This document shows, in pieces, positions 1-64,000 of a DNA stretch of 64,000 nucleotides (within the stretch, counting starts at the first letter, position 1; every line of letters begins with the position of its first letter). The stretch is taken from the sequence record NC_061448.1. The stretch is one strand, 5' to 3'. The notes beneath the pieces are model-generated. The model searched no databases. It saw only the letters and a list, made by a program, of their open reading frames with translations, and was not told the DNA's origin. The translations under genes were made by a program, and so were the position numbers.

Positions 1-40
1 TTAGGCTGCCCCTTCTTTTCTCAATCTGGACTATCCAACA

Positions 41-2569
41 ATGGCGAAAACGAACAACAAGGCTGAGAAGAAAGCTGAGAAGAAAGCTAAAGTCAAAGCC
101 TCGAAGTCGAAAGACAAAGCAGTCGCAGCCGATGATATTGGCGGCGTGGAAGTATTAGGCTTTGACCTCGGCAGTATGATGGACGATGTGCTTGACGGCA
201 TCGAAAAGAAAACGAAAGTAAGTTCTGCTGATGCAGCACGACACGCCCCGCGTATCTCTACTGGTGTGCTTGCGCTCGACATGTACCTCGACGGCGGTAT
301 CGTACCTGGCGGTTGGTATACGTTCAGCGGCGGTGAGCAGTCGTGTAAGTCAACAATGACCATGAGTATTATGGCGAGCCTGATTCGCATGAAATACTCT
401 GGCATTAGCGTAGTGTTCGACTACGAAGGTTCGACTGATGCTGAATACGTTGCTGGCCAGCTCAAAACGTTTGGCGTTAAAGTCGATCCGAAAACAATCT
501 TCGGTGTACGTGACGAAGACGGCTCGTGGATCATCAAGCCGCGTATTCGTTACTACGCACCAGACAACGGTGAGCGCTTCTTCGATTACATGTCGATGCT
601 GCGTCGTCGTCTGCCTGACAAGATCGTTGAGAAAGACGGCTCCTCGTATTACCTCTTTGAGAACAACAAAGAGAACGCGAAGAAGCTGGCCGGTAAGTAC
701 GACAAGAAGTGGTTCAGTCGTAACAACCAGTTCAAAGTTCCTGCTGCTGATGGCCACATGCAAGCGGCTGTTATCGTTGACTCCTATCCGGCAATGCTGC
801 CTGATCAGGTAGATGACGATGACGGTTCAAAAGCAATGGCGCTGCAAGCGCGTATGTTCTCTGACGGCATCAAACGTTTCCGTGGTGGTATGCGTCGTAA
901 GATGATGACCATCGTTGGCGTTAACCAGTTGCGTCAGAAGCCTGCTGTTATGTTCGGTAGCCCTGAGTATGAGCCGGGTGGTGATGCGTTGAAGTTCTAC
1001 TGCTTCGACCGTGACACTCTGATTCGTACCGACCACGGCGTGCTGACTGCACCGCAGATCAAAGAGCTGATGGAAGCTGGCACCGAAGTTCGTGTTGAAT
1101 CGTTCGACGGTTATCAGAAGATTCAGGGTGCGTGGAAAGTCGAAGACGCTCCGTTCCCAATCGAAATGAATGCTGGTGGTCACACGTACATCGGCAGCGC
1201 AGAGCACCGTCAGTTCACGTTCATGTACGACTGGACAGCAGAAGGTATGATGGTTCTGCGTCCTGAGTGGAACACACTCGACCAGCTTGCTAAGTGGCCT
1301 GATAAGAAAGGTCAGTATGCAGGTCTGCGTATACCGCCAGTGAAAGAACTGAAACAGAACGTGCCTGACGCGTTCGACGATGCGAGCCAGCTTGTTCGTA
1401 ATCTTCTCGGTAACTGCGATCCTGTTAGCGTTCAACTGCCTCTGGCTGTTCACGGTGATGTTACCTACGCTGCGAACGTACTGACCATTGACACGGTTGG
1501 TGAAAGCACTGACGTTGATGACTTCTCGTTCTGGGCTAAGAAGCTGCTGGACATTGGTGTGTTTGCTTACGCTGATGAAAACGGTCTGCACATTCCCGGC
1601 CTGAACAAATACGAACTGACGCAAGCCGTAGAGCAATACGCTGAGGGCGAGTTCGTTGGTCTGTCATTCGATGCCACCAGCCGTCAACGTCAAACGCAGA
1701 TGTTGACTGTTATCGCTGATGTGTTCCCTGAACTGACTCGTTATGTTCTGGACTATCAGTTGCAGACAGGTGATGATAAAGTCTATCTGGCGCCTGAGCA
1801 TGACTTCGCACAAGCTCTCGACCTGATTCTGCATAAGCAGATTGAAGGTTACGATGACATGTATGACCTGCTGATGACTCAGCTTGCCTACGTTGAAGAC
1901 TGGTTCAACTTCGACAACTCGATTCTGCCTGTGCCGTTCACGTTGAAAGCGCTCGACAAGCCTGTTGAGTTCTGGGACGTGAACGTTGACGAAACCTCTG
2001 TGGTAATCACTAACGGCTTCGTATCGCATAACAGTGACGTGCGTGTTCGTCTGGCTTCTCGTGCAGTGCCTGAGGGTTGGCCGAAACTCAAAGACGCGCC
2101 GGGCGTTGTCGGTGAGAAGTCTGTTACTGTCGAAGGTGGTACTGACCGCTATCGTTTCATCGCTGCTAAGACCATCAAGAACAAGATGGGTGGCATCCCG
2201 AACCAGAGCACTTGGTTGCGTCTGTGGGAAGCTGACGGTAATGGTGAAGCGCGTGGCTTCGACCCAGTGTTCGATACGTGGCACTACCTGAAAGTTCTCG
2301 GCCTGATCAACGGCACACGTAAGAACTTCAAGATCAAAGCGCCTTGCCCTCTGGCTTCCGAAGTCAAGATGGACTGGGATGACTTCCGTACTCTTATCAA
2401 CGGCAGCAAAGAACAAGTTGTCGGCGTGTGTAAGAAACTGAAAGTCAAACCTGCTGGTCTGCGTCTGTGGTGCTTCAAGTTCGTGCAGTCTGCGAAAGGC
2501 AAAGAAATGTTGAAAGCGTCTATCAGTAAGTCTGCGAAGTCTTCTGATGATGACGGTGACGACGATTAA
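41..2569 (+). CDS. recA: RecA/UvsX-type recombinase precursor containing an intein (about 498 aa after splicing)
   Basis: RISTGVLALDMYLDGGIVPG, deviant Walker A SGGEQSCKST, Walker B VIVDS, MALQARMFS, NQLRQKPAVMFGSPEYEPGGDALKFY, KTIKNK; K/A-rich N-tail and acidic C-tail. Confidence 0.93.
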   Translation: MAKTNNKAEKKAEKKAKVKASKSKDKAVAADDIGGVEVLGFDLGSMMDDVLDGIEKKTKVSSADAARHAPRISTGVLALDMYLDGGIVPGGWYTFSGGEQSCKSTMTMSIMASLIRMKYSGISVVFDYEGSTDAEYVAGQLKTFGVKVDPKTIFGVRDEDGSWIIKPRIRYYAPDNGERFFDYMSMLRRRLPDKIVEKDGSSYYLFENNKENAKKLAGKYDKKWFSRNNQFKVPAADGHMQAAVIVDSYPAMLPDQVDDDDGSKAMALQARMFSDGIKRFRGGMRRKMMTIVGVNQLRQKPAVMFGSPEYEPGGDALKFYCFDRDTLIRTDHGVLTAPQIKELMEAGTEVRVESFDGYQKIQGAWKVEDAPFPIEMNAGGHTYIGSAEHRQFTFMYDWTAEGMMVLRPEWNTLDQLAKWPDKKGQYAGLRIPPVKELKQNVPDAFDDASQLVRNLLGNCDPVSVQLPLAVHGDVTYAANVLTIDTVGESTDVDDFSFWAKKLLDIGVFAYADENGLHIPGLNKYELTQAVEQYAEGEFVGLSFDATSRQRQTQMLTVIADVFPELTRYVLDYQLQTGDDKVYLAPEHDFAQALDLILHKQIEGYDDMYDLLMTQLAYVEDWFNFDNSILPVPFTLKALDKPVEFWDVNVDETSVVITNGFVSHNSDVRVRLASRAVPEGWPKLKDAPGVVGEKSVTVEGGTDRYRFIAAKTIKNKMGGIPNQSTWLRLWEADGNGEARGFDPVFDTWHYLKVLGLINGTRKNFKIKAPCPLASEVKMDWDDFRTLINGSKEQVVGVCKKLKVKPAGLRLWCFKFVQSAKGKEMLKASISKSAKSSDDDGDDD
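1001..2032 (+). mobile_element. Intein (344 aa) in RecA, residues 321-664
   Basis: Begins CFDRDTLI after ALKFY; block B-like GSAEH; ends FWDVNVDETSVVITNGFVSHN followed by Ser(+1); removal restores the RecA motif ALKFY-SDVRVR. Confidence 0.9.
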
Positions 2570-2576
2570 TAAATTC

Positions 2577-2600
2577 GGGAGGGCTTCGGCTCTCCCTTTT
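2577..2600 (+). terminator. Rho-independent terminator after recA
   Basis: GGGAGGGC-TTCG-GCTCTCCC-TTTT. Confidence 0.85.
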
Positions 2601-2618
2601 CCCGTGTAAGGAGAACCA

Positions 2619-3041
2619 ATGCGTACTCAAATCTTTACTGCTGATATTGTCAATCTCGAAACCGTAACTGTCAACGAAGAAGACGGTTCAGAGATTCGTA
2701 CACCGACAATCGTGCCTAACGTTGAAGGCGAAATGACTGTTGGTGTTAACGAGCTGGTGGGTCTGTCGAATGGCATTACCGAGCATCCTGACTCTGACTG
2801 CCGCCTGATCGTTATCGTGTCGCCTGATGCAACGCCTGTGTTCTACGACGATGCACTGGCGAACTACTTCGATCCAATCGAGCGCGTAGCTGATATTGAA
2901 GCTGGCAACATCGGTAGCATTGTCGGTATGCAGGTCATTCGTGGTCTGCAAGCAGAACATCCTTACGTTGCAGTTGTCGAAGTGCGTGACGCTGATACCG
3001 TAGAGATTCTGCGTTACAACGCGTCTGTAGTGAAACTGTAA
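2619..3041 (+). CDS. Hypothetical protein (140 aa)
   Basis: SD AAGGAG, phage-typical codon usage. Confidence 0.8.
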   Translation: MRTQIFTADIVNLETVTVNEEDGSEIRTPTIVPNVEGEMTVGVNELVGLSNGITEHPDSDCRLIVIVSPDATPVFYDDALANYFDPIERVADIEAGNIGSIVGMQVIRGLQAEHPYVAVVEVRDADTVEILRYNASVVKL

Positions 3042-3075
3042 ATATCAAGTGGGAGGCATACTCCCACTATCTCTC

Positions 3076-3135
3076 GCTTGATAGGCAATGCGCCACAAGC
3101 AAACAACCTAACTCGATAGGCAATGCGCCAGGAGT
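3076..3135 (+). repeat. Tandem 16-nt direct repeat GATAGGCAATGCGCCA, each copy enclosed in a stem, in the leader of the 3141 ORF
   Basis: Copies at 3080-3095 and 3115-3130; flanked by GCTTG/CAAGC and ACTC/GAGT; the second stem pairs with the SD. Confidence 0.8.
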
Positions 3136-3140
3136 GATTT

Positions 3141-3842
3141 ATGAAAAAGATTCAGACCAACTTTATACCGACCGAAGCACTGCATGGTCTTATTCACGGT
3201 TACGCTCGTCAGGCTAAACTGCCAGATGCTGCGAGCAAGACGTTGTTCTACGTTGACGTCACCGAACGTGGTGCTAACGATGCACTGTACTCTATTCTTC
3301 GCCGTGAGATTCCATCAAACATCGTCGGTACTGCATACGATTCCATTGTTAGTTTCCGTGGACACACAGCACCTGCCCAACTTCCTATCGTGCTGTCTGA
3401 AAGTTTATTCCACATAAGTTTAGAGAGACTCTCTAGTTCTCTGGCTGGCATCTTTGATGCTCTTGGTCGCACCGTGCATACGAACGACACGCAGATCACT
3501 ATCTATGGTGAACCTGCGATTGAGAAACTTCTGGCGGTTGTCCGAGACACTCAGTTTAAGAGCTTCTTGGACGTATGTAATCCGGAACTCGCCTGTGGTG
3601 ACTTCGACCTACAGTCTAATATCACTGTAGACAACTTTGTGTCTATGGCAATCGACCCTGACTTTGAAAAGCGCATTCAGGAAATGCCTGCAACAACGTA
3701 CACGTTTGGCCGTGACTTCATGTTCATGCACTATGAAGACCTGCACAAAGTCATCCAGATGCTACGTAGATATAAAAAGAATTGTACGCTGCATCCAGAC
3801 TTAATGCGCTATTACTTCATGAACGTAATCTGTAAATACTGA
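3141..3842 (+). CDS. Hypothetical protein (233 aa)
   Basis: SD GGAG at 3131; long ORF. Confidence 0.8.
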   Translation: MKKIQTNFIPTEALHGLIHGYARQAKLPDAASKTLFYVDVTERGANDALYSILRREIPSNIVGTAYDSIVSFRGHTAPAQLPIVLSESLFHISLERLSSSLAGIFDALGRTVHTNDTQITIYGEPAIEKLLAVVRDTQFKSFLDVCNPELACGDFDLQSNITVDNFVSMAIDPDFEKRIQEMPATTYTFGRDFMFMHYEDLHKVIQMLRRYKKNCTLHPDLMRYYFMNVICKY

Positions 3843-3889
3843 TCAACAACCGAACACATTGCTGTGTGTAGTCTTTGCCTATTTGGGCA

Positions 3890-3922
3890 GGGGAGAGCCG
3901 GATGGCCTCCCCATTTTTTTTT
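3890..3922 (+). terminator. Rho-independent terminator
   Basis: GGGGAG...CTCCCC stem followed by T9. Confidence 0.85.
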
Positions 3923-3945
3923 GTCTGCACCAGTAGGAGATCAGT

Positions 3946-4938
3946 ATGTCTAAATCAACACCTCAAACGTTTCTCGATCTATTCCTGAAAGACGTTAGAA
4001 AGTTTCTGCCTATGTTCGACAAAGGCCTCGACGCACACTTCTTAAAGTGCAAAGGCAAGCCTGGTCAGTCTGGTGTGTCGTTGCATCAATATCTCAAGTG
4101 GTTGAGTCCTATCGCCAAGCCACCAGAAGACGCGAGCAAACTCGCCGTAGTCATCTCTGGGTATCTGCATTACTTCTGGCAGTTGTCTAAACCAAACTTC
4201 GTGTTTGAGCCGGTGCTGATGAATCACATGGCCGATTCGGAATTGCCTGAAACGATACCTGCTGAGATACTGCAACGCCTTCCGTATTGGTGTCAGTGGA
4301 TAACGCTGCCTATTAATCTTGCGACTGCTGAGAACACACTGCGGTTAGATTTTGATGGGGCCTTCGTAGGCTATACCGAGATCGAAAGACGACCTGCGCT
4401 TGTTCTCGTCGCACCTTTTGTTTCTTCTGATGATAGCATCAAAACGAATGGCTTCACACCTTCGGTAACATCTTACGTCTATCTGGATGAACCTGTTAAT
4501 CACCTTTCGTTTGTGAAGAACAGCCATCTACTCAACGTCAGTGGCCGAATGCCTGATGTGTTCTTTCGTGAACTGATGTTTGGTGCGTATCACTACATAA
4601 CCAAGATTGTTAACTGCGTCATGTATATCTGCTCGCAGCAGCACGCGTTGTACCAAGAAGGTCACGCTCAACCTAAGCCGCAACGTTTAGGCAAAAGCTA
4701 TCGCATCACACCTCCGAAAACTGATCGCAGGATCACGGTGGGTGCTGAGATGACCAAGATTCTCAAAGACTTCGAAGCAGAAGTCGAAGCGTGTACTCGC
4801 GCTTTCAATGGGCGTAAGCCGCATATACGGAAAGCGCATTACCATCACTTCTGGACAGGACCGAGAGTAGGTGTTCGTAGCCTTGTCTGCAAGTGGTTGC
4901 CACCAAGTATTGTTCGCGGCTCTGTCGTAGAACAATAA
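3946..4938 (+). CDS. AcrVA2-family-like protein (330 aa)
   Basis: ELPETIPAEILQRLPYWC and C-terminal RKPHIRKAHYHHFWTGP...KWLPPSIV parallel the AcrVA2 motifs as I recall them (ELPDDTPTSIFLNLPDWC; KRPHIRRGHWHGYWQG...RWQPAVFV); similar length. Confidence 0.7.
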   Translation: MSKSTPQTFLDLFLKDVRKFLPMFDKGLDAHFLKCKGKPGQSGVSLHQYLKWLSPIAKPPEDASKLAVVISGYLHYFWQLSKPNFVFEPVLMNHMADSELPETIPAEILQRLPYWCQWITLPINLATAENTLRLDFDGAFVGYTEIERRPALVLVAPFVSSDDSIKTNGFTPSVTSYVYLDEPVNHLSFVKNSHLLNVSGRMPDVFFRELMFGAYHYITKIVNCVMYICSQQHALYQEGHAQPKPQRLGKSYRITPPKTDRRITVGAEMTKILKDFEAEVEACTRAFNGRKPHIRKAHYHHFWTGPRVGVRSLVCKWLPPSIVRGSVVEQ

Positions 4939-4983
4939 CTTTTATCTCAACTCCATGTATGGGCGTTATGCCCGGAGGCTATT

Positions 4984-5751
4984 ATGAAATCTCGTGTACA
5001 ACATGCGTATATCCCTGATATGGGATCGTTTGACCCTTACGTCCGTTCTCTGTGTCATATGGCGCGAGCATTGGAAAACAACGGTCTGAACTACGGTAAG
5101 CTGAAACCTGTCGTGATCATCGGCACTTCGAAACGTGTAGTTGAGGCCTACGTTAAGCAGTTACTCAACACAAACAATTTGCCGAACACTCTTATTTGCT
5201 TTGGTGTAGACGAACCACCTATCAGCCATCGGGATTATACCTACGCTGGCTCCCACGTTGTGCTCATGCACGATCTAACGTATGTGGACAACGGTACAAT
5301 GAACAAGGTTGCCACACGCGTTCTCGAAATCATCGACAGCCTGAAACAGAAAGAGGGCGATACTGACCTAAAAAATAGTGAGCTGTCTTTGGTGTACTCG
5401 AACCCACACTTATGGTCTGCTATTCTTGATTACGGCGCTGCTTCATTTATGAACATGTCTGGACGTAATATCGAATACCGCAGTGGCTTGGTTTCATCGG
5501 TAGGACTCGACGCACTGATGAAGTGCGAAAGCAATCAAGAATACCACGACCTTCGCGCAGAAACTATTACGATCGGCCTGGAGTTCTTCTGCATACGCAC
5601 AGACTACCTGCTGACCAAAGTGCATAACTTGTTGTGGTCGCTCGCGTGTGATGACTGCAAGTTCAAAAAGAACCATCGCGTCATCTTCCATGAAGACTTC
5701 CGTCGCTTATTCTTTGAGGAATACATCCTAAGGGACTTCAAGGGCTTTTAA
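4984..5751 (+). CDS. Hypothetical protein (255 aa)
   Basis: SD GGAGG, long ORF. Confidence 0.8.
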   Translation: MKSRVQHAYIPDMGSFDPYVRSLCHMARALENNGLNYGKLKPVVIIGTSKRVVEAYVKQLLNTNNLPNTLICFGVDEPPISHRDYTYAGSHVVLMHDLTYVDNGTMNKVATRVLEIIDSLKQKEGDTDLKNSELSLVYSNPHLWSAILDYGAASFMNMSGRNIEYRSGLVSSVGLDALMKCESNQEYHDLRAETITIGLEFFCIRTDYLLTKVHNLLWSLACDDCKFKKNHRVIFHEDFRRLFFEEYILRDFKGF

Positions 5752-5824
5752 GAATATTCTTAGCCTGCTCTCTAATTTCTATATGTTGGCAAGTAGTGCT
5801 GACGTATCGTTATTGGAGAATAAC

Positions 5825-6085
5825 ATGTGCGGACGTAGCCTAATACGGTTGAAGTACAACGCACGGTCCTCGAACTGGTGCAATAATAAAGTAAACGCTT
5901 GTAGTGAGCGGAAGGCGAAGAATGTCCAGTGCGAACAATTCTTGGAAGCAACCAAAGATTGTCGCTCGGAGCAGAAGTCGTCAAGTGTAGTCTCTTTCTT
6001 CCGAGGTCATGAGCTGGTGGGTCAGGCGATATGGCATGAGATAGAGGGTGACAACACACTTCAATTCCGGTTGCTACTTGCTTAA
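5825..6085 (+). CDS. Possible small Cys-containing protein (86 aa), atypical codon usage
   Basis: GGAG SD upstream of ATG 5825; stop directly precedes a terminator; many rare codons. Confidence 0.4.
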   Translation: MCGRSLIRLKYNARSSNWCNNKVNACSERKAKNVQCEQFLEATKDCRSEQKSSSVVSFFRGHELVGQAIWHEIEGDNTLQFRLLLA

Positions 6086-6089
6086 CGAT

Positions 6090-6124
6090 AAAAGGGCTTT
6101 CAGAGAACATCTGATGGCCCTTTT
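6090..6124 (+). terminator. Terminator (potentially bidirectional)
   Basis: AAAAGGGC...TCAGA/TCTGA...GCCCTTTT. Confidence 0.75.
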
Positions 6125-6183
6125 CTTATTCTAACGCTAATTTTGACCTGTCAATAAACACAAACCGAACTCGGGGTACTCAC

Positions 6184-7821
6184 ATGTCTTTGATTAAAAT
6201 TCAAGGCGTAGCATCCACCTCTGCTCCTTCCAAAGCGCAGAAAGATGCCGCCGTATATATGTTTGGCTCTAAGGGCCATTCGATTGTCGCAGTGCTCGAC
6301 AAGTTCAGTCGTGCAAAAGAACTGCGTACCGCACATCTCGATGGTCTGCTCAAGCTGATGAAAGACGGTGAAGATGACGAGATCATCAAGTTCACCGCAT
6401 CTGCTGCCGGTAAGAAATCCCTCGCTGCTGCTAAAGCGTTTGCTGTTGCGAAAACCCTGACTGCTTCCATCAAAGCGCTGAAACTGATTCGCGTCCCTGT
6501 TAAGTGGATCGAAGGTCACTCTGATGTTGCTGCGGCTCGCGCTCAGGAAACAAAAGAGATTCGCGCACGTCGTACTGCTGGCAACAAACCTGAGAAGCCG
6601 ATTAAGCTCGACAACCCAGGCGCACCTGAATCTACCACCGTAGACAACAAAGTAATCGACGCGAAGAAAGGCTCTGCTACGCCTGCTACTGATGATGTGA
6701 GCGTCATTTCGAACGTGGTGTACAACAAGTCTGTTGGCGTTAATTCGATTGTAATTAATCGAATCTTCAAAGGACGTCAAGTCACCAACTCTCTGATGTT
6801 TAGAAAAGGTGTTGGCGATCAGGCTTCTCAACTGGGCTTGTCTTCTCACGGTGATGGCCACGAACAGGGTGCTGGCCTGTTGCGAGATGCGTTCAAGGCT
6901 ACTGGTGTCAAGCCTGTTTGGTACTTAGCTGATGCTGGCGATGCTGCTTTCGATCTTGGCGATGCTGCAAACGTAACCAAGGTGTTTAATTGGTTGAAAG
7001 CACGAAAAGTCGGCATGACTTTTGATGCAAAAGCGAAGTTACCTAAATCAGGTAAAGTACCTGCTGGCGCATCGAGAATTGTTCGAAATAATATCGGCGC
7101 TGCGCGTGTTCCATCTAAAGAAGAAATCAACACAATGACCTTTGACTTTGTTAAAGGTAAGAGCACAGGTAAAGATTCCGTAGAACTGACATTCAAACAG
7201 CCCGCGAACGGTCATGAGTGGATGCTGCATCTCTCACGTCAGAATGACTTCATTGCAAGTGAGCATGACGGTTCTTCCGGCTATCAAACCGCAGAATCGT
7301 TCCTGCAACGCGGTGTTGCCGCTATCGGTGGTTCTCTTGTGTGGCAACACCAACAGCCAGGCAGCGCGAGCTTCAAATTTGCAAGCGAAGATCAGGCTAA
7401 ACAGTTTATGTCGTGGGTTAAAAAGCAGAAGACCCAAACAATTAACTATAAAACCGAGCCAAAACTTACAGTGACTAAAACTGCGGGTCACGTACCGACC
7501 AACAAGTCCGACATTACGCTGGTGGATGAACTGGCCGAAGTGACCGCACGTAAGATCGCCGCTAAACCGCTACAGGCGCGTGAAGAATATTTCAATGCGC
7601 TGCGTAATGTGTTGCAGAAAAATCTGCCGAACACTGTTGTGTCTACTGTGTCTAACGGCGTCACTGTTGTTGGTAAACGTGACTACGTTGTTTATCTCGA
7701 CAACAATACGTGGAACATCAAAGTCGGTGTTACTGGCAAGCCTAAGAAGATTGGTGCAACGTTCGATGTTGTCGATCTGCTGGGTATGCTTGACAAGAGC
7801 ATTCTGCGTCCTAAAGCATAA
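6184..7821 (+). CDS. Hypothetical K/A-rich multidomain protein (545 aa)
   Basis: Long ORF with highly expressed codon bias, flanked by terminators. Confidence 0.85.
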   Translation: MSLIKIQGVASTSAPSKAQKDAAVYMFGSKGHSIVAVLDKFSRAKELRTAHLDGLLKLMKDGEDDEIIKFTASAAGKKSLAAAKAFAVAKTLTASIKALKLIRVPVKWIEGHSDVAAARAQETKEIRARRTAGNKPEKPIKLDNPGAPESTTVDNKVIDAKKGSATPATDDVSVISNVVYNKSVGVNSIVINRIFKGRQVTNSLMFRKGVGDQASQLGLSSHGDGHEQGAGLLRDAFKATGVKPVWYLADAGDAAFDLGDAANVTKVFNWLKARKVGMTFDAKAKLPKSGKVPAGASRIVRNNIGAARVPSKEEINTMTFDFVKGKSTGKDSVELTFKQPANGHEWMLHLSRQNDFIASEHDGSSGYQTAESFLQRGVAAIGGSLVWQHQQPGSASFKFASEDQAKQFMSWVKKQKTQTINYKTEPKLTVTKTAGHVPTNKSDITLVDELAEVTARKIAAKPLQAREEYFNALRNVLQKNLPNTVVSTVSNGVTVVGKRDYVVYLDNNTWNIKVGVTGKPKKIGATFDVVDLLGMLDKSILRPKA

Positions 7822-7823
7822 TC

Positions 7824-7851
7824 AAAGGGGTGGCTTCGGCTGCCCTTTTTT
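7824..7851 (+). terminator. Rho-independent terminator
   Basis: AAAGGGGTGGC-TTCG-GCTGCCCTTT-TTT. Confidence 0.85.
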
Positions 7852-7930
7852 ACGTCTAAATGCCCTGAATTTCACTTAACTCAAATCGAGACTTAACTCA
7901 AACTCAGACGCCCTACGATCTGCGAAGTCT

Positions 7931-7984
7931 GCAAATAACTGGACAAAATAGCTCTTTATATACACACGCGACCTATGATACAAT
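7931..7984 (+). promoter_or_regulatory. Conserved phage promoter, copy 1
   Basis: GCAAATAACTGGACAAAAT box; 33 nt from TGGACA to TG-A-TACAAT. Confidence 0.85.
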
Positions 7985-8037
7985 ATATGCAGACGCTGCA
8001 TGTCGTAGCGCATACAACTACTGCCAAGGGGCATACA

Positions 8038-8736
8038 ATGAAAGCAGCAAACTTTGATAAAGCATTCAACGCGAAAGACGAAGCAATTCTGAACGCATAC
8101 GCAGACAAAATTGTTGCGGCGCTTAACGAACTGGAACGTTACGACCTGAAGATTCAAATCATCTTTGGTACCGACCCGTACAGCGAGTGCCCTGACTTCG
8201 TTAACGACCCGAACGGTTTTCGTGTCACACAGAACGGCGAAGAAATTTTTGATATTTACACGCCGACTGAAAAACAAGTTGAAGGTGATTCGTCTGATGT
8301 TTTCATCTACGCATCGATCACTGGCGTCGAAGCCGCGAAGTGGGGCAAGGACGTTTCTGATAATGACGTCGAAGAAATTGCCGCTGACCTGAACGAAGAA
8401 ATCGAACGTGCTGCCCGCGTGTTCAATGAATCTGATCGCCCGATGCTGCAACAACTCGCAGACGACCTGAACGCGAAAATGAAACGTACCGACGCTCGCG
8501 TGATCGTTACTAACGGTGCCGAAGACAATTTGATTGTTATGGTCGTGGGTTATGAAGACGGTGAAGTCAGCGACGAGTATGGTTTCTTCTTAGACCTGCC
8601 TTACACTGACGAAGCGGGCGAAGACGAGAATTACGTTCTGCACTATGCGGGTTACCCTGATATGAACGACTACACGTTCCGCACTGTTGACCTCGGCCAG
8701 CTCTCTGCTGCAATCGAAGAACTCGACCTGCTGTAA
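8038..8736 (+). CDS. Highly acidic hypothetical protein (232 aa)
   Basis: First ORF after promoter 1; SD AAGGGG; D/E-rich throughout. Confidence 0.85.
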   Translation: MKAANFDKAFNAKDEAILNAYADKIVAALNELERYDLKIQIIFGTDPYSECPDFVNDPNGFRVTQNGEEIFDIYTPTEKQVEGDSSDVFIYASITGVEAAKWGKDVSDNDVEEIAADLNEEIERAARVFNESDRPMLQQLADDLNAKMKRTDARVIVTNGAEDNLIVMVVGYEDGEVSDEYGFFLDLPYTDEAGEDENYVLHYAGYPDMNDYTFRTVDLGQLSAAIEELDLL

Positions 8737-8751
8737 TCGCTAACTAACAAT

Positions 8752-8806
8752 GACTGCGGGGTTACGGCCCCGCCTACTTACTTCTATAGAGAGACACGAC
8801 CATGAC
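8752..8806 (+). repeat. Leader cassette A1 (hairpin plus AGAGAGACACGAC RBS), homologous to 10322-10377
   Basis: GACTGCGGGG-TTACGG-CCCCGC...AGAGAGACACGACCATGAC. Confidence 0.75.
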
Positions 8807-9422
8807 TATGCACATCACTACTTTCTTTGTTAAACGTTCTTACGCTTCTCTGGCTGCTGGTTCATTCACTATTGCTTCTAAGCAAGTGCAAGAGCTGGTG
8901 GAGTCTGAGGTATTCATCGTGTATGCGAACACGGGCTTAGGCAACGCATTCGCTGTACGCAACATCACCCTGACGCCTGTTGATGAAGCAAACGTGCGTG
9001 TTGAGTTCGACCCACTGACCGATGTTCACGCAATGCCACCGTCAGTGTTGCCTAAAGAAAGTCTGACTGAAAGCACACAGCAATATCTCATGTGCCCTGA
9101 CGACGTGGCCGCTGCCCCGCGCTTCTGCGTATCTAACCACGCATCTGGCAACGAGCCGAACATGTTGAGCCTGAACCATGACGTGCGCGAGCGTCTGATT
9201 CAATATAAGGGCGGCATGATCAGCCTGACAGAGCTGGTGCTTGTGCTGCATGATCAAGATATTTCAGTGACCGATATCCACCAGCATCGTCGCAATAAAG
9301 AGAAGTATGTTGCGCAGATCACAGAACGCACCTCACACGTTATCGAACTGTCGAAAGACAACGGCGTTAAGCAGCACGACACAGACTTCCCGTTGCTTGC
9401 TCGCCTGAACGTGTATCTCTAA
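8802..9422 (+). CDS. Hypothetical protein, paralogue of 10373..10951
   Basis: Shared pattern F(F/I)K...LA.G...E.E...Y...A(F/Y)A...L..VD...V(R/K)..F, PRF, terminal VYL. Confidence 0.85.
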   Translation: MTMHITTFFVKRSYASLAAGSFTIASKQVQELVESEVFIVYANTGLGNAFAVRNITLTPVDEANVRVEFDPLTDVHAMPPSVLPKESLTESTQQYLMCPDDVAAAPRFCVSNHASGNEPNMLSLNHDVRERLIQYKGGMISLTELVLVLHDQDISVTDIHQHRRNKEKYVAQITERTSHVIELSKDNGVKQHDTDFPLLARLNVYL

Positions 9423-9426
9423 TCAG

Positions 9427-9483
9427 CACAAATCTGGACAAAATCGCCGTTGAGTTTAGGCGCTCAATGGCGTACTATGTAAT
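9427..9483 (+). promoter_or_regulatory. Conserved phage promoter, copy 2 (palindromic spacer)
   Basis: CTGGACAAAAT box, TACTAT -10 at 32 nt; CGCCGTTGAG/CTCAATGGCG inverted repeat. Confidence 0.7.
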
Positions 9484-9525
9484 CTCTAGCGCAATGACGC
9501 GCTCAATCAAGAAAGAGGCAATATC

Positions 9526-9771
9526 ATGTCAGAGAAACAAATCACACTCGACCTTATCGCGGACGTAGCATCGCCAACTGAAATCATCTTTGAAGATGGT
9601 GAGTCTTCTAACGACTGGCTCGCGCCGTATGATCTGCGCCTGACAGTGACGCAGCATGTAGGCCCGAACGGCTATCCCGAAGTTGCAATCATCGGCCACG
9701 AAGATGATCTGCGTCGCTTCTTGGCTGAGAAGCTGCCTGACACTGACGCCGAACTCGAAGACGTGCGTTAA
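9526..9771 (+). CDS. Small acidic hypothetical protein (81 aa)
   Basis: SD GAGG; first ORF after promoter 2. Confidence 0.8.
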   Translation: MSEKQITLDLIADVASPTEIIFEDGESSNDWLAPYDLRLTVTQHVGPNGYPEVAIIGHEDDLRRFLAEKLPDTDAELEDVR

Positions 9772-9822
9772 TCACTTATGGGGCCTCGTGCCCCATTTCT
9801 ACTTTCTGCCTGAGATTCGACT

Positions 9823-10311
9823 ATGAAAAACCAATATCTGATTCTTCGCATGAGCGCCGCTGACCTGTACGACAAACAATTTCTGATGCGCGGCTTCAAT
9901 CGCAAGCGTATCGAAAATGTCATCGGCGTTATCGCTGTCGTAGATAACTCTGATAACTTGTATCACCTGATACGCATTAACGTTGACCTGTTGCAGTCAG
10001 ACACGCAACAAAACTGGGCAAGACTTAGCTGGTCTAGCATCGACCGTGAGACTATCGACTTAGGCATGGAGCGTCTGCCTCCTGAACTCGCCAAGTCTAT
10101 TCGTGCGATGCGCAACAATCGCATGTATCATACAATCGACACGACAATCCCTGTAGCGTTTCGTGATCGCCACACACAATTTGCATACACGCCAAGCGCT
10201 GTGCGCAAGATCGCTAACAGAGAAACGAAGTCACTCGACGACTTCACTGTAGAAGAAATCGTAGCGCACCTGAAACAACGTCTAGGCGCTGAGATTGAAA
10301 TCAAGCTGTAA
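9823..10311 (+). CDS. Hypothetical protein (162 aa)
   Basis: ORF with typical codon usage. Confidence 0.75.
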   Translation: MKNQYLILRMSAADLYDKQFLMRGFNRKRIENVIGVIAVVDNSDNLYHLIRINVDLLQSDTQQNWARLSWSSIDRETIDLGMERLPPELAKSIRAMRNNRMYHTIDTTIPVAFRDRHTQFAYTPSAVRKIANRETKSLDDFTVEEIVAHLKQRLGAEIEIKL

Positions 10312-10321
10312 GCACTAAACA

Positions 10322-10377
10322 GACTGCGGCGTTACGGCGCCGCTCATTATCACTTTAAAGAGAGACACGACTATGAC
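10322..10377 (+). repeat. Leader cassette A2, homologous to 8752-8806
   Basis: GACTGCGGCG-TTACGG-CGCCGC...AGAGAGACACGACTATGAC (compensatory G-C to C-G change). Confidence 0.75.
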
Positions 10378-10951
10378 CGTAGTTGCATTCATCAAAACAA
10401 ACGACACTACTCTGGCGACTGGCGAGATTCTGATTAAGCGTCCTCACTTCGAAGCGTTCTGCGAGTGTGAGATTGCTGTGCTGTACACTACAGGCAAAGA
10501 GCAGGGTAGCGCAAAAGCCTACGCACTGACTGACCTCATGTTGCACATTGTCGATAAAGAGCGCGTTAAGATCGTGTTCAAAGACAAGACGCCTATCGAC
10601 GCGTCACTGATTCGTGAATATCAGTATGACGAGAAAGAAGATATGGCGATTGAAGCAGAGCAGCCTAAACTGCTGACCGACGTGCCTCGCTTCAACATCG
10701 TGTCTGACCTGAGCAGTGAATACAGTGTGACGCTGCCGTACGAAGCGCGTATGTGTATCGCTCAATACGTGTGTGGTCTGTTCAACACTGCGACGTTCAA
10801 ACGTCGTATGACGCGCCTGAACTTTAAAGTCGTGTCTCTGATTACGCGAGGTCGACGTGAAGAAGGTATGCCTTACGCTATCTTCCGCCATCGCCTGAGT
10901 CAGCTTGCTACAATCTCTGACGGCAAGAACGCGATGCAAGTCTATCTGTAA
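10373..10951 (+). CDS. Hypothetical protein, paralogue of 8802..9422
   Basis: See 8802. Confidence 0.85.
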   Translation: MTVVAFIKTNDTTLATGEILIKRPHFEAFCECEIAVLYTTGKEQGSAKAYALTDLMLHIVDKERVKIVFKDKTPIDASLIREYQYDEKEDMAIEAEQPKLLTDVPRFNIVSDLSSEYSVTLPYEARMCIAQYVCGLFNTATFKRRMTRLNFKVVSLITRGRREEGMPYAIFRHRLSQLATISDGKNAMQVYL

Positions 10952-10960
10952 ACAACCAAC

Positions 10961-10983
10961 GCCCTGCATATCGCGGGGCTTTT
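10961..10983 (+). terminator. Rho-independent terminator
   Basis: GCCCTGC-ATATC-GCGGGGC-TTTT. Confidence 0.75.
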
Positions 10984-10999
10984 CTGTTTGGAGAATGCT

Positions 11000-11260
11000 A
11001 TGATTCATTATACCCGTGACGAACTCGAAGAAATGGATGTGGTCGAGCTTGACCAGATCGCTAGTGACCGTGGTCTGCTTGATGACTTCGACGAAGAAGA
11101 CGATCAAGACGAACACATGCTGGTGGGTTTGATTCTTGACGACCAGAACGAGCAACGCATGGCAGAAGAAGACGCTGCCGACAAACAACGCGCCGAAGAT
11201 GATCGCGACCCGCGTATCAATCGTCGTGAAGATCAAGACGGCTCGGATGACTACTGCTAA
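11000..11260 (+). CDS. Very acidic small protein with a helix-loop-helix (Rho-N/HeH-like) module
   Basis: SD GGAG; DELEEMDVVELDQIASDRGL...HMLVGLIL. Confidence 0.75.
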   Translation: MIHYTRDELEEMDVVELDQIASDRGLLDDFDEEDDQDEHMLVGLILDDQNEQRMAEEDAADKQRAEDDRDPRINRREDQDGSDDYC

Positions 11261-11478
11261 TGACACCTACTGAACTCAATGAATATCTGCATCTGGTACT
11301 GACGCCTGTTGCTATGGCATGGCGTGAGCAGTTCCCCAAGAAGAAGCAGGTGATGGCGTCTGTTAAGACAGCGTACTCCTGTCGAATCAAATTCGTCGAA
11401 GACCGTGACGTTGAAAAACAGTGGCAAGCATTCTGCCGCACACACGGTCTCAAAAACGAAGAGACTCTCGAAATCTAA
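11260..11478 (+). CDS. Hypothetical protein (72 aa)
   Basis: TAATG coupling to the upstream gene. Confidence 0.7.
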   Translation: MTPTELNEYLHLVLTPVAMAWREQFPKKKQVMASVKTAYSCRIKFVEDRDVEKQWQAFCRTHGLKNEETLEI

Positions 11479-11481
11479 ATC

Positions 11482-11512
11482 AAAGGGCTGCCATTGCTGG
11501 TGGCCCTTTTTT
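11482..11512 (+). terminator. Rho-independent terminator
   Basis: AAAGGGCTGCCA-TTGC-TGGTGGCCCTTT-TTT. Confidence 0.85.
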
Positions 11513-11558
11513 CATTTCTGTAAATATCACGCACACAAACAACAATGCGAGATATACA

Positions 11559-11927
11559 ATGCGCCGCTTCGTTATCGTCTTCAACGTCAGTCAGGCAGAG
11601 CTTGATGACCGTCGCTTCTTTCAATCTAAATTCAATATCGTTTCGTCACTGCGCCGCGCTCGCTGTGTCTTTCTCGTCGTTCGTGAAACCAAGCAGGTGC
11701 TGTGTGTTTCAGAACTGACCTATCAACCTAGCGTAGAGCCGGGTATTCGTCAGGTAGACTTCGATGTACCGCGTGACGTAACAGCATACGTGCTGCCATT
11801 CGCTGAACTCACCGCAGCGATGATCAACAACTCACAAGACCAAAGCATTCGCTACTTCGGGCGTCAGCTTGAAATGGATGCAGACCAGCTCAAGCGCTTT
11901 CACACTCAACTGGAGATTATTTCATGA
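11559..11927 (+). CDS. Hypothetical protein (about 122 aa)
   Basis: ATG after the terminator and a CTGTAAATA motif. Confidence 0.7.
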   Translation: MRRFVIVFNVSQAELDDRRFFQSKFNIVSSLRRARCVFLVVRETKQVLCVSELTYQPSVEPGIRQVDFDVPRDVTAYVLPFAELTAAMINNSQDQSIRYFGRQLEMDADQLKRFHTQLEIIS

Positions 11928-12169
11928 CACGCCCTACACTCGGCACCTCTCTGGGTGCTCGCTTCGCTGTTACCTCGAAAGAGAATATCGAACGCCGCAA
12001 GAAAACAAACCCGCGTCGCAGCACGTTAAGCGCAGCAACAACCAAAGAGTTGCATGAAGCTGTGAACGCTCTGGCAATCAAACTCAAGACCACACGTTCA
12101 GGCGCTATCGAACGAGCGGTGGCCGAACTGTGTGACAAGCATGGCATTGACTACGGGACGCTTGAATGA
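11924..12169 (+). CDS. Ribbon-helix-helix (CopG-like) DNA-binding protein
   Basis: STLSAATTKELHEAVNALAIKLKTTRSGAIERAVAEL fits the strand-helix-helix pattern. Confidence 0.6.
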   Translation: MTRPTLGTSLGARFAVTSKENIERRKKTNPRRSTLSAATTKELHEAVNALAIKLKTTRSGAIERAVAELCDKHGIDYGTLE

Positions 12170-12528
12170 CCGACACGCATATCTACTGCAAGCTGTATGG
12201 TGTGCAGCATCGCCTGAGAATCACTGCCTACAACTTCATGAAGCAGCCTAACATGATCACTGTCGATTCGTCTGACGTACTCAAGATGATTCCTCGCGTG
12301 AATGTAGGTGCAGCATACGACACGTACACGCCTTTCAATGTGCTGAAAGCGGGTAAGGCAGACTTCAAGATCCGCCTGATGGAAAGAACAGACGCTAACG
12401 TATGGCGCTACGTGTTCGAAGACTATCGTGGGCAGATGTTCGAAACGTATTTAGTTCGGAGACACTATGAAACGCCTCGGGATTGTAACGGTGTTGTCAT
12501 TAAAGGACAAACAACCAAAGTCATGTGA
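12166..12528 (+). CDS. Hypothetical protein (120 aa)
   Basis: ATGA overlap coupling. Confidence 0.7.
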   Translation: MTDTHIYCKLYGVQHRLRITAYNFMKQPNMITVDSSDVLKMIPRVNVGAAYDTYTPFNVLKAGKADFKIRLMERTDANVWRYVFEDYRGQMFETYLVRRHYETPRDCNGVVIKGQTTKVM

Positions 12529-13102
12529 CTTAGATATTACGCCTGTGTCGAAAGACGAAGAATGGGGCTCGCTGAGTCCCTTTCATTTAGGACCGTGTCG
12601 CACACCAGACGGCACGATGTTCCTCAACATGGAGAACCTGTGGCAGTACAGCAAGGTCTACGAAGAACATCTCATTAACTCGAATGACCTGTTCCACGGT
12701 GAGATCTCCTCAGACTGGTGGGCGTGGCATTTAAAAGGCAGCACAACAAAACAGGCGCATCGCTATCCTATGGGGAAAGGCCAGAAGGCTTTGTTCTCCC
12801 GATGGGGCGACTTGCGCCTTTCGTACATTCCCGCACGAAAACAAATCTACGTGCCTGAGTATGCGAAGCTGGTGGTGCAGCAACCGAAGTTCAAGCGCCT
12901 GCTCAAGGAATACAAGAAAGGTGCGCACATCGTTTTGCGTGACTATGACACCTACGATATTCAACGCGCCTATCCTGACTCGCGCAGTCCGTGGCTATCA
13001 GCCATTCAAAATGACAATGCCAAATTCGGACACGCGTTCGTTATCGCATTGGCCCTGCTGTTTCACGAACGACCACTCTGGTACAATCAATGGACAATCT
13101 AA
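12467..13102 (+). CDS. NADAR-superfamily-like protein
   Basis: LSPF...FLNMENLWQYSKVY resembles the NADAR N-terminal S(N/P)F...E..(Y/W)Q..K motif; C-terminal GHAFVI. Confidence 0.5.
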   Translation: MKRLGIVTVLSLKDKQPKSCDLDITPVSKDEEWGSLSPFHLGPCRTPDGTMFLNMENLWQYSKVYEEHLINSNDLFHGEISSDWWAWHLKGSTTKQAHRYPMGKGQKALFSRWGDLRLSYIPARKQIYVPEYAKLVVQQPKFKRLLKEYKKGAHIVLRDYDTYDIQRAYPDSRSPWLSAIQNDNAKFGHAFVIALALLFHERPLWYNQWTI

Positions 13103-13410
13103 ACGAGAAAGCATACTGGCGATTCGACATAGACAAACGTGCGGGCAATATCAATCTGCCGCATCTCCCTGCTGATTACACTGTGGTGCTCAAAGACAAC
13201 CTAACGTTACAGCGTACTACAGTGAAGATTGATGGTCTGACTATCGTGTCTTCTCAAGGGAAGACGTGTGGCAGCCTACAGTTTATCACAGGTGCAAACA
13301 TGCTTATTTGGTCGTCGTTTGAGGCATTCAGATTCACGCTGATCGTAGACGAAGTGAAGCGCTACAGACTGAGCGCTATCGACCGTCAATCTGCTGAACT
13401 CTGCAAATAA
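13090..13410 (+). CDS. Hypothetical protein (106 aa)
   Basis: Coupled ORF ending inside the promoter 3 box. Confidence 0.7.
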   Translation: MDNLNEKAYWRFDIDKRAGNINLPHLPADYTVVLKDNLTLQRTTVKIDGLTIVSSQGKTCGSLQFITGANMLIWSSFEAFRFTLIVDEVKRYRLSAIDRQSAELCK

Positions 13411-13456
13411 CTGGACAAAATAGCTCTTTCATTCAGTAGTCGACCTATGATATAAT
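13403..13456 (+). promoter_or_regulatory. Conserved phage promoter, copy 3
   Basis: GCAAATAACTGGACAAAAT; 33 nt; TG-A-TATAAT. Confidence 0.9.
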
Positions 13457-13484
13457 AAACGTGAGCGCAGTGCTCATACAACAC

Positions 13485-13498
13485 AAGCTGAGGAGCTT
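13485..13498 (+). promoter_or_regulatory. SD in GAGG tetraloop hairpin
   Basis: AAGCT-GAGG-AGCTT, ATG 13502. Confidence 0.75.
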
Positions 13499-13501
13499 AC
13501 T

Positions 13502-13960
13502 ATGACTACTTATAACATCTCTGATCTCAAAACCCCAGAATCTTTCGTAAACGCGCAGTTCGGCCATCTGGAAGATCTTCTCGAAAAACTGCGTAACGCT
13601 CTGGGTCGTGATGACCTGTCATTGCAGTTAGATGCGGACGGGGAAAACATTCAGGACGTTAACACTTCCCCCGACGCTCTTGTGGGAAAAAGCCTGATTC
13701 AAATTCTCGTCACACTTCACGGGTCAGACGTAGATGAAGACGACGATGGTGGTCAGGCAGTTTCTTCTCGTGATGCTTGGTACGCTGCCTTGGGTTTCCC
13801 TCACGTAGAAAATGAATGGGGCGAGTGGACGAACTCATTCACGATGTGGGTAGAAGCAGCCGACGGGGATATGCTTGAAGAAATCTCCGTAGAGAATGGA
13901 AACCCAAAAATGATTGAACAACTAGTAGAGCGTATCAACTACTGGTTCCCTGCTGTTTAA
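13502..13960 (+). CDS. Acidic hypothetical protein (152 aa)
   Basis: First ORF after promoter 3. Confidence 0.85.
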   Translation: MTTYNISDLKTPESFVNAQFGHLEDLLEKLRNALGRDDLSLQLDADGENIQDVNTSPDALVGKSLIQILVTLHGSDVDEDDDGGQAVSSRDAWYAALGFPHVENEWGEWTNSFTMWVEAADGDMLEEISVENGNPKMIEQLVERINYWFPAV

Positions 13961-13963
13961 GTG

Positions 13964-14028
13964 ATTTGTGTAGAGCATTCGCTGAGTGCTCTATGAAAAT
14001 CCAAACAACCTAAGCTGAGGAGCTTAAC
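13964..14028 (+). repeat. Intergenic cassette B1: long hairpin + AAACAACC + GAGG-loop SD
   Basis: GATTT-gtg-TAGAGCATTC-GCT-GAGTGCTCTA-tga-AAATC; TAAGCT-GAGG-AGCTTA. Confidence 0.8.
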
Positions 14029-14346
14029 ATGTCATCTTCTACTACTCTGACTTTCATCTTCCCCGAACTGACCACTCTGGAAGTTTCTATCGGTAACGGC
14101 GTTGTGCCTAGCTATCTGGGTATCGCCGAAAACAGAGACAAGACGTTCAGCGATATTAAAGCGCTGCGTCTGATGCAAGACTCAAACGTTGTGGGCGTAA
14201 TGAGCCGCTTCGATCAGTCACTGTTGAACATGCTGATCTCTCGACACGAAACGCATGAGCATATTCGTTGTCAGGACTGTGTGCAGAATGGCAGTGAGTA
14301 TTTCCCGTCTACTTGCCTGTATCTGCGAGTGGCGCATCACCGCTAA
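14029..14346 (+). CDS. Hypothetical protein (105 aa)
   Basis: SD hairpin. Confidence 0.8.
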   Translation: MSSSTTLTFIFPELTTLEVSIGNGVVPSYLGIAENRDKTFSDIKALRLMQDSNVVGVMSRFDQSLLNMLISRHETHEHIRCQDCVQNGSEYFPSTCLYLRVAHHR

Positions 14347-14411
14347 GATTTGTGAAGGGCATTTGCGAGTGCCCTTTGAAAATCAAACAACCCTGTTCTG
14401 AGGAGAACAAA
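14347..14411 (+). repeat. Intergenic cassette B2
   Basis: GATTT-gtg-AAGGGCATT-TGCG-AGTGCCCTT-tga-AAATC-AAACAACCC; TGTTCT-GAGG-AGAACA. Confidence 0.8.
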
Positions 14412-14768
14412 ATGACTTCTACTGAGATGCCTCGTGATGCCCGTGCTTTTGATGATCTTGATGCTAACGGGTTTTTACGTATTACTAATTGCCTGGGTAT
14501 CATGCTGTCTCGTGGCGACTTGGAGCTTCTGACCAATATCAGTGATCGCACTGTCACTGTTAAGTATCGCACAGGCGCAGTGAACAAATTCGGACACGGC
14601 CACGTTGTTCTGCGTTTCCCGTCAGAAGTTCTTCAATCGGATATTCTCGAAGACTTCGAAGTGACCGTCGATAAAGATATTGTGATTCTTATCGAACGCC
14701 AGTACAGTTCAGCCGCAACGTTCCAGCGCATTGCTGGTGTGATTGAAGGTCTGATGTACAAACTGTGA
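14412..14768 (+). CDS. Hypothetical protein (118 aa)
   Basis: SD hairpin; ATG 14412. Confidence 0.8.
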   Translation: MTSTEMPRDARAFDDLDANGFLRITNCLGIMLSRGDLELLTNISDRTVTVKYRTGAVNKFGHGHVVLRFPSEVLQSDILEDFEVTVDKDIVILIERQYSSAATFQRIAGVIEGLMYKL

Positions 14769-14770
14769 TT

Positions 14771-14832
14771 GTTGCTCGCAGGTTCTTACGAGAGCCTGCT
14801 GTCAACATAACCCATAAGCTGAGGAGCTTAAC
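14771..14832 (+). repeat. Intergenic cassette B3
   Basis: GTTG-ctc-GCAGGTTCT-TACG-AGAGCCTGC-tgt-CAAC; TAAGCT-GAGG-AGCTTA. Confidence 0.75.
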
Positions 14833-15237
14833 ATGAAACAATATCCGCAACGTGGCCGTGTGTATACGCTGAAAGAAATCGAGAACGAACTCGAACTGCG
14901 AGACAGCCCATTCTTAGGCTTCACCCCGCAGAAAGTTCGTTACGTCGGACTCACTGCGACCGAGCAAGTGGTTCAGCAATCTCACATTGCTGATCTGTCC
15001 GAGCTTGAAGGCTGGGCAGATACAGAGTGGACGTATCTGTATGAGACAGACGAATGGATTCCAATCTTCCGTGCTGTTGATAACGCAGCAATCGAAGCGC
15101 TGTGTGTCATTGAACCTGACACGTATGAACATCGTTCTGATACAACGATGTTCGTCTACCCTAAAGGCACTGTGTGCAAGCAGTATCAGGGTTACGATGA
15201 AACCGTTCACGGCGATCTGCTGGAGCGCGACGAATAA
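14833..15237 (+). CDS. Acidic hypothetical protein (134 aa)
   Basis: SD hairpin. Confidence 0.85.
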   Translation: MKQYPQRGRVYTLKEIENELELRDSPFLGFTPQKVRYVGLTATEQVVQQSHIADLSELEGWADTEWTYLYETDEWIPIFRAVDNAAIEALCVIEPDTYEHRSDTTMFVYPKGTVCKQYQGYDETVHGDLLERDE

Positions 15238-15293
15238 TAACTAGGGATGCTCACGCTGGTGGGTGTCCCATCTTACATTTAAGGGGAAAATCA

Positions 15294-15833
15294 ATGTTAG
15301 ACCAAATCACTCATATCGTACACACAATGATGACCAGCCTGAAAGACGTTCGCGCTGTTCAAGAGATTCACTTCATCGGTAACATGGCGGTACGCTTCCG
15401 CCTAGACAACAAAGTGTTTGACGTTCGTGGTCACTACCCTCTGTTCTCTGTTCACGAAATCGAAGGCGCTTGCATGAGCGGTTCGAAAGCTGCCTACGAG
15501 ATTGAACGTCAACTCAATGGCGGACCGATAGCTGTTCAGGGTGAAGAAGACTTCGCGCATGACTCGCACGAAGAAGCAGTCAACGACCTGCTGTGTGCTC
15601 ACGTTGATAGCATGTCAGAAGAACATGTCCGCGCATACAACGAAGAATGTGGCGGGCCTGACTTGGACCCAATCAACGCACAACGCGTTTGGTTGAAGAC
15701 ACACTTGATTCACCGCAGTGCGGAGCTATCTCGCATGTTTGAAGAAGTGTTGTTCATGGAAGGTAAAGAGCGTTACGAGCAACTGCGTAAAGAAATCAAA
15801 GCTGTCTACGACAATAAATCCAAAGTAGCCTAA
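15294..15833 (+). CDS. Hypothetical protein (179 aa)
   Basis: SD AAGGGG; preceded by an 11-bp hairpin at 15244-15269. Confidence 0.85.
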   Translation: MLDQITHIVHTMMTSLKDVRAVQEIHFIGNMAVRFRLDNKVFDVRGHYPLFSVHEIEGACMSGSKAAYEIERQLNGGPIAVQGEEDFAHDSHEEAVNDLLCAHVDSMSEEHVRAYNEECGGPDLDPINAQRVWLKTHLIHRSAELSRMFEEVLFMEGKERYEQLRKEIKAVYDNKSKVA

Positions 15834-15845
15834 GAGGAAATACAA

Positions 15846-16286
15846 ATGAGCGAAATAGATATTCTGATCCGTGAGTTCGAACGGGCGTATCTCAAGTCAC
15901 TGGCATCACCTTGGGGTAACGTTGCGTACCACGTTCAAGACCGTAACCCTGAGTTGAAGAACATTCGCCTGTACTTGCGCTTTCGCACTCAATTCCAGTG
16001 TCTCTGGAATCGTCCTGTTCTCGTGCTCGCTACCATCGACGTAACGAACCCAGGCAAAGGCGAGTTCTCAAAGTTACTCGCACGTACAAAAGATATGTGC
16101 AGACAACGCGACTGGATTCTTCAAGTCGAAAACGTTCTCACACCGAAGTTCAGAAAGTTTCTACAGCGCGGTGGATTCAAGCCTTTTGGCAATGACGCCG
16201 ACGTACCATTCGGCAGTCTCTACTGGTTCCACGACGAGACAATCCCAACTGAATGCGCGATGTACCGGCAGGAGCGTGTGGTATGA
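15846..16286 (+). CDS. GNAT-fold acetyltransferase-like protein
   Basis: LATIDVTNPGKGEFSKLL...VENVLTPKFRKFLQRGGF matches GNAT motif A/B spacing. Confidence 0.55.
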   Translation: MSEIDILIREFERAYLKSLASPWGNVAYHVQDRNPELKNIRLYLRFRTQFQCLWNRPVLVLATIDVTNPGKGEFSKLLARTKDMCRQRDWILQVENVLTPKFRKFLQRGGFKPFGNDADVPFGSLYWFHDETIPTECAMYRQERVV

Positions 16287-16723
16287 CAATATACTGGCCG
16301 ACAATTCTGTTCTGTCTGACGCCGTTGATTGCATGTTACGCAACTATCCCGTGGTTCCGCGCAGCCGTAGACAGACGCCTGATGTTCAAGTCTCTGGACT
16401 ACGATGCACTCACTGAGATATTCGCTGACGGTATGCCCGAGCGTATGCGCATCGAATGTCTGCAAGCGAAGTACACGGCGTATCAGACAAATCACACTCA
16501 CGTGGACATCTTCCCGCACAAGCAAGGCGTAGCAGCGATTCGCTTTCGTGTCGATGAAGAATTTCCTATTGCGAGTATCTTTCACAAAGTGCTGGTGGCT
16601 AACTACAATGTGCTCGGCCTTAAATCAAAGAAAGCGCCGACAATAAGCATTAACCAGTCTGTGTATCGTGTACTCAACTTTGAGTATGACGATCAATACC
16701 TGTTGGTCTACGTTAAGCATTAA
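16283..16723 (+). CDS. Hypothetical protein with hydrophobic N-terminus
   Basis: ATGA coupling; SD GGAG. Confidence 0.7.
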   Translation: MTIYWPTILFCLTPLIACYATIPWFRAAVDRRLMFKSLDYDALTEIFADGMPERMRIECLQAKYTAYQTNHTHVDIFPHKQGVAAIRFRVDEEFPIASIFHKVLVANYNVLGLKSKKAPTISINQSVYRVLNFEYDDQYLLVYVKH

Positions 16724-16732
16724 GGGAATATC

Positions 16733-17032
16733 ATGGTCACCCAACAACAACTCAAAGAGTTTTCTGCATTGCCCTCTTTAGACAGGAAAGTGTTTCTGCG
16801 CAGTATGCAAGTAGAAATGTTGGGTGCCCTCCCCGAAGTCGAAGCGATTGTCCGCGAGATGTTGTGTCGCGCTATCGTGGTAGACGTAGCACAAGCGGAG
16901 ATGGCGCTCCTTGCAGCACGTCAAATGTGTAGTGACAAGGACGTAAAGAAAGCCATTGACGATTTACTGATGTTCGCGGCTCGTATTCACGACGTAGCCA
17001 CTGATGTACTTATTCTTGGAGATATAGCATGA
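16733..17032 (+). CDS. Hypothetical helical protein (99 aa)
   Basis: SD AAGGG. Confidence 0.75.
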   Translation: MVTQQQLKEFSALPSLDRKVFLRSMQVEMLGALPEVEAIVREMLCRAIVVDVAQAEMALLAARQMCSDKDVKKAIDDLLMFAARIHDVATDVLILGDIA

Positions 17033-18099
17033 ACACAATTTCTGGTGCAATGATCGATGAAGACGTTCTGGACTGGCTCGACAACTTTAGCTCGCACGAC
17101 CAGCGTAAAATCGCTGACACAATCAACGCGATTGCCTATTCCCACCGCACCGAGCTGTCTATCCCTAACATGCTGCATGATGAAGACATTGCCGCATTGT
17201 CTCACGATGACCTGTTCAAGATCTTAACGCTGGCCGCACCTAACGAGCAGTATGATCTCACGCTGTCTAACGTTCAATTGCTTGGTCTTGCAATGAGCGC
17301 TATGGGTATCATCGAATACAATCTGCCTGCACTTAATAGCCCGATCATGATTCGTCGTGAGTTTGCTGATATGCGTCGCAAGAACATCATCGCAGGTTAC
17401 AGCACACGCGACAAGATCATTGCAGCACTGAATGAATGGATCTGCGGTCTGCGTGATATTGACCTGTCTCACTGTGGTACCGACGAAGCTCCTGAGCAAG
17501 CTGGCATGTATCTGTGTCTCGATGAACACAAACAAGTTCGTTACGGGCGTCTGTTCCCTAACAGCAGCGAGGGCTGGACGTTCTGTGAATCGTACGGTGA
17601 TGGCGGTGGTTCGACTAACTGGTATGATCGTAAAACAGAGCACACCAAAGAAGATGACCTGCCTATGACGTTGCTTACTAACTGGGTGCTGATTGCAGAG
17701 TGGTACAGCCCGAACGTTATGGCAGCGCAGAAAGCAATTCCGTTAGGTGCTGTGAGTGATACGCATCGCATCTTTATGTTCCTGCGTAGTCTTAGCCCGC
17801 ATGTGAAAGCAGAGCTGGTGGCACACTTTGGCGGTACGCTTGACTACAAGAACCCTACGTCTGTAGATGCTCTTGGCCGTCTGACTGACCACGACTGGAC
17901 AATGGCAGCAATAGCGCTTGCTGACGATAAGAAGCTGACCGAAGAAACTCCTACGTGGCAGAAAGCAAGCACGTGGGTTTGTTTCGTTGCTGTGCTTGAG
18001 TCGCTGGGATTCAACTTCCAGACGCGTCAGTTCGATCCGCAGTTCGACTATCAAGCGAACGACGACACTATGGACGATGACGAAGAAGAACACGAATGA
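17029..18099 (+). CDS. Hypothetical multidomain protein (356 aa), acidic tail
   Basis: ATGA coupling; PEQAGMYLC...NWVLI segment resembles small phage DUF551-like modules. Confidence 0.8.
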   Translation: MNTISGAMIDEDVLDWLDNFSSHDQRKIADTINAIAYSHRTELSIPNMLHDEDIAALSHDDLFKILTLAAPNEQYDLTLSNVQLLGLAMSAMGIIEYNLPALNSPIMIRREFADMRRKNIIAGYSTRDKIIAALNEWICGLRDIDLSHCGTDEAPEQAGMYLCLDEHKQVRYGRLFPNSSEGWTFCESYGDGGGSTNWYDRKTEHTKEDDLPMTLLTNWVLIAEWYSPNVMAAQKAIPLGAVSDTHRIFMFLRSLSPHVKAELVAHFGGTLDYKNPTSVDALGRLTDHDWTMAAIALADDKKLTEETPTWQKASTWVCFVAVLESLGFNFQTRQFDPQFDYQANDDTMDDDEEEHE

Positions 18100-18302
18100 A
18101 TAGAAAAATGATCGCTTGGCTTTCGCTGGTGGTCTTCTGCGTGGTGGGAGTCGTTACTTCCACCGTAGCATTGAATGACTATAACCTGCTATTGAGCTTG
18201 ATACTAACAGTCGTGTTTGGTGCCGGGCTTATCATCTGTATGCGTTGTCTTGAAAGAGCAACGTGGGACTACTGCGTTAAGAAGGGGAAGAAGAATGGCT
18301 AA
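18096..18302 (+). CDS. Small two-TM membrane protein
   Basis: Two hydrophobic stretches, basic C-terminus. Confidence 0.7.
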   Translation: MNRKMIAWLSLVVFCVVGVVTSTVALNDYNLLLSLILTVVFGAGLIICMRCLERATWDYCVKKGKKNG

Positions 18303-18828
18303 GTCACTTGGCGTTTATCTGACGTATGTTCTGCGTCACAAGCCGCAAGACATTGGCATCGCTATGGACACTCAGGGCTGGGTATCTGTGCATGACCTGC
18401 TTGAGAAAGCACGATACAACAAACCGGTCACGATGCAAATGCTGATCGAAGAAGTAGCGAACGACGACAAGGGGCGCTTCGAGTTCAACGCAAGCAAGAC
18501 CCGCATTCGCTGTGTTCAAGGACATTCGTGTGAGCACGTCATTCTCAATCTCGAACCGTGGACAGACTGGAGTCCGTTGTATCACGGTACCGCTGAGAAG
18601 AACATCGCATCGATCATGCAAGACGGCATCCTGAAACGCAAACGCAAGCACGTCCATATCAGCAACGATATTGAAACTGCGAAGCGTGTGGGTCAACGTC
18701 ATGGTGTGCCTGTTGTGTTTCAGATTGATACGCTGTCCATGATTACTCATGGTTATAAATTTTACCGCGCAGAGAATGGCGTCATTCTTACCGAGTATGT
18801 ACCGTCGCGCTATATTCGACTGGTGTGA
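18295..18828 (+). CDS. kptA: RNA 2'-phosphotransferase KptA/Tpt1
   Basis: LTYVLRH, GWV, DDKGRFE, IRCVQGHS, LYHGT, RKHVHIS, GQRHG, NGVILT. Confidence 0.92.
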   Translation: MAKSLGVYLTYVLRHKPQDIGIAMDTQGWVSVHDLLEKARYNKPVTMQMLIEEVANDDKGRFEFNASKTRIRCVQGHSCEHVILNLEPWTDWSPLYHGTAEKNIASIMQDGILKRKRKHVHISNDIETAKRVGQRHGVPVVFQIDTLSMITHGYKFYRAENGVILTEYVPSRYIRLV

Positions 18829-18830
18829 TT

Positions 18831-19232
18831 ATGCAAAAGACGTACATGAGTCATTGGGGATCGCGGTATGTGCGCACTATATCAGGCCGCTGGTATTCAG
18901 TTCATGGACGCGAAGGAACGTGGGTAACGAATCGCTATGGCACAACATTCTACCGCAGCGGTTCAGAAGTGTGGCGCGACATTAACAAGGGATGGGAAGT
19001 TGCGCTTGAGCATGAACTTCATCGACGTACCGAAATCGAACACAAAGAAGTGGACGATAAGTATAAGCACTGGGGCAAGATAGTTAAGGCTATCGCAGTG
19101 CAGTCAGTTGACCAGAACAATGAGCACACAGCACAATTAGCTGAGATGCTCGAAGCGCTAAGACAGCGCTTTTATGGTCAGCAACTACAGCAACTAAGCA
19201 TAACATTGGACGAAACAGCCGTTACAAGCTGA
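18831..19232 (+). CDS. Hypothetical protein
   Basis: ORF directly after kptA. Confidence 0.7.
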   Translation: MQKTYMSHWGSRYVRTISGRWYSVHGREGTWVTNRYGTTFYRSGSEVWRDINKGWEVALEHELHRRTEIEHKEVDDKYKHWGKIVKAIAVQSVDQNNEHTAQLAEMLEALRQRFYGQQLQQLSITLDETAVTS

Positions 19233-19250
19233 GTCGATTTATGCTATAAT
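19206..19250 (+). promoter_or_regulatory. Conserved phage promoter, degenerate copy
   Basis: TTGGACGAAAC; 32 nt; TG-C-TATAAT. Confidence 0.7.
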
Positions 19251-19299
19251 AGAGATGAACGCTAGACACTCGTTTAGCTACTTACATGAGGATATGTAC

Positions 19300-19620
19300 A
19301 TGAAAAAGACAAAAGTTGAACCTACCATTGAAGGCCGTATCTTTACTTTGTTTGGTGTTGGTCCTGTTCCGGACGAATCAACAATACCATTCGCAGACCG
19401 TGATACATTTCTTCCGATGCTGCGTAAAGTTCAGGAAAGTGCTCAACTGGAACGCATTCGTGGTTTGTCCTGTTGTCCGTATTGCCGAGAGACAATGATG
19501 CTCGGTGAATACACCAAAGACAACTGGCTGTGGTCCTATTCATATCAGCATATGATTGAACACCACAACGTAACGCCGTCCGCAGAATTTATTGCTTACG
19601 TCGAAACCGCTTCCAAGTAA
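19300..19620 (+). CDS. Small putative Zn-binding protein
   Basis: RGLSCCPYC...WLWSYSYQHMIEHHNV. Confidence 0.75.
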   Translation: MKKTKVEPTIEGRIFTLFGVGPVPDESTIPFADRDTFLPMLRKVQESAQLERIRGLSCCPYCRETMMLGEYTKDNWLWSYSYQHMIEHHNVTPSAEFIAYVETASK

Positions 19621-19646
19621 CCTGAACTTCGCCTGAGGATATGTAC

Positions 19647-21050
19647 ATGAAAAAGATTAAACACACTTTCCGACTGACCGACCTTGTTCGTATTGCCGAT
19701 GTTCTGCCTGTCACTATGAAACACTTTAGTGGTGCTGGCGAAGAAGCAATTGTTGTTGAACGTAATGATACCTCTGATGAATATGGGTTGCACATCAAAC
19801 ATCATGGTTACGTTTCGTGGTACCCTGCTGAAAGCCTGACGCTTATCAAACACAACCAGAGCGAATTGCTTGACAAGTGGGAAGCTGGTAAGTACGGCAA
19901 GAAGAAAAAGAAAGAGCGCAAGATCCCCGATGAACTGCGCAACTTCACCGCTATCTTGCCTGTGACTTGCAACGCTGATTGCTCTTTCTGTCCTGAGAAA
20001 GAGATGGAGAACAAGGCGCCGCAGAAAGAGTGGCAAGACAAACTGATTGCTGCGATTAAGACACACGGCCATCGTGTCGATCACGTATCAATCTCCGGCG
20101 GTGAACCTACGCTGCGTATGAAGTACCTGTTCGAAACGATCGACCAGATTAAGACAAAAGCGCATATGCGCAAAGTGGGTCTGACTTCGAACGGTCAGTT
20201 CCTTGAGAAGCCGAATCAGTTGCTGACGTTTCTCGATCTGAACACGGACGAGATGTTGGAAAGCAAACTGTCGCATCTGAATATCAGTATGCACTCGTTT
20301 GACCGCGAGAAAGCAAACAAGATCATGGGCGTCAACTATACGTGGACTCTCGAAGACCTTGCTCGCTTCCGTCGTCAGTTAGGCCGCAAACTGAGTTTCC
20401 ACATCAACTTCGTTATCAACGAACAGAACATTGATAACATCGAGTGGGAGTTCCGTCAGGCCAACGAGTTCATGAAAGAGAACCAGTGGATTGACGTTGT
20501 ATTCCGTGTTGACTACGACAACAAGAAACTGAACAAAGAACTGCGTAAGTATGGTCTGGCTGTACAGGCTGCGCGTGAAGCAAAACGTCCACGCGATAAG
20601 AGCATCAAGTACACGCCTCCGAAAGTTAAAGAGCCTAAGCTGATCAAGCTGTTTAACTCTATCTTCGACGGTAGCTTCTACGACGAACTGACCGAAGAGA
20701 CTATGCCTGGCTTTGGTGATACGTTCACAACCGCGTGTCCGTCGTGCTTCACTCACCGCAGCACTGACTTAGGTAACAGCTTCGCATATCTGAAAGCGTC
20801 TTCATACGAACCGAACGAAGACGAAGAAGAATACACTGAGATGGTATTCCACATGGACGGTGGTCTGTACTTCGATTGGTCGCGCAAAGAGCCTGTGCCA
20901 GAAGTGAAAGCGAAGAAAGCTAAACCTCTGCCTCGTTTGAAGAAAGCGAAGAAGGCTGAACCGAAAGGTTATCCTGATAGCTGCAACTATTCTTCTCCGT
21001 GCAGTTACTCGCGTGGCTCGTCTTGCAGTTTTGGCAGCGGTATGTGCTAA
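19647..21050 (+). CDS. Radical SAM protein with N-terminal SH3-like domain and Cys/Ser-rich C-tail
   Basis: CNADCSFC, SISGGEPT, LTSNG, LNISMHS; CPSC; tail SCNYSSPCSYSRGSSCSFGSGMC. Confidence 0.88.
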   Translation: MKKIKHTFRLTDLVRIADVLPVTMKHFSGAGEEAIVVERNDTSDEYGLHIKHHGYVSWYPAESLTLIKHNQSELLDKWEAGKYGKKKKKERKIPDELRNFTAILPVTCNADCSFCPEKEMENKAPQKEWQDKLIAAIKTHGHRVDHVSISGGEPTLRMKYLFETIDQIKTKAHMRKVGLTSNGQFLEKPNQLLTFLDLNTDEMLESKLSHLNISMHSFDREKANKIMGVNYTWTLEDLARFRRQLGRKLSFHINFVINEQNIDNIEWEFRQANEFMKENQWIDVVFRVDYDNKKLNKELRKYGLAVQAAREAKRPRDKSIKYTPPKVKEPKLIKLFNSIFDGSFYDELTEETMPGFGDTFTTACPSCFTHRSTDLGNSFAYLKASSYEPNEDEEEYTEMVFHMDGGLYFDWSRKEPVPEVKAKKAKPLPRLKKAKKAEPKGYPDSCNYSSPCSYSRGSSCSFGSGMC

Positions 21051-21062
21051 GGAAAAACTAAA

Positions 21063-21425
21063 ATGAATGAACGTCGTAACTTTTACTATCACAGCCCGTT
21101 CTACTACGGACTTATCGTGTGGCGCAGACGTCTTGCTATAGTGAGTGCAATGCTGATTGCTATCCTGATCATTCACGGTCGTTCAGCACCTGCTGTCGAA
21201 GACATGTGGTTTTGGACAGGCATCATCTTCGGTATCGTTGGAGGTGTGTGCTACATTCGCATGTGGTGCTACGAGAACTATCTGCTTGCTGCAATGGGTC
21301 CGCTTGATAGCAGCACGGTTATCGGTTCGTTGAACTTCGATAAGATCGAACGCAAACACGCAGTCTGGTACGAGAAGAAGTTTGGTTGCAAGCCACCTAA
21401 AACTAACACATGGAGTATCGACTAA
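21063..21425 (+). CDS. Two-TM membrane protein
   Basis: Two hydrophobic segments; SD AAGGA. Confidence 0.75.
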   Translation: MNERRNFYYHSPFYYGLIVWRRRLAIVSAMLIAILIIHGRSAPAVEDMWFWTGIIFGIVGGVCYIRMWCYENYLLAAMGPLDSSTVIGSLNFDKIERKHAVWYEKKFGCKPPKTNTWSID

Positions 21426-21892
21426 TGCCTCGCATGTTCACTGATACACACCGCAAGAAATACTATCGTCGCAAAGATGACCCGCAGTATCACGGTGACC
21501 TGTGCGAGTCATTGCACATCGAAGGTATGGAAACGCTGAAAGATCTGAAATACTTTCAGACTGCTATCGGCGCAATGCGTAGACGCGACAATATGAAAGT
21601 CGATACGTCGCGTAAATTCCAAGAGTGGGAACGTCTTGGTATGCTGATACGAGGTAATCCCGATATTCGGGAGTTGCAGAAACATGTTCACGCTTGTGCG
21701 TCCAGACTGAAAGCACTTCGCATTGCTTATACCGAAGCGCACTCTAAACGACACAATCAACCGCTGCGTTTTGAAGTGAAAGACGCAGACAACAATCGTG
21801 TTGATTTGTTCGTGACCTACGATGCAGCGAAATACTGCAAACTGTATTCTGGACTAGGTGCAACTATCGAACGTTACGAAGGAGATAAGTGA
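21425..21892 (+). CDS. Hypothetical basic protein
   Basis: TAATG coupling. Confidence 0.75.
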   Translation: MPRMFTDTHRKKYYRRKDDPQYHGDLCESLHIEGMETLKDLKYFQTAIGAMRRRDNMKVDTSRKFQEWERLGMLIRGNPDIRELQKHVHACASRLKALRIAYTEAHSKRHNQPLRFEVKDADNNRVDLFVTYDAAKYCKLYSGLGATIERYEGDK

Positions 21893-22380
21893 TGGCCAAG
21901 CATCATACGTTTCGTCTGAATGATATGTGCGCCGTTCAAGGCAAGCGCAATGTATTCGGTCCGCAACAAGGCGAGCATGTTATTGTTGTGGGACGTCACC
22001 CTGATCTGAATGAGTACACCGTGTATTACAAAGACGGTCTGTACGGTTGGTTCAAAGCAGAAGACCTGACGCTTGTACAACACGATGCCCATGCACAACT
22101 TGAAGTGTGGGAAGACGCGTACAATGAACGTTGCAAACAAGATGATGACACTGTGAATGATTCGCCTAAGTGTAAATCATGCGATGAACCTCTTGGCGAA
22201 GATCGTATTGAGCAGGGCCTGTGTATAAACTGCGACTTCGATGAAGATGCACTAGATGAACTGAGCAAGAAGCTCGACCGAATCGAAGCTGGGCATTGTT
22301 CTGAGTGTGACAAGAAATTGGATAGCGACGAAGGTGATGACGAGTCAATGTGTCTGTCTTGTCGCTGCAACGAAATTTGA
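21889..22380 (+). CDS. SH3-like domain plus two CxxC...CxxC zinc ribbons
   Basis: N-terminus aligns with the radical SAM N-domain; CKSC/CINC/CSEC/CLSC. Confidence 0.8.
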   Translation: MMAKHHTFRLNDMCAVQGKRNVFGPQQGEHVIVVGRHPDLNEYTVYYKDGLYGWFKAEDLTLVQHDAHAQLEVWEDAYNERCKQDDDTVNDSPKCKSCDEPLGEDRIEQGLCINCDFDEDALDELSKKLDRIEAGHCSECDKKLDSDEGDDESMCLSCRCNEI

Positions 22381-22393
22381 GGATAGAAATAAA

Positions 22394-22657
22394 ATGGCTG
22401 TTGGTTTTGTAAAAGACGATGGCGTAAACGATACCATCGAAACAAACGTGATGAACGAGATTGACCGCGCTCGTTCAGAACTTCTAGGCGTGGGTTCAGA
22501 TTACTGCGTCAACCCTGATTGCGGTGCAAAGATTCCTGTGATGCGCAAACTCGCTATGCCGAATGCGCGTTACTGCATTACCTGTCAGGCAGCGCATGAC
22601 GGCACTGCTAATGTCGGCTATAATCGCCGTGGCTCAAAAGATTCTCAGTTGAGGTAG
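22394..22657 (+). CDS. ybiI: YbiI-like DksA/TraR C4 zinc-finger protein
   Basis: EIDRAR...C..CGAKIP..R...P.AR.CI.CQ and C-terminal GYNRRGSKDSQLR as in enterobacterial YbiI. Confidence 0.88.
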   Translation: MAVGFVKDDGVNDTIETNVMNEIDRARSELLGVGSDYCVNPDCGAKIPVMRKLAMPNARYCITCQAAHDGTANVGYNRRGSKDSQLR

Positions 22658-22659
22658 TT

Positions 22660-23091
22660 ATGGAAGCTAAAGTAACGCAGTCTGGTATCGAGTGGCATGT
22701 TACAGTAACGCAGAACGATCAGCCAAGCAACACGTTCAAGGCTGTGTATCATTCCGAAGAAGAATATCAAAAGTGGATGGACCTGCACAAGAACGACTAC
22801 ACGGTAGAAGTCGATATTGTTCAGACGTTGACTGTTGCTGTGAAGAAAGGCACTTACCCTGATGTGCAGTCTGTCGTTGACCCCAACGTGACGTACTCAC
22901 TTGAAGCGTTTATCACTACCGCTAACGACTGGGTGATTGTTCGTAGTGGCATCACAACTCCAGAAGCGGTCACCGAACTTGTTGATCGCCTAAACATTAC
23001 CCCGGAAAGCAAACACGCTTTCGCTACTAAGTTCCGTGTAGTGCGTGTCGTTCGCAGTGAAGTAGAAGAACTGTGGGGAGAGATGTGGTGA
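22660..23091 (+). CDS. Hypothetical protein (143 aa)
   Basis: SD GAGG. Confidence 0.8.
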   Translation: MEAKVTQSGIEWHVTVTQNDQPSNTFKAVYHSEEEYQKWMDLHKNDYTVEVDIVQTLTVAVKKGTYPDVQSVVDPNVTYSLEAFITTANDWVIVRSGITTPEAVTELVDRLNITPESKHAFATKFRVVRVVRSEVEELWGEMW

Positions 23092-23222
23092 GTGACAAAG
23101 AACCGTATTCGCGTTGCACTGATTGTCGTACGCCTCTAGCAGAAGGCGAAGTGTACGGCGAGTGGGATGACCTATGTGAAAACTGCTGCGCTGATCGTGA
23201 AGACGAAGGGGAGCCAACATAA
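23088..23222 (+). CDS. 44-aa zinc-ribbon microprotein (not in ORF track)
   Basis: GTG start overlapping the upstream TGA, SD GGGGAG, CTDC...CENC, stop overlaps next ATG. Confidence 0.75.
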   Translation: MSDKEPYSRCTDCRTPLAEGEVYGEWDDLCENCCADREDEGEPT

Positions 23223-23539
23223 TGCTGCGTAAACTTTGGATCGCTATGGGGTTTCAGTTCCCTACTGTTGCTGACGCTATGCGTAAGCGCCAAGCATGTA
23301 CGCGTATTGGCTATACAAGCTACTGCGTTATGAATCGCGCGGGTTTCGCAGAGGCATTCACGCATCACCTGCATGAATATCGTAACGCATCTGACTCTTT
23401 GGCTGTGCTCAATAAAAACAAGCATGAGGATGTAGCGGCTAAATCACAGCGTATGGATTATCCGTGTGTTGTCGTCTTTAGTGAAGATGACTTCTCCGCG
23501 ATTGCAATTGATGCACCTACTATGGAGCGCCATGTATGA
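23222..23539 (+). CDS. Hypothetical protein (105 aa)
   Basis: TAATG coupling. Confidence 0.7.
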   Translation: MLRKLWIAMGFQFPTVADAMRKRQACTRIGYTSYCVMNRAGFAEAFTHHLHEYRNASDSLAVLNKNKHEDVAAKSQRMDYPCVVVFSEDDFSAIAIDAPTMERHV

Positions 23540-23889
23540 GACTGACAAAGTTGCCTCGTTACCTGTATCTGACGGGTAAGCAGGTGAAAAACTTCTTCAA
23601 GTTGCTCAAGGCGAATCGTGAACTTGCTGCTATGGAACACGAAGCAGAGGTACTCAAGGCACTACACGATCTCACCGAGCGCGATATGAAGAACGGCACT
23701 ATGATCTGCATAAAGGTGCTTTCGTTCTTTCATGAACTCAAAAAGCCGCGCGGTGTGCGACACAACCTGCCCTACTTGTGGCCGAAGCGAGATTTGATTC
23801 GTCTGCTTAACCAAAACGGTGTTGCAGTAGGTCCTGTGCCGAACTACTTTGTAGCGCTCCATCAACTCGTCGATAAGAGGTTTAAGTAA
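23536..23889 (+). CDS. Hypothetical protein (117 aa)
   Basis: ATGA coupling. Confidence 0.7.
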   Translation: MRLTKLPRYLYLTGKQVKNFFKLLKANRELAAMEHEAEVLKALHDLTERDMKNGTMICIKVLSFFHELKKPRGVRHNLPYLWPKRDLIRLLNQNGVAVGPVPNYFVALHQLVDKRFK

Positions 23890-24557
23890 TGGACAATATC
23901 ATCCAATTCCTCATGAACGATGACGAGATACATGATGCACTCGTTGCCTATCGTACTGACCCGACCGAAGAAAACAAACGTCGTGTGATCGAGACTATCT
24001 TGAACGAAAGAGAGTCTGTTATCATCGCGTCAAACAAACCTGCTGTGCCTGAAAAGCTGCCGCATCGTTTCGTTCTTGTGCCAACTACTGACACTATTAA
24101 AAGTCTCAGACCTGAGTTTCTAGGTAAGAGAAGTTTTCACTGGGTGCCTGGTCCTGACGACCAGCTTGCTGCTACTGCAAAGCAGGCTTCTGCTGTTCTA
24201 AGGCATATTCATGAACTCGGAGGCTCTGCTGTATACGTTCGTTTCTCTGGCGCAGAGTGGCAAGCTACATTCGACCGCGTAGGCTTCAATTATCCATTGC
24301 GTGAGATGAAAGTCGCTACTCTGGAAACAGAAAGCCTTGATGCTATAGCAGACATTATGGCGAAACTGATTCGCTTAGTCGGCAACATGGATGACATGGC
24401 ATATTCAATCCGATTGATTCGCCAGATGTATGCAGTCGCTGAGAACAGACACGACGACTCGGTCACCGATGCTCTTATCAAGATGATCGATACGTCACGC
24501 ACACAGAACATTCCGTCTATCTGTAAAGAACCAGAAGACGAGAACGAGGAAGAATAA
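23889..24557 (+). CDS. Hypothetical protein (222 aa)
   Basis: TAATG coupling. Confidence 0.8.
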   Translation: MDNIIQFLMNDDEIHDALVAYRTDPTEENKRRVIETILNERESVIIASNKPAVPEKLPHRFVLVPTTDTIKSLRPEFLGKRSFHWVPGPDDQLAATAKQASAVLRHIHELGGSAVYVRFSGAEWQATFDRVGFNYPLREMKVATLETESLDAIADIMAKLIRLVGNMDDMAYSIRLIRQMYAVAENRHDDSVTDALIKMIDTSRTQNIPSICKEPEDENEEE

Positions 24558-24929
24558 ATGATCAAGCAAATCCCTAGACAGTTTACCGAGAAAGATTCTA
24601 AGCTGACAATTGAAGACCACGCTGCTGTACTTGAACTGACAGACTACACTGTCGTGGTTCGTGGCAAATGGAAAATGATTCGTGGTACAAACAAGAGCGG
24701 TCGCTTCACTGTCGTTCTTGTCGGACCACATCCTGTCACTTCCAATCTGGTCGGCATTCAGATTCTCATGGCTGCCGGTTTCTCTGACGTAGACGCTATG
24801 CTTGCTCTCGGTGTAACACGCGGTGAGCATAAGACGTGGCTTAAACAACAACGCGCTCGCATTCGTGAATCTAAATCACAACCGCGCATGGGCAGCACAA
24901 CCGCACTCGACGATCTCAAGGGGAAGTAA
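24558..24929 (+). CDS. Hypothetical protein (123 aa)
   Basis: Abuts upstream stop. Confidence 0.75.
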   Translation: MIKQIPRQFTEKDSKLTIEDHAAVLELTDYTVVVRGKWKMIRGTNKSGRFTVVLVGPHPVTSNLVGIQILMAAGFSDVDAMLALGVTRGEHKTWLKQQRARIRESKSQPRMGSTTALDDLKGK

Positions 24930-24930
24930 G

Positions 24931-25695
24931 ATGAAACAGTTATTCGTAGGCAGTCACCCAAACACCGTTCGCTTCTCTGACCTTGACGGGCGTGATCGCG
25001 TCTGTGAGATTCGTGTCATGATCGCTAATGCGTATACTACTTTGCGCGATGCAATCGGTGAACAGGCAAAGAACGAATCGAATATCTTCCACGGTCCGTG
25101 GTTAGTGTTTCGCAATCTCATGAATGAACACCCGGCCGCGTGTCTCGAAGAATATCGTCATGCCTCAATCTACTTCGATGCAGACACAGAAGGTCAGATT
25201 ACTGAAATTGCTGACCTGATTGAGCAGCACATCGAGCTGACTCGCCAGTCGATCAACCTGAAAGGCATTCATCAACATCAGGCCGATATGATGATTGGTA
25301 TTGACGATACGACCAAGAATACGATGCGTGAAGTAACACTGCGTGTTGGTTTAGGCAAAACTCGTAACGGCAACCCACATCTGATTCTGGCTGACAGCGT
25401 TCGACACTACATCGACCTGGCTTCTGTCGTCGAATCGACGTTCGCATTCTGTGTACTGCTTACCAAGAAGCTAGACTCGGACGCACATGAGAACTACGGC
25501 GAGATGACTTACGACGAGATGGTCGATTGTGTACACGGTCTGATTCTCGGTTCTTCCAAAAGCATAAAGAACCTCCGTGAACTCATTATGGACAGCATCA
25601 ACGAACTGTCCATGCCGTACTCTCAATTCGTTTCTGGTCCTAAGTTCGACGACGAACAGGCGGCTGACAATGAAAACTTTGCATTGCGTGGCTAA
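24931..25695 (+). CDS. Hypothetical protein (254 aa)
   Basis: SD AAGGGG; ATG 24931. Confidence 0.8.
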   Translation: MKQLFVGSHPNTVRFSDLDGRDRVCEIRVMIANAYTTLRDAIGEQAKNESNIFHGPWLVFRNLMNEHPAACLEEYRHASIYFDADTEGQITEIADLIEQHIELTRQSINLKGIHQHQADMMIGIDDTTKNTMREVTLRVGLGKTRNGNPHLILADSVRHYIDLASVVESTFAFCVLLTKKLDSDAHENYGEMTYDEMVDCVHGLILGSSKSIKNLRELIMDSINELSMPYSQFVSGPKFDDEQAADNENFALRG

Positions 25696-25873
25696 ACGTT
25701 ATTGGCGCGAGGCGACGATACTGATTGTATTAGCTGTCATCGCTATCGCATTACCTTACTTCGAAGTACGCAACCCCAAGCTGACTATGTTGGTCGCTAT
25801 TATCGTGGCTGTGTACTTCTTCGCTACATGGGCATGTAAGCCCAGTTATGGACGAGACAATGAAAAAGAATGA
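25670..25873 (+). CDS. Small two-TM membrane protein
   Basis: Two hydrophobic helices. Confidence 0.65.
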   Translation: MKTLHCVAKRYWREATILIVLAVIAIALPYFEVRNPKLTMLVAIIVAVYFFATWACKPSYGRDNEKE

Positions 25874-26411
25874 AGTCGTATTGAGCGCGGAAGAGATTGC
25901 AGACGGCGTTGCCAAAATCAATCACGCATTGCTGCAAGTTGGTCTGCGTTGCAACGAAGGTGATGTTGGTTATGAAACGCTGTACACCGATGATCGTGGT
26001 GAAACGCAAGGTGGCTGGTACGCCGAGTTCGATAAGAAGTCCCGCGACAAGTTGCGTGAGTCAAAGCGAGTGTCGTGGCGTAACACTGGCATGATTAGCG
26101 GTGACACGCTTGATAGCATTCTGCGTACTGCTGCAAGTCTGAAATTCCGCAACTATGGCAAAGAGCCTAGCCCAACTCAGATTAAGAAGGTGGCGCACAT
26201 GATGACCAAAGAGGGTGCCACACAGAGAGCGCTTGAGATCTTCAACTCAGCCCAGCCTCTGTCTGATTCAGATCTAAATCTGTGTATCGAACACTTCCGC
26301 TCACTGGAAGCGTTAATCAAAGTTGACCCGATGTTGAAGCTCGCGCAGCCATACGTCGTGAACAACCTGTATCAACTCGAAAACTACTTACACGCACGTA
26401 AGATGAAGTAA
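25848..26411 (+). CDS. Hypothetical protein (start may be 25860)
   Basis: ORF before terminator. Confidence 0.75.
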   Translation: MDETMKKNEVVLSAEEIADGVAKINHALLQVGLRCNEGDVGYETLYTDDRGETQGGWYAEFDKKSRDKLRESKRVSWRNTGMISGDTLDSILRTAASLKFRNYGKEPSPTQIKKVAHMMTKEGATQRALEIFNSAQPLSDSDLNLCIEHFRSLEALIKVDPMLKLAQPYVVNNLYQLENYLHARKMK

Positions 26412-26417
26412 CAATCA

Positions 26418-26446
26418 TGGGAGACTCCTCACGGGGTTTCCCATTA
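26418..26446 (+). terminator. Hairpin/terminator
   Basis: TGGGAGACTCC-TCAC-GGGGTTTCCCA. Confidence 0.65.
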
Positions 26447-26469
26447 GTCATTTCTGGAGCAAATTTCAC

Positions 26470-27450
26470 ATGAGATTCGGATTCGCCTGCAAGCTAATCG
26501 ACGAGAAAGGCAAACAACCCTACCCAAACAAAAGTCTAAGCTACAAGCACTTCTCAAAACTTAGTCTCGACGAACGACGCCAGAAGTTGCGTGAGATCGT
26601 AACAGTCAATCTAACGTCGTTGTACGATATGATTGCCCACGTCGGTATGTTGCGCCGAGACATGCGTATGTTTCGAATCACCAGTGAACTACTTCCGTTG
26701 TACACGCACCCGCAAGTAACGCATCTCTACCAAGAGCGTGAACTCGCCGCGCATATCGAACACTGGTTGTGGAAGTGCGGTACGTTGGCACAAGGCGCTG
26801 GCGTTAGACTTTCGTTTCACCCCGGTCAGTTCACCGTGCTTGCATCTGATCGACCTGACGTTGTGCTCAACTCGATTAACGAACTTGAGTACCATGCGTA
26901 CTGCGCCTATCACATGGGGTACGGTCGTCGCTTTCAAGACTTCAAAATCAACATTCACCTGAGCGGTAGACTTGGTGCAAAAGGGTTTCGTGCAGCACAC
27001 TCGAAACTTTCTGATCACTGCCGAAAGATGTTGACCGTTGAGAACGACGAGATCACGTCCAGCATTGAAGACTGTTTAGAACTCGCCGACATTTGCCCGA
27101 TAGTTCTCGATGTTCATCATCACTGGGTAATGACAAACGAATACATTCAGCCGACAGATGATCGTGTTCAACGTGTCATAGAGTCATGGCGAGGCATCAC
27201 GCCTGTTGCTCACTACTCTGTGTCGAAGCCTGAGTTCGTGCCGTCACGTGGTTTGCCAGATCAAAACAAGCTCGCTGCTAATCGTATGCAGTTACGCGCA
27301 CACTCTGACTACTATCACAATGACGACGTAAACGACTGGGCCCTCAGCTTCACTGATTTTGACTTGATGTGCGAGTCTAAAGCTAAAAACAGAGCACGTA
27401 TAAAACTGGCTTGTTTTCGAGCGAACTCTGCAAATAACTGGACAAAATAA
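26470..27450 (+). CDS. uvsE: UV damage endonuclease UvsE/UvdE
   Basis: MRFGFAC, RMFRITSELLP, RLSFHPGQF, INIH, LTVENDE, DVHHH, HSDY, MCESKAK. Confidence 0.92.
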   Translation: MRFGFACKLIDEKGKQPYPNKSLSYKHFSKLSLDERRQKLREIVTVNLTSLYDMIAHVGMLRRDMRMFRITSELLPLYTHPQVTHLYQERELAAHIEHWLWKCGTLAQGAGVRLSFHPGQFTVLASDRPDVVLNSINELEYHAYCAYHMGYGRRFQDFKINIHLSGRLGAKGFRAAHSKLSDHCRKMLTVENDEITSSIEDCLELADICPIVLDVHHHWVMTNEYIQPTDDRVQRVIESWRGITPVAHYSVSKPEFVPSRGLPDQNKLAANRMQLRAHSDYYHNDDVNDWALSFTDFDLMCESKAKNRARIKLACFRANSANNWTK

Positions 27451-27483
27451 GGCTTGTTTTCGATGGTTGCCCTATGTTACAAT
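27430..27483 (+). promoter_or_regulatory. Conserved phage promoter, copy 4
   Basis: GCAAATAACTGGACAAAAT; 33 nt; TG-T-TACAAT. Confidence 0.85.
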
Positions 27484-27540
27484 GTATGTGAGCACTTTAA
27501 TCGCGTTTTTCACATATAATAAGACAGAGGAAATAAGACT

Positions 27541-27843
27541 ATGATGTCCACAACAACCATCGCTACTAAAGCAAGCGTTACACCGTCCGCCAAGCATTCT
27601 TTTGGTATCACAGGTATCACGCCTACCAATCGTATCTCCTGCGTTTGGCCCGGCGCACTGGAAGTTCCTGCTCATATTAAACGTTGGTGCCGCGCGAACG
27701 AAATCTTGACCGACCTTGATGCTTACATGCGTGTTCGTTTCAAAGGTCGTCGCGCAGACATTCTGAATCTGGTTGCTAAACACCTTGCACCGGACAATCA
27801 AGAACTGGCTGTTCGTATTCTCGCAACTATCACCGAGGCTTAA
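27541..27843 (+). CDS. Hypothetical protein (100 aa)
   Basis: SD GAGGA; first ORF after promoter. Confidence 0.8.
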   Translation: MMSTTTIATKASVTPSAKHSFGITGITPTNRISCVWPGALEVPAHIKRWCRANEILTDLDAYMRVRFKGRRADILNLVAKHLAPDNQELAVRILATITEA

Positions 27844-27844
27844 A

Positions 27845-28108
27845 ATGAAAGTTCAACCGCTGGAAGCTATGTATGGTGCTACGAACACCAATACGCCGTT
27901 AGTCGAAAAACGAGGCTTCCGTCCTGTCGAATCAAAATACGTCGATGGAACGGAGGTTAGATTACAGAAGTTATCACACGATATACATGAACGTGTGGTT
28001 GTGGGTTACGATCAATTTGGTCGTGCTGTGTATGGAACGCAGACACCGCAATCAACGTTCGAAGTGCGTGACAGCAAGGAAAGCGAACCGAATAAAACGG
28101 CGCCCTAG
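27845..28108 (+). CDS. Hypothetical protein (87 aa)
   Basis: SD GAGG. Confidence 0.7.
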   Translation: MKVQPLEAMYGATNTNTPLVEKRGFRPVESKYVDGTEVRLQKLSHDIHERVVVGYDQFGRAVYGTQTPQSTFEVRDSKESEPNKTAP

Positions 28109-28183
28109 CAAGCTCACAACCAGAAGCCATAGAATAACCCAAACAATAAATTCATGCGCTGACCTATCGTGGGGTGTCTTAAA

Positions 28184-28561
28184 ATGATCGTTATTTGTAA
28201 CTCTTCAAAACAGTTTTGTCCTGACCGTCTCGCACATGGGGACGCTTTTGTCTTTGGTAAGACTCGCATGTTGTTACGTGCAGACTTCTTAGTTCTGACC
28301 GATAAAAATAATAGCATGTATGTAGTACGCAAATCTGATGTTGTATGGGCTCCCGAGCTTACGGGCGCGACGCATGTGATTAAGATCCGGGCGTTCGCCC
28401 AGATTAAGCCGTTCGAACTCAACGCAGCATGTCCACAGTTCAATAGCCGCGTATTCGGGACAATCGCGTTCCGCAATCCGCACTTCGAACACAGACTGAA
28501 TGGTCTGAAATATGTAGAGACAATCTTCGGAGGTTTACATGGCTCGGTATCATGTGTTTAG
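28184..28561 (+). CDS. Hypothetical protein
   Basis: SD GGGG. Confidence 0.65.
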   Translation: MIVICNSSKQFCPDRLAHGDAFVFGKTRMLLRADFLVLTDKNNSMYVVRKSDVVWAPELTGATHVIKIRAFAQIKPFELNAACPQFNSRVFGTIAFRNPHFEHRLNGLKYVETIFGGLHGSVSCV

Positions 28562-28787
28562 TGCAACGCATAAGTATTTCGGTGAAGCGTATGAAGGTAC
28601 TTGGCTGAAAGAGATTGCTCTCAACGGCCAGCAAGTTACCCGCGCTGAGTTCCCCAACTTTGACGAAGCAAAAGAATGCGCCGATAAGTTGCATGAGGTT
28701 TGCGATATAGGGTGGATCGTGTATAACGCTTTCTCCGAACGCGCAATGTACGATACCCGCACAGAGCAAGGCGAGTCTGTAAAGTAA
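28539..28787 (+). CDS. Hypothetical protein (82 aa)
   Basis: SD GGAGG. Confidence 0.75.
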   Translation: MARYHVFSATHKYFGEAYEGTWLKEIALNGQQVTRAEFPNFDEAKECADKLHEVCDIGWIVYNAFSERAMYDTRTEQGESVK

Positions 28788-28864
28788 TAGCAGCCTCGCC
28801 TGCACCTATTCTTAACGTGGCGCTTACGGGCTTCACAACAATTCACTATCAATTGAGGTTCCAA

Positions 28865-29374
28865 ATGAAATTCACTGCTATCGCTATCGCACTGGTTATG
28901 TCTGCTTCTGCATCCGCTGCAAACTTCAAAGCACCTGCTCCAGCTGCGGGTATGCAGTCGACCGGCATGTCTATCTCTGATCGTCTGGATGATAGCTGCC
29001 TGAGCAAGCTGTCTACCGCGCATGACCTGCGTGATGCTGTGGTTGACTTCGCTGTATCACGCGATGCTATCGACACTATTGCACTTTGGCCTCTGGTCTG
29101 TGCGCCGACTGTTGAAGCTAAATCAATCAACGTCGAGCGCATGGGCTCCGACCTGACTCTGACCTACATCAATAAAGACGCAAAGCTGCCTAAGCTCGTT
29201 ATGGTGTTACAGCGCGTCAAGTCTGAGAACGATGATGATGCACCTGCATATCAGATCGTTCAGATCGGTGATATGAATGCTATGGGCTACGAAGAACAGT
29301 CCGCAGTTAAAGACTGGTTGCTTGATTGCTACGCAGCCACTGTACAAGACGATATGGTGGCGGCGCTGAACTGA
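28865..29374 (+). CDS. Secreted/periplasmic protein with Sec signal peptide
   Basis: MKFTAIAIALVMSASASA|ANF; SD GAGG. Confidence 0.8.
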   Translation: MKFTAIAIALVMSASASAANFKAPAPAAGMQSTGMSISDRLDDSCLSKLSTAHDLRDAVVDFAVSRDAIDTIALWPLVCAPTVEAKSINVERMGSDLTLTYINKDAKLPKLVMVLQRVKSENDDDAPAYQIVQIGDMNAMGYEEQSAVKDWLLDCYAATVQDDMVAALN

Positions 29375-29679
29375 TGAAAGGTAAAAAGTTAGACGTATTC
29401 CTGCAACAACGCACTGCAATAAACAAAGTCGCCTCAAGTCCACAAGACTGGGAGACTTATAAAGAAATGCTGTTGAACATACGGCTTGCAGTTGCAGTTG
29501 ACCCGCGCCCTGATGCTGCTGTGCGACACTTAGCACGTACTTGGCACGCCGAAAAGAAATATGCGCTCCCTGTCTGTCAGGCTACGCTTCTGAAACTGAT
29601 GACGTTGAAGAAAGCGAACCAAACGCTTGAAGAAATGATCGCGCTTTACATTGACCTTGAGGAAGGACCGAAGAAATGA
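29374..29679 (+). CDS. Hypothetical protein (101 aa)
   Basis: TGATG coupling. Confidence 0.7.
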   Translation: MKGKKLDVFLQQRTAINKVASSPQDWETYKEMLLNIRLAVAVDPRPDAAVRHLARTWHAEKKYALPVCQATLLKLMTLKKANQTLEEMIALYIDLEEGPKK

Positions 29680-30848
29680 ATGATATTACCAGTATTGCTC
29701 GCAGCATTTTTGAACGTGGTACTACCGAACAACGTGACGCGTTACGTGCTGTTGCGAATACCGTGCTTGTGCCTAACATGCGACTCGCTTATGAGTTTGC
29801 TGAACCTACAGTTGAAGAAACGTATCGCCTGCTTGAGGGTATTTCGTTTACAGGCGACGGTAAGATGATGCTGCCGGGTGACGAGATCTATGCTCTCGAT
29901 AATCTTCTGCGTAAAGAGTGGCAGAAGACTTTCTTCGACGCTGTTGCGAACATGACGCTTACCATGTTCTGCACTGACCCGCATACTGCCGGAAAAGGCT
30001 TTTGGCCGCGCAATAACAGCGAATGCTGTGAGTTTATCACACGCGCCTTTATCTGGACGATTGCTCAACACGGCCTGACCAACATTCTGCTGCGTGATAC
30101 AAAAGTCGTAAGCCACACGCGTCTGGCGCAGTTTATCATTGCGCTGCAAACAGAAGGTAAAGACGATGGCTATGCGCGTCATTTCAGTTTGTATGACCCA
30201 CATTCAGATACAGGCAGTATCACTGTTTCCAACCTGTGGTCTGACGAATACAAAGCGGCCCGAGTGAGTGAGACTATTGCTAGTCGACCGCCAGAATACG
30301 ATGATGTTCGCCGCATGAACTTCGATGACCTTGCTGATCTGTGTGAGCGTCTTGGACTTATTGCATTGAAGTCTCAGCCTGACTGCGATTGTGAAGATGA
30401 CGATTGCGAATGCGACGAGCTGGTAACTCGTCACGATCTTGACCGCGACCCTGACGACCTGCGCGAAATCTTCTACGCCAAGTACGGCGACCCTGACGAC
30501 GAAGGTGTTGTAGACGAAGAAGACTGGATTACAGGCGCTTCACTCATGGAAGTTGAAGTCGATCTGCCTGTTGTTACTCTGCATCAGCCTGAGCCTAAAA
30601 CAAATCTGCCGCGCGCTTCTCACATGAAAAAGAAAAAGCCGATGGCGAAATCTACTAACAAGAGCCGCGTGGTTCTTCGAGCAGACCAGCAGATTTGGCA
30701 TGAGCTGGACAGCAAGCAAGAGTTCGGTGATCGTCGTTTTGCTATCACTCTCGTATCGCGTCATACGTGTGGTATCAATCGACCTGTCGCAACGAACAAT
30801 GAAGCGCTCGCTATCGCATACGCCCTATTAGCGCTAGAAAGCAAATAA
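29676..30848 (+). CDS. Hypothetical protein (390 aa) with HeH-like module and Cys/acid-rich insert
   Basis: DVRRMNFDDLADLCERLGL...DCDCEDDDCECD...DPDDLREIF. Confidence 0.8.
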   Translation: MNDITSIARSIFERGTTEQRDALRAVANTVLVPNMRLAYEFAEPTVEETYRLLEGISFTGDGKMMLPGDEIYALDNLLRKEWQKTFFDAVANMTLTMFCTDPHTAGKGFWPRNNSECCEFITRAFIWTIAQHGLTNILLRDTKVVSHTRLAQFIIALQTEGKDDGYARHFSLYDPHSDTGSITVSNLWSDEYKAARVSETIASRPPEYDDVRRMNFDDLADLCERLGLIALKSQPDCDCEDDDCECDELVTRHDLDRDPDDLREIFYAKYGDPDDEGVVDEEDWITGASLMEVEVDLPVVTLHQPEPKTNLPRASHMKKKKPMAKSTNKSRVVLRADQQIWHELDSKQEFGDRRFAITLVSRHTCGINRPVATNNEALAIAYALLALESK

Positions 30849-30893
30849 CTGGACAAACTAGCGCTTCTATCTGAGGCGCTTCTATGATATAAT
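30841..30893 (+). promoter_or_regulatory. Conserved phage promoter, copy 5
   Basis: GCAAATAACTGGACAAAC; 32 nt; TG-A-TATAAT. Confidence 0.85.
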
Positions 30894-30960
30894 CATAGAT
30901 AGAGCAATATCGCTCTCAACGTCTTTTTTAACTATACGTTTATAACGGGAATTGTCATTT

Positions 30961-31263
30961 ATGTCACGCACTATTTCACGCAAGAAAGCAGTTAACCTGA
31001 TGGCTACAACCTACAACGCAAAACATCCTGAATATCTTCCGCGCCTGTTGGCAGAAGACATGGATTCAACTCACCTGTTCGAATTTCGTGAGATGGTTGT
31101 AGCAAAGATTCAGGCAGGCGAAGACCCGACCAAAGTTGTTGACGATATGATCGACACGGCGATTCGCGTAACTCAGGTTCGTCGTCGTACAAGCAACGAT
31201 TACAATCCGAAAATCGCCGATGTACTGACTGACGAAATGCGTGAGATGCTTCGTAACCTGTAA
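30961..31263 (+). CDS. Hypothetical protein (100 aa)
   Basis: First ORF after promoter 5. Confidence 0.75.
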   Translation: MSRTISRKKAVNLMATTYNAKHPEYLPRLLAEDMDSTHLFEFREMVVAKIQAGEDPTKVVDDMIDTAIRVTQVRRRTSNDYNPKIADVLTDEMREMLRNL

Positions 31264-31271
31264 GGATAAAA

Positions 31272-31826
31272 ATGAAAAGCTACGGTTACTTTTATATTCT
31301 GAACCACATCGCTATGGCCGTAGATGCACCCAACAAGGAAGTTGGGTTCAAATCTCTCGTTGAACTGGACATGTTCAATCGCGCATCTATCTTTACGCGT
31401 CCTGACGCTGAACCACGCGCTGCGAAAATCGTGCGTGATTTGACTGAGGCGCTTTACCCTAAGTCTGCTGATACTAACCCGACTGTAGAGCAACGCATGA
31501 TGCTTGTGCAAGCTCTGCACGATCAAGAACTCGAATCTATTGTCGGTGGCATTCGCTTCTTCGTACCGTTCGCGTATACGAAAGAGCAACTGACCGAGCA
31601 GTTCGGTTTCTTCGATACAGGTGAAGCGCTTAACGTGCCGTACTTCTTGCGTCACATGTTCATGGATGATCAAGCTGTGTTCTGTGACGGTAAGCTCACT
31701 AGCTTCGCACATTGTTGCGCACACGGTGAACTGTCTCAGACCGCTCGACAGTATGGTCTCTTCCCTGCTCAGGCGTATGGCAAGAACAACATCCCTGAGC
31801 GCTACAAACATCTGCCTCTGTTCTAG
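31272..31826 (+). CDS. Hypothetical protein (184 aa)
   Basis: SD AAGGA. Confidence 0.8.
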   Translation: MKSYGYFYILNHIAMAVDAPNKEVGFKSLVELDMFNRASIFTRPDAEPRAAKIVRDLTEALYPKSADTNPTVEQRMMLVQALHDQELESIVGGIRFFVPFAYTKEQLTEQFGFFDTGEALNVPYFLRHMFMDDQAVFCDGKLTSFAHCCAHGELSQTARQYGLFPAQAYGKNNIPERYKHLPLF

Positions 31827-31838
31827 GAGACAACGCTC

Positions 31839-32297
31839 ATGGGAGTTGTTCACGGTATAACAGCAACCACGTTCCCTGCACGGGGACGTGACGAGGGCCA
31901 GAAGATTGCTCTCAAGTCTCGCTGGGGAATCTACCCAGCGACTATCGTGCGTCAAGACAACGATCAGCCATACAATGAGATATGGAAGATTGACGCAAAG
32001 AATCTGCCGCGTCGTTACTTCAAACAAGATGAAGACCTGTTTGTGTCTCGTCGCTTTCTTGAAGACTACGCGAAGCATTCACCAATCTGCCCTAAAGGTG
32101 AATTTGAAAATCAGTTCGTTGATGTTGTGTTTGACTACGACACAGCGAACAAATGCGAAGGCGTTGTTGTGACGCATCGCGACCAGCTCTTGGTAATTTT
32201 GATTACTACGGGTCCGCACTCCGGTCGCTACGTCACTGGCAAAGAATGTCAGTACGCACCACGACCTCGTTCCACTAAAGACTTAATCGACAACTAA
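31839..32297 (+). CDS. Hypothetical protein (152 aa)
   Basis: SD AGGAG. Confidence 0.8.
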   Translation: MGVVHGITATTFPARGRDEGQKIALKSRWGIYPATIVRQDNDQPYNEIWKIDAKNLPRRYFKQDEDLFVSRRFLEDYAKHSPICPKGEFENQFVDVVFDYDTANKCEGVVVTHRDQLLVILITTGPHSGRYVTGKECQYAPRPRSTKDLIDN

Positions 32298-32307
32298 GGA
32301 TATAAGA

Positions 32308-32844
32308 ATGCAATTCACAGTCAAACCAGAAGAACGCTTCCCTGACTTTATTCCACCTAAGCGTGGATCAGCGAAAGCTGCTGGCTTCGACCTGTTCGCT
32401 CAGGAAGATATGATCATCACTGGCGACACAGTGCTGTTTGATTTGGGCTTCCGTGCTCGCGTACCGAAAGATCACGTTGGCATCATCTTCCCACGCAGCG
32501 GTCTGGGTGCTAAGTTTCAGGTGCAGTTGTCGAACACTACCGGCATCATCGACGAAGACTACAATGGTATCTGGATGGCCGCTATTCACCTCGGAGGCAA
32601 AGGCACTCAGGTAGAACAACTCGAATGGCTGAGTGCTACCTATCTGAAAAGCAGTCTGGAAGAAATCCCAGACATTGATGACGACGAAGATGTTAAGTCA
32701 TTGCTGATCAAACGCGGCGAAGCATACGCACAAGTGCTGTTCTTCCCTGTGCCGGAAGTTGAAGTCGTAATCACCCACGAAGAACTGCCTGAAACAGAAC
32801 GTGGTGATGGTGGCTTCGGGTCCACCACGAAAGCGAGTGAGTAA
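32308..32844 (+). CDS. dut: Trimeric dUTPase with acidic insertion
   Basis: AAGFDL, PRSGLG, GIIDEDYNG, GEAYAQ, RGDGGFGST. Confidence 0.95.
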   Translation: MQFTVKPEERFPDFIPPKRGSAKAAGFDLFAQEDMIITGDTVLFDLGFRARVPKDHVGIIFPRSGLGAKFQVQLSNTTGIIDEDYNGIWMAAIHLGGKGTQVEQLEWLSATYLKSSLEEIPDIDDDEDVKSLLIKRGEAYAQVLFFPVPEVEVVITHEELPETERGDGGFGSTTKASE

Positions 32845-33052
32845 TCTTCTCGTTCTGTTCGCTGCCTACTATGTTGTAGGCATTATTCAGTTCGCAAGAG
32901 AACTGCGATCTACATCGAACGATGATCCCGAAGTCAAAGCGTTCAATCGCAGCATGGACGATCAGTCCAATGTCCAAGTTCTCTGGACTGGACTCAAACT
33001 CGCTATGGCGGTAGTATTCATTCACATTCCGTGTTGGATATTCCGTATATAG
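32837..33052 (+). CDS. Small membrane protein
   Basis: GTG start overlapping dut stop; two hydrophobic segments. Confidence 0.6.
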   Translation: MSNLLVLFAAYYVVGIIQFARELRSTSNDDPEVKAFNRSMDDQSNVQVLWTGLKLAMAVVFIHIPCWIFRI

Positions 33053-33067
33053 TGATGCTACTCACAC

Positions 33068-33093
33068 GAGGGGCCTTACGTGGGCTCCTCATT
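33068..33093 (+). terminator. Hairpin/terminator
   Basis: GAGGGGCCT-TACGT-GGGCTCCTC. Confidence 0.6.
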
Positions 33094-33110
33094 ATCGTAA
33101 TATAAACACT

Positions 33111-33425
33111 ATGGCAAAGAAAACTTATCTGCTGCCCCGTGAGCGACCTAGCCCGTTGCCAAACTTACGAGCCTATCTCGCGTTTCTCGCCCGGAAGCCT
33201 AACGCTAATCGCGCAGTATTAGAATCGTATTGTAATGCAAGTCTGGCTCAAATGCGCCGCCACCGTTTCTTTGTAGGTAAGCTCTTTGGCTACAAGGTGT
33301 ATACGAAATCGAACAAGCTCGCATACACGGTTGTGTGGATCGACCCATACAACTACGATTGTCTTGTTCTGAATCATCAAAGGAGAATAGTAGAGTTCAA
33401 AAACCTTTACGGCCTGCTTTTATAG
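33111..33425 (+). CDS. Hypothetical basic protein (104 aa)
   Basis: ORF between hairpins. Confidence 0.65.
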   Translation: MAKKTYLLPRERPSPLPNLRAYLAFLARKPNANRAVLESYCNASLAQMRRHRFFVGKLFGYKVYTKSNKLAYTVVWIDPYNYDCLVLNHQRRIVEFKNLYGLLL

Positions 33426-33462
33426 TTAGGTCCTAGCGCCTTCACACTAGGGGAATCTTCCG

Positions 33463-34140
33463 ATGATAACTGTTCTTAACAATCGTACCGACGAGGTAAT
33501 TAAACGCCTGAACGTAGCAGTATGGGTCTGTGTCGCAATCATGTTTGCTGTCTTCATTGCAGTCGTGAGCAACGCACGAGCCAGTATGTCTACAGGCCCT
33601 GACAACGCCATTGATCTTTCATCCTCCGTGTCACTCGATCCCTCCAATCGCGTGGCAACTAAATACAAGGAGATAGAAAAGGCAGTAGCAGCCAAAGAGG
33701 AACGAAGGCCAAAACGCTATGTAACACGCGAGCGCCTCCGGCAACTCTATGCTCACTTGCCTCATCCGTCTGACTTAGGCAAGCAGATTGATTTGGCCGC
33801 AGAGAAGTACAACGTAGATGCAAAACTGCTTCTATCAATTTGCGTGTCCGAGTCGCATCTTCGTGCAAAGGTCAGAAATAAGTCTGGTGCCACGGGCCTG
33901 TGTCAAATCATGCCTAACATGCACGGACGTTCTGTTAAGGAGCTGCAAGATTACCGCATCAATGTTAATCAAGCCGCTCAGATTGTTGCGTTACTAAACA
34001 AGCAGTGTAAAGGCAGACGCGCTTGCGTTATCCAAAGCTACAACACTGGTTGGGGAGCATATTTGAAAGGGGTACGTGCCCCTCAATATTTAGCGAAAGT
34101 ACAGACTGAGTATCGCCGCAAGCATACTCCATCTTCTTAA
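33463..34140 (+). CDS. Lytic transglycosylase (SLT domain) with N-terminal TM/signal anchor
   Basis: AAEKYNVDAKLLLSICVSES, GATGLCQIMP, SYNTG; hydrophobic residues 17-36. Confidence 0.88.
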   Translation: MITVLNNRTDEVIKRLNVAVWVCVAIMFAVFIAVVSNARASMSTGPDNAIDLSSSVSLDPSNRVATKYKEIEKAVAAKEERRPKRYVTRERLRQLYAHLPHPSDLGKQIDLAAEKYNVDAKLLLSICVSESHLRAKVRNKSGATGLCQIMPNMHGRSVKELQDYRINVNQAAQIVALLNKQCKGRRACVIQSYNTGWGAYLKGVRAPQYLAKVQTEYRRKHTPSS

Positions 34141-34154
34141 TCGAGGACATAATA

Positions 34155-34841
34155 ATGAACATCAATATCACCGCACTGTACAAGATGCAATTCCAGTTAC
34201 TGAAACCTCTGTCTCCGCGTCAAGAGTATGCGCTCGTCGTATTGCTCTGCGACAACATTCAGGAAGGTGATGTGGCTGCACTGGCAGAAGTAATCGTTCG
34301 TGACTATCCGCATGTTGCGCGTCTGTATGATGCGTTCGCTGCTGCTAACCAGTACGAAAACGCTGTGCCGTTCATCGTGCCTGTGTTGAACTCCGAAGAA
34401 GTCACCGAAGAGATCTTCTGCATTCAGAATCACGCGCTGGTCGTTGCACCGGAACTGCGTGATGCTCTGTATCAGGCTCTGACTCGCGTTGTAATGATGC
34501 GTGAAACGCCTGACGAATTGCTGATGCGCGAAGGCGCTGAACTGATTCTGGTGCACGACGCTCTGCCGTTCCTGCTCGGTCAGTTTGTTGACAGTATGCT
34601 CGACGCGTACAATTGCGGTGTGCTGCCTATGGTTGTTCGTCCTTCGAAAGACCAACAGGCTATGCGTGATGATCGTCTGCTGTCGTTTGAGATGTTGCGT
34701 GACAGCAATATGTTCTCTGGTAGTCTGGACTTCACTAAAGCTCTACAGCCGAGCGAGAAAGCTAAAGCGATTGCTGCCCAGCTTATCTCTCGTCTGCGTA
34801 GCGTCAAGCCAGCACATGGCTATGATGCAGTAGCACAATAA
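34155..34841 (+). CDS. Hypothetical protein (228 aa)
   Basis: SD GAGGA. Confidence 0.8.
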   Translation: MNINITALYKMQFQLLKPLSPRQEYALVVLLCDNIQEGDVAALAEVIVRDYPHVARLYDAFAAANQYENAVPFIVPVLNSEEVTEEIFCIQNHALVVAPELRDALYQALTRVVMMRETPDELLMREGAELILVHDALPFLLGQFVDSMLDAYNCGVLPMVVRPSKDQQAMRDDRLLSFEMLRDSNMFSGSLDFTKALQPSEKAKAIAAQLISRLRSVKPAHGYDAVAQ

Positions 34842-34846
34842 AACTC

Positions 34847-34877
34847 AACGGGAGACCTTAACTGGTTTCCCGTTTTT
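34847..34877 (+). terminator. Rho-independent terminator
   Basis: AACGGGAGACC-TTAACT-GGTTTCCCGTT-TTT. Confidence 0.85.
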
Positions 34878-34907
34878 CATTTCTGCGCAAATTTTGAGAC
34901 TACGACA

Positions 34908-35876
34908 ATGAACGAACAATTCGAAGCAATCCCCGCTGATAAAACCTGTCTGCCATTCTATTCTTCTGCGGCAATTAACATCTACTTCAACGACCGTATC
35001 AAACGCCTCGGTCTGACGAACGTATGGGCATACGTTGAGCGTAACAACCGCCCTGCTTTCGGTGATGACCAGCTGATGGAAGCTCTGCATTATCATTCGA
35101 CCGAACACATGAAGCATGTAACTGCTCTCGCTCTCTGGTTGCTCGATTGCGAAGCTGTTCACGATTGGCAATACAGCAATGGTGCAGTACCGTTAGCTAT
35201 CGCCTGTATGTTCCACGACATGAATCATTCACTCGGTCAGAAAGACGATGCGTACAACGTTCAACAGGCTATTGCTGCTCTGGAGAAAGCTGCACACCAC
35301 GAACTGGCCGATGCAGTGCTGATTGATAACTGCGACATTGCTGCTGACCTGATTCGTGTCACGCAATTCCCGTACTCAGATGACCGCAAGCCGAAGAACA
35401 TGATTGAGCGTTGCATTCGTGATGCGGACATTCTCTACGGTATGCAGTCGTTTGTTATCGACTACGTGATGTATGGTCTGCGTGACGAAGTGAACAGCAA
35501 CCTTGAAATGCCTTACCCGTTCAGTCGTCAGGACTGGGCTGCTGGTCGTGTTGACTTCCTGCGTAGCGTTGAGATGTTTACGCCAACCGGTAAAGATGCG
35601 ATGGACTGGTTGCTCGACGAAGAAAACGATCACAACCATCAGTCGAAGATTGAAAGCTGGATGACCGACAACATTGAGTTCGTCCTCACCAGTGCGCGTC
35701 ATATCAAAGCGAACGATGTTCTGTTTATCGACACGCCCGAAGATACGTTGAAAGCTCGTCGCTTGATCGAGCGCATTACAGACATGGGCGTGGGTTTCAA
35801 CGTCTATTTCAACGACGGCGCTTCGATTCATCTGCGTAACGGAGAGCACTGCATTCGTATCGAAAGAAGCAAATAA
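34908..35876 (+). CDS. HD-domain phosphohydrolase
   Basis: YHSTEH, MFHDMNH, IRDADI. Confidence 0.85.
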   Translation: MNEQFEAIPADKTCLPFYSSAAINIYFNDRIKRLGLTNVWAYVERNNRPAFGDDQLMEALHYHSTEHMKHVTALALWLLDCEAVHDWQYSNGAVPLAIACMFHDMNHSLGQKDDAYNVQQAIAALEKAAHHELADAVLIDNCDIAADLIRVTQFPYSDDRKPKNMIERCIRDADILYGMQSFVIDYVMYGLRDEVNSNLEMPYPFSRQDWAAGRVDFLRSVEMFTPTGKDAMDWLLDEENDHNHQSKIESWMTDNIEFVLTSARHIKANDVLFIDTPEDTLKARRLIERITDMGVGFNVYFNDGASIHLRNGEHCIRIERSK

Positions 35877-35922
35877 CTGGACAAAATAGCCGTGTCGTCT
35901 GACAGTGCGCCTATGATATACT
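35869..35922 (+). promoter_or_regulatory. Conserved phage promoter, copy 6
   Basis: GCAAATAACTGGACAAAAT; 33 nt; TG-A-TATACT. Confidence 0.85.
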
Positions 35923-35955
35923 ACGCGTAGACGCACTAACAAAGAGAGACTGATT

Positions 35956-36186
35956 ATGATGCACGATATATACAAGGTGAGTGCTGTCCTGTTCTACTTG
36001 CTTGGTGCTATGGCTTTCCTTGCACATATCGTTGGCTTCGTGAAGAACTGGATGAAGATAAAAGAAATGCGGCAGAAAGCACAGGCGAAGATTGCCAAAG
36101 TGAAAACGCCGCATGAATTGATTAAACGCCGCTTGCGTAAAGCAGAAGAACGCGCAAGACACCGCCCACGTAAACTGAGAGATTGA
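35956..36186 (+). CDS. Small membrane protein with basic tail
   Basis: N-terminal TM helix. Confidence 0.7.
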   Translation: MMHDIYKVSAVLFYLLGAMAFLAHIVGFVKNWMKIKEMRQKAQAKIAKVKTPHELIKRRLRKAEERARHRPRKLRD

Positions 36187-36188
36187 CC

Positions 36189-36497
36189 ATGCCTACTGTT
36201 ACTCGTAGTAAACGTCTGGAAGACAAAGTTAAACGTGCCGTAGAGTTGTGCTGGGAGGAAACCACTACAGATAATGAAGGTCCGCAGACGTATAGTTTCT
36301 TGGCAACGACATTCGCGCAAGACGGAAAAGAATTGCATGGCAGGGAAGTGCAAATGATCAACCACATCCTGAGCGATGCGCGTTACGTTAATCTTTATGG
36401 TTGGTACGTAACAACACTGCAAAGAAGTAAGCATGGCGATAGACTGATATTCCAACCTGTTGCTGACTTAGAAGATATTGTTGAGATGGAGCTGTAA
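36189..36497 (+). CDS. Hypothetical protein
   Basis: ATG 36189. Confidence 0.7.
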   Translation: MPTVTRSKRLEDKVKRAVELCWEETTTDNEGPQTYSFLATTFAQDGKELHGREVQMINHILSDARYVNLYGWYVTTLQRSKHGDRLIFQPVADLEDIVEMEL

Positions 36498-36498
36498 C

Positions 36499-37074
36499 AT
36501 GGAACAGATCGATATGTTTAAAACGGAAGGTACTCATGAGATCTCTGAGTACACTGAACTGGACGCTGATCGTTTGCCTAACGACGACGTTACGCGTAAC
36601 GACCGTAGAATACAAGCTGCATTCGGCCAGCCTGTGCGGACTGCCGACTATCTGGAAAAGTACCCAGGCCTGAAACCCGGCAAATTGAAGTTTCGCAAGA
36701 AGCTGGTAATGATTCATGAGTTCGTGCTTGTTACTCACGATAAGCTGAAAGCCAGCCTGCTGAAAAAGCAAGGCAGTATCAGCGATACATACGACAGAGA
36801 CCCGCAGTATCTGATCAATGTGTACAACCACACTGAGAAAGTGGCGATGTTCCTGAGCGACTTTGGCGACTTCATGAGTCACTTCATGAATGCCGTCCAT
36901 CTGTTTACTGTAGCGACTGTGTATGACGGTCGACTGTTGGTATTTGCAGAGAACGGCAGTCCGCTCGTTACCGCAGAAGAAACGCTGGAGATGCTTAACG
37001 AGATCGAGCACTTCATCAACAAAAGCAAAGTGTATCGCGTACACTCACAACACGCCGTCTACCGTACAATCTAA
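36499..37074 (+). CDS. Hypothetical protein
   Basis: SD GGAG. Confidence 0.75.
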   Translation: MEQIDMFKTEGTHEISEYTELDADRLPNDDVTRNDRRIQAAFGQPVRTADYLEKYPGLKPGKLKFRKKLVMIHEFVLVTHDKLKASLLKKQGSISDTYDRDPQYLINVYNHTEKVAMFLSDFGDFMSHFMNAVHLFTVATVYDGRLLVFAENGSPLVTAEETLEMLNEIEHFINKSKVYRVHSQHAVYRTI

Positions 37075-37121
37075 TCTATCAACCACAGCGACGCTTACGG
37101 GTGTCGCACAGGAGAAACATT

Positions 37122-38537
37122 ATGTCATTCGATATGCGCCAAAACGTACTCATGGTTCGCTCTCTGATCAAAGGCCAACCGTTCTACTATTTCTACAACG
37201 CAGAGGGCTTGGAGTTCAGCTTGTCTGGTTATCAGCTTAAAGAGATTTACGATTGCCACTTCGAAGGTCGTATGGCAGCAATCACTACCTACTGGGGATT
37301 CTCGAACAAGCCGAACTATGAGTCATTCGAGTTTGCTGAGAACGGTGATCTGCTGTGGCATGTTTCTCTGAATGCGACATGTAGCACCCTGTTGCCTCTT
37401 GAGATGATTAACGGTCATGAGGGCTTTAACGTCATCAACGGTTTCATGATCGATGACCACAAACGCACCGTGATGAAGATTCATCAAAAAGCTGTCGGGC
37501 GTAGTGTGGAAAGACTTACGTGGTTCCGCGATATGTCCGAAGAGCGTATGCGTGAACTGCTGACTGCTCTCGGTCACGGACCGATGCGTATCGAACGTGC
37601 TGATCGTGAAGAACTGATCAAGATACATCGTGATTGGCAGCGTAAGCACGATGAAGACTTTAAATACACGCACAACGCATGTGGCGTAGACCCTGACGAT
37701 AAACTCCCTGCCGACCTGTATGATGACCACGGCAAGTGGCTGCGTCAACGCCACATGGCAAAAGGCAAAACGCTTGAGATGATGGCCAGCGAGCTTGCTA
37801 ATCTTGTTCGCATCTTTGATTTGTATGACGGCGAGAACGACGACTTTGACCACATGAATCCTGATTGGGATGAAGGTCTGCGTCGTGTTGCACAGGCGTT
37901 CATTTACGGACCTAACGCGAAAGAACGGTTTGACGCTGTGAAGTATGACAGCCAGTTTGTTGTCAACGGTATCTATGCTTTGGCGAAAGACATGAACTGG
38001 ATTCATGTTAACGAAGAATCTCAGGACTATCAAGAATCATTGATTCGTCGCCTGATGCAAGAACTGAAAAACGAAATTGAACGCCCTGACGGTGTGTTCG
38101 TTGTTGAAGACGGCATAGTAATGTTGAAAGCCGCGTCTGCTACTGCGATTGATACTGACGTGGTGGATGAAGTCGAAGAAGACGAGGACGAGCCAGAGAA
38201 AGAACGTGGGCCTCGCAAATTCCCTGTAGTGTTGCGTCATGACCGCATTAAATACGATTATGTTCATCGTGCTCTGGTTAAGATGGGCGTCGTCAAGAAG
38301 AACAAGACTCGCCAGCAATTGGGCAAAGCGCAGAAATTGACTGTCGCCCAGCAAGAAGCGGCCTTGCTCGCAACACTTCGCGCTGTTGTGTTTGACCCGG
38401 ATCAAGACGTACTATCTAAACTGGATGAAACAACGCTGTACCAGCTTGCTGCATGTATGACCAAAATGAAAGACGGTGATCGCTATCCCCGTGATGCTGA
38501 GTACCTGAAAGAACTAATTAAACACGCACTTCGTTAA
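37122..38537 (+). CDS. Hypothetical multidomain protein (471 aa) with HeH-like module
   Basis: SD AGGAG; FRDMSEERMRELLTALG...DREELIKI. Confidence 0.85.
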   Translation: MSFDMRQNVLMVRSLIKGQPFYYFYNAEGLEFSLSGYQLKEIYDCHFEGRMAAITTYWGFSNKPNYESFEFAENGDLLWHVSLNATCSTLLPLEMINGHEGFNVINGFMIDDHKRTVMKIHQKAVGRSVERLTWFRDMSEERMRELLTALGHGPMRIERADREELIKIHRDWQRKHDEDFKYTHNACGVDPDDKLPADLYDDHGKWLRQRHMAKGKTLEMMASELANLVRIFDLYDGENDDFDHMNPDWDEGLRRVAQAFIYGPNAKERFDAVKYDSQFVVNGIYALAKDMNWIHVNEESQDYQESLIRRLMQELKNEIERPDGVFVVEDGIVMLKAASATAIDTDVVDEVEEDEDEPEKERGPRKFPVVLRHDRIKYDYVHRALVKMGVVKKNKTRQQLGKAQKLTVAQQEAALLATLRAVVFDPDQDVLSKLDETTLYQLAACMTKMKDGDRYPRDAEYLKELIKHALR

Positions 38538-38572
38538 TTGTCCAATCATACCTAACATTGTAGGGAACAAAA

Positions 38573-39007
38573 ATGAAACTCGAACAAAACATTCTGGTAG
38601 TAAATCGTGTTGCTTTGGTAATGAAAGACGCGCTGGTTAAGAAGCTGACTGAGGCGGCTAACACTGATCGCTCGGCTACGGCTTTATCTCTGGCTTACAC
38701 CACCGCAATCGTTATGGCTAAACTCCAGCACAAGGTGACATTCGCTCTTGCTGAGGAAAACCCAGAGGCCTGCGTCCGCGCTGAACTCTTGTGGACTGAT
38801 CACGGCTCGCTGTCAACAAGCGCGTTGTTCATCATCGCATCTGCCGCCGACGAAGAAGTGTTGAACCACGTCGAAGACCACGACTACCTGAACCATCTGC
38901 ACACAATCAAACGTGTCGCCGAAGAGAACGGGTTCACTCTGTCAGTCTTCCCTGTGGCAGCTAACTTCCCGTTCAAGCATACTGAAATCCCGGCTGATAT
39001 GCAGTGA
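38573..39007 (+). CDS. Hypothetical protein (144 aa)
   Basis: SD AGGGA. Confidence 0.8.
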   Translation: MKLEQNILVVNRVALVMKDALVKKLTEAANTDRSATALSLAYTTAIVMAKLQHKVTFALAEENPEACVRAELLWTDHGSLSTSALFIIASAADEEVLNHVEDHDYLNHLHTIKRVAEENGFTLSVFPVAANFPFKHTEIPADMQ

Positions 39008-39015
39008 GGTGATCT

Positions 39016-39315
39016 ATGACTGAGAAACAACAATTAGTACCGAATGTTGCTATCGTCCTGACGATGAACGAACGTCGCTCTTTCATGGGCCCGAAAGAAG
39101 ATGGGTTCGTCTATCTGGCAAACAAAGAAGCGTTGCAGAAATTCGAAGCACACATCTTGCGCCACCGCAGCCGTGAAGAATACTCTGAGATAGAGCACCG
39201 CGAGTTACACGCTCTGAGCGCTGAGGGCGTCTTAGCTCTAAGTCACGAAGTCGAGACAGATCCAGACAGACCATGGCTGTGGACAAAGACAGACTTTCGC
39301 ATTAAGCTCTGGTAA
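39016..39315 (+). CDS. Hypothetical protein (99 aa)
   Basis: SD GAGGT. Confidence 0.8.
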   Translation: MTEKQQLVPNVAIVLTMNERRSFMGPKEDGFVYLANKEALQKFEAHILRHRSREEYSEIEHRELHALSAEGVLALSHEVETDPDRPWLWTKTDFRIKLW

Positions 39316-39369
39316 GCATAAAACTGGACAAAATGAGGCTAGTATTTGAGGGTCTCATTGTGTTATACT
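39316..39369 (+). promoter_or_regulatory. Conserved phage promoter, copy 7
   Basis: AAACTGGACAAAAT; 33 nt; TG-T-TATACT. Confidence 0.85.
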
Positions 39370-39403
39370 AAAAGCGTAGCTTGTGCTGCGCTTTTTTCAC
39401 TTA

Positions 39404-39417
39404 TGTCTGAGGAGACA
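39404..39417 (+). promoter_or_regulatory. SD in GAGG tetraloop hairpin
   Basis: TGTCT-GAGG-AGACA. Confidence 0.75.
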
Positions 39418-39422
39418 ACAAA

Positions 39423-39887
39423 ATGCTGAACGAAACGAAAGCGACCGTATCTGATATTGAATTGCAGGACCGTATGATGGACGCTGCTGTCCAGAAAGTT
39501 ATCGAACTGAAACCTGAATGGATCGACGTTTGTGCTGCTGGTCTTCGCTTGTACCTGACCGTGTGTGACCAGCTCGGCGGTCCGATTCCTGAAATGCGTT
39601 TCGTTCACAACAACAAGCCGTGCAAACTCTCTTTCAACCTGAAAGAAGCTACTGAGGGTAGTGAGTTCGTTGCGAACGATATTGACCACGAAAAGCAGAT
39701 GGAAACTTGCGAAGCGATTCTTGCTACAGCCGAAGCGAATGAAGAAGGTCATTCGCTGATGGATTTAGCGATTTGTTCTGGTCGCCTGTTCATGATCGGC
39801 TATGACGGACTTGCGGGTACTATCGGCAAAGTGTGTTTCCGCTTCGCCAAGAAGAACTACACAATGAATCTGGTTGAGGGTGAATAA
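39423..39887 (+). CDS. Acidic hypothetical protein (154 aa)
   Basis: First ORF after promoter 7. Confidence 0.85.
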   Translation: MLNETKATVSDIELQDRMMDAAVQKVIELKPEWIDVCAAGLRLYLTVCDQLGGPIPEMRFVHNNKPCKLSFNLKEATEGSEFVANDIDHEKQMETCEAILATAEANEEGHSLMDLAICSGRLFMIGYDGLAGTIGKVCFRFAKKNYTMNLVEGE

Positions 39888-39888
39888 C

Positions 39889-40578
39889 ATGAAACCGTAC
39901 ACTCTGCTTAAACGTAGCAAACTAAATCCCGATGTGTTTGCTCTTGTGCGAGACAACGAAGTGCTGGTATCTTTCAAGCCAAGCAAGTTCTATGCGGCGC
40001 TTAATACCGTTGTTAAAGAGCACGGCCTGAAAGAAGTCGATGTAGTGTGGCGTGACGGCACTCGCACTGTCGAACACCTTGTCGTTCACCACACACGTAG
40101 ATTGGTATCGGTTGATACTATCATGAACTACTACAACGTGTGTCTGATGCTTCGTGCTCAAGGCGCGGCTGTGAGTCTGGCTACACCTGTCGATATTCGT
40201 GCTATGTTTGACGCGAATGGTCCGCTGATTAGCGAGATCCACATTGACCCAGAACTCGCTGAAAAGCTAGTGGTGGCACTCACACCCAAACATCCTATGT
40301 TCGCAGATGCGCATAGCTCACATGAAGAAGATGATGATATGTTCGATGATGATGACCTCGATCCTGATGACGATTTTGAGGATGAGGATGATCTCTGCGA
40401 TGATGACTTCACCCCAGAAGAGGATCGTCTGAGTCTTATCGCTTGGGGCTACCGCGCCGAAGACTGGTCAACTACTTTGACCGACGATGCCGTGCAGGAA
40501 GTACACAGCCTTGAAGTTGGCATTGACCATGACATTGAACTGCCACTCGCACCTGATGCGAAGGACAAATACTTCTAA
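39889..40578 (+). CDS. Hypothetical protein with acidic C-terminal half
   Basis: SD GAGGG. Confidence 0.8.
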   Translation: MKPYTLLKRSKLNPDVFALVRDNEVLVSFKPSKFYAALNTVVKEHGLKEVDVVWRDGTRTVEHLVVHHTRRLVSVDTIMNYYNVCLMLRAQGAAVSLATPVDIRAMFDANGPLISEIHIDPELAEKLVVALTPKHPMFADAHSSHEEDDDMFDDDDLDPDDDFEDEDDLCDDDFTPEEDRLSLIAWGYRAEDWSTTLTDDAVQEVHSLEVGIDHDIELPLAPDAKDKYF

Positions 40579-40769
40579 TGAAAACCACAAACGAAATGAT
40601 CAAAGAGTTGCGACAACGCGGCGAGCTTGTTATTGAAGAACGCCAGAAAGACGTAGTGCCCGACTTAACGTTCACGCTTGATTGTCTGTGTCTCACGTAC
40701 AAGAAGCGGGAAGTGGAAACGACCAAGCGAGGCCGCGTTATCACAATCAAGTTGACGAACATGCACTAA
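40578..40769 (+). CDS. Hypothetical protein (63 aa)
   Basis: TAATG coupling. Confidence 0.65.
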   Translation: MKTTNEMIKELRQRGELVIEERQKDVVPDLTFTLDCLCLTYKKREVETTKRGRVITIKLTNMH

Positions 40770-40773
40770 CAAT

Positions 40774-40865
40774 CCAGTTTGGCTCGCCCGTCCAGAAATG
40801 CTCACCCCCAATGAGGCGCCCCTCGCAGAGGCGTGACGACGCGGGTCCTTTTTAGAACGTACTGG
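40774..40865 (+). ncRNA. Candidate structured RNA (three-way junction plus U tract)
   Basis: GGCTCGC/GCGGGTC, GTC/GAC, CTCA/TGAG, CCTC/GAGG pairings; outer CCAGT/ACTGG. Confidence 0.35.
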
Positions 40866-40894
40866 TTAGTGCGTTGCATAAAGAACCCAAAACA

Positions 40895-40908
40895 AACAGG
40901 AGGCTGTT
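40895..40908 (+). promoter_or_regulatory. SD in GAGG tetraloop hairpin
   Basis: AACAG-GAGG-CTGTT. Confidence 0.7.
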
Positions 40909-41253
40909 ATGAAGTTTAACGATGTAAGTAAAGATGCTCAGGTAATTCTTATGGGCGGCGCACTTGCCGGAGTTGTTGAAGTCTTCGGACGTGACGACGA
41001 AGACGAGGGTAAGCAGTTGATTGAAACTGCGCTGCGCCAAGTCGGTCTGACGTTCGACGAGTTCCGCACTATGATGACTGAAATGCCGCCAGAAGTTGAA
41101 GCGGAAGTTGCGTCTGTTCAGACAGTAGCTGCGGACCCTGACGATGACTTCGACGACCAGCAGCTGGACACGATGGAAGAACGTCCCGGCAATCTCGACG
41201 AAGACGGGCGTACTGATGAAAACGGCTGGCAAACACTTGAAGACGAACAATAG
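40909..41253 (+). CDS. Very acidic hypothetical protein (114 aa)
   Basis: SD hairpin; D/E-rich C-half. Confidence 0.85.
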   Translation: MKFNDVSKDAQVILMGGALAGVVEVFGRDDEDEGKQLIETALRQVGLTFDEFRTMMTEMPPEVEAEVASVQTVAADPDDDFDDQQLDTMEERPGNLDEDGRTDENGWQTLEDEQ

Positions 41254-41289
41254 CAGACGCCGACACGCATAGCAGATAGTCGCATCTAA

Positions 41290-41343
41290 GCAAAAAACTG
41301 GACAAAATGAGGGTTGTATCAGAATAGCGTCCTGAGCTATACT
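41290..41343 (+). promoter_or_regulatory. Conserved phage promoter, copy 8
   Basis: GCAAAAAACTGGACAAAAT; 33 nt; TATACT. Confidence 0.85.
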
Positions 41344-41349
41344 ATATAG

Positions 41350-41547
41350 ACAGCGAGACAACGTTCTCTCTGCTAAATGCCTTGTAACTGCTTGACCGTG
41401 TGTTTTTCGTTTTCCCGGGCACACGGTCCTTTTTAAAGTCGCTTCGCTGAGGCTGCTTTAAAAAGGGTTCGATACCCTTTGAGCGCTTTCGGATTTACGC
41501 GGTTTTCACCGACTGTGCTCTCATGTTAAACCGCAAAGGAAATAAAT
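41350..41547 (+). promoter_or_regulatory. About 200-nt structured 5' leader with candidate pseudoknot next to the SD
   Basis: GACCGTGTG/CACACGGTC; CCTTTTTAAAG/CTTTAAAAAGG; AAAGGG-TTCGATA-CCCTTT; loop GCGGTTT (41499-41505) complementary to AAACCGC (41528-41534). Confidence 0.6.
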
Positions 41548-42186
41548 ATGCCAAATCCAAAAGTAGTTGCCAAACTTGCTGAACGTGCTAAACGTACTCC
41601 GCGCGGTCCTTCGTCTGTTAAACCTAAAGCTGCGAAAGAGCGTCACGATAAAGAGTCGATGACAACACCAGAGCACAAGAAAAACTTGCCGCCTGTTGTT
41701 GCTGCGCCTAAGATGCGTGATGACGAGCGTGTGTACTTTCTTGTACACGCAATCTTATCCTCATGGAAATTGAGCGCTGTTACGACTGATGCGAATGCGG
41801 CTGCTACCGGCATTATCAAAGTGTCACGCCGTAAGATTGAAGGTGCCCTGCGTGACCTCAAGAATACGCGCTTCACTAAAATCCCGTCGCTCATTAGCGA
41901 TATTCTGACCGATATGGATCTCTGCAAAGAGTTCGGGCAGTGGGTATACGTCGAACATGATTCGCCTGATTGGATTTTCGTTCGACTGCCTGAGAACAGC
42001 ACACAAGTTATTCGTGCTGACATTAGCTCTGACCGCACGGGTCAAACGTCTGCGGCTGTGACGACCTCTGTTGAAGTGCTGCTGGACGATGCGTACCTCG
42101 AAGACGAGGAAGACGAGATTCCTGAGAACGTCGAATATGACGACGAAGATGAATCTCACGTTAACGAAGAAGAGGAGGAAGAATAA
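41548..42186 (+). CDS. Protein with basic K/P-rich N-tail, folded core and acidic C-tail (212 aa)
   Basis: SD AAGGA; composition. Confidence 0.85.
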   Translation: MPNPKVVAKLAERAKRTPRGPSSVKPKAAKERHDKESMTTPEHKKNLPPVVAAPKMRDDERVYFLVHAILSSWKLSAVTTDANAAATGIIKVSRRKIEGALRDLKNTRFTKIPSLISDILTDMDLCKEFGQWVYVEHDSPDWIFVRLPENSTQVIRADISSDRTGQTSAAVTTSVEVLLDDAYLEDEEDEIPENVEYDDEDESHVNEEEEEE

Positions 42187-42635
42187 TGACCTCTTCAATT
42201 CGTCCGGCATCCGAAACAGCCGCAATGATCATTGAAAACGTCACTCTCTATTCTCAAGAGAAGGGACACGACCATACGCTGCCGCGCTTTAAAATGCCCG
42301 ACACTGCGATACGTCGAATCTCTGGTCATGCTCGCGTTCTGCCTGAAAGTTATATCGAACAGGTATCTATCGAGCTACAACAACTCGACTGGATGATGAT
42401 GCGATACAATGCAGGCGAGTTCCTCTTTCTGCACTTTGATATACCGAAGAACTGGACGCGATTGAGCGCGAAGCGTGTTGTGCCAAACGACGACCCTAGC
42501 GCTGAGTACGATACGTGGACGTTGCCTGAGCTACAGGGCTTCGCTCAACGTAACGACTTCTTACAGCCCGACGAAGAGGGGTTTCACGATAGAGCGTCAT
42601 TGATTCGCGCTATCATGCGAGGCGAGACTCACTAA
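42186..42635 (+). CDS. Hypothetical protein with C-terminal HeH-like module
   Basis: YDTWTLPELQGFAQRNDF...DRASLIRAI. Confidence 0.75.
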   Translation: MTSSIRPASETAAMIIENVTLYSQEKGHDHTLPRFKMPDTAIRRISGHARVLPESYIEQVSIELQQLDWMMMRYNAGEFLFLHFDIPKNWTRLSAKRVVPNDDPSAEYDTWTLPELQGFAQRNDFLQPDEEGFHDRASLIRAIMRGETH

Positions 42636-42684
42636 GCAATAACGAGCGGGGCAGTATATAGCTGCCCTGCTATCTGCGAAGTAT

Positions 42685-42738
42685 GCAGAAAACTGGACAA
42701 AATCGTGGTTGCTATCTGAAAGCGACCTATGATATACT
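42685..42738 (+). promoter_or_regulatory. Conserved phage promoter, copy 9
   Basis: GCAGAAAACTGGACAAAAT; 33 nt; TG-A-TATACT. Confidence 0.85.
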
Positions 42739-42776
42739 AGATGCAGACGCAATAGTGCGTCGCACACAAAACACAT

Positions 42777-42790
42777 ATACTGAGGAGTAT
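42777..42790 (+). promoter_or_regulatory. SD in GAGG tetraloop hairpin
   Basis: ATACT-GAGG-AGTAT. Confidence 0.75.
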
Positions 42791-42795
42791 TAATC

Positions 42796-44391
42796 ATGGC
42801 ACGTATCGAAACTAACACTAACCTGGTTGGCAAAACTATCGTCCTGCTGAACGGCACCAAAACTAAAATCGAAGATGCAATCGCGTCCGGTTACAAAGTG
42901 AAAGGCCAGACGAAACGTATCGCTACCCGTTGCGTTGTGAAAGAGGGTGCGCACTTCCGTGAAATCGAACGTATGAACCTGAGCCAGCTCGAAGACACCG
43001 GCGAAGGTTACGTTAAGCTGAAAGAAGCGAAAGCTGCTGGTAAGAAAGCTACCGGCAAGAAAGACGCTGTGAAAGAGAAAGCGCCTAAGACTTCTGGTAA
43101 GAAGACTGGCGGTAAAGTCTCGAAAGAGAAAGAGCCGAAAGTTCGTCGCAAATCTTCCGAAGAGCAGTCCGAAGATTATCAGAATCTGGCACACGCTATC
43201 ATCAAAGGCGGCAAGGCGAAACCTGCTGTTGAGATCGAAGCTGTAGACGAAACGCTGACCGACGCTGTTGCTAAACGTCTGGTGGCGCTGCTGGAAAACA
43301 GCGAAATTGCGAAAGTGTGTGCTGACAACAAAACGCCGATCGCTAACGCACTGTCAGTTGCTTACGGTGCTGAGTACGCCGAAGAGAACAACACAATGCA
43401 GATCACGCTGAGCCTGCAATACGCAATGCCGGTCAAAGATACTGCTGTCGCACCTGAGCTGGACGAAGCTGTTGCGAAACGTGCCGCCAAGCTCGCGTCT
43501 AAGAAGATTGGCAAAGTGCTGGCGAAAGCAATCAAAGCTGCGTTCGACCTCGAAGATGCGAACGACCTGCTGCCGGGTACTGTACTGACCACTGACGGTA
43601 CTGAGTTCGTGTTTGTGGGTGAATCTGCTAAACACGCTGGCAAAGCGCTGATGTATAGCGCAGACACTGACGGCTTCAAATCATTCGGCGCTGACAAGCT
43701 GTCCGACTTCGAAATCGTCGCTGATGAAAGCGAAGAAGAAGAGGAAGAAGTCGAAGAAGAAGAAGAGGTCGAGGAAGAAGAAGAGGAAGAAGAAGACGGC
43801 GAAGACGACGACAACGTAGAAGATGACGGTGAGCCGCAAGACGCCGAGTACGAGTTCGTTGCTGTCGAAGCTGATCAACTCGAACTGGTCAACAAGAAAG
43901 TGACCGCGAAGTATCACGCTGCACTCGCTGAACGTTTCGGTGTAGACGAAGAAGCGCTCGCCCCTGGCCTGATGTTGACTGACGGCGAAACAACATTCGC
44001 TTATCTGGGCTGCGATAGCAAAGGCGGGCTGCTGGTAATCGACCTGTCTGACGACGCAGACGAAGAAGACAACGTTCTGGTATACAGCAAAGCTGATATT
44101 AAAACGCTGAACGACTTTAGCCCTGTGATCGATAGCGGTGAAGCTGACGACGCCGAAGAGGAAGACGGCGAAGAAGAAGATACCGAAGAAGAAAACGACT
44201 TCGAAGATGAGGACGGTGAAGAGGAAGAGGACGAAGAAGAAGAAGACTTCGAATTTGACGACGCACCGAGCGAAGACCTCGAAGACCTGTCCGAAGACGA
44301 GCTGCGTGATCGCGCTGTTGAAGCCGGTCTGACTACGCCGCGCAAAGCAGACAAAATGAACGCTGCCCAGCTGCGTAAGCTCCTGAAGTAA
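42796..44391 (+). CDS. Modular protein (531 aa): beta N-domain, K-rich linker, two repeated beta domains, long D/E tracts, C-terminal HeH-like module
   Basis: Repeats LLPGTVLTTDGTEFVFVG / LAPGLMLTDGETTFAYLG; LEDLSEDELRDRAVEAGL...MNAAQLRKLL. Confidence 0.9.
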   Translation: MARIETNTNLVGKTIVLLNGTKTKIEDAIASGYKVKGQTKRIATRCVVKEGAHFREIERMNLSQLEDTGEGYVKLKEAKAAGKKATGKKDAVKEKAPKTSGKKTGGKVSKEKEPKVRRKSSEEQSEDYQNLAHAIIKGGKAKPAVEIEAVDETLTDAVAKRLVALLENSEIAKVCADNKTPIANALSVAYGAEYAEENNTMQITLSLQYAMPVKDTAVAPELDEAVAKRAAKLASKKIGKVLAKAIKAAFDLEDANDLLPGTVLTTDGTEFVFVGESAKHAGKALMYSADTDGFKSFGADKLSDFEIVADESEEEEEEVEEEEEVEEEEEEEEDGEDDDNVEDDGEPQDAEYEFVAVEADQLELVNKKVTAKYHAALAERFGVDEEALAPGLMLTDGETTFAYLGCDSKGGLLVIDLSDDADEEDNVLVYSKADIKTLNDFSPVIDSGEADDAEEEDGEEEDTEEENDFEDEDGEEEEDEEEEDFEFDDAPSEDLEDLSEDELRDRAVEAGLTTPRKADKMNAAQLRKLLK

Positions 44392-44417
44392 TCTCGTAAC
44401 ACTGTAACACTGAAATA

Positions 44418-44444
44418 AGATGCGGTTCATACAGAGCCGCATCT
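44418..44444 (+). promoter_or_regulatory. Intergenic 11-bp hairpin (processing or stability element)
   Basis: AGATGCGGTTC-ATACA-GAGCCGCATCT. Confidence 0.6.
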
Positions 44445-44457
44445 CTGACAACTAAGC

Positions 44458-44471
44458 TGATTGAGGAATCA
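44458..44471 (+). promoter_or_regulatory. SD in GAGG tetraloop hairpin
   Basis: TGATT-GAGG-AATCA. Confidence 0.75.
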
Positions 44472-44475
44472 CACT

Positions 44476-45888
44476 ATGTCAAACGCAAATGCAAACCTGT
44501 TGAACGCTCGTGTACGTCGTCTGGACGGTACTGTAACCTACATCAATAAAGTAAATGGCAACGGTTATAGCACCAACGCGAAAGGTCCGCAGATTCCGGT
44601 CAAGCGTATTGTGCTTGCTGGCAAAACGCTGAAAGAGATTGAGTCGCCGTTAGCGAAAACTGAGCACGTTCTGATTGACGGTATCACTGTGAAGCTGAAC
44701 AAGCGCCAGCAGAAAGACCTGCGCAACGACGAGATCGACGTTGATACAATCAAGCCTGACTTTAGCTCTCTGGTGTATATCGACCCTGAGACAGGCAAGC
44801 CCGCTGCTGCGAAAGCACCGAAAGCTGCGAAAGCTGATAAGCCTAAAGCAGGGCTGAAAGCAACACGCGAGCGTAACGAAGCGAAAGGTCCTTCACTCGC
44901 AAATCAGGTCGACGCAGTGATCGCTGGCGCTAATAGCGTAGCGAAACGCGCCGATGCAGCGAAAGCGTTTGGCATGTTGTGGAAAGATTTGAAAGTTGCC
45001 AAGGGCGTTGACGTTGTGAAAGCTCTTGGTCGTAGCTATGTGCGTAAAGCGCTCAAAGCTCTGGACACCGAAGCTGCTGACCTGACCGAATCAGTCGATA
45101 TGCTGCCGTCTGATAAAGTTGATCGCAAAGCAGAACTGGCACACACAATCGACGCGACCATCGCTGATGCTGATACGCAAGACCGTCGCAAGATGTTGAG
45201 CGAAGCGTTCGACATGGACTGGAAAGACGTTAAGAAGCACGGTGGCAAGGGCGTCATCAAGCACATGGGACGTAAAGCTGCCCAGTCTGCTGTGAATCGT
45301 CTGCGTGAGGGCGTTAAGCAAGACACGTTCATCAAGCAAATGCCTATCGCGCTGAAACGTCTGATTCAAGACGGTAATCTGACGCTGAACAAAGCGCAGA
45401 TCGAACGTGTGCTGGGTGCGCTTGACCTCGACGTGAAGTTCTACGATGTGGCAATGCAAACCCTGCTGGGTAATCTCAAGCTGTCCCTCGACAAGTCTAT
45501 TGAGAACCCGAAAGTGAAAGAGAAGAAAGCGAAGCACAAACTTGCAGTGCCGACCTACGCTTCTGAAAAAGAACAGTCCAAGCGTGTGCGCAAAATGACT
45601 ATCAAGCTCATTAAGCCGCCGAAGAAAGAAATGGAAGCGGCAAGAGCGCACATGAAAGAATCGAAAGCAGTCATCGCCAAGAAGCTGGGCATCAAGTCAT
45701 CTGATGTGAAGCGTGGCCTGATCTGCTACAAGCCGAACGGTGTTGAACTGATGTTCGTCGCGTGTGACATGACCGGCCCTGTCTTCATCGAGAAAGACGG
45801 TAGCGAATGCGTAATGGCACACGCCAACGTAGCACACACCTTCAATCTGACTCTGGGCCCTAAATCTGAACTGGATGCTGCTGTATGA
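44476..45888 (+). CDS. Basic K/A-rich modular protein (470 aa), distant paralogue of 42796..44391
   Basis: Shared N-domain L(D/N)GT.T.I...GY...EIE; shared C-terminal beta domain; two internal about 70-aa repeats with AF...WKD(L/V)K. Confidence 0.9.
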   Translation: MSNANANLLNARVRRLDGTVTYINKVNGNGYSTNAKGPQIPVKRIVLAGKTLKEIESPLAKTEHVLIDGITVKLNKRQQKDLRNDEIDVDTIKPDFSSLVYIDPETGKPAAAKAPKAAKADKPKAGLKATRERNEAKGPSLANQVDAVIAGANSVAKRADAAKAFGMLWKDLKVAKGVDVVKALGRSYVRKALKALDTEAADLTESVDMLPSDKVDRKAELAHTIDATIADADTQDRRKMLSEAFDMDWKDVKKHGGKGVIKHMGRKAAQSAVNRLREGVKQDTFIKQMPIALKRLIQDGNLTLNKAQIERVLGALDLDVKFYDVAMQTLLGNLKLSLDKSIENPKVKEKKAKHKLAVPTYASEKEQSKRVRKMTIKLIKPPKKEMEAARAHMKESKAVIAKKLGIKSSDVKRGLICYKPNGVELMFVACDMTGPVFIEKDGSECVMAHANVAHTFNLTLGPKSELDAAV

Positions 45889-46268
45889 CAAATAACGAAA
45901 TCCTTTTGTCAGGCATGTTCGCTCAACTCTACGCGCGGCTGGTAACGGCCGCAGTATTGAAGACCCACGTGTACTACTCTGACTTAGCGCCGATTGTGTT
46001 CGGCGTTCAACTGTCCGTGATAAGCAGTGCGCAGTACGATGCACTGTGGGGTCTTGTAAAAGAAACCATGCGTGTTGATATATCGCAGGGTAGACCGCCG
46101 CTTGCAGCGCTGTATGTATCACGGGCGTCCGACAGTAAACTGCCCGCTAAGAAATTCTTTCGTGAGTACCACAAGCTCACGGGCAAGCATTTGTCAGAAG
46201 CCGAATGGCAAGCACTCGTCGAGAATGTGTGGAACAACTATGCACCAGATCTTCGGGAGCCATCATGA
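45885..46268 (+). CDS. Putative winged-helix protein (127 aa)
   Basis: VYYSDLA...GRPPLAALYV...P...FF pattern. Confidence 0.6.
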   Translation: MTNNEILLSGMFAQLYARLVTAAVLKTHVYYSDLAPIVFGVQLSVISSAQYDALWGLVKETMRVDISQGRPPLAALYVSRASDSKLPAKKFFREYHKLTGKHLSEAEWQALVENVWNNYAPDLREPS

Positions 46269-46726
46269 AAAAGTCCAAAGTAGCAATTAGTCGCGGTGGC
46301 TACAGACCGTCATCGCAAGAAGAAGCACAAAAGCTGATAGCTGAATTTATTCTCGGTACTATCGGCGTTGACCCTACTGTTATCAGTCAACAAATGCTGT
46401 TGAACGTTGCGAACTATAACTACCTCACGTCTATCGCAGACACGGGTAAGGCAAATGCAGCGAACCAAGCAGCACTGCATAAAACTGTAAAAGAACTTAA
46501 TGCGTTCTGTAGACTGCACAAGATTCAACTGGGATTACTAATTATGCCCCATACATCTGCTAGTGATTACGCTGGCGATGAAGTTGTAGCGATTCCGTGG
46601 GAGCATGTGCAGAAAAACGCATTAAGCCAGTCTGCCATTGCCTCGCTGTTCCAAACAGTTGAAGCCGATGGTTATCCGCAGTTTGTGACTGATGCGAAAA
46701 CAGTAGAGGGATACAATGTTTTATGA
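46265..46726 (+). CDS. Hypothetical protein (153 aa)
   Basis: ATGA coupling, SD GGGAG. Confidence 0.75.
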   Translation: MKKSKVAISRGGYRPSSQEEAQKLIAEFILGTIGVDPTVISQQMLLNVANYNYLTSIADTGKANAANQAALHKTVKELNAFCRLHKIQLGLLIMPHTSASDYAGDEVVAIPWEHVQKNALSQSAIASLFQTVEADGYPQFVTDAKTVEGYNVL

Positions 46727-47996
46727 TCATGTATTCAGCCACGACGAGAAGCAATTGCTTTTGTCTGTGGCAGAATCTAAATATCTGGTGCGGCTAGACT
46801 GCCCAGAGTATTTGAAGAAATCGAAACACGCGATTGAAATTCGTCACACTGTAACTAACCGTGGTGAGCAACGTCGTAGCGGTACAATCACAACTGCATT
46901 CGTACCGCGTATTCATTCTGCGACTGTGCAGCGCCTTGTGCGCGATGTTCGTGACTCTGCTACAAAGAGTTCGTCTGACAATCTCGCTGCGTTGTTTGAG
47001 CTTGGCCTCGGTGTGCCGAAGCAACACGATATTGCAGTGTACCTGAAAGACTACTCGCGTGAGAACGATAAGAAGGGTGTGGGTATCAAGTATATCCGCA
47101 AACTGATTAACGAGTACCACCGCAAGCATCGTCACAGTTTTGCTGGTAGTCGCTGGCTGATGCCCGCAGCGTATACTGCGAACATGCTCAACATGCAGAA
47201 CTTCATTCATCTGAAAGAAGACGGCTACTCGAAGAAAGTAAAAGTACCTGAGGGTGTGCCTGTCGTGTTCATCTACCAGAACACGAATCATGAGAAAGCG
47301 ATGTTCACAATGTGCGACGCATTCATGATAAGCCCACTCGGTTATCCGATGCCGTTCGCGCAAATAGCGTTACGACCTGAGTTCAAAGCTGCACCGAAAG
47401 AGTTCAAGTCTAAAGCGCTGCGCGGCAAAAGCATGTACGCGATGGTCATGGGTATCGTCTACTGGGAAGAAGGAAGTGCGATTGAGAACTTCCGCGAGCT
47501 ACAGGCAATTGACGATGACCCGTACCTGACGCTGCTTAGTGACGAGAAGTACGCTGACCGCCGCTCTGAGGAATATCAAGAGCTGCTGGACAAACGTGCT
47601 GAACTGAACGAGCAAGCGAAACACTGGAACGCAGTGATCGCGAAGTATGGCAGCACAACGCGCACTCTCAAACCCGAGCAAGTCGAGAAGCTACAGAACG
47701 CCGAAGCGTTTTTCAAAGAGCGCAAAGAGTTCATGGACGACTTCGACAAGTTCGAGAAGAAAGAGAACCACAAAGCTGCGAAGAAGTTCGCTGCTGCGAA
47801 AGCGCTGTTTGCCGCTGTTGATTGTGGCACTATCATGGACCGCACGACTTACATGTCCGTGTCGTCTGGGCTTGACGATGTGAATAAGATTCTTACCGGA
47901 TGGGGATTCACAACCGTCAATACTGTTAACGTTAGTTTGAAGAAGTCTATTCTCACATACGACCGCAAGAACGCAAGCCGCGTCTGGTCACTGTAA
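46716..47996 (+). CDS. Hypothetical protein (426 aa) with coiled-coil insert
   Basis: SD GAGGGA; long ORF. Confidence 0.8.
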   Translation: MFYDHVFSHDEKQLLLSVAESKYLVRLDCPEYLKKSKHAIEIRHTVTNRGEQRRSGTITTAFVPRIHSATVQRLVRDVRDSATKSSSDNLAALFELGLGVPKQHDIAVYLKDYSRENDKKGVGIKYIRKLINEYHRKHRHSFAGSRWLMPAAYTANMLNMQNFIHLKEDGYSKKVKVPEGVPVVFIYQNTNHEKAMFTMCDAFMISPLGYPMPFAQIALRPEFKAAPKEFKSKALRGKSMYAMVMGIVYWEEGSAIENFRELQAIDDDPYLTLLSDEKYADRRSEEYQELLDKRAELNEQAKHWNAVIAKYGSTTRTLKPEQVEKLQNAEAFFKERKEFMDDFDKFEKKENHKAAKKFAAAKALFAAVDCGTIMDRTTYMSVSSGLDDVNKILTGWGFTTVNTVNVSLKKSILTYDRKNASRVWSL

Positions 47997-48001
47997 ACCA
48001 C

Positions 48002-48017
48002 TTATCTGAGGAGATAA
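48002..48017 (+). promoter_or_regulatory. SD in GAGG tetraloop hairpin
   Basis: TTATCT-GAGG-AGATAA. Confidence 0.75.
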
Positions 48018-48022
48018 CGCAA

Positions 48023-51000
48023 ATGTCTAATAATAACCTGGGCGCTGCTGCATCATTTGGTTCTGAAACACAAAAGCAGATTAGCGACGAACAACGTCGT
48101 GCTCACTCTGCTGAGAGCGGTCATCTGAACAAATGTACCATCGTTGTTCTGACTTCTCTGAATGCTCACGGTCGCTTCTCTTACATGAGCGCCGACGAGC
48201 AACTGCACGAGAAGTCGATTGAAGGTAAGGTAATGGATCGTCTGCCTAGCCTGATCGAACGTGCAACTGGTCCTTCTACTGACCAGAACAGTGCGTATTA
48301 CATTCTGCATCCAAACAATGGTGTGCCTACTCGTATCGACGAGCGCATCAAAGTGGGCGAAGGTGATGCGGTCATTGTTTCGTATACTGTAAATAAAGCA
48401 GTGTCAGAGATGCACGGTAGTTTGTCGCTCGCTCTTTTCAGTGCAGGCGAAAGCGACCTGTCAGACTTGGCAGCCGAGTTTGGGGTTCACTCTATCTCGA
48501 TTGTCGAAGAAAGCAAAGCCGGTAATTACATTCAGGCACTCGCCGCTCAGGTGGAAGCTCTGCAAACTGTAAATATCACAAGCATTGATGAAACTGATGG
48601 TGCTCTCGATAAAGCGGTAATTGATTACAGCGCGTTGCCAGCTAACCCTGTTACTGTGCTGTCTGGTGCTGTGCGTACTTTCATCATGCAAACTATTGGC
48701 GGCGAGATCGTTGCTGCAATTCCAAATAACGGAGAACTGAACGTGAAACAACCTACCAACGCAACGCCTGTAAACCTGAGCGAAGACTTCGACGCAGAAG
48801 ACGAAGTTGTTGATCAGCAGGACGGCGGCGACGAAGAAGAAGTTGCTACTGGCACTGACCTGTTCGGCTACAAAGCTGAATCGCTGTCTGTTGAGCAAAT
48901 GACCGAAGCGCTTGAAGCGATTGGTTATGATCTGACTGCGATGAACGAAGATGGTATTCGTGAGTCGTTCGATACTGAACAAGCCATCTGGCTGGAAAAA
49001 GCTGACGGCGCTCAGTCTTCTGACGAAGAAGAAGTTGACGGCGAAGCTGACGACGAAGAAGACGAAGAAGAAACCGAAGACGGTGACTTCGACGCTGTTC
49101 AATTCCTCGCATCTGTGCTGGTTGCCGAAGAACTGGACCGTGCCGGTCTGAAAGTTCTGATTCGTACTCAAGACCTTCCGGTGATGAAGAAAGACACCGT
49201 TGAAACTCTGACTGCGAAGCTGCTTGAGCTGGTCGAAGGCGCAACCGAAGAAGAGATGGTTGAAACGCTGAACACCTTCGTAGATGCTCTGCAAGAGCAC
49301 GAAATCGCCTGCCCGAACATGCTGGCCGCTCTGTCTTCTGACGAAGAAGAAGACGAAGACGAAGAAGATTCTGAGGAGGAAGATGAAGACTCCGAAGAAG
49401 AGGACGAAGATGAAGATTCTGAGGAGGAAGAAGACTCCGAAGATGACGATGGTGATGACCTGCAGGAGCAGATCGATGCTGTCACTGATCCTCTCGACTA
49501 CTTCCAGTTCACCGGCGGTGCACTGACTGCGGAACAACGCGCTGCTGCTGTTGCTGCTATGGGCGAAGACGCATCTGCGATGACTATCGTTCAGGTAATG
49601 AAAGCGTTCACCCGCATTCAAAGCCAGACCAGCCCTATCGCAATGATCGACGATGAAGCTGACCTTACGTCGAACGTTGACGAACTTCGTGCGCTGCTGA
49701 GTCAGTACGACGAAGCGACCATTCAGCACGTAGCTGAAAGCCTGGGCATCCTCGTTGACGAGTGCGAAACCGCTGACGAAATGATCGAAGCGATTGCTAA
49801 CGGCGGTAACGAAGACGACTTCGCCGCAGTTGAAGAGATCGCAACTAACTACGGTATCGACCTGTCCGAAGTTGCAGACGGCGCTGACCTGGACTTTGTT
49901 GACGCACTGCTTGCTGTGCTGCCAGCGTTCCTGAACGACGACGAAGTTGCCGAGCAGGACGAAGACGAAGAAGAAGACGGCGAAGTTGACGAAGAAGATG
50001 AAGTCGAAGCTGATGGTGATGCCGCTGCTGAAAACGATCATCTGAAATTCGTTAAGTCTGTTGACACTACCAATCGCGTCGGCCCGATGCTGACTGTCGA
50101 TATGGACCAGACGCTGATCATCAACTTCACTCTGACTGACGGTGACACTTACTCACCGATTGAAAGCGAACTGTCTGACATTAACGGCTTCAACTACCGC
50201 TACCCGTTCAACCTGGGCAAAGCTGGTAAAGCGCCGGGCGCGATGCACCTGCCAGCGCAGTCTCTGCTGGACATCATCGAGCGTACCAGCACTACTCGCT
50301 TCATGGCTGACCCGTCAACGTTCGATGTTGCTGCGTGGTCTGAAAGTCTCGAAGCGACTCTGGAAGATGAAATCGCTTCCTCTCTGTATGCTGGCCGTAT
50401 CGAAGAAGGCATGGACCCGAACGAAGCCGGTCTTGTTGTCGGTGAGTTCATCGACGAAGAAGAAATCGCACAAGCCGCTGAGCTGGGTTACATCGACGAA
50501 GATCAGTTTGCAGAACTGCAAGGCGACCATCTGCCGATTGCAAGCCTGTACGGTGCTAAGTCTCGCGTTCGTCCAGTGCAGGTTGATACTGCTCACGTCG
50601 CGCTGCACACCACTGTGATGAACGTTGCAGTCCCTGGCTTCTGGGGTGACTCTGATGTTTCTCTGCTGGTACAAGCTGCTGTCAATCGCGTTATCGCTCT
50701 GGCGGGTACCGTTGAAGGTATCAAAGTGTACGCGGGCTTCACGTTCGAATCTGCTGCACTGCTGAACAACGACCGCCTGTTCGAAGCGCTGACCGCACTG
50801 CGTGGCATGGAAGGCGTACAGTCTTACTCTGCTGCTGACGCTGCGAACTTCGACGACGCAGAAGACGTGATCGAAGTAGCTGGTGCTCTCGACGCTCGCG
50901 ACCTGCCGCTGTCTATCCTGTCTGGTGGTCTGGCTGCTGCGACGTTCGACAATGGCGGTGACCTGACTGTGCTGGTTCAATGTTCTCCTGAGGAAGAAGA

Positions 51001-51037
51001 ATCCGAAGAAGACGAAGAAGACGGCGAAGACGAATAA
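48023..51037 (+). CDS. Very large, extremely acidic modular protein (1004 aa) with several HeH-like helical modules
   Basis: Folded N- and C-terminal regions separated by D/E tracts; ESLSVEQMTEALEAIGY, EELDRAGLKVLI...VETLTAKL, SQYDEATIQHVAESLGI...ADEMIEAI. Confidence 0.9.
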   Translation: MSNNNLGAAASFGSETQKQISDEQRRAHSAESGHLNKCTIVVLTSLNAHGRFSYMSADEQLHEKSIEGKVMDRLPSLIERATGPSTDQNSAYYILHPNNGVPTRIDERIKVGEGDAVIVSYTVNKAVSEMHGSLSLALFSAGESDLSDLAAEFGVHSISIVEESKAGNYIQALAAQVEALQTVNITSIDETDGALDKAVIDYSALPANPVTVLSGAVRTFIMQTIGGEIVAAIPNNGELNVKQPTNATPVNLSEDFDAEDEVVDQQDGGDEEEVATGTDLFGYKAESLSVEQMTEALEAIGYDLTAMNEDGIRESFDTEQAIWLEKADGAQSSDEEEVDGEADDEEDEEETEDGDFDAVQFLASVLVAEELDRAGLKVLIRTQDLPVMKKDTVETLTAKLLELVEGATEEEMVETLNTFVDALQEHEIACPNMLAALSSDEEEDEDEEDSEEEDEDSEEEDEDEDSEEEEDSEDDDGDDLQEQIDAVTDPLDYFQFTGGALTAEQRAAAVAAMGEDASAMTIVQVMKAFTRIQSQTSPIAMIDDEADLTSNVDELRALLSQYDEATIQHVAESLGILVDECETADEMIEAIANGGNEDDFAAVEEIATNYGIDLSEVADGADLDFVDALLAVLPAFLNDDEVAEQDEDEEEDGEVDEEDEVEADGDAAAENDHLKFVKSVDTTNRVGPMLTVDMDQTLIINFTLTDGDTYSPIESELSDINGFNYRYPFNLGKAGKAPGAMHLPAQSLLDIIERTSTTRFMADPSTFDVAAWSESLEATLEDEIASSLYAGRIEEGMDPNEAGLVVGEFIDEEEIAQAAELGYIDEDQFAELQGDHLPIASLYGAKSRVRPVQVDTAHVALHTTVMNVAVPGFWGDSDVSLLVQAAVNRVIALAGTVEGIKVYAGFTFESAALLNNDRLFEALTALRGMEGVQSYSAADAANFDDAEDVIEVAGALDARDLPLSILSGGLAAATFDNGGDLTVLVQCSPEEEESEEDEEDGEDE

Positions 51038-51049
51038 TAACGTCTGAAC

Positions 51050-51077
51050 AAGCGGCTCGAAAGGGCCGCTTACTTTT
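51050..51077 (+). terminator. Rho-independent terminator
   Basis: AAGCGGCTC-GAAA-GGGCCGCTT-ACTTTT. Confidence 0.8.
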
Positions 51078-51092
51078 CTCGGGGATCTGTAA

Positions 51093-51917
51093 ATGTCAGA
51101 ACAGAATCACGCTGCTAACATCATCGAAATGATGGAACGCAAAACGCAAGACCTGCATCAAATGACCGACAACTTCAAACAAGCTGATGGTCTGAAACAA
51201 GACGCCGAACGTGAGCTCCGTGTGCAGGCTCAGGACAACGTTAGCTTGCGCTTGAAGATGCGCCGTACCGAGCGTGAACATACCGCTCAAATCGCACTGC
51301 GCGATGAACGCATTCAGGAAGTGGTTGGATTCTGCAACGAGCAGTCCGCAGAAATTCGCACACTGAAAGCTGAACTCGAATCTGTAAAGAGTAAACACGA
51401 AGCGGCAAACCCGCTGCCGTTTGCTCTGCATATGATAATGTGTGCTGGTGTTAATCACTACCACACAATCATCCAGCAACTCGCTAACGGTACTGTAAAT
51501 CGTGAAACGAACAAAGTTGCTCGCGCACTTGCGCAACTGAACCGCACAGACACGGTAACTAAGCAGCCTTCGCTGTATCGCTCTGTTGCTCAGTATTGTT
51601 CTGCTGTTGCTGTGGACGTACCTGCTGGCTCAACACTGCTGGTGGAGATTAAACGCCACATCGAAGCGAACGTCGACCTGTTCCTGAAAGACGTGCAATA
51701 CGAACAGTCTCGCGCTGTCTTATCGCAAGTGTGGGAAGCGCGTCGTAAAGCTGCTCACATGGGCTTTGGTGCGCGTAACATCTGCGAAGCATTTGACTGG
51801 TGCCCTGCTGCGCACGAAGACGACGCAGACAAAGTGGAAGACGATGAAGAATACGAAGAATTGTTCTGTGATTCGCTTCTGAAAATTTGTACTTTCTTGA
51901 TTAAAGATAGCTTTTAA
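51093..51917 (+). CDS. Coiled-coil hypothetical protein (274 aa)
   Basis: Heptad-rich first 110 aa. Confidence 0.8.
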   Translation: MSEQNHAANIIEMMERKTQDLHQMTDNFKQADGLKQDAERELRVQAQDNVSLRLKMRRTEREHTAQIALRDERIQEVVGFCNEQSAEIRTLKAELESVKSKHEAANPLPFALHMIMCAGVNHYHTIIQQLANGTVNRETNKVARALAQLNRTDTVTKQPSLYRSVAQYCSAVAVDVPAGSTLLVEIKRHIEANVDLFLKDVQYEQSRAVLSQVWEARRKAAHMGFGARNICEAFDWCPAAHEDDADKVEDDEEYEELFCDSLLKICTFLIKDSF

Positions 51918-51918
51918 G

Positions 51919-51965
51919 AATCTGTAAAAGTTACCTGCAATCGAATCTGTAAACACTAATTGAAG
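51919..51965 (+). promoter_or_regulatory. Two AATCTGTAAA motifs (candidate middle/late promoter)
   Basis: 51919-51928 and 51944-51953, the latter followed by CACTAATTGAAG. Confidence 0.6.
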
Positions 51966-52012
51966 TTCGAACCGAGCGACAAGCTCACACTTATAAATCC
52001 CGGAGCATTACA

Positions 52013-52567
52013 ATGGCTAAAGTAACTAAAGGCACTTCACTGGCACCTACCCTGGCTTCTCGCATCGCTAAAAAATCTGGTTCCATCAGCACCTCTAAAG
52101 TGAAGCCTGCTGACCTGCCGCACGACATCCTGATCGAAACAGTTCAGGCTGTTGAGCTGATTGGTTTCATTACTGACCGTACTGAAAACAGCGTTACCAT
52201 TCGTCACAAACGTGGACACGGTTCTTCTGCTCAGATCGTTTCTACTTTCGGTCCTAACCAAATCCTGTCTGTGCTGGGCGAAGCCGGTTCTCACGGTAGC
52301 GTAATCGCAAACATCAGCGCTCCGGTGCGTGAGTACAAAGGCTTCACCGTTAAGTACGTTGGCAACTTCATCCACGCGACCTCTGTTGAAACCGGCGAAG
52401 TCGTTCACATCAACACCGCGCTGCCTGGTTACAACGTTCGCCCGACCGTGAACGAAACTGCTGCTGCTAAAAAGTACGGTACTGCCGCGCCTGTGAAAGC
52501 AAAGAAAGCTGACAAAGGCGATAAAGGCGCTAAGCCTGCCAAACTGGTTAAGAAAGCAAAAAAGTAA
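52013..52567 (+). CDS. Beta-rich protein with basic K/A tails at both ends (184 aa)
   Basis: SD GGAG; strong codon bias; KKYGTAAPVKAKKADKGDKGAKPAKLVKKAKK. Confidence 0.9.
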   Translation: MAKVTKGTSLAPTLASRIAKKSGSISTSKVKPADLPHDILIETVQAVELIGFITDRTENSVTIRHKRGHGSSAQIVSTFGPNQILSVLGEAGSHGSVIANISAPVREYKGFTVKYVGNFIHATSVETGEVVHINTALPGYNVRPTVNETAAAKKYGTAAPVKAKKADKGDKGAKPAKLVKKAKK

Positions 52568-52599
52568 TAAAGTCTGACGAAGACTTTTAACTGAACTTT

Positions 52600-52681
52600 C
52601 GAAATCTGTAAACATTAAGTATGCAGCGAGATAAAATGTTCTCGCTGCCTGTCTCTCGAAATCTGTAAATCTTAATTGAAG
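52600..52681 (+). promoter_or_regulatory. Two CGAAATCTGTAAA motifs flanking a 9-bp hairpin
   Basis: CGAAATCTGTAAACATTAAG (52600) and CGAAATCTGTAAATCTTAATTGAAG (52657); GCAGCGAGA/TCTCGCTGC. Confidence 0.65.
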
Positions 52682-52716
52682 CAACATCGCTTCTAATCAA
52701 ACAGGAAAAACAAATC

Positions 52717-53514
52717 ATGGCTAAAGCTGCTAAAGCAACCGTTAACACCGCAACTAAAGTTCTGGCTCAGATGCTGGGTGTTGTAGTAGAAAACGCGACC
52801 GACAAAGAAATCGCTGCGCTGCTCACTTCTGTCGGCCTGACAGTTTCCGGTGGTAAAGTTGTTAAAGCTGATAAAGCTGCGAAAGGCGGTAAGAAAGCGA
52901 AACCTGCTACCGTCGCGCAAATCGTCAAAGCGATCAAAGACGAAGAAGCAATCGACCTGGCCGGCGTAAGCGAAGACGACCTGCGCGAAGCGGTTGTCAA
53001 AGCTAAACTGTCTACCGCCAAGAAAGCCAAGGCGCTGGACGAAGAAGAACTGCTGGAGCTGATTACTGATCAGTTCGGCGGTGAAGAAGAGTCCGACGAG
53101 GACGAAGAGGAAGACGAAGACGAGGACGAAGAGTCCGACGACGAAGATGAAGACGGCGACGACGAAGACGACGAAGACGACGACTCTGATGATGAAGAAG
53201 AGGACGAAGACGACGAAGACGAAGACGGCGACGATGAAGACGGCGACGATGAAGACGAGGACGACGAAGACGAAGATGAAGACGAGGATGAAGATGAAGA
53301 TCTCGACCTCGATTCACTCGACGAAGACGAACTCCGCGCCCTGGTAATCGAACACAAGCTGGCCTCTGCCAAGAAAGCGAAAAAGATGGACGAAGATGAA
53401 CTGCGCGAACTCTGCGAAGAACACTTCGGCGGCGAAGATGACGAAGACGACGAAGAAGAAGATGAAGACGACGAAGACTTCGACGATGAAGACGAAGACG
53501 AAGACGACGAGTAA
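52717..53514 (+). CDS. Polyacidic protein (265 aa): basic N-region, HeH repeat, about 70-residue D/E tract, second HeH repeat, acidic tail
   Basis: LAGVSEDDLREAVVKAKL.TAKKAK.LDEEELLEL / LDSLDEDELRALVIEHKL.SAKKAK.MDEDELREL. Confidence 0.9.
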   Translation: MAKAAKATVNTATKVLAQMLGVVVENATDKEIAALLTSVGLTVSGGKVVKADKAAKGGKKAKPATVAQIVKAIKDEEAIDLAGVSEDDLREAVVKAKLSTAKKAKALDEEELLELITDQFGGEEESDEDEEEDEDEDEESDDEDEDGDDEDDEDDDSDDEEEDEDDEDEDGDDEDGDDEDEDDEDEDEDEDEDEDLDLDSLDEDELRALVIEHKLASAKKAKKMDEDELRELCEEHFGGEDDEDDEEEDEDDEDFDDEDEDEDDE

Positions 53515-53565
53515 TAACTTCTGATCCGGCGCGCCCCTCTAGTTCTGAGTGAATGAGCGAGGGGC

Positions 53566-53645
53566 AAATATTCGAGAAAACTTTTCGAATATTTTTGTAA
53601 AAAGTTTCAAAATTTCTTGCAGACGTATGTTGAATATAATAATGT
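53566..53645 (+). promoter_or_regulatory. AT-rich promoter region with palindrome upstream of the H1-like gene
   Basis: AAATATTCGA...TCGAATATTT inverted repeat; TATAAT at 53635. Confidence 0.55.
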
Positions 53646-53732
53646 ACGTCTACAGGAAATCAAACCCTGAACAAATTTATCTTTTCATCCAGCGGTGAAA
53701 ACGCCGCATCAAATATAAAGTAAGGATATATC

Positions 53733-54260
53733 ATGTCTAAGAAAATCATCAGCGGCCTGAACAAAGAAATCAAAGCCCTGGACAAATCTGAAAAAGCTCT
53801 GGTTAAAACTGCTGCCGGTCTGAACAAAGAAGCCGAAGCGATTGCTGCACGTCGCGAAGGCCTGGCTGCTCAGGTTGAAGCTCTGGCTAACGGCGGCGAA
53901 GCTGCTCCGGCTAAAGCTAAGAAAGAGAAAGCGGCTAAGCCTGCTAAAGCAGAGAAAAAAGCGAAAGCTGAAAAGCCTGCTAAAGCTGAAAAAGCTGGCA
54001 AGAAAGCTAAAGCAGAAAAACCTGCTAAAGCTGAGAAAGCCGCTAAAGGCGAAAAGAAAGCGAAAGCTGAAAAGCCTGCTAAAGCAGACAAAAAAGCGAA
54101 AGCTGAAAAGCCGGCCAAAGCTGATAAAAAAGCTAAAGCTGAAAAAACCGCTAAGCCTGCTAAAGCAGACAAAGCCGCCAAGAAAGTGAAAGGCGACAAG
54201 AAAGCCAAAGCTGGCAAGCAGAAGAAAGAGTCCGAAGACTTCGACTTCGAAATGGAATAA
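53733..54260 (+). CDS. Histone H1-like (K/A/P repeat) nucleoid protein, 175 aa
   Basis: N-terminal coiled coil, then about six KAKAEKPAKA(E/D)K repeats, acidic end ESEDFDFEME; compositionally like Hc1/Hc2/AlgP. Confidence 0.85.
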   Translation: MSKKIISGLNKEIKALDKSEKALVKTAAGLNKEAEAIAARREGLAAQVEALANGGEAAPAKAKKEKAAKPAKAEKKAKAEKPAKAEKAGKKAKAEKPAKAEKAAKGEKKAKAEKPAKADKKAKAEKPAKADKKAKAEKTAKPAKADKAAKKVKGDKKAKAGKQKKESEDFDFEME

Positions 54261-54293
54261 GCAAGTAATCGCGCACTAGCGGTCACTTGATCG

Positions 54294-54325
54294 AAAGGGC
54301 AGCGCTGACGAGCGTTTGCCCTTTT
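54294..54325 (+). terminator. Rho-independent terminator
   Basis: AAAGGGCAG-CGCT-GACG-AGCG-TTTGCCCTTT-T. Confidence 0.8.
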
Positions 54326-54358
54326 GTCATATCTACACGACTTTTTGAGGTATTCCCA

Positions 54359-54853
54359 ATGTCTGCCGAACATCTGCTTAACGACGACCTGCCTGACGAT
54401 ACTCGCCCGCTCAGACCCGCCCCGGAATCTGCTAAACCTACCTACTACGACTTGATGACGCTACGCTTAGAAGCTGGTGCTCGTCTTGCCCGTGCTATCA
54501 AAACATTGCGTGATGCTAACGTTCTCCCTACGTCAGGTAACGGTTCTACACTTCTCACTGCCGCTCTCGAAGTAGCCGAACGTTACTTCGCTGATATTTG
54601 CATGGGGCTCGTACCAGTTCGTGAAGGTACCGACGTATGCACAATCAAGATGCGTGAAGACCTTCCTGCGTGTGTCGAAGCGTTTCGTATTGTCGTTATG
54701 GAACATGCTCAACGTGAAGCACTGGAGCGTGAGTGTCGAAACATGATCGCTGATGGTAACGGCTTCAAACTTCTCACTCAGCCTCAAGTGCTGCATCTCG
54801 AAAACAAACACGTCTGCGATGGAGGTTGCAGTCATGGCTCAGAAACTCTCTGA
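54359..54853 (+). CDS. Hypothetical protein (164 aa)
   Basis: SD GAGGT. Confidence 0.75.
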   Translation: MSAEHLLNDDLPDDTRPLRPAPESAKPTYYDLMTLRLEAGARLARAIKTLRDANVLPTSGNGSTLLTAALEVAERYFADICMGLVPVREGTDVCTIKMREDLPACVEAFRIVVMEHAQREALERECRNMIADGNGFKLLTQPQVLHLENKHVCDGGCSHGSETL

Positions 54854-55577
54854 ACAAATCAACCGCTATTTCAATCTCATGGAATCAATCCGTGAGCAAC
54901 TGTACCGCGTTCTGCCTGTATCTGATCGCTATATGTGCATCGTCAGTTTCAGCACCCAACTACAGGCTCTCCAGTGTGTGCTGGTAAACAAAGAGTCGCT
55001 GATGGAAGCGAAGCTCATTGAAGGTCTGACTGGCGCCGAGCTTACTCTGTATGGTCAGTATCTGCAAACTGCCGAACAGTGGGTTGCTGGTGGTATGCAA
55101 TCTGATTATCCGTTCACTCAAGACAAGGATGTGTATGCAGAGTACCGCAGCCTGACGCGCGACGAGCAAATGCCTGTGCCTGAAATGGAAGAGGACGACG
55201 AAGACCTCGACGAGCAAGAGCTAGATAATCTGCGCACCGCAATTCTCTGTGCTGACAAGCCGACTCTGATGCAGATGTTTGCAGACGAAGGCTTAGGTAC
55301 AAAGGGTAGAGCCGCAGATATGGATGCTGGCGAATTGCAGGATGTTCTGTGCGAACACTATGGTCTCAACCCTGACGTCGATGTGAAATTGGTTGATGTT
55401 GCTGGCGAACTGGTTAAGCGTTTCGAGAACATGCCGAAGCACAAGCGCCGTGCAGCACTACAACATCTGCCTCTGGACGAGATGCACATTCTCGCTGATG
55501 CGTGGTGTATTGAGAAAGCGCCTCATGAAAGCACTATGCGAGCGCTGATTAGCGATCATATACGTCGTCGTACTTAA
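54834..55577 (+). CDS. Hypothetical protein with HeH-like modules (247 aa)
   Basis: SD GGAGG; DKPTLMQMFADEGL...MDAGELQDVLCEHYG. Confidence 0.8.
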   Translation: MAQKLSEQINRYFNLMESIREQLYRVLPVSDRYMCIVSFSTQLQALQCVLVNKESLMEAKLIEGLTGAELTLYGQYLQTAEQWVAGGMQSDYPFTQDKDVYAEYRSLTRDEQMPVPEMEEDDEDLDEQELDNLRTAILCADKPTLMQMFADEGLGTKGRAADMDAGELQDVLCEHYGLNPDVDVKLVDVAGELVKRFENMPKHKRRAALQHLPLDEMHILADAWCIEKAPHESTMRALISDHIRRRT

Positions 55578-55587
55578 CTCAAACTCT

Positions 55588-55640
55588 GCATATTGTTGGA
55601 CAGAATGAGGGTAGCGTCTAATACTTTAGTATGATATAAT
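55588..55640 (+). promoter_or_regulatory. Conserved phage promoter variant upstream of the topoisomerase operon
   Basis: TTGGACAGAAT; 32 nt; TG-A-TATAAT. Confidence 0.75.
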
Positions 55641-55711
55641 AGCGTAAGACAAGTAGTGTCTGAACTTGCTAATATCGAGTAGTAACGCTACTCATTTAGG
55701 AGAATACCAAA

Positions 55712-57739
55712 ATGGCCAAAGCGCCTAAAGCCGCCAAAGTTAAAAAGCAAACGGGTGACGGTTCTCAAGAAGGCTTCGTAATTGCAGAAGGCCTTGACGG
55801 AATCCGAATGAACCCGGGTATGTACTTAGGTCAACGCGGTGCCGATATGGCTTATCGCGGAGTTAAGGAACCTGTCGATAACGTTTACGACGAACACATT
55901 GCAGGTCGAAACAAAGTTCTGGAAGTTGTGATTGATTACGACAACGACCTGAACGTTGTAGCCGATATGGCGAAAGGCATTCCGACCGACTTCAAGAAAT
56001 TGAAAGACGGTTCGAAAGAAACGATCATGACCGCAGCGTTTAGCCGTGTTCACGCTGGTGGTAAGTTTAACGATCAGGCATACAAGACTTCTGCCGGTAC
56101 TCACGGTGTAGGTGTTGCTGCACTGAACGCCGTGTCCAGTCAGTTGCGTGTTTGGTCGATGTATAAGGGCGCTTGCTCTTATCAGATGTGGCAGTGTGGT
56201 GTTGCGAAGTCCGGCAAAGACCCGAAGAAAGTCAAGTCTGTTGACAAAGACGTAATGAGCCTGCTGCGCGAAAAGAAAGCGAGCAAGTACGGTACGATTG
56301 TTGCGTGGACGCTCGACCAGACTGTTGTGTCTGCTGACGTTATGCGCGGCAAGAAGCTGCCTAAAGGTTATCGTCACGCTGCGCCTGACCCTGCTCAACT
56401 CGGTACGTGGCTGCGCAACATGTCGCTGCTTAACCCGGGATTCGAAGTACGCCTGACTCTTATCAAGAAAGGCAAGCGCAAAGAGTTCACTTTCCATAAC
56501 AAGAAAGATCTCGCGCACGTTGTTAAGACGATGGTTGAAGAACGCGAACTTGGTTCAGTTGGCAAGCCGTTCATCTTCAAGAACGACAACATCACCGCTG
56601 CGCTGACGTGGACAGATCATGCCGACACTGACAACTTCCTCAGTTTCGTTAACACCAGCCCGACAATCGACGGCGGGTGGCACGTTGTAGGTTTCCGTGA
56701 CGCGCTGTTCGAAGCAATCAAACCTTTCATGAAAGAACCGAAAGGCAAAGGCAAGAAGAAGCAGAACTTCAAACAAGAAGACTTGCTTATCGGCCTGACT
56801 GGTATGTTCGACTGGCGTATGCACGGTGCTCAGTATACCTCGCAGGTTAAAGACAAGCTGGCGAGCCGCGTCGAAAAAGAAGTATACGAAATGCTGAAAG
56901 ACGCTTTCGTGAAATACTTCAACGACAATAAGAAAGTCGCAACGACGATTATCAAACGCGCCGAAGCGATGAACAAGGGACGTGAAGAACTCAGTGCTGT
57001 CGTGAAGTCTATGGCTGACACGAAGAAGAAGCTGAAAGGCAATTCACTCCCTGCTGACCTGATCTCTGCGCTCAAGTGTAAGCCGCATGAGCGTGAGCTT
57101 ATCGTTGTAGAAGGTGACTCTGCTGGTGGTACTGCGAAACACGCACGTAACCCTGACTATCAGGAAGTTATGCTTGCTGGTGGTAAGCCGCTTAACGGTC
57201 TGAAAGCAAGTCTCGCTGACGTACTCAAGCACAAAGAAGTGCAGGGCATGTTAGTGTCTGTGGGTGCTGACCTGAAATCGTTAGACCCGAAAGCAGAAGC
57301 GCCGAAGCTGAGTACGAAGAATCTGCGTATCGGCAACCTGCTGTTCCTGATGGATGCTGACCCCGACGGCTTCCACATCGCAACGTTGTTCCTCGGCGTT
57401 ATCTATCGTCTGCTGCCTGATCTGATGAAAGAGGGTCGCGTGTGGATCGTAGATGCCCCGCTGTATAACGTGATGCACAAAGGCATTCACTACGGTGGCA
57501 TGACGTTTGAAGAATGCCGAGCGAAAGCACCGTCTGCTGTAAAAGATAAAGAAATCGTTCGTGCAAAAGGTTGGGGTGAAGTTGAACCTGACGTGCTCGA
57601 AGCGATCTCATTCAATCCGAAGACTCGTCGCTTGATTCGCGTGAACCCGTTCACTAGCGTTGAGCAAGAACGTTTCTTCCGTGGTGTGCTGGCAGAAGAT
57701 GCTGTCCATCGTCGTCGTCTGCTGGGTCTGGAGGAATAA
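55712..57739 (+). CDS. gyrB: Type IIA topoisomerase ATPase/TOPRIM subunit (GyrB/ParE-like)
   Basis: IRMNPGMY, EPVDN, HAGGKF, GTHGVG, VVEGDSAGG, MDADPDG. Confidence 0.92.
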   Translation: MAKAPKAAKVKKQTGDGSQEGFVIAEGLDGIRMNPGMYLGQRGADMAYRGVKEPVDNVYDEHIAGRNKVLEVVIDYDNDLNVVADMAKGIPTDFKKLKDGSKETIMTAAFSRVHAGGKFNDQAYKTSAGTHGVGVAALNAVSSQLRVWSMYKGACSYQMWQCGVAKSGKDPKKVKSVDKDVMSLLREKKASKYGTIVAWTLDQTVVSADVMRGKKLPKGYRHAAPDPAQLGTWLRNMSLLNPGFEVRLTLIKKGKRKEFTFHNKKDLAHVVKTMVEERELGSVGKPFIFKNDNITAALTWTDHADTDNFLSFVNTSPTIDGGWHVVGFRDALFEAIKPFMKEPKGKGKKKQNFKQEDLLIGLTGMFDWRMHGAQYTSQVKDKLASRVEKEVYEMLKDAFVKYFNDNKKVATTIIKRAEAMNKGREELSAVVKSMADTKKKLKGNSLPADLISALKCKPHERELIVVEGDSAGGTAKHARNPDYQEVMLAGGKPLNGLKASLADVLKHKEVQGMLVSVGADLKSLDPKAEAPKLSTKNLRIGNLLFLMDADPDGFHIATLFLGVIYRLLPDLMKEGRVWIVDAPLYNVMHKGIHYGGMTFEECRAKAPSAVKDKEIVRAKGWGEVEPDVLEAISFNPKTRRLIRVNPFTSVEQERFFRGVLAEDAVHRRRLLGLEE

Positions 57740-57740
57740 C

Positions 57741-59390
57741 ATGGCAGTTAAGCCGAAGAAAGTTAAAGTCGTTAAGAAAGCGACTGCGGTAGCGAAGCCT
57801 GCAAAGGTTAAGTTGAAATCGAAAGCTGTTGCTGTCGATGATATGCCGAAGAAGAAAAAGAAGAAAGGCGAAGTAGCAGAAACGAGTACAGGCACTTCGC
57901 TGTACCCGATGCTTGGTCAAGACGAGTCGCTCATTCGTGACGAGAACCTCGCTGACTATACACGACGCGCTCTCTTCCAGTACGGTTCATACGTTGTTGA
58001 AGACCGTGCTATCGCTGACTACCGTGACGGCCTCAAGCCTGTGCACCGTGCGTTACTCTGGTCACTGTCTGACTTGGGGTTACGCCCAGGCGGTGCGTTC
58101 AAGAAAGCTGCACGTACTGTTGGTGATGCGTTAGGTAAGTATCACCCACACGGTGACGCTGCTTGTTACGGTGCGATGGTAACGATTGCAAACACAGTGC
58201 CTCCTGCTGTAGCTGGTCAAGGTAACTGGGGTGACCCGGTAGCACCTGCCGCTGCGATGCGTTACACCGAAGCGAAAATGAGTAAGTTCGCGGGTAGCTT
58301 CTTGCTTGACCCTGACTATCTCGAAGTAACGCCGATGGTAGACAACTTCTCGAACGATATGAAGTTGCCTCTGTACCTGCCCGCGCTATTACCGTACATG
58401 TTGTTCAACGGTAGTGTGCCGGCGCCAGCTTACGGTGTGAAGTGCGGTAACCCATCGTTCAGCTTTACGTCAGTTGCGAAAGTCGTGTGTGATATGCTCA
58501 ACGGCAAAGAGTACAGCGCGAAGAAGCTCGCTGACACGCTCAAAGTCAATCATGAGTATGGCTGTCTCGACGTAAGCTCTGATGAAGACTTCCTCACGCT
58601 CATGTCTACTGGGCGCGGCAAAGTCACATACGAACCGCAGATGAAGATCGACGAGAAGACGAAGACGATCACGATTCAAACGTATGTGCCGGGCGGTATG
58701 TCGAACAACGCAACCATCACCAAGAAGCTGGAGAAGATTGCAGAGTGGCAGGGTGTCGTGTCTGCATCAAACGCCAGCTCGAAGAAGAACAAAGACGCGG
58801 GGCCATGGGGCGCAGCGTTTGCGATTAAGTGTCGTGGTAGCGAAGACCAGTTGTATGAGATTGCAACCAAAGTGCAGCGTGAAGTTACCTCCGCGATTAA
58901 CTACTCGCTGGGTGTGACAGTTCGCCGTGCTGATGCCTCGAACAAGTTCATGTACCTGTCATACGTGAACTACTTCAAAGCGTGGGTTGCGTATCGCATT
59001 AAGCTGGAAGTTGCGATGCTCAAGAACAAGATGGCCAAAGCAGAGAAAGCATTACATCTGCAAGAGGTATACTTGTGGGCAGTAGACAACATGGACAAGC
59101 TGCTTAAAGCTCTGCCTAAAGCGCTGGTGGCAAGTGACCCTGACGCAACGCTTGCGAAGCTGTGCAAGATTCCTGTTGACGACGCGAAGATCATTCTCGA
59201 CCGTCAAGTGCGTAAGCTCGCTAAACTTGAACGTGCAGGACTCGTCGCCAAGATTAAAGAAATCAAGGCGGAGATTGCAGAGTATAAAGCTGGTCTGAAA
59301 GAGCCTGGAAAATATGCCGCAAATGGCACTGCTGCAAAAGTTAAGGCTTATCTCAAATCACCAGATGATAAACTTCCTGTAGGTCTATGA
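57741..59390 (+). CDS. gyrA: Type IIA topoisomerase breakage-reunion subunit (GyrA/ParC-like, 549 aa, no C-terminal beta-propeller)
   Basis: RDGLKPVHR, KKAARTVG, KYHPHGD, AAAMRYTE; long K-rich N-extension. Confidence 0.92.
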   Translation: MAVKPKKVKVVKKATAVAKPAKVKLKSKAVAVDDMPKKKKKKGEVAETSTGTSLYPMLGQDESLIRDENLADYTRRALFQYGSYVVEDRAIADYRDGLKPVHRALLWSLSDLGLRPGGAFKKAARTVGDALGKYHPHGDAACYGAMVTIANTVPPAVAGQGNWGDPVAPAAAMRYTEAKMSKFAGSFLLDPDYLEVTPMVDNFSNDMKLPLYLPALLPYMLFNGSVPAPAYGVKCGNPSFSFTSVAKVVCDMLNGKEYSAKKLADTLKVNHEYGCLDVSSDEDFLTLMSTGRGKVTYEPQMKIDEKTKTITIQTYVPGGMSNNATITKKLEKIAEWQGVVSASNASSKKNKDAGPWGAAFAIKCRGSEDQLYEIATKVQREVTSAINYSLGVTVRRADASNKFMYLSYVNYFKAWVAYRIKLEVAMLKNKMAKAEKALHLQEVYLWAVDNMDKLLKALPKALVASDPDATLAKLCKIPVDDAKIILDRQVRKLAKLERAGLVAKIKEIKAEIAEYKAGLKEPGKYAANGTAAKVKAYLKSPDDKLPVGL

Positions 59391-59391
59391 T

Positions 59392-59403
59392 AAATCTGTA
59401 AAT
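59392..59403 (+). promoter_or_regulatory. AATCTGTAAA motif
   Basis: TAAATCTGTAAATAC just after the gyrA stop. Confidence 0.5.
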
Positions 59404-59411
59404 ACAAGTCA

Positions 59412-59463
59412 GCATATTCTTGGACGAAATGCGGTTGTGTTTGAAAGCAGATTATGATATAAT
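59412..59463 (+). promoter_or_regulatory. Conserved phage promoter variant
   Basis: TTGGACGAAAT; 31 nt; TG-A-TATAAT. Confidence 0.7.
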
Positions 59464-59469
59464 GATCTA

Positions 59470-59742
59470 GATGGGTAGCTAGTATTGGGAGATTCTAGCT
59501 ACTCGAAACATAACAGGAGGGTAGCGTAGCGGTAGCACAGCAAACCAAATCGGAAACTCAAGGGTAAAATAAACCGAGCCTAAACGGCCAACTCTGGCGA
59601 GGCATTCTCTGGGAGAGCCCCTCGACCTATACTATAATCGACCCAAGTAATACTAATATGCTTATGCAACATTGGTATTCGAAGTGTCGCTAGGACTAGC
59701 AACAACGGTCCTCAACTCTTAATGAAGTTTGGAAATCCATAG
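59470..59742 (+). ncRNA. Candidate structured RNA or long leader (about 270 nt)
   Basis: Hairpins GGGTAGCTAG/CTAGCTACTC, CGAGG/CCTCG with CTCT/AGAG, AATACTAAT/ATTGGTATT, AGGAC/GTCCT; no credible ORF. Confidence 0.4.
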
Positions 59743-61017
59743 ATGAAAAATCAGGTAAGCAACCTTAAAGCTGGGTTAGAGCAAGTCATCGGCAAACTGA
59801 CTACGCTCCGTTCGGGTATCAATCTCAAACGCCAGCACGTTGTTGATTCATTAGGTCAGCCTTCCTCTGTTTTAGCTGACTTGACCAAGGCATTAAAGAG
59901 TAATACCTATAAGTCCTACCCCGATGTACTGCAACTGCGTGATTCTGTCCGCGCAACTTGCACCACCTGCCTCAGCCTGTCAGAACAAGTGGTTGCCAAA
60001 CGCATCAAGCCACGCGATCTGATGGAAAAGCTCGGTGAAATTGTGAAGTCGTTCGAAGCTGACGTATCGTTAGCTCAATCGTGCTTGGGTTACCTGCCTG
60101 AGTCACGTAAAAATGTTTCCCTTGATGACATACCGGAAGGTGTTGAAGGCAAGGCTCGTCTTGAAGCCGCGCAGAACATTGACCGCGAGATGTACGAGCA
60201 AGAAGCAAACGACAAAGCTGTACGACGTGAGCAACGCGAAGACGCAGCGACTGCGAAAACCAGTCGTGTGCTCAAGCGACTCAAAGACGCGTATAGCCAC
60301 AAGGTACCGAGAACGTTCAAACACTCTATTCAGATAGTTCAACTTCCTGTGATGGCTCGATTCGGTACACTCGCCATGAGTCCTGAATCGTTATCGCGCA
60401 TGGGATTCAAAATCGAAACCGCCGGACTGCATTCAACCCCCAGCTCCGATCTCGGTATCATTTTCGAAAACCAGCTTCTGTTGTTCTTTCGCATGTCAGA
60501 CGCGAAGGGCGTAGCAGAAGAAGCCGTGAAAGATCACAAGATGCTTGATGGGACCCTCGTCGAACGCAAACGCCTCCAGAAAGAACGCAACACAGAACGC
60601 CGCGACCTCAAGAAGCTCAATCATCTTTTGGAGGAAGCAAAGTCGCTGAAAGCTCGTCGTGCGCTGCGCGAACAAATCGCAGATGCAGAGACAACAATCA
60701 ACGACATTACAGCGAAGCTGGATGCAATGGAAAGCAAGGTTCGTCTGAGCAATTCCAAAGAGCGCGTGTATCGTCAGATGAAAACATCGAACGATCATGC
60801 AATGCTTGACTATCTCAACCCCATTGTCGATATGCTCAACGAGAAAAGCAGTAGCACTCTCGGTCTGTTCACCACGATGCCGTTACGTGGCGTGATGAAA
60901 GACAGCGATGTGCATTGTGCTTGGCTTATGGAGAAATCAGCTATCAACCTCTTGCTGCGCCATACAGGTGGCGACGTGAAGTTGCAGAACTGGTTCCTTC
61001 CGTGGACTAATGGCTAA
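59743..61017 (+). CDS. Hypothetical coiled-coil-rich protein (424 aa)
   Basis: Long ORF; helical hairpin insert. Confidence 0.8.
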   Translation: MKNQVSNLKAGLEQVIGKLTTLRSGINLKRQHVVDSLGQPSSVLADLTKALKSNTYKSYPDVLQLRDSVRATCTTCLSLSEQVVAKRIKPRDLMEKLGEIVKSFEADVSLAQSCLGYLPESRKNVSLDDIPEGVEGKARLEAAQNIDREMYEQEANDKAVRREQREDAATAKTSRVLKRLKDAYSHKVPRTFKHSIQIVQLPVMARFGTLAMSPESLSRMGFKIETAGLHSTPSSDLGIIFENQLLLFFRMSDAKGVAEEAVKDHKMLDGTLVERKRLQKERNTERRDLKKLNHLLEEAKSLKARRALREQIADAETTINDITAKLDAMESKVRLSNSKERVYRQMKTSNDHAMLDYLNPIVDMLNEKSSSTLGLFTTMPLRGVMKDSDVHCAWLMEKSAINLLLRHTGGDVKLQNWFLPWTNG

Positions 61018-61552
61018 CAACGAAAACCGATTACCGGCGGCGACGAAAGGTGATTTGACACAGTGCATCATCTGCGGTAAGTTTAGCAGAGCGATTCACT
61101 ATCACCATACCGTACCCCGCTCACTGGGAGGCGAGCTTTCGCTTCAAATCCCAATAGACGGTGACTGCCACACAACGCTTCACGCAAAAGCAGAAGCAGT
61201 GGTAGCGAAGTTAGCAGGAAACCGTAAGCAACCGCTCGGCACGTTTTGGGATGACCCCGAAACCGAAGAGCGAGCACAAACATGGCTAAGCATTCTGGTA
61301 GATGCGATGCTCAACCCACCGGTACAGCCTGGACAGAAAGAAGTGCTGTTGCCGATGATCAAGGTTGACATGGAAACCAGACATGCACTCGAACTCTTGA
61401 AGCGTGATACGCCTGGCATTACTAATATGAGCCAAGTGTTACGCCTCTGCATTGAGACAACATTAAAGACAAAGGGGTTAAAAAATGGCGAATCAAAAAG
61501 TACGCACTCTGGACATCAAAGCACTCGTAAAAAGCGAACTGACCTGTGGTGA
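61010..61552 (+). CDS. HNH-like zinc-finger domain fused to a putative ribbon-helix-helix domain
   Basis: CIICG...HYHHTVPRSLGG...DGDCHTTLH; IKVDMETRHALELLKRD...NMSQVLRLCIE. Confidence 0.65.
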   Translation: MANNENRLPAATKGDLTQCIICGKFSRAIHYHHTVPRSLGGELSLQIPIDGDCHTTLHAKAEAVVAKLAGNRKQPLGTFWDDPETEERAQTWLSILVDAMLNPPVQPGQKEVLLPMIKVDMETRHALELLKRDTPGITNMSQVLRLCIETTLKTKGLKNGESKSTHSGHQSTRKKRTDLW

Positions 61553-62357
61553 CTGCCGCGGTCTGACTCGTGATGCTCTGTTGCCTACTGCCGAAAAACC
61601 GTGTGCAACACAAGGTCAGTTAGCAGATTCTAAGATCTGCAAACACTATCGCTCTGACAGCCAATCGCTGACTGAGCTGATGACCGAACACGGTGATACG
61701 CTGGTTGCTCTGTTCAACACGTTCCGTAAGATGTCGGATAAAGACCTGCGCGTTGTTGCTGGTATGCTGTTATCTGAATCTAAAACACGTCGTCATGGCG
61801 TGAAGATGGGACAAGCTGTATTTGTACGTTATCGTGGCCGTGAGACTCGCAACTACATGAACAACTTCATGGCAGCGCGTGTTCTCGACGTAGACGCAGA
61901 TTCGATTCGCCTTATTTCCGAGAAAGGTGATATTGTTCTGACGTATGCGAACACCGGCTTCAATGGTCCGTCCGTATATACGAAGAAGCAGTTTGCTAAG
62001 TTACGCACAGAGATGATCAAAGCTGGTAAGTTGATCGACCCTGAGCAAGAGATCAAAACCGTTAAGCGTAATCTTCCGCAGGAAGACAACGTTAACTTCT
62101 CCGCACCAAGTTCACTCGATGGCTTCTCAATTCCTCTGATGGAAGATGTGACGAAAGGCCGTGGCGGTAAGCGTAAAGGTCGTAAGACTCAGACGCTGGT
62201 GGATATTGTGTCGATGATCGAGAACGGTCATGACATGGGTGCAGAGCAAGACGAGTCTGGTGTAATGAGCCTCGGCGGTAACAGCTACAAGTCGAAAGAT
62301 AAGAAGAAGAAACTCCGTGTCGGTAAGAACGGCGTTGTCGAACTCGGCGACCTGTAA
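61485..62357 (+). CDS. Hypothetical protein with N-terminal Cys cluster and basic/acidic tail (290 aa)
   Basis: CGDC...C...C; SD AAGGGG. Confidence 0.8.
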   Translation: MANQKVRTLDIKALVKSELTCGDCRGLTRDALLPTAEKPCATQGQLADSKICKHYRSDSQSLTELMTEHGDTLVALFNTFRKMSDKDLRVVAGMLLSESKTRRHGVKMGQAVFVRYRGRETRNYMNNFMAARVLDVDADSIRLISEKGDIVLTYANTGFNGPSVYTKKQFAKLRTEMIKAGKLIDPEQEIKTVKRNLPQEDNVNFSAPSSLDGFSIPLMEDVTKGRGGKRKGRKTQTLVDIVSMIENGHDMGAEQDESGVMSLGGNSYKSKDKKKKLRVGKNGVVELGDL

Positions 62358-62409
62358 TTAAGATCTAAGCACAGCATACTTCAACTATACGAACAGGATC
62401 TCGGAAAAA

Positions 62410-63549
62410 ATGATCACAGAAGAATTAGGTCTTAATGCTTATCTGGCACAGCGTCTGGGAATTGAGGAATCCTCAGAAGCGTTCCAACGAGTATACGCTG
62501 CAACGATTCGTTATATTGGCAGCGGGTATAAGTCTATCGCGGGTTATCACCGCGACTTGCAAGCAGCCGTGGATTTTAAGCAGTTCGAATTTACTGCCCC
62601 GGACTTGCGAATTGAACTGTCTTCGATTTGTCGTTTCACTTTGAAGATGCGTTTCTTTGTTCTTGCGGTGTGTTTGCACAAAGCACCGAAAGATATTATT
62701 CAGCAATACGCAGCATACGGTCTGTCAAAGCGTGAAGCAGTGTTAGCGTGGAATCTGATTCTCAAGCACGACACGCAGCGCACACAGATTCGTCGTTGTG
62801 CGAAAGCGCGAGCGAAAACTAAAGGTGGTCTGGATATCACTATGGTTAGTAGCAAAGAGTTGCGCTTACGCCTCGATCAAACAGCAAGCCTGTTCGGTGA
62901 AATCCACCGCAGCGCGAAGCGTTTATGTCGTAAGAATTTGCAGTGGGTGTCAGTGAGCCACAACATACCGATGGCTGACCTGACGTGTGACATTATGTGC
63001 AAGGTGCTGCTGTCGTATTATCAATCCTTGCCTAACCGCTTTAGCGAGGGCCACCAGCTCAACTATCTTCGTGCGTCACTGACGAACCGCATTAACAACA
63101 TGAACAACTACTACGGCGCTGAGAAGCGCAAGCGTATGAAGAAAGTGGGCGAAGACAAGTATGAGATTGTCGTTATGTCTGACAACCAGATGTGGCACAA
63201 TCCAGAAGACGATAGCTCCAACTCTTACGAGGACATGTTGGGTGAGGATGCTCGCGTACACACCGAGCAGATGGAAAACAATCTGACCATCAATCGTCTG
63301 CTTGAAGATGCAGAAGGAACGAAGCGCCACAAACTGTACCAAACGGTGCTCGGCCGGGATTGTGCTGAGTTCACCGAATATCTGCGTGAGAACGGAATGC
63401 TGAAACAGACAATGACATGTGCCACCCAGTGGATCATGGCAAAGCCTACTAAGTTCATACGCAAGACTCTGGCGAAGTGGCTAGAGGTTAGCGTTGACGC
63501 TGTAACAGGCGGTCTGGAAACATTACGTGGTTCATTACAGGTAGCATGA
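62410..63549 (+). CDS. Putative phage RNA polymerase sigma-like factor (379 aa)
   Basis: MADLTCDIMCKVLLSYY...LNYLRASLTNRINNMNNYYGAEKRK resembles sigma region 2 of ECF/phage sigmas; helical C-terminus. Confidence 0.5.
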   Translation: MITEELGLNAYLAQRLGIEESSEAFQRVYAATIRYIGSGYKSIAGYHRDLQAAVDFKQFEFTAPDLRIELSSICRFTLKMRFFVLAVCLHKAPKDIIQQYAAYGLSKREAVLAWNLILKHDTQRTQIRRCAKARAKTKGGLDITMVSSKELRLRLDQTASLFGEIHRSAKRLCRKNLQWVSVSHNIPMADLTCDIMCKVLLSYYQSLPNRFSEGHQLNYLRASLTNRINNMNNYYGAEKRKRMKKVGEDKYEIVVMSDNQMWHNPEDDSSNSYEDMLGEDARVHTEQMENNLTINRLLEDAEGTKRHKLYQTVLGRDCAEFTEYLRENGMLKQTMTCATQWIMAKPTKFIRKTLAKWLEVSVDAVTGGLETLRGSLQVA

Positions 63550-63938
63550 GGGGTCACCATATAGTTATGCAAGCACTAATCATTAACACTGACGTAGAGC
63601 GTTGTGCTCTCGCCCTGTTCACTCGTCCGCAGTTAGACGAGGACTATAAGCGTACCGTGTTGTACCTCGTGTATAAGACTGTAAATCGTAATGGCATGAT
63701 GCAAGTCAATCGTCTGGTGTTCGAACTCAGCCAGAAGTATGGACTGAACAAAGAAGATGTGAAGTCTGCTATCAGTGCGCTCAAAGCACCTGCGGCATTC
63801 AACTCGCTTTCTGTGTTCGTGCCTCGTGCAGATCTAAAAGCAAACCGCGTATGTCGTGTCAACTCAAACGAAGCGATTGAAAACTGGATCGCAGAAGTAG
63901 AATCGACTCGACCTCATATCACTCGCTTGTTGCAGTAG
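63546..63938 (+). CDS. Hypothetical helical protein (start may be 63567)
   Basis: ATGA coupling. Confidence 0.75.
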   Translation: MRGHHIVMQALIINTDVERCALALFTRPQLDEDYKRTVLYLVYKTVNRNGMMQVNRLVFELSQKYGLNKEDVKSAISALKAPAAFNSLSVFVPRADLKANRVCRVNSNEAIENWIAEVESTRPHITRLLQ

Positions 63939-63946
63939 GGGCGTCA

Positions 63947-64000
63947 ATGGAAATGTTTTCGCTTGGCCTTGAAGTTCGGGCCATTCGAACAGTAACGAAC
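63947..64000 (+). CDS. 5' end of an ORF running off the window
   Basis: SD AGGGG, ATG 63947, open to the end. Confidence 0.6.
   Translation, partial: MEMFSLGLEVRAIRTVTN

Follow-up and report, generated by a model that had tools for sequence, protein, structure and literature searches.

An AcrVA2/FinQ Family Protein in an Exchangeable Allele Cassette of an Erwinia amylovora Jumbo Phage

Overview

MPK71_gp248 (hereafter gp248; YP_010302370.1), a protein of the Erwinia amylovora phage pEa_SNUABM_1 that is deposited as a "hypothetical protein", is a true relative of the anti-CRISPR AcrVA2 and belongs to the AcrVA2/FinQ family, carried in this case on the mobile genetic element of a jumbo phage. 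Its alleles fall into divergent classes that are swapped as a cassette whose borders are a junction upstream and the conserved 3' end downstream. On balance, gp248 is probably a functional member of this family, that is, a ribosome-docked mRNA silencer directed against a target other than Cas12a, whose recognition specificity is exchanged from one allele class to another.

AcrVA2 recognises a nascent N-terminus and triggers the decay of the corresponding mRNA, an activity that requires residues W79, H286, R288, and H291 and that extends to Cas12a orthologues sharing just 35% identity with each other (Marino et al., bioRxiv 10.1101/2022.11.29.518452). Its C-terminal part associates with ribosomes and polysomes, and a cellular RNase is recruited (review PMC13728456). 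The homologues of AcrVA2 are mostly found where Cas12a is absent and have been noted in "megaphages", and targets other than Cas12a have been proposed for the whole family, which includes FinQ, a protein that reduces the mRNA of F-plasmid transfer genes by a mechanism that was never resolved (Marino et al., bioRxiv 10.1101/2022.11.29.518452). The original prediction had cited the recognition of the nascent N-terminus, the mRNA decay, and the prevalence of homologues outside Cas12a-bearing hosts in agreement with that study. Huge phages also carry homologues (Al-Shayeb et al. 2020, PMC7162821), and another is ORF43 of the Shewanella phage vB_SbaS_Y11 (PMC10846135); occurrence in phages with type I-E but no type V CRISPR in the host was already reported, at the annotation level only (PMC7162821, PMC10846135).

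Identity, Homology, and Predicted Fold of gp248

The window analysed here, 64,000 nucleotides long, is the final 64 kb (record positions 202,940-266,939) of Erwinia phage pEa_SNUABM_1 (NC_061448.1), an Alexandravirus of 266,939 bp with E. amylovora as host. The gp248 region is 100% identical to this genome, which bears out the original reading of the DNA as that of a probable enterobacterial jumbo phage. The phages that carry gp248 are stream-water isolates, studied as fire-blight biocontrol agents. In the ORF listing, gp248 is a single, intact ATG-initiated frame (3946..4938, + strand) of 330 aa with no internal stops; an AGGAG Shine-Dalgarno element lies 5-9 nt upstream of the start codon, and the opposite strand is rich in stops. 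All the motifs from which the family had been guessed are present, in the order given: ELPETIPAEILQRLPYWC (residues 99-116), KIVNCVMYICSQ (residues 220-231), ITVGAEM (residues 263-269), and RKPHIRKAHYHHFWTG (residues 290-305), followed by KWLPP (residues 316-320). Since the dN/dS between gp248 and its orthologues within the same allele class is 0.05-0.19, indicative of purifying selection, the frame is a genuine gene rather than one that arose by chance. It has no paralogue in the window, as the family HMM matched gp248 alone among all 542 six-frame ORFs, and Rfam and tRNA scans of the same window were empty.

The likeness to AcrVA2 emerges from both profile and structure searches, the two that the original prediction had named as able to refute it; both came out in its favour. 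The single protein retrieves AcrVA2 from the PDB with phmmer at E=1.3e-6 (query residues 45-324 on chain residues 47-317), while a profile built from 120 family sequences retrieves it as the sole match at E=1.4e-49 (9-326 on 9-320 of 323), so that the two proteins are co-linear over about 310 of 323 residues at about 16-20% identity. Moreover, the allele classes C and B match AcrVA2 independently (8e-10 and 2.5e-8, respectively), and gp248 matches PHROG 6160, a family of unknown function, at 5e-50. The Pfam family PF26125 "AcrVA2-like", precomputed on gp248 homologues that are 55-94% identical and also on more distant ones, already covers the clade of gp248; that gp248 and three homologues found no family match in the Pfam-A scan is due to the copy used, which lacks PF26125, and not to a lack of similarity. 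PADLOC returned no matches for gp248 and its neighbours. One relative of gp248 has been deposited as a "putative mycothiosynthase".

The AlphaFold2 model of gp248 (pLDDT 90.6, pTM 0.90) is predicted to adopt the three-domain fold of AcrVA2. Foldseek searches of the PDB with this model return AcrVA2 chains as the only significant matches (7ci2_A, 1.7e-13; 7ci1_A, 1.1e-12; and 7ci1_B; E 1.7e-13 to 3e-12, probability 1.00), the next match lying at E=0.28. The global TM-scores against the AcrVA2 chains, 0.56-0.64 (0.59/0.64 for the 7ci2_A and 7ci1_A matches), leave room for a domain arrangement in the modelled protein that may differ from that of AcrVA2; this and the low sequence identity weigh against our main explanation.

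The family also links gp248 to plasmids. FinQ, which is found on IncI/F-like conjugative plasmids of E. coli, Salmonella, and Shigella, aligns with gp248 in tblastn at 94% coverage and 22% identity (E=1e-5). In all, gp248 matches 527 plasmid records, the majority with a finQ annotation and 501 of them conjugative; at the nucleotide level, megablast of the gp248 region against plasmids gave no matches. The homologues of gp248 are located on conjugative plasmids, phages, and plasmid-like contigs. Like gp248, FinQ is a mobile-element protein with no linkage to Cas12a, and it is reported to lower transcript levels of particular genes that belong to another element. This direct retrieval of FinQ, together with its effect on F transfer-gene mRNA (Marino et al., bioRxiv 10.1101/2022.11.29.518452), lends some weight to a less probable alternative, in which gp248 works by the same mechanism but serves competition between elements, its target being a gene of a rival phage or plasmid instead of a host defence protein. 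The many divergent allele classes among phages isolated on the same host species would be explained by a diversity of competitors no less readily than by the defences of one host. Against this alternative, gp248 is no closer to FinQ than it is to AcrVA2, and the mechanism of FinQ was never resolved. The two proteins also differ in that FinQ is plasmid-borne and gp248 phage-borne, and the F transfer genes have no obvious counterpart in phage infection.

Conserved and Variable Regions along the Protein

The pairwise alignment to 7ci1 places the four AcrVA2 residues required for mRNA knock-down (W79, H286, R288, and H291) at W78, H293, R295, and H298 of gp248. The two histidines and the arginine of the C-terminal motif are invariant in 120 of 120 family sequences and in 112 of 112 distant members, the position of W78 is a tryptophan in 110 of the 112 distant members, and the equivalents of all four are invariant or near-invariant in the 12 syntenic alleles. 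Thus, gp248 shares with AcrVA2 the conserved tryptophan and the H-x-R-x-x-H block, besides the predicted fold, a similar length (330 vs. about 322 aa) with co-linearity nearly throughout, and the location in a phage genome.

The remainder of the sequence is conserved very unevenly, with the residue of gp248 shared by a fraction of 0.44-0.61 of the family in the effector-like blocks vs. 0.10-0.15 in the N-terminal and central parts. The N-terminal helical region (residues 1-80; 3946..4185, + strand; secondary structure from the DSSP of the model) ends in W78 and is poorly conserved, as on average 10% of the distant members share the residue of gp248. It is followed by the motif block ELP..P..L..LPxWC (residues 99-116; 4240..4293, + strand; mean share 0.47), which is among the best-conserved bins of the 12 syntenic alleles and in which P113 is invariant, with P105 and L112 conserved to 90% or more. 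The central β-sheet and long helices (residues 117-240; 4294..4665, + strand, again from DSSP) form the most variable part: the lowest-identity bins of the 12 syntenic alleles span residues 121-240, with the minimum at 181-210, and the family-wide share drops to 0.12-0.15. The C-terminal block (residues 290-324; 4813..4917, + strand) comprises P-H293-x-R295-x-x-H298-x-H300..W303..G305 and W317-x-P-P320.

From this pattern, residues 117-240 are a candidate target-recognition (specificity) module, and, by analogy with the H286/R288/H291 region of AcrVA2, residues 290-324 are the putative effector block. The N-terminal helices and the central sheet are also the parts in which gp248 diverges from AcrVA2.

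Allele Classes Exchanged at a Fixed Locus

When the recombinase gene of the same locus, the UvsX/RecA-like gp245 (41..2569, + strand; Pfam RecA 1.2e-22 and annotation), is used as the conserved anchor that defines the phage group and its synteny, a gp248 homologue is found by tblastn in every phage with the pEa_SNUABM_1-type UvsX, namely in 34 of 34 distinct phages and 50 of 50 records. These phages span five genera, and the position of the gene is fixed, downstream of UvsX, in the sigma factor - SSB - UvsX replication/recombination block. An accessory counter-defence gene would not usually be expected in every member of a phage group, and this counts against our main explanation. In the related Dickeya JA phages, the family gene is sporadic and occupies a different genomic location. 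The copy of Dickeya phage AD1 was considered as a gene without a start codon and this was rejected, since the upstream alignment shows a conserved Shine-Dalgarno element and ATG; nothing is missing from the gene, and only the CDS as deposited falls short.

Within this fixed position, the gp248 alleles form at least three classes that are only 25-34% identical to each other, in genomic surroundings that are otherwise 85-98% identical. In SNUABM17, for instance, the flanking proteins are 90-98% identical to those of pEa_SNUABM_1 and gp248 is 29% identical. The limits of the exchanged segment come from blastn: DNA homology to SNUABM17, SNUABM33, and SNUABM40, which carry other allele classes, stops at 3922-3927 and restarts at 4894 in SNUABM17 and SNUABM33 or at 4836 in SNUABM40. 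The left junction (3828..3927, + strand; alignment of eight phages) is a near-invariant intergenic element composed of the last codons and stop of gp247, a conserved 45-nt stretch, and a GC-rich hairpin (3890-3912) followed by T9, in a terminator-like arrangement; the hairpin folds at -18 kcal/mol and is conserved with one compensatory change. As this element is unique within the window, a general promoter or a repeat can be discounted. The right junction (4894..4983, + strand; blastn restart) consists of the conserved 3' end of gp248 and the spacer before gp249. The alleles are hence swapped as a cassette between these two borders. Pervasive positive selection as the source of the divergence is rejected for within-class pairs by their low dN/dS, while dS is saturated between classes. 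The classes probably differ in their target or in the variant of the target that they act upon.

The adjacent gp247 (3141..3842, + strand) is a 233-aa ORFan, with no Pfam, PHROG, or PADLOC match, whose relatives are 26-93% identical or absent, and it represents a second independently variable gene of the same hot-spot. Its role as an obligate partner or target of gp248 was rejected: SNUABM30 and SNUABM40 lack gp247, and how far it diverges elsewhere bears no relation to the class of gp248. No gene next to gp248 co-varies with that class. Neither Pfam nor PHROG gave a usable match for gp246, gp247, gp249, gp250, gp251, or two ORFs further downstream, so no guilt by association can be drawn from named neighbours. 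With regard to transcription, the sigma-70 promoter scan found none on the + strand near gp248, and the start codon follows the terminator-like hairpin at a distance of 23 nt; because no promoter space is left between the two, transcription of gp248 must use read-through, a further point against our main explanation.

The ubiquity of the gene bears on an improbable alternative, namely that gp248 is a core regulator with a developmental or host-takeover role that silences, in a timed manner during infection, a conserved host housekeeping or phage gene. The presence in 34 of 34 phages of five genera at a fixed place in the replication/recombination block and the strong purifying selection are what such a role would lead one to expect. 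Conversely, near-identical phages differ (25-34% identity) in the presumed recognition region, which is hard to square with one conserved target, and this role also sits poorly with the lack of any neighbour that co-varies with the class, with the sporadic and relocated copies of the Dickeya JA phages, and with the fact that both characterised family members act on the genes of another genetic entity (Marino et al.).

To the extent that the searchable literature shows, in which no paper names AcrVA2 together with Erwinia, the universal syntenic presence and the allele-cassette structure are described here for the first time.

Proposed Mechanism and Nature of the Target

In the mechanism that we favour, the conserved C-terminal block (H293-x-R295-x-x-H298, W303, W317, and P320) would dock gp248 on translating ribosomes, as suggested by the ribosome association of AcrVA2, and the docked protein would bring about, by way of a host ribonuclease, the decay of the mRNA under translation. 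The N-terminus of a single specific target protein would be read, as it emerges, by the variable N-terminal helices and the central sheet; this target may be a host-encoded defence protein or a protein of a competing mobile element. Recombination between the near-invariant upstream junction and the conserved 3' end would exchange the allele classes and, with them, the specificity.

The target is most likely not Cas12a, because E. amylovora has no reported Cas12a; this statement draws on the E. amylovora literature only, in which a type I-E CRISPR system and a type I-F remnant are described and Cas12 or type V is unmentioned (PMC9004355). That CRISPR content makes the original suggestion of a non-Cas12a target a reasonable one, although the idea is not new, being the family-wide proposal of Marino et al. 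The two proteins also differ in genomic context: AcrVA2 belongs to a temperate prophage of Moraxella bovoculi, while gp248 resides in a 267-kb jumbo phage without an AcrVA1 neighbour and exists as swappable allele classes. As the host of gp248 has no reported Cas12a, its target is presumably different.

It is very improbable, by comparison, that gp248 is still an anti-Cas12a protein that is kept for natural hosts with type V-A systems. Such a role would be compatible with the retention of all mapped effector residues in a member of the family, with the tolerance of AcrVA2 for Cas12a orthologues just 35% identical, and with stream-water isolates whose natural hosts may carry such systems. Nevertheless, E. 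amylovora carries only the type I-E system and the I-F remnant (PMC9004355), most homologues occur without Cas12a (Marino et al.), alignment with AcrVA2 is scarcely possible in the N-terminal and central regions (about 16% identity), and three mutually divergent classes are unlike what one conserved LSKT-type epitope would predict.

A more specific version of the favoured silencing mechanism can be put forward tentatively, as a possibility rather than an expectation: the locus may be a natural "specificity cassette", in which each phage of the group would keep one co-translational silencer and the recognition module would be exchanged by recombination between the two junctions. Each class would then read the nascent N-terminus of a different non-CRISPR target, either a host-defence or a competitor protein, and silence it.

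Significance for the AcrVA2/FinQ Family

AcrVA2 is the first example from bacteria of a protein that has an mRNA destroyed upon recognising the nascent polypeptide it encodes, and the wider question is what role is played by the roughly 1,900 clusters of AcrVA2 homologues in elements whose hosts lack Cas12a. The study of gp248 leaves this question unanswered but offers a good natural system to approach it, with a confidently assigned and intact gene under purifying selection, its presence in all 34 phages of a well-sampled group with a single host species, and at least three sharply different classes in similar backgrounds. For the fire-blight biocontrol phages, the labels "hypothetical protein" and "putative mycothiosynthase" are corrected. 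Infection transcriptomes compared across the gp248 classes could point to non-CRISPR targets, and, if the specificity cassette holds true, these phages would make available, in nearly isogenic backgrounds, a series of allelic gene silencers that are each specific for one polypeptide.

Membership of the AcrVA2/FinQ family

The product of MPK71_gp248 (gp248; YP_010302370.1, deposited as 'hypothetical protein') is almost certainly a member of the family that includes AcrVA2, the anti-Cas12a protein of a Moraxella bovoculi prophage, and the plasmid protein FinQ. In the ORF listing of the window, the gene is a single ATG-initiated frame of 330 aa at 3946..4938 (+) with a Shine-Dalgarno AGGAG upstream of the ATG, and the opposite strand has stops throughout. 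The translation contains ELPETIPAEILQRLPYWC (residues 99-116), KIVNCVMYICSQ (220-231), ITVGAEM (263-269), RKPHIRKAHYHHFWTG (290-305), and KWLPP (316-320), bearing out the motifs of the original prediction and their order. The same prediction placed the gene in a probable enterobacterial jumbo phage, correctly so because the DNA matches Erwinia phage pEa_SNUABM_1 (NC_061448.1 / MZ443776.1; 266,939 bp, genus Alexandravirus, host Erwinia amylovora) at 100% identity. The window forms the final 64 kb of this record. Annotated genes in the window lie on the + strand without exception, cumulative GC skew rises steadily over the 64 kb, and neither tRNA genes (tRNA scan) nor Rfam families at the gathering threshold were found there. 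The genes under discussion are all intact as deposited.

The query in the family searches was the gp248 protein itself, and the named relatives emerged as database matches. Specifically, phmmer against all PDB sequences matched AcrVA2 (7CI1/7CI2) at E=1.3e-6, aligning gp248 45-324 with 47-317 of the 323-residue chain, and an exhaustive search with phmmer over 1.84 billion cluster representatives gave 1,944 clusters with E<=1e-3, of which 382 had E<=1e-10. Profile and structure comparisons with AcrVA2, the checks proposed originally, both single out this protein. A1, a 120-sequence alignment of the gp248 family, retrieved AcrVA2 as its sole PDB match when used as a profile (E=1.4e-49; profile 9-326 against chain 9-320), and the AlphaFold2 model built from A1 (mean pLDDT 90.6, pTM 0.90) matched 7ci2_A (1.7e-13), 7ci1_A (1.1e-12; TM 0.59/0.64), and 7ci1_B (3e-12) in a Foldseek search of the PDB, in which nothing beyond the AcrVA2 chains was significant (next at E=0.28). 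The closest database relatives of gp248 carry the precomputed assignment PF26125, labelled 'AcrVA2-like'; Pfam scans of gp248 and its homologues were empty because the scanned copy of Pfam lacked this model. PHROG 6160, of unknown function, matched gp248 at 5e-50. No paralogue of gp248 occurs in the 64-kb window. A homologue in Erwinia phage vB_EamM_RisingSun (MF459646.1 128344-129135) is deposited as 'putative mycothiosynthase', a name that sequence and fold matches suggest is wrong.

A plasmid search with the DNA of the region gave zero matches, and tblastn against plasmids matched gp248 to 527 records, 501 of them conjugative, mostly plasmids of E. coli, Salmonella, and Shigella in which the matching gene is named finQ (94% of the query aligned, 22% identity). 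gp248 lies at roughly equal distance from AcrVA2 and FinQ. A FinQ-like action on competing mobile elements is a rival reading that we consider unlikely.

Functional residues and probable mode of action

In AcrVA2, the substitutions H286A, R288A, and H291A abolish knock-down of Cas12a mRNA and leave binding intact, W79A weakens interaction or protein stability, and D89A moderately reduces function. Loss of the contact seen in the crystal with Cas12a residues 620-636, in the triple mutant E98A/D129A/D195A, makes no difference in vivo (all from Marino et al., bioRxiv 10.1101/2022.11.29.518452). In the HMMER alignment, W79, D89, H286, R288, and H291 (paper numbering; PDB chain numbering is one higher) correspond to W78, E88, H293, R295, and H298 of gp248. 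P113, H293, R295, and H298 are invariant across A1, and conservation reaches 90% or more at W78, P105, L112, G138, C229, G266, H300, W303, G305, W317, and P320. Among the 112 distant members, those less than 50% identical to gp248, each of H293, R295, and H298 is kept in 112/112 and W78 in 110/112, while D occupies position 88 in 84 members and E in 10; the equivalents of these functional residues are likewise retained in 12/12 syntenic alleles examined.

The fraction of distant members carrying the residue of gp248 is 0.10 in the N-terminal helices (residues 1-80), 0.47 in the ELP..LPxWC motif (99-116), 0.12 in the central sheet (117-200), 0.15 in the long helices (201-240), 0.61 in the HxRxxH block (290-305), and 0.44 in the C-terminal strands (306-324). 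Judged from sequence conservation, this pattern fits a putative division into a constant effector part and a variable recognition part. AcrVA2 associates with ribosomes and polysomes through its C-terminal part, and it does not itself cut the mRNA but recruits a cellular enzyme (review PMC13728456, on Marino et al., Nature 2026). An AcrVA2-like mechanism is the reading we moderately favour for gp248: the variable N-terminal and central parts would read the nascent N-terminus of the target, the conserved C-terminal block would engage the translating ribosome, and mRNA decay would be brought about through a host RNase.

The CRISPR systems described for E. amylovora are type I-E and a type I-F remnant, with Cas12/type V unmentioned (PMC9004355); the target is therefore probably not Cas12a, as judged from its absence from the literature on one host species, and an anti-Cas12a role retained for the natural hosts is very improbable.

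Locus order and distribution

The genes of the region are all on the + strand, in the order Acb1-like 2H phosphoesterase, small ORF, sigma factor, SSB, UvsX-like recombinase (window 41-2569), gp246, gp247, gp248, and gp249, which is identical in Alexandravirus, Sasquatchvirus (Y3), Yoloswagvirus, Rivsvirus, and Snuvirus phages. The first of these genes, gp241 (NC_061448.1 199693-200160), lies about 3 kb before the window and is deposited as 'RNA ligase'; its match to Pfam Acb1, an anti-CBASS 2H phosphoesterase (47.9 bits, cutoff 27), suggests that counter-defence is encoded some 7 kb upstream of gp248. The adjoining gp242 (105 aa) has a sub-threshold Csm6-HEPN match (20.3 bits, cutoff 27).

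A gp248 homologue is present, about 3.3-4 kb downstream of the UvsX start, in 50/50 Erwinia and Dickeya-AD1 records (34 distinct phages) with UvsX at least 57% identical. Beyond this group homologues are sporadic: at E<=1e-3 there is none in Yersinia phage fHe-Yen9-02 (UvsX 60% identical), and one of four Dickeya JA phages (JA13) has one elsewhere in the genome. Jumbo phages of Klebsiella, Serratia, and Salmonella carry more distant homologues, as do RisingSun, phages of Leptospira, Lactobacillus, and Pasteurella, and plasmid-like contigs.

AD1_242 of Dickeya phage AD1 (L002:4442-5440) is deposited as a CDS of 308 aa. As in other class A phages (see below), it is preceded in frame by a conserved Shine-Dalgarno and ATG; the gene is intact and its start probably under-called, which appears to be an annotation choice rather than a break. 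The homologue in pEa_SNUABM_21 (MZ475897.1 204716-205507) aligns to gp248 73-327 only, versus 35-327 for near-identical sisters, and its 5' part may be different or interrupted.

Allele exchange at a single slot

At least three allele classes of gp248 occupy this one syntenic slot. Class A comprises pEa_SNUABM_1, 30, 23, 31, 35, 36, 22, 16, 18, 28, 2, and 39, Alexandra, and AD1 (mutual identity 67-95%); class B comprises pEa_SNUABM_40, 20, and 3 (about 30-34% identity to all others); and class C comprises pEa_SNUABM_17, 32, and 33, phB78, 2910A, Y3, Yoloswag, and the Snuvirus and Rivsvirus copies (25-29% to class A). Class B (2.5e-8) and class C (8.2e-10) each retrieve AcrVA2 independently. 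Allele class does not track phage relatedness: pEa_SNUABM_17 and pEa_SNUABM_1 are 96% identical in UvsX, 90% in gp246, 95% in gp249, and 98% in gp250, versus 26% in gp247 and 29% in gp248. The universal presence of gp248 would suit a core developmental or host-takeover role, and its allele classes within near-identical genomes speak against one; we consider this reading decidedly unlikely. Within class A, dN/dS is 0.05-0.19, indicating purifying selection, with similar values for gp249 and UvsX; the diversity of gp248 is therefore a matter of whole-allele exchange, not of fast point change within a lineage.

The exchanged segment is sharply bounded. DNA homology to SNUABM17, 33, and 40 continues to window 3922-3927, is absent over the ORF body, and restarts within the conserved 3' end of the gene, at 4894 (SNUABM17, 33) or 4836 (SNUABM40). 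The left boundary is a roughly 93-nt element (at about 3828-3922, within 3828-3927), near-invariant in 8 phages and single-copy in the window, which comprises the gp247 stop region, a 45-nt conserved stretch, a hairpin (3890-3912), and T9; it is constant whatever the gene upstream or the allele downstream, whereas its coding flanks are only 80-87% identical. The hairpin is GC-rich, followed by nine T (-18 kcal/mol), and present in 8/8 phages with one compensatory pair change; an automated scan did not pick it up, probably because its stem is bulged. It is terminator-like and lies directly upstream of gp248, so placed that a promoter would not fit after it. The element may be a recombination junction, a regulatory RNA/terminator element, or both.

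The neighbouring gp247 is swapped or lost independently of gp248. Because gp246 and gp247 are highly variable or missing between sister phages, the DNA that follows UvsX behaves like a variable hot-spot; searches of Pfam, PHROG, and PADLOC gave no match for gp246, gp247, gp249, gp250, and gp251 (window 2619-3842, 4984-7821). In pEa_SNUABM_17 the UvsX-like gene (L003:969-4544) is a single uninterrupted CDS that exceeds its pEa_SNUABM_1 counterpart by about 1 kb, with the extra DNA, possibly an intein or other inserted element, between two well-conserved halves at the equivalent of window about 957.

Relation to published work

Marino et al. (bioRxiv 10.1101/2022.11.29.518452) have already described the AcrVA2 family, how it acts, and how widely it occurs in elements that lack Cas12a, 'megaphages' among them; the original prediction likewise placed homologues in elements whose hosts mostly lack Cas12a. 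The suggestion that homologues have other targets is also in print, and Pfam already includes an AcrVA2-like family. A Shewanella phage homologue has been reported from a host with type I-E CRISPR (PMC10846135), the type also found in the host of gp248. No link between AcrVA2 and Erwinia phages appears in the searchable literature, and the gp248 gene is without annotation in every record seen. Its universal syntenic presence, its occurrence as three allele classes, and the sharp limits of the cassette with its near-invariant junction appear to be new. They turn these Erwinia phages into a natural series that is useful in the search for AcrVA2/FinQ-family targets outside CRISPR.

Follow-up and report, generated by a model that had tools for sequence, protein, structure and literature searches.

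A radical SAM gene with a Cys-containing tail in phage pEa_SNUABM_1

The window, a stretch of 64,000 nucleotides from sequence record NC_061448.1, belongs to the Erwinia jumbo phage pEa_SNUABM_1 and contains a radical SAM gene (pEaSNUABM1_00277) on the + strand. The gene was annotated as encoding a "hypothetical protein," and its product is 467 amino acids (aa) long when counted from the annotated ATG. A second in-frame ATG was located 6 nt upstream, at position 19641. The gene and its parts are as follows.

19647 to 21050, +, radical SAM gene pEaSNUABM1_00277
19647 to 19907, +, N-terminal SH3-like beta domain, residues 1 to 87 (AF2 strands 13 to 68)
19908 to 20711, +, radical SAM partial TIM-barrel core, residues 88 to 355 (Pfam PF04055; pLDDT >90; VIA)
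19968 to 19991, +, CX3CX2C cluster motif (C108, C112, and C115)
20712 to 20894, +, acidic C-terminal beta domain, residues 356 to 416 (invariant columns; net charge of -8)
20736 to 20747, +, invariant CPSC knuckle (C364 and C367) inside the C-terminal beta domain
20895 to 20972, +, Lys/Pro-rich disordered linker, residues 417 to 442 (net charge of +8; pLDDT <55)
20922 to 20942, +, KPLPRLK, a clade-conserved short motif in the linker
20973 to 21047, +, Cys tail PDSCNYSSPCSYSRGSSCSFGSGMC, residues 443 to 467, with three C-x-[YF] motifs and a C-terminal Cys
20982 to 20990, +, C-N-Y motif
21000 to 21008, +, C-S-Y motif
21024 to 21032, +, C-S-F motif
21045 to 21047, +, fourth tail Cys, which is the final residue of the protein

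The translation of the + strand ORF (19641/19647 to 21050) agreed with that in the initial annotation, and its C-terminal stretch was ...VPEVKAKKAKPLPRLKKAKKAEPKGYPDSCNYSSPCSYSRGSSCSFGSGMC*, in which a Lys-rich linker was followed by DSCNYSSPCSYSRGSSCSFGSGMC. The last residues of the protein were GMC. The window protein matched PF04055 with 55.4 bits against the Pfam cut-off of 29.5. Thus, the translation and the Pfam match bore out the initial annotation's description of a radical SAM enzyme with three C-x-aromatic repeats after a Lys-rich linker.

The partial TIM-barrel fold was predicted by AF2 with a pLDDT of >90 in the core, and the model gave Z scores of 15 to 17 to solved radical SAM enzymes; the VIA matches in this range included GDGT-MAS, MoaA, viperin, SuiB, and SkfB. 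The CX3CX2C motif (C108-NAD-C112-SF-C115) was invariant in 67 of 67 relatives, indicating that the motif for a SAM-cleaving [4Fe-4S] cluster was present. The SH3-like N-terminal domain was missing in many of the shorter relatives. It was paralogous to the N terminus of the ORF at 21892 to 22380 (BLASTP E = 2e-11), and its VIA match was to the MIB1 REP domain, with a Z score of 8.0. In the case of the C-terminal beta domain, the conserved features were an EP...HxDGxLYxDW motif and the invariant columns C364, C367, E388, P389, G405, D410, and W411; C364 and C367 were the only conserved Cys residues outside the SAM cluster.

Conservation of the Cys-x-aromatic tail

A chance origin of the tail motifs was excluded. 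When the last 30 residues of the window protein were shuffled, at least three C-x-aromatic motifs appeared with a probability (P) of 0.003, and 66 relatives together contained 152 motifs, compared to 24.5 ± 4.4 in shuffled sequences. Every one of the 19 annotated phage homologues had a tail with 2 to 10 Cys residues, as did 66 of 67 database relatives. A tail that was absent or nonconserved in homologues would have counted against the proposal in the initial annotation that the tail is a cis-fused substrate; instead, the tail was a hallmark of the family. The position two residues after a tail Cys was occupied by F, Y, or W in 62% of cases, relative to a background of 7%, and the position immediately after was Gly in 47%. 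Codons for the tail Cys and aromatic residues showed synonymous changes plus Y/F swaps, and the middle codon changed freely. Outside the Cys and the +2 aromatic, the tail sequence varied among homologues.

The initial annotation had also stated that no separate precursor was evident nearby. This held well beyond the neighborhood of the gene: across the 267 kb of the phage genome, C-x-aromatic repeats were absent from every other real ORF, and we therefore rejected the idea that another protein of this phage was a substrate in trans. Pfam and NCBIfam scans of the tail and of the small proteins described below yielded only coiled-coil/bZIP-like noise. In the AF2 model, which was built with a 67-sequence alignment, the tail was disordered and undocked (pLDDT of about 36).

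The tail in the wider phage family

The C-x-aromatic motif is the clade-level version of a wider Cys-Gly motif. Members of the wider phage family (about 25 to 45% identity) carried Cys-Gly pairs at the end of the protein, usually at the extreme C terminus, and many of these tails had no aromatic residue. What was constant across the family was at least two Cys in a Gly/Ser context, mostly at the extreme C terminus. Two tail Cys were found in 75 proteins and four in 46, with a range of up to 10, and a single Cys was present in just 3 of 192. The spacing between tail Cys was 5 to 9, and in 161 of 180 cases, the final Cys was 0 to 2 residues from the C terminus.

Linkers ranged from about 20 to 200 aa, a roughly tenfold difference. 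They bore short motifs that were conserved within clades (KPLPRLK, RFDFE, and LLG), as leader peptides do; a P[LM]P motif was present in 11 of 67 relatives. The median linker charge was +1, with 54% of linkers being positive, and a basic linker was therefore rejected as a universal feature. Placement of the Cys motif was also flexible: although mostly C-terminal, it was internal and ahead of a further domain at loci L061, L065, and L078, and it was at the N terminus of a separate upstream protein at L029 and L084. The variable copy number and flexible position suggested that the motif was recognized within a disordered region and was not a fixed structural site.

The family comprised 159 cluster representatives at E < 1e-30, which puts the number of phage lineages with the enzyme-peptide pair at hundreds or more, and the tail was fused to the enzyme in more than 90% of members. 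An ESM Atlas search returned only unnamed radical SAM clusters, and a locus search with relative P0151 as the query gave no matches in viral contigs.

The tail as a separate adjacent gene

Tail-less relatives occupied about 9 to 10 separate positions in the core tree. In these relatives, the enzyme gene was abutted or overlapped by a gene of 60 to 100 aa that encoded a helical or basic "leader-like" region plus the Cys-Gly motif; at L026, L027, L028, and L032, for example, this small gene followed the enzyme gene. An adjacent Cys-motif gene was found at 11 to 12 of the 16 tail-less metagenome loci that could be assessed and at 0 of 41 loci with a fused tail, and the background rate of the Cys-Gly motif was 11 of 769 ORFs. 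For 4 of 16 tail-less enzymes, no partner gene was detectable, and tail-less enzymes still kept CPxC.

Thus, the tail was genetically separable, being fused or adjacent but never both. Because tail-less relatives have the small gene next door, these sequence comparisons show that the tail is a discrete, separable peptide partner of the enzyme, which is what the fused-substrate reading predicts. The genomic contexts that we compared differed from one another, and a role for conserved neighboring pathway genes was rejected, as none were found. With no other conserved neighbor, the enzyme and peptide looked like a self-contained pair.

Interpretation of the tail

In our leading reading, in which we place slightly less than even confidence, the radical SAM enzyme has in its tail a dedicated peptide partner, attached through a disordered linker, that most likely serves as the enzyme's own substrate. 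SAM would be cleaved reductively at the enzyme's CX3CX2C [4Fe-4S] cluster, and the flexible tail of the same or a neighboring molecule would bend back and enter the barrel through its lateral opening. A tail Cys would probably engage a site associated with CPxC, and the 5'-deoxyadenosyl radical would then modify the Cys-x-aromatic units, with a thioether crosslink, a C-C crosslink, or an oxidized Cys as examples of the outcome. Entry of the tail into the active site is our inference, as is its modification there rather than mere use, and the same applies to the chemistry on the tail and to its benefit to the phage.

Several observations argue for the tail as substrate. The conservation of the Cys and +2 aromatic alone, the codon changes, and the pattern of fusion and fission suggest it at the sequence level, and the structural neighbors of the model include enzymes that mature Cys-containing peptides (SuiB, SkfB, CteB, anSME, and EpeE). 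The variable number and position of the motifs, the disordered and undocked state of the tail in the AF2 model, the lack of any other conserved neighbor, and the leader-like linker motifs are consistent with the same idea. On the other side, the prevalence of fusion would limit the product to one per enzyme and leave it attached, unlike classical RiPPs, and no conserved protease, exporter, or RRE domain was found in the family. The nucleotide enzymes viperin and MoaA scored as high as the peptide maturases, AF2 predicted no docked pose of the tail, and CPxC was present in place of the SPASM/twitch Cys complement. In short, the discrete, conserved peptide partner implied by the cis-fused substrate of the initial annotation was found, but the hallmarks of RiPP maturases (a SPASM/twitch Cys set and an RRE) were not.

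At least two terminal Cys spaced 5 to 9 apart, especially beside the invariant CPxC knuckle, would fit a dithiol or metal-chelating arm equally well, and both arms are serious rivals to the substrate reading. If the tail were a redox or hydrogen-donor arm, the terminal Cys pair would be a mobile dithiol that gave hydrogen atoms or electrons, or turned a CPxC disulfide back into thiols, while radical chemistry proceeded on another substrate (such as a nucleotide or RNA), and host thioredoxin or glutaredoxin would re-reduce the arm. The near-obligatory pair of tail Cys close to the C terminus, the long disordered tether, the invariant second Cys pair (CPxC) in the core, and fusion as the majority state suit such an arm, as do viperin and MoaA being the nearest sequence matches and the presence of RNA-end enzymes nearby (Tpt1 in the window; Thg1 and phosphatases at L028). 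However, a shuttle needs neither up to 10 Cys nor several motif copies, the clade-wide +2 aromatic is left without explanation, the motif can also be internal or N-terminal, and a dedicated small helical motif protein in the split forms is odd given the redoxins of the host. We know of no precedent for such an arm among radical SAM enzymes and regard it as somewhat unlikely. The initial annotation had offered a different alternative, namely, a four-Cys auxiliary metal or Fe-S site. A fixed four-Cys site inside the tail is unlikely because many homologues have just two tail Cys, and the idea survives only in a modified form, as a 2 + 2 site shared with CPxC. In this form, which we also judged unlikely, the tail Cys pair would complete a CPxC half-site to give a Cys4 metal site or an auxiliary [4Fe-4S]/[2Fe-2S] site, and docking of the tail would close or gate the active site. 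A beta hairpin bears CPxC as an invariant knuckle of the rubredoxin type, the core contains no second knuckle, and the minimum of two tail Cys would supply the other two ligands. The tail-less relative P0066 has one additional Cys in its C-domain, a flexible C-terminal tail is part of the MoaA active site, and auxiliary clusters ligated by substrate or tail residues have been reported in this clade (PMC10177961). Set against a ligand role are the lack of contact between the tail and CPxC in the AF2 model, the roughly tenfold variation in linker length, the range of Cys copy number from 2 to 10, the unexplained +2 aromatic, and the occurrence of the motif internally or at the N terminus of another protein; moreover, tail-less enzymes retain CPxC, and for 4 of 16, no partner gene can be detected.

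The two other explanations that we considered give the tail either a radical or no part in catalysis. Glycyl radical enzymes have the fingerprint RVxG[FYW], such as RVCGY in NrdD, and many relatives of the window enzyme end in R-C-G-Y/F (e.g., SRCGY*, GRCGF, and TRCGY*). The enzyme could thus be an activase whose own tail receives a stable radical of the glycyl (or thiyl) type; 47% of tail Cys have Gly as the next residue, and pyruvate formate-lyase (PFL) activase is among the structural neighbors (Z score of 13.7). This is very improbable for the family, as the Arg is shifted by one residue relative to RVxGY and the many copies lie on a disordered tail, whereas glycyl radical enzymes have a buried Gly loop. 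For the window clade, it was rejected: Asn or Ser replaces the obligatory Gly in all three window motifs and in the closest clade, while the Cys and aromatic are kept. Alternatively, the tail could be unrelated to catalysis and serve as a basic, Cys-containing targeting or nucleic acid/protein-binding appendage (protamine- or zinc knuckle-like) that localizes the enzyme. The strongly basic window linker (+8), the basic or coiled-coil regions in the split-form proteins, and the location of some relatives' genes within head or tail gene modules are in line with this role. But the basic charge is not family-wide, and the strict fused-or-adjacent pattern with one enzyme family points to a direct functional partnership, making an appendage of this kind quite improbable.

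Novelty and significance

This family seems to be undescribed, and no account of it turned up in the literature that we surveyed on jumbo-phage radical SAM enzymes, fused or self-modifying radical SAM enzymes, phage RiPPs, and Cys/Gly tails; the AD1 paper merely listed the gene. In the phage family, the peptide normally belongs to the enzyme itself. By contrast, where radical SAM enzymes have Cys-rich peptides as substrates, the two are, to our knowledge, known only as separate enzyme/precursor pairs in bacterial gene clusters. Extending the idea of the tail as substrate, we suggest, with reserve, that this may be a large, undescribed phage-specific radical SAM family in which a self-contained enzyme and Cys-motif peptide have been fused and split many times and the enzyme rewrites its own tail. 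Among natural radical SAM enzymes, it would be the first whose substrate is fused in cis, and the modified tail might serve in infection as a warhead, crosslink, or cofactor carried on the protein.

With the tail as a substrate, radical peptide chemistry could be studied in one polypeptide that comes ready for use, and phages would be the makers of a new class of modified protein. As a redox or metal arm, the tail would represent a new way to supply electrons or gate radical initiation in the superfamily. Either way, the tail opens to experiment a radical SAM gene that is among the commoner "hypothetical" ones of large phages.

Comparison with known systems

The enzyme core could not be assigned to any characterized radical SAM subfamily. 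The best sequence matches in the PDB were viperin (E = 2e-12) and MoaA (E = 5e-10), which were also the best fold matches (Z scores of 16.9 and 16.6), and the NCBIfam MoaA match had an E value of 8.5e-15. However, the scores reached roughly one-fifth of the family cut-offs: MoaA models gave 47.7 to 54.7 bits against cut-offs of 231 to 325, and viperin models gave 48.4 bits against 180 (prokaryotic viperin) and 28.2 against 450 (viperin). The window protein has CX2C only, rather than the CX2CX13C auxiliary motif of MoaA, and lacks the terminal GG; hhalign to Escherichia coli MoaA covered residues 104 to 229, which is the N-terminal core only. Given these results, the label "GTP 3',8-cyclase" that GenBank gives to the homologue in phage Y3 is not supported, and this misleading label is corrected here. 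Docking of a ligand arm would be functionally like the disordered C-terminal GG tail of MoaA, which takes part in catalysis by triggering SAM cleavage (PMC12625886).

In the HXS antiphage system, the radical SAM enzymes HxsB and HxsC mature HxsA, which has His-x-Ser repeats (PMC13128918). The phage system likewise pairs a radical SAM enzyme with tripeptide repeats in a basic context, and HxsC was the top NCBIfam match (E = 3.4e-15). The score was 55.7 bits against the HxsC cut-off of 267.9, however, and the phage gene has no HxsB/HxsD partner and unrelated neighbors. Its motif is Cys-x-aromatic or Cys-Gly rather than H-x-S, and it is encoded by a phage and not by a host, with the target fused to the enzyme.

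Mobile C-terminal arms with a Cys pair are found in the class I ribonucleotide reductase (RNR) NrdA, thioredoxin reductase (GCUG tail), MsrA (Gly-rich Cys tail), and MerA. The terminal Cys pair, Gly/Ser context, flexible tail, and second Cys pair in the core of the phage enzyme may be analogous to these arms. The four are not homologous to the phage enzyme, nor is any of them a radical SAM enzyme; each has a single pair on an arm of fixed length, and none occurs as a separate small protein. Triceptide (three-residue cyclophane) radical SAM systems act on repeated three-residue motifs with an aromatic. Their motif is aromatic-first (aromatic-x-x), whereas the phage motif begins with Cys and has its aromatic in the third position; their enzymes have SPASM domains, and the wider phage family often has no aromatic.

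The Cys-peptide maturases belong to the same fold clade (VIA Z scores of 16.1 for SuiB, 15.2 for SkfB, 14.3 for CteB, and 13.8 for anSME). The phage enzyme differs from them in having CPxC alone, without the SPASM 7-Cys or twitch 4-Cys set, and the window protein had no SPASM Pfam match. NCBIfam maturase models scored 20 to 30 bits on it against cut-offs of 300 to 650, and it gave no Pfam or NCBIfam match to an RRE/PqqD-like domain, its N-terminal domain being all-beta and SH3-like. Furthermore, the phage peptide is usually fused and resides in lytic phage genomes that have no protease or exporter genes. What the phage enzymes share with the sacti- and ranthipeptide synthases (SkfB, CteB, and PapB), SuiB, and anSME is a short, disordered, Cys/Gly/Ser-rich partner with repeated minimal motifs, which is encoded by an adjacent gene in the phage split forms. 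A dedicated Cys-containing candidate precursor is thus encoded with the enzyme, fused to it in the window and adjacent to it at 11 to 12 of 16 tail-less loci.

Architecture of the radical SAM protein

The source phage was Erwinia phage pEa_SNUABM_1, a 267-kb Alexandravirus, and the target ORF was 100% identical to MZ443776.1. Translation exactly reproduced the C-terminus read in the initial annotation, which ended ...VPEVKAKKAKPLPRLKKAKKAEPKGYPDSCNYSSPCSYSRGSSCSFGSGMC before the stop codon. The radical SAM identity proposed there also held, with Pfam Radical_SAM matching residues 108-267 at 55.4 bits (cut-off, 29.5) and a CX3CX2C motif at C108, C112, and C115. An AlphaFold2 model built from an alignment of 67 relatives (mean pLDDT, 83.5) gave the following layout.

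19647-21050, + strand: radical SAM ORF, 467 aa, annotated as "hypothetical protein"; second in-frame ATG at 19641
Residues 1-87: N-terminal SH3-like beta domain
Residues 88-355: radical SAM barrel, modeled confidently
Residues 356-416: small acidic beta domain with a CPSC knuckle on a hairpin tip
From about residue 424: linker and tail, pLDDT 36-45, disordered and undocked

Apart from the SAM-cluster triad, the only invariant core Cys in the family were those of the CPxC knuckle.

Conservation of the cysteine tail

Shuffling the last 30 residues of the window protein yielded at least three C-x-aromatic motifs with P=0.003, and the comparative evidence for a non-chance tail was stronger than this single-protein result. 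The initial annotation had called for a check of tail conservation in homologues; 19 of 19 annotated homologues, drawn from Alexandravirus, Sasquatchvirus Y3, Snuvirus, Rivsvirus, and a Yersinia phage, had a basic linker, variable in length, and then two to four C-x-[YF] motifs, and many ended exactly on the motif (RCGY, SCQF, SCSF, or GCNY before the stop codon). A Cys tail was present in 66 of 67 clustered relatives, in which 62% of 245 tail Cys had F, Y, or W at +2 (background, 6.8%) and 47% had Gly at +1. The motif total across family relatives was 152, compared to 24.5 ± 4.4 in shuffles. Between relatives, tail Cys codons swapped TGC/TGT and aromatic codons swapped TAT/TAC/TTT/TTC, while the amino acid encoded by the middle codon was free to vary. 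Thus, Cys and aromatic residues were kept through codon changes, showing that selection acts on the protein motif.

A profile search against 1.84 billion cluster representatives returned 159 matches at E<1e-30 and 596 at E<1e-10. Nearly all of the matches listed (about 25-45% identical) finished with a disordered linker and then Cys-Gly motifs, such as SGCGSSGC and GCGRSGC, both directly before the stop codon, and SCGGGSCGG. Judging from these sequences, C-x-aromatic is the local form of a Cys motif shared across the family, in which a small residue adjoins the Cys.

Tail Cys among 192 family members
0 tail Cys: 12 members
1 tail Cys: 3 members
2 tail Cys: 75 members
3 tail Cys: 19 members
4 tail Cys: 46 members
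5 tail Cys: 18 members
6 tail Cys: 10 members
7-10 tail Cys: 9 members

The last two tail Cys were 5-9 residues apart across the family, and 161 of the 180 members bearing tail Cys had the last one within 0-2 residues of the C-terminus. The presence of at least two Cys was the firmest family rule for the tail.

The tail as a separable gene module

The key result was that the tail is separable as its own gene module. Tail-less relatives had a 60- to 100-aa ORF directly downstream, with stop and start codons usually abutting or overlapping, that consisted of a helical or basic N-terminal region and the same terminal Cys-Gly motif. Examples from four loci of related genes (local coordinates) were as follows.

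L026, 6011-6316: downstream split-form ORF
L027, 3491-3730: downstream split-form ORF
L028, 2770-3018: downstream split-form ORF
L032, 1418-1645: downstream split-form ORF

At two other loci (L029 and L084), the upstream protein instead carried the Cys motif at its N-terminus, and in a few relatives (L061, L065, and L078) the motif was internal and followed by a further domain. In a systematic scan of 80 metagenome loci with mechanical ORF calling, a motif ORF was found at 11-12 of 16 assessable tail-less loci and at 0 of 41 loci whose enzyme bore its own tail; the background rate was 11 of 769 ORFs. Tail-less members occupied about 9-10 separate places in a core-domain tree (quick FastTree on trimmed core columns), which suggested repeated fusion or fission. 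The initial annotation had seen no separate precursor nearby, and indeed C-x-aromatic repeats occurred in no other real ORF of the window phage.

Linker motifs and genomic neighborhood

The linkers contained clade-conserved short motifs (KPLPRLK, RFDFE, and LLG) and therefore probably serve for docking or recognition as well as tethering. KP[LM]PxLK was found in the window linker (20922-20942, + strand) and 10 other relatives, [KR]RFDFE[MF]K or FGF[DE] in 17 relatives, and LLG in a distant clade.

The radical SAM gene was found beside a dCMP deaminase and helicase, phosphatases and Thg1, sheath and tube, portal and prohead protease, and, in the window, Tpt1 and a DksA-like gene. No neighbor besides the Cys peptide was conserved across these very different contexts, and the enzyme and Cys peptide therefore behaved as a self-contained pair. 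Neighbors in the window were as follows.

18295-18828, + strand: Tpt1/KptA RNA 2'-phosphotransferase (Pfam E=3e-45), two genes upstream
19300-19620, + strand: small ORF upstream, with a CCPYC motif and matching DUF7919 weakly (E=0.009)
21892-22380, + strand: 162-aa ORF sharing the SH3-like N-terminal domain (36% identity over 74 aa, E=2e-11)
22394-22657, + strand: downstream DksA/TraR-type C4 zinc-finger protein (Pfam E=1.4e-7)

The position of Tpt1/KptA was preserved in Alexandravirus, Y3, and Yersinia phage relatives, and the distant relative at L028 was flanked by phosphatase genes and a Thg1-like gene; these neighbors hinted at a possible tie to RNA-end repair or modification. The CCPYC ORF also preceded the radical SAM gene in several Alexandraviruses, though not in every relative. 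Phages SNUABM_5 and fHe-Yen9-02 likewise had a DksA/TraR-type gene annotated close to the homologue. The C-terminal half of the 162-aa ORF had a zinc-finger-like look, with four CxxC pairs (CKSC, CINC, CSEC, and CLSC), and the SH3-like domain that it shares with the radical SAM protein may act as a docking module common to both. The Snuvirus/Rivsvirus homologues (379 and 386 aa; pEa_SNUABM_7, L018, and pEa_SNUABM_5, L019) had no N-terminal domain; in pEa_SNUABM_7, a separate 81-aa ORF (1593-1838) overlapped the start of the homologue (1798-2937) and would be a candidate for a detached N-terminal domain.

Possible roles of the tail

Our tentatively preferred reading was that the tail is a tethered substrate of the radical SAM enzyme, as the initial annotation had suggested. 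Motif copy number and position both varied, all but the Cys motif was hypervariable, and motif versions were clade specific, as expected if peptide and enzyme specificities co-evolve. The leader-like short motifs in linkers, the resemblance of the split genes to precursors, and the lack of another conserved partner pointed the same way. Against a tethered substrate, the fused form predominated overwhelmingly, and protease genes, exporter genes, and the usual auxiliary-cluster domain were all lacking. The near-terminal rule of at least two Cys was also compatible with other readings, two of which use it and the invariant CPxC directly by pairing tail Cys with the knuckle. A mobile dithiol arm acting as a redox or H donor would be doubtful but plausible, by analogy with class I RNR, thioredoxin reductase, and MsrA, each of which has a C-terminal Cys pair. 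A rather unlikely alternative was that the tail serves as a ligand arm for a metal or Fe-S site, closing or gating the active site; a functional parallel is MoaA, in which a disordered GG tail triggers SAM cleavage (PMC12625886). The undocked tail in the AlphaFold2 model, the tenfold variation in linker length, the extra motif copies, and the sometimes internal or N-terminal motif all counted against a fixed ligand site, but transient binding would be compatible with these points.

The tail sequence RCGY was similar to the glycyl-radical motif RVCGY, but a fused glycyl-radical site was disfavored because, in the window clade, Asn or Ser takes the place of Gly and the Cys and aromatic residues are retained. 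A purely targeting or nucleic-acid-binding tail was quite improbable, as it would leave the strict fused-or-adjacent pattern unexplained.

Comparison with known radical SAM systems

No characterized radical SAM subfamily fit the core of the window protein. Its NCBIfam matches were all far below cut-offs: HxsC (55.7 bits; cut-off, 268), MoaA (54.7; 231), prokaryotic viperin (48.4; 180), and RiPP maturases (about 20-30; 300-650). Foldseek and VIA-align gave a tie of GDGT-MAS (Z 17.1), MoaA (16.9), viperin (16.6), SuiB (16.1), and SkfB (15.2), with DesII, ChlB, CteB, EpeE, and anSME as further members, and viperin was the top match in a PDB sequence search (E=2e-12). Neither a SPASM or twitch Cys set nor an RRE was present in the window protein. 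The GenBank label "GTP 3',8-cyclase MoaA" on the vB_EamM_Y3 homologue (Y3_274; L010, 1507-2850) looked like over-annotation because MoaA models reached about one-fifth of their cut-offs and the auxiliary-cluster and GG-tail features were missing.

Full-text literature searches found no description of this radical SAM family. The closest published cases were the HXS system, in which radical SAM enzymes mature proteins that bear repeats (PMC13128918), the crosslinking of Cys to C-terminal residues by PapB (PMC12373016), and substrate Cys bound at auxiliary clusters (PMC10177961). A radical SAM enzyme with a Cys-peptide partner is thus already known in kind; what stood out here was the natural cis-fusion of the Cys peptide to the enzyme and its broad phage distribution.

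Follow-up and report, generated by a model that had tools for sequence, protein, structure and literature searches.

The 64-kb window (the whole 64,000-nucleotide stretch analysed here, from record NC_061448.1) is the final stretch of Erwinia phage pEa_SNUABM_1, a jumbo phage (Alexandravirus), and contains a plus-strand block of about 12 unannotated genes, g319 to g330 (42796-55577), in which genes for extremely acidic and lysine-rich proteins lie side by side. The open reading frames that a first-pass annotation had placed in this region are real and coincide with the GenBank coding sequences pEaSNUABM1_00317-00330, and the strong ribosome-binding sites attributed to them are visible as Shine-Dalgarno-like sequences. 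That annotation drew the cluster from 41548 to 55577, a 5′ limit that did not hold: relatives of the two 5′ genes, g317 and g318, are confined to Yoloswag and pEa_SNUABM_5, and both genes therefore lie outside the conserved core. The block sits among replication genes, with topoisomerase II genes adjoining it downstream and a topoisomerase-family match and a DnaB-like helicase as other neighbours; structural genes form a block on the opposite strand. No Rfam family was found in the window, and the 1.3-kb gap left unannotated in the record contains no tRNA. The genes are as follows.

41548-42186, + strand: g317, within the range first marked, outside the conserved core
42186-42635, + strand: g318, within the range first marked, outside the conserved core
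42796-44391, + strand: g319, 531 aa, net charge -74
44476-45888, + strand: g320, 470 aa, net +28, basic and paralogous to g319 but without acidic tracts
45885-46268, + strand: g321, 127 aa, near neutral, its start overlapping the end of g320
46265-46726, + strand: g322, 153 aa, neutral
46716-47996, + strand: g323, 426 aa, net +12, probably globular, lineage-restricted
48023-51037, + strand: g324, 1004 aa, net -194
51093-51917, + strand: g325, 274 aa, net -10, with a coiled-coil-like N-terminal part and an acidic patch near the C terminus
52013-52567, + strand: g326, 184 aa, net +15
52717-53514, + strand: g327, 265 aa, net -98
53733-54260, + strand: g328, 175 aa, net +27
54359-54853, + strand: g329, 164 aa, net -7, conserved in five of six enterobacterial genera
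54834-55577, + strand: g330, 247 aa, net -19, with a weak helix-linker-helix copy at residues 150-177 (E 0.0015)
55712-57739 and 57741-59390, + strand: g331 and g332, topoisomerase II genes adjoining the core downstream

Three of the proteins had been singled out as strongly acidic, and their charges bear this out: among all open reading frames of the 267-kb genome, g324 ranks first in acidity, g327 third and g319 fifth. The g319 protein begins with a small domain, continues through a basic linker and two D/E tracts, and ends in a helix-linker-helix module. Its N terminus (residues 1-58) is paralogous to that of g320 (1-56; hhalign 91.5%) and its C terminus (446-530) matches g327 (149-233; hhalign 98%), a modular paralogy that ties g319, g320 and g327 together. 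In g327, a small N-terminal helical region is accompanied by helix-linker-helix modules at 83-121 and 200-238 and by a long D/E tract; the nearly pure D/E stretch of about 70 residues described earlier corresponds to an 83-residue segment (123-205) that is 88% D/E. The largest protein, g324, consists of an alpha/beta domain (35-240), four helical modules spaced by predicted disordered D/E linkers, a further alpha/beta domain (670-990) and an acidic tail. Its AlphaFold2 model, built like the others on an alignment of only 20-22 sequences, reaches a pLDDT of at least 70 in 725 of 1004 residues, with low confidence restricted to the acidic linkers (about 17%). The original description of the cluster as disordered proteins consequently applies to the linkers of g324 but not to the protein as a whole, which is predicted to be mostly folded.

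Among the basic proteins, g326 had been read as a beta-core protein with basic tails, in agreement with an AlphaFold2 model that has an all-beta core at residues 36-150 (pLDDT > 90), preceded by a basic N-terminal tail and followed by a K/A-rich C-terminal one. The g328 protein has a coiled-coil-like N-terminal region of about 55 residues, about 110 residues of degenerate K/A/E(P) repeats and a conserved acidic-aromatic C-terminal tip, a three-part layout also present in PaBG gp124 and Lu11_0162. An acidic-aromatic tip ends several g326 orthologues as well. By composition (K 30%, A 27%, E+D 16%, P 4%), g328 is a net-positive polyampholyte and does not qualify as a K/A/P tail of the H1 type. 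The K/A-rich degenerate repeats of the proposed 'histone-H1-like K/A/P repeat protein' are thus present, but the low proline and the sizeable acidic fraction depart from that label, and 'H1-like' denotes a likeness of composition only. The basic members of the 'opposite-charge' cluster, at +15 to +28, are not charge outliers; open reading frames more basic than those of the module occur elsewhere in the genome (+65 and +45). The codon bias that had been taken as a sign of high expression is strong in g326 and g328, which have the strongest host-like bias among the genes compared: leucine is encoded by CTG in 100% of cases and threonine by ACT or ACC in 94-100%, exceeding the tail-sheath genes.

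Synteny in related jumbo phages, the comparison proposed with the first-pass annotation, revealed that the genes retain their order and the proteins their net charge across nine lineages (Alexandravirus, Sasquatchvirus, Yoloswagvirus, Salmondvirus, Rivsvirus, Yersinia phage fHe-Yen9-02, the Pseudomonas phages PaBG and Lu11, and the marine phage NCTB), with a protein identity between lineages of 30-60% or less, often below 35%. In all nine, the genes for the poly-D/E, K/A-rich and beta-core proteins are adjacent and in identical order. The protein at the g327 position varies in length from 150 to 294 aa and in charge only from -89 to -100 (-98, -90, -89, -100, -97, -91, -93, -99 and -100); the K/A-rich proteins carry +27, +30, +27, +28, +26, +27, +31, +25 and +28, and the beta-core proteins +11 to +17. 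Charges are likewise maintained among orthologues of g319 (-56 to -118), g320 (+22 to +31 in six enterobacterial genera), g323 (+12 to +17) and g324 (-174 to -201). Distant counterparts were recovered for g326 (PaBG gp126, E 4e-22; Lu11_0160, E 1e-13; NCTB_077, E 3e-21), g330 (PaBG gp122, E 1.5e-4; Lu11_0164, E 3e-4; NCTB_081, E 2e-3) and g323 (NCTB_075, E 4e-13; Lu11_0158, E 2e-4), while g321 is kept in six enterobacterial genera and matches NCTB_074 (E 5e-6). A HMMER search with g323 against 1.84 billion cluster representatives returned 14 matches, every one from the same lineage. For g324, BFVD contains shorter matching proteins in PaBG (356 aa, E 4e-6) and probably in NCTB (420 aa) and Lu11 (289 aa); g325 is conserved in position and poorly in sequence. 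Because order and charge persist at such low identity, the charged proteins appear to constitute one linked system rather than chance neighbours.

Searches for known families and folds were largely negative. Against PHROGs, Pfam and NCBIfam, every protein of the module returned nothing beyond uncharacterised families or noise below threshold, with no match to an annotated PHROG, and Pfam searches with the counterparts from PaBG and Lu11 ended likewise. No member contains a histone, H1, nucleoplasmin, NAP or other known chromatin or DNA-binding domain in Pfam or NCBIfam, which leaves the earlier chromatin reading without support from known domains. Specifically, g328 matched no Pfam family at E <= 1, the linker-histone winged helix (Linker_histone) included, and no NCBIfam family, and a word-indexed search with its N-terminal region returned nothing; g319, g324 and g327 had no Pfam or NCBIfam match to nucleoplasmin, NAP, SET or prothymosin, the acidic proteins no Pfam match to DNA mimics of the Ocr/ArdA type, and the module no Pfam match to HU/IHF, H-NS, Fis or Alba. 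Foldseek comparison of the g326 model with the PDB yielded nothing at E <= 0.001 (best E 0.047, TM 0.18), that of the g324 model nothing significant, and BFVD searches only uncharacterised relatives; Foldseek matches of the g324 model to a SAP domain (E 1.5) and a Rho_N protein (E 0.41) were weak. Among 18 copies of the helix-linker-helix module, two matched SAP (best E 0.005) and one Ish1 (E 0.028), all below curated cut-offs; a profile of the 18 copies retrieved no SAP/HeH entry from PDB sequences, and its Nudix-type PDB matches (E >= 0.045) were dismissed as chance. The product names 'valyl-tRNA synthase' (pEa_SNUABM_5), 'polyphosphate kinase' (Lu11_0155) and 'mechanosensitive channel' (NCTB_079) are low-complexity artefacts.

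The useful regulatory signals came from reading the intergenic regions and not from generic scans, which were not enriched for sigma-70 sites (14 versus 10 +/- 3.4 expected) or terminators (19 versus 17 +/- 4.3 expected). Three classes of upstream motif, A, B and C, sort genes genome-wide, and the following elements lie in or next to the block.

42693-42738, + strand: class A promoter-like site 5′ of g319 (TGGACA at 42694, extended -10-type element at 42730-42738)
51050-51071, + strand: terminator-like hairpin after g324 (9 bp, 6 of them G-C, then a T-rich tail)
51919-51955, + strand: two class B motifs 5′ of g326 (core CTGTAAA at 51922 and 51947)
52603-52672, + strand: two class B motifs 5′ of g327 (cores at 52606 and 52663)
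53567-53575 with 53585-53593, + strand: AT-rich palindrome 5′ of g328
53618-53627 with 53645-53654, + strand: 10-bp inverted repeat 5′ of g328
55597-55640, + strand: class A promoter-like site 5′ of g331

Class A is of the sigma-70 extended -10 type, and g319 to g324 sit downstream of one such site; of the six enterobacterial genera compared, five have a related element 5′ of the g319 orthologue, and the hairpin after g324 recurs at the same location in other genera. Overlapping starts and stops at g322 suggest co-translation within this putative operon. The class A architecture is also found 5′ of the topoisomerase II gene g331 and of many small genes of the window, and g317 has its own copy (TGGACA at 41299, -10-like element at 41336). 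Class B, with the core CTGTAAA, precedes DNA polymerase genes, the clamp loader gene (as a close variant), SbcD, a DNA methyltransferase gene and a ParB-like gene; all 24 nine-base matches are co-oriented with genes, and 19 exact ten-base matches were found against about 0.5 expected by chance. One or two copies occur 5′ of g326 in five of six genera and two to four 5′ of g327 in all six enterobacterial genera, and the GenBank record of Lu11 carries two 'putative middle/late promoter' features at the same place (g327) and with the same motif. Class C (CTAATTT-type) is found 5′ of the two tail-sheath genes and of the portal region, 28 of its 29 sites being co-oriented with genes; none was detected between 41.5 and 55.6 kb. 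The inverted repeat 5′ of g328 overlaps sigma-70-like hexamers at 53617-53622 and 53640-53645, 17 nt apart, and is conserved across six genera, with 90% of cells paired and compensatory changes at two pairs.

Since order and charges are kept and the motifs are of the early and replication rather than the virion type, the likely target of the block is DNA within the infected cell. We tentatively favour an explanation in which g319 to g330, whose conservation across the jumbo-phage supergroup is plain, would form a single functional module, an abundant polyelectrolyte system working on DNA during the replication phase, its proteins presumably made in the infected cell before and during replication, as the motif classes suggest, and not incorporated into virions. 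Under this explanation, g328 and g326, both basic and probably abundant, would use their lysine-rich tails of low complexity to coat or bridge DNA, with g328 oligomerising through its N-terminal helix and carrying the K/A/E-rich tail and acidic-aromatic tip, and g326 serving as a second DNA-binding polycation, a beta core with K-rich tails. The g327 protein (about -95 in every lineage), g319 and the multidomain g324 would be protein polyanions of fixed valence that may bind, buffer, deliver or displace their putative partners g328 and g326, and possibly host DNA-binding proteins, using the helix-linker-helix modules of g319 and g327 and, weakly, g330 as docking elements. Against this proposal, the summed charge of the module is about -320, far from balanced, and the acidic proteins could target host proteins rather than the phage polycations.

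The latter concern leads to an alternative that we consider unlikely, in which g319, g324 and g327 are host-directed polyanion decoys: by mimicking nucleic acid they would sequester DNA-binding proteins of the host, such as nucleoid proteins, RNA polymerase, or nucleases of restriction and other defence systems, with the basic partners regulating or neutralising them up to the time of need. Extreme negative charge is a hallmark of the phage DNA mimics Ocr, ArdA and Arn, which resemble the acidic proteins here in being very acidic and in their early synthesis, presumed for the module; the g319-g324 operon shares its class A motif with many small, early-looking genes of the window, and the charge of g327 stays near -95 at any length. 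However, neither sequence nor fold resembles known DNA mimics, which are small and rigid, whereas the module has its acidity in large multidomain proteins, in D/E tracts that are predicted to form disordered linkers rather than rigid, DNA-shaped surfaces. In addition, host-specific decoys usually diversify, yet the same charges recur in phages of Pseudomonas, Enterobacterales and a marine host, and the fact that two conserved polycations are always encoded next door favours partners supplied by the phage.

A role in the virion or prohead, with an acidic scaffold or core and a basic internal 'head filler' that condenses DNA, is quite improbable. Prohead cores of the T4 type do pair acidic scaffold proteins with basic internal proteins, here too acidic and basic proteins are encoded together, and the strong codon bias suggests a high copy number. 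By contrast, the module lies among replication genes, away from the structural block on the opposite strand; it lacks the class C motif of the tail-sheath and portal genes, and g326 and g327 carry the class B motif of replication genes. A late-class pair of oppositely charged proteins, gene186 (+65, K/A/P-rich) and gene142 (-139), is encoded separately within the structural block. Moreover, none of the module homologues gp122-gp131 of PaBG is among the 14 proteins identified in its virion, a list limited to Coomassie-visible bands (PMC7412058), which weakens the purely virion-structural scenario that the first-pass annotation had named as refuting its own reading. That the genes form no system at all, and are unrelated low-complexity neighbours shaped by neutral compositional bias, would fit proteins that are all orphans without known domains and have degenerate repeats, but is close to refuted by order, domain layout and charge kept in nine lineages at an identity often below 35%, and by upstream motifs that are also conserved.

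The favoured DNA-organising role has partial counterparts in known systems. In a manner reminiscent of H1 and its partners prothymosin-alpha, nucleoplasmin, SET and NAP, the module encodes a K/A-rich polycation beside a protein with a very long D/E tract, the two having opposite, conserved charges and low complexity; the module has, however, no winged-helix domain and no nucleoplasmin or NAP fold, and g328, with 16% acidic residues and 4% proline, differs from the H1 tail, which is nearly free of acidic residues, so that the likeness is one of analogy only. Another comparison is with the bacterial H1-like K/A/P-repeat proteins AlgP, the C-terminal domain of PhaF and chlamydial Hc1/Hc2: like these, g328 starts with a helical region and continues into a degenerate repeat tail rich in K and A, but it differs from them in its many glutamates, its conserved acidic-aromatic tip and the lack of any Pfam or NCBIfam match. 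In SPO1 and phi29, TF1 (of the HU family) and p6 are abundant non-virion proteins, made with the replication genes, that organise phage DNA, the role proposed here for g326 and g328; unlike these, g326 and g328 have no HU/IHF fold or likeness to p6, and the TF1 and p6 systems have no poly-acidic partners.

A bolder extension of the favoured explanation, which we regard as rather unlikely, is that the module forms a DNA-containing complex coacervate, a membrane-less and shell-less replication compartment assembled from the g327-type polyanion (about -95), the polycation (about +28) and the beta-core polycation together with g324 and g319, and ancestral to the whole PaBG/Lu11/Alexandravirus supergroup. 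The initial idea that the system replaces the phiKZ nucleus without a shell is speculative. A phage protein, SPO1 Gp27, drives phase separation in the infected cell, in transcription switching (PMC13401047); the proteins and role of the module are unrelated to it. Were the module shown to organise replicating DNA, phages would have their first example of histone-like polycations with dedicated poly-acidic partners, an arrangement that to our knowledge has so far been described only in eukaryotic chromatin, and about ten 'hypothetical' proteins per genome across the jumbo-phage supergroup would gain a role. Net charge varies so little that electrostatic stoichiometry seems to be the trait under selection, and its constancy amounts to a quantitative regularity: about -95 over 150-294 aa for the poly-D/E protein and about +28 for the K/A-rich protein.

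All CDSs of the deposited record of Erwinia phage pEa_SNUABM_1 (MZ443776.1, Alexandravirus, 266,939 bp, 100% identity over the region of the finding; subtracting 202,939 from a record position gives the window position) carry the label 'hypothetical protein', and in its RefSeq copy the topoisomerase genes alone receive names. The ORFs singled out by the first-pass annotation are present as it described them, and computed net charges bear out its three strongly acidic proteins: g319 (-74; numbers follow the locus tags, here pEaSNUABM1_00319), g324 (-194) and g327 (-98), which rank fifth, first and third in acidity among the ORFs of the whole genome. The near-pure D/E tract of g327 is likewise real (residues 123-205, 88% D/E). 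The basic members have computed net charges of +28 (g320), +12 (g323), +15 (g326) and +27 (g328) and are not charge outliers within the whole genome. Shine-Dalgarno-like sequences lie 5' of the genes, and the codon bias reported as typical of high expression is indeed strong: in g326 and g328, leucine is encoded by CTG in 100% and threonine by ACT or ACC in 94-100% of cases, a preference exceeding that of the tail-sheath genes. Repeats in the module are degenerate at the DNA level (60-85% matches), and composition is therefore what is kept, not recent expansions. Other parts of the initial description had to be amended. The comparison of g328 to an H1-like K/A/P protein is borne out only in part by its composition (K 30%, A 27%, E+D 16%, P 4%). 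Disorder, ascribed to the cluster as a whole, fits the low-confidence acidic linkers of g324 but not the protein itself, which is mostly folded (725 of 1004 residues with pLDDT >= 70). The cluster had been drawn from 41548; its core is g319-g330 (42796-55577), and the 5' neighbours g317 and g318 are conserved in no more than two genera.

Synteny was found in related jumbo phages. The g319-g330 block is present in Y3, Yersinia phage fHe-Yen9-02, Yoloswag, JA11 and pEa_SNUABM_5, in all five directly 5' of topoisomerase II, and across the six enterobacterial genera net charges are kept at 30-60% identity. Order and charges are again alike in three phages that are more distantly related: PaBG and Lu11 of Pseudomonas and the marine phage NCTB. 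HMM matches of such low-complexity proteins have high bias scores; counterparts of g327 and g328 were assigned by position, architecture and charge, with little weight given to E-values.

Counterparts of the module in other phages
PaBG block: gp131 to gp122
Lu11 block: genes 0154/0155 to 0164
NCTB block: genes 073 to 081, just 5' of gyrB
Poly-D/E protein (g327 position), nine lineages: -98, -90, -89, -100, -97, -91, -93, -99, -100; 150-294 aa
K/A-rich protein (g328 position), nine lineages: +27, +30, +27, +28, +26, +27, +31, +25, +28; 168-202 aa
Beta-core protein (g326 position), nine lineages: +11 to +17; 171-194 aa

Three product names in these blocks look like low-complexity artefacts: 'putative valyl-tRNA synthase' for the K/A-rich protein of pEa_SNUABM_5 (L007:15207-15713), 'putative polyphosphate kinase' for the acidic Lu11_0155 (L014:27811-28923) and 'Large-conductance mechanosensitive channel' for the K/A-rich NCTB_079 (L015:14746-15330). 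Further basic proteins lie near the PaBG module, namely gp136 (141 aa, +24, K 20%, A 27%; L012:27385-27810) and gp120 (218 aa, +28; L012:39081-39737).

Searches of PHROGs, Pfam and NCBIfam placed none of the module proteins in a family of known function, and neither sequence-profile nor fold searches returned a match in the PDB. Among 1.84 billion clusters, just 14 representatives belong to the g323 family; the relatives of g326 and g324 all come from this phage group, and literature searches turned up no description of the module. By sequence and fold, the module has no known relatives; by function, it would be a variant form of phage or bacterial histone-like systems.

AlphaFold2 models, built on shallow alignments of 20-22 sequences, give g326 a confident all-beta core (residues 36-150) and divide g324 into an alpha/beta domain (35-240), four small helical modules and a second alpha/beta domain (670-990), with low-confidence acidic linkers. 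In BFVD, the fold of g324 matches proteins 356, 420 and 289 aa long; PaBG gp127, NCTB_076 and Lu11_0159, all at the g324 position, have exactly these lengths, and judged by length and position we infer that they are the matched proteins. This assignment points to an ancestral origin for the folded domains at both ends of g324; the arrayed helical modules and acidic linkers would then be an expansion of the enterobacterial clade. Internal paralogy also connects members of the module. An N-terminal domain is common to g319 and g320 (hhalign 91.5%, E 9e-7), and the C-terminus of g319 (446-530) aligns with g327 (149-233; hhalign 98%) through a helix-linker-helix module of about 35 residues, found in all six enterobacterial genera once at the g319 C-terminus and twice in g327, with a weak copy in g330. 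Its resemblance to the SAP/HeH motif is a lead only, all scores in sequence, profile and fold tests falling below threshold. In g328 orthologues, a helical N-terminus of about 55 residues and an acidic-aromatic C-terminal tip, both conserved, flank the K/A/E(P) repeats, and a similar tip ends several g326 orthologues; tips of this kind bring to mind the acidic C-terminal tails that single-stranded-DNA-binding proteins of bacteria and phages carry.

A generic consensus scan of the window for promoters and terminators was uninformative. Reading of the intergenic regions, followed by whole-genome scans, yielded three motif classes, which are promoter-like patterns rather than mapped transcription starts. 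Class A pairs a TGGACA-containing upstream element with an extended -10-type element about 30 nt further on and is confined to the plus strand at record positions 210-263 kb; the genes behind it include many small ones as well as g317, g319, topoisomerase II (g331) and g333, and it probably represents the phage's early promoters. Class B has the core CTGTAAA; its nine-base matches are co-oriented with genes in 24 of 24 cases, and the exact ten-base form occurs 19 times against about 0.5 expected by chance. Behind it stand two DNA polymerase genes, SbcD, a DNA methyltransferase and a ParB-like gene, with a close variant at the clamp loader, and two copies lie upstream of each of g326 and g327. 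Class C, of the CTAATTT type and co-oriented at 28 of 29 sites, lies 25-40 nt ahead of the start codons in the minus-strand block, both tail-sheath genes included, and upstream of the portal region; the whole-genome scan placed no copy within 41.5-55.6 kb.

Regulatory features in the window
7939, 9434, 13411, 30849, 35877, 39324, 41298 and 42693, plus strand: class A upstream elements
55597 and ~59430, plus strand: degenerate class A copies
51050-51071: terminator-like hairpin at the end of the inferred g319-g324 operon
53567-53593: AT-rich palindrome, about 40 nt further 5' of the following repeat
53618-53654: 10-bp inverted repeat upstream of g328, overlapping sigma-70-like hexamers

On the strength of these motif classes, g319-g324 would form an early operon ending at the hairpin, g326 and g327 would be expressed alongside the replication genes, and g328 appears to have its own conserved promoter-like region overlapping the inverted repeat. 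Class B is kept before g327 in six of six enterobacterial genera and before g326 in five of six, as is a class A-like site before g319 (five of six). The Lu11 GenBank record labels the same class B motif 'putative middle/late promoter', two copies of which precede the Lu11 poly-D/E gene. The g328-upstream repeat is conserved across six genera (90% of cells paired, compensatory changes in two pairs) and may be either an operator or an RNA hairpin.

We tentatively favour a reading in which the module is an abundant intracellular polyelectrolyte system that acts on DNA during the replication phase. Of its members, g328 and g326 would be the polycations that bind DNA, and the fixed-valence polyanion g327, together with the large acidic g319 and g324, would buffer, deliver or displace them. 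A hypothetical condensate or chromatin role is compatible with the data; SPO1 Gp27, unrelated to the module proteins, offers one precedent for a phage condensate (PMC13401047). That the acidic proteins instead act as host-directed decoys mimicking DNA seems unlikely, and it is very improbable that there is no system here at all; the remaining probability falls to functions beyond those named.

A place for the module proteins in the virion or prohead is a still weaker prospect than the decoys. In PaBG, gp122-gp131 are absent from the 14 identified virion proteins, a list of abundant bands (gp202, 215, 240, 213, 76, 257, 94, 191, 83, 261, 80, 81, 214 and 263; PMC7412058). Moreover, the same genome holds a second oppositely charged pair outside the window, in the structural block, with class C-type motifs upstream of both genes.

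The second charged pair (record positions)
160662-161342, minus strand: gene186, 226 aa, net +65, K 27%, A 17%, P-containing repeats, few acidic residues
107659-109695, minus strand: gene142, 678 aa, net -139, D/E/S tract of ~150 residues, strong codon bias

Nearer to an H1 tail than g328, gene186 is a candidate head-internal DNA-condensing protein; the 'ATPase' label on the PHROG family matched by gene142 may reflect an annotation artefact. Head-internal or scaffold roles would suit these two better than the window's module, for which a virion role is therefore less necessary.

Elsewhere, the one convincing class C motif in the window (6086-6183) precedes g251 (6184-7821), which encodes a basic protein (545 aa, +28) without a family match. 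In the structural block, a stretch of 1.3 kb (record 85557-86895, minus strand) carries no annotation and, by ARAGORN, no tRNA; a pair of class B motifs marks the upstream end of this gap, which may conceal a missed gene or a non-coding RNA. The early region also contains two paralogue pairs, g253/g256 (8802-9422 and 10373-10951; 23% identity over 142 aa, E 2e-5) and g277/g280 (19647-21050 and 21892-22380; 37% identity over the N-terminal 65-74 aa, E 7e-9).
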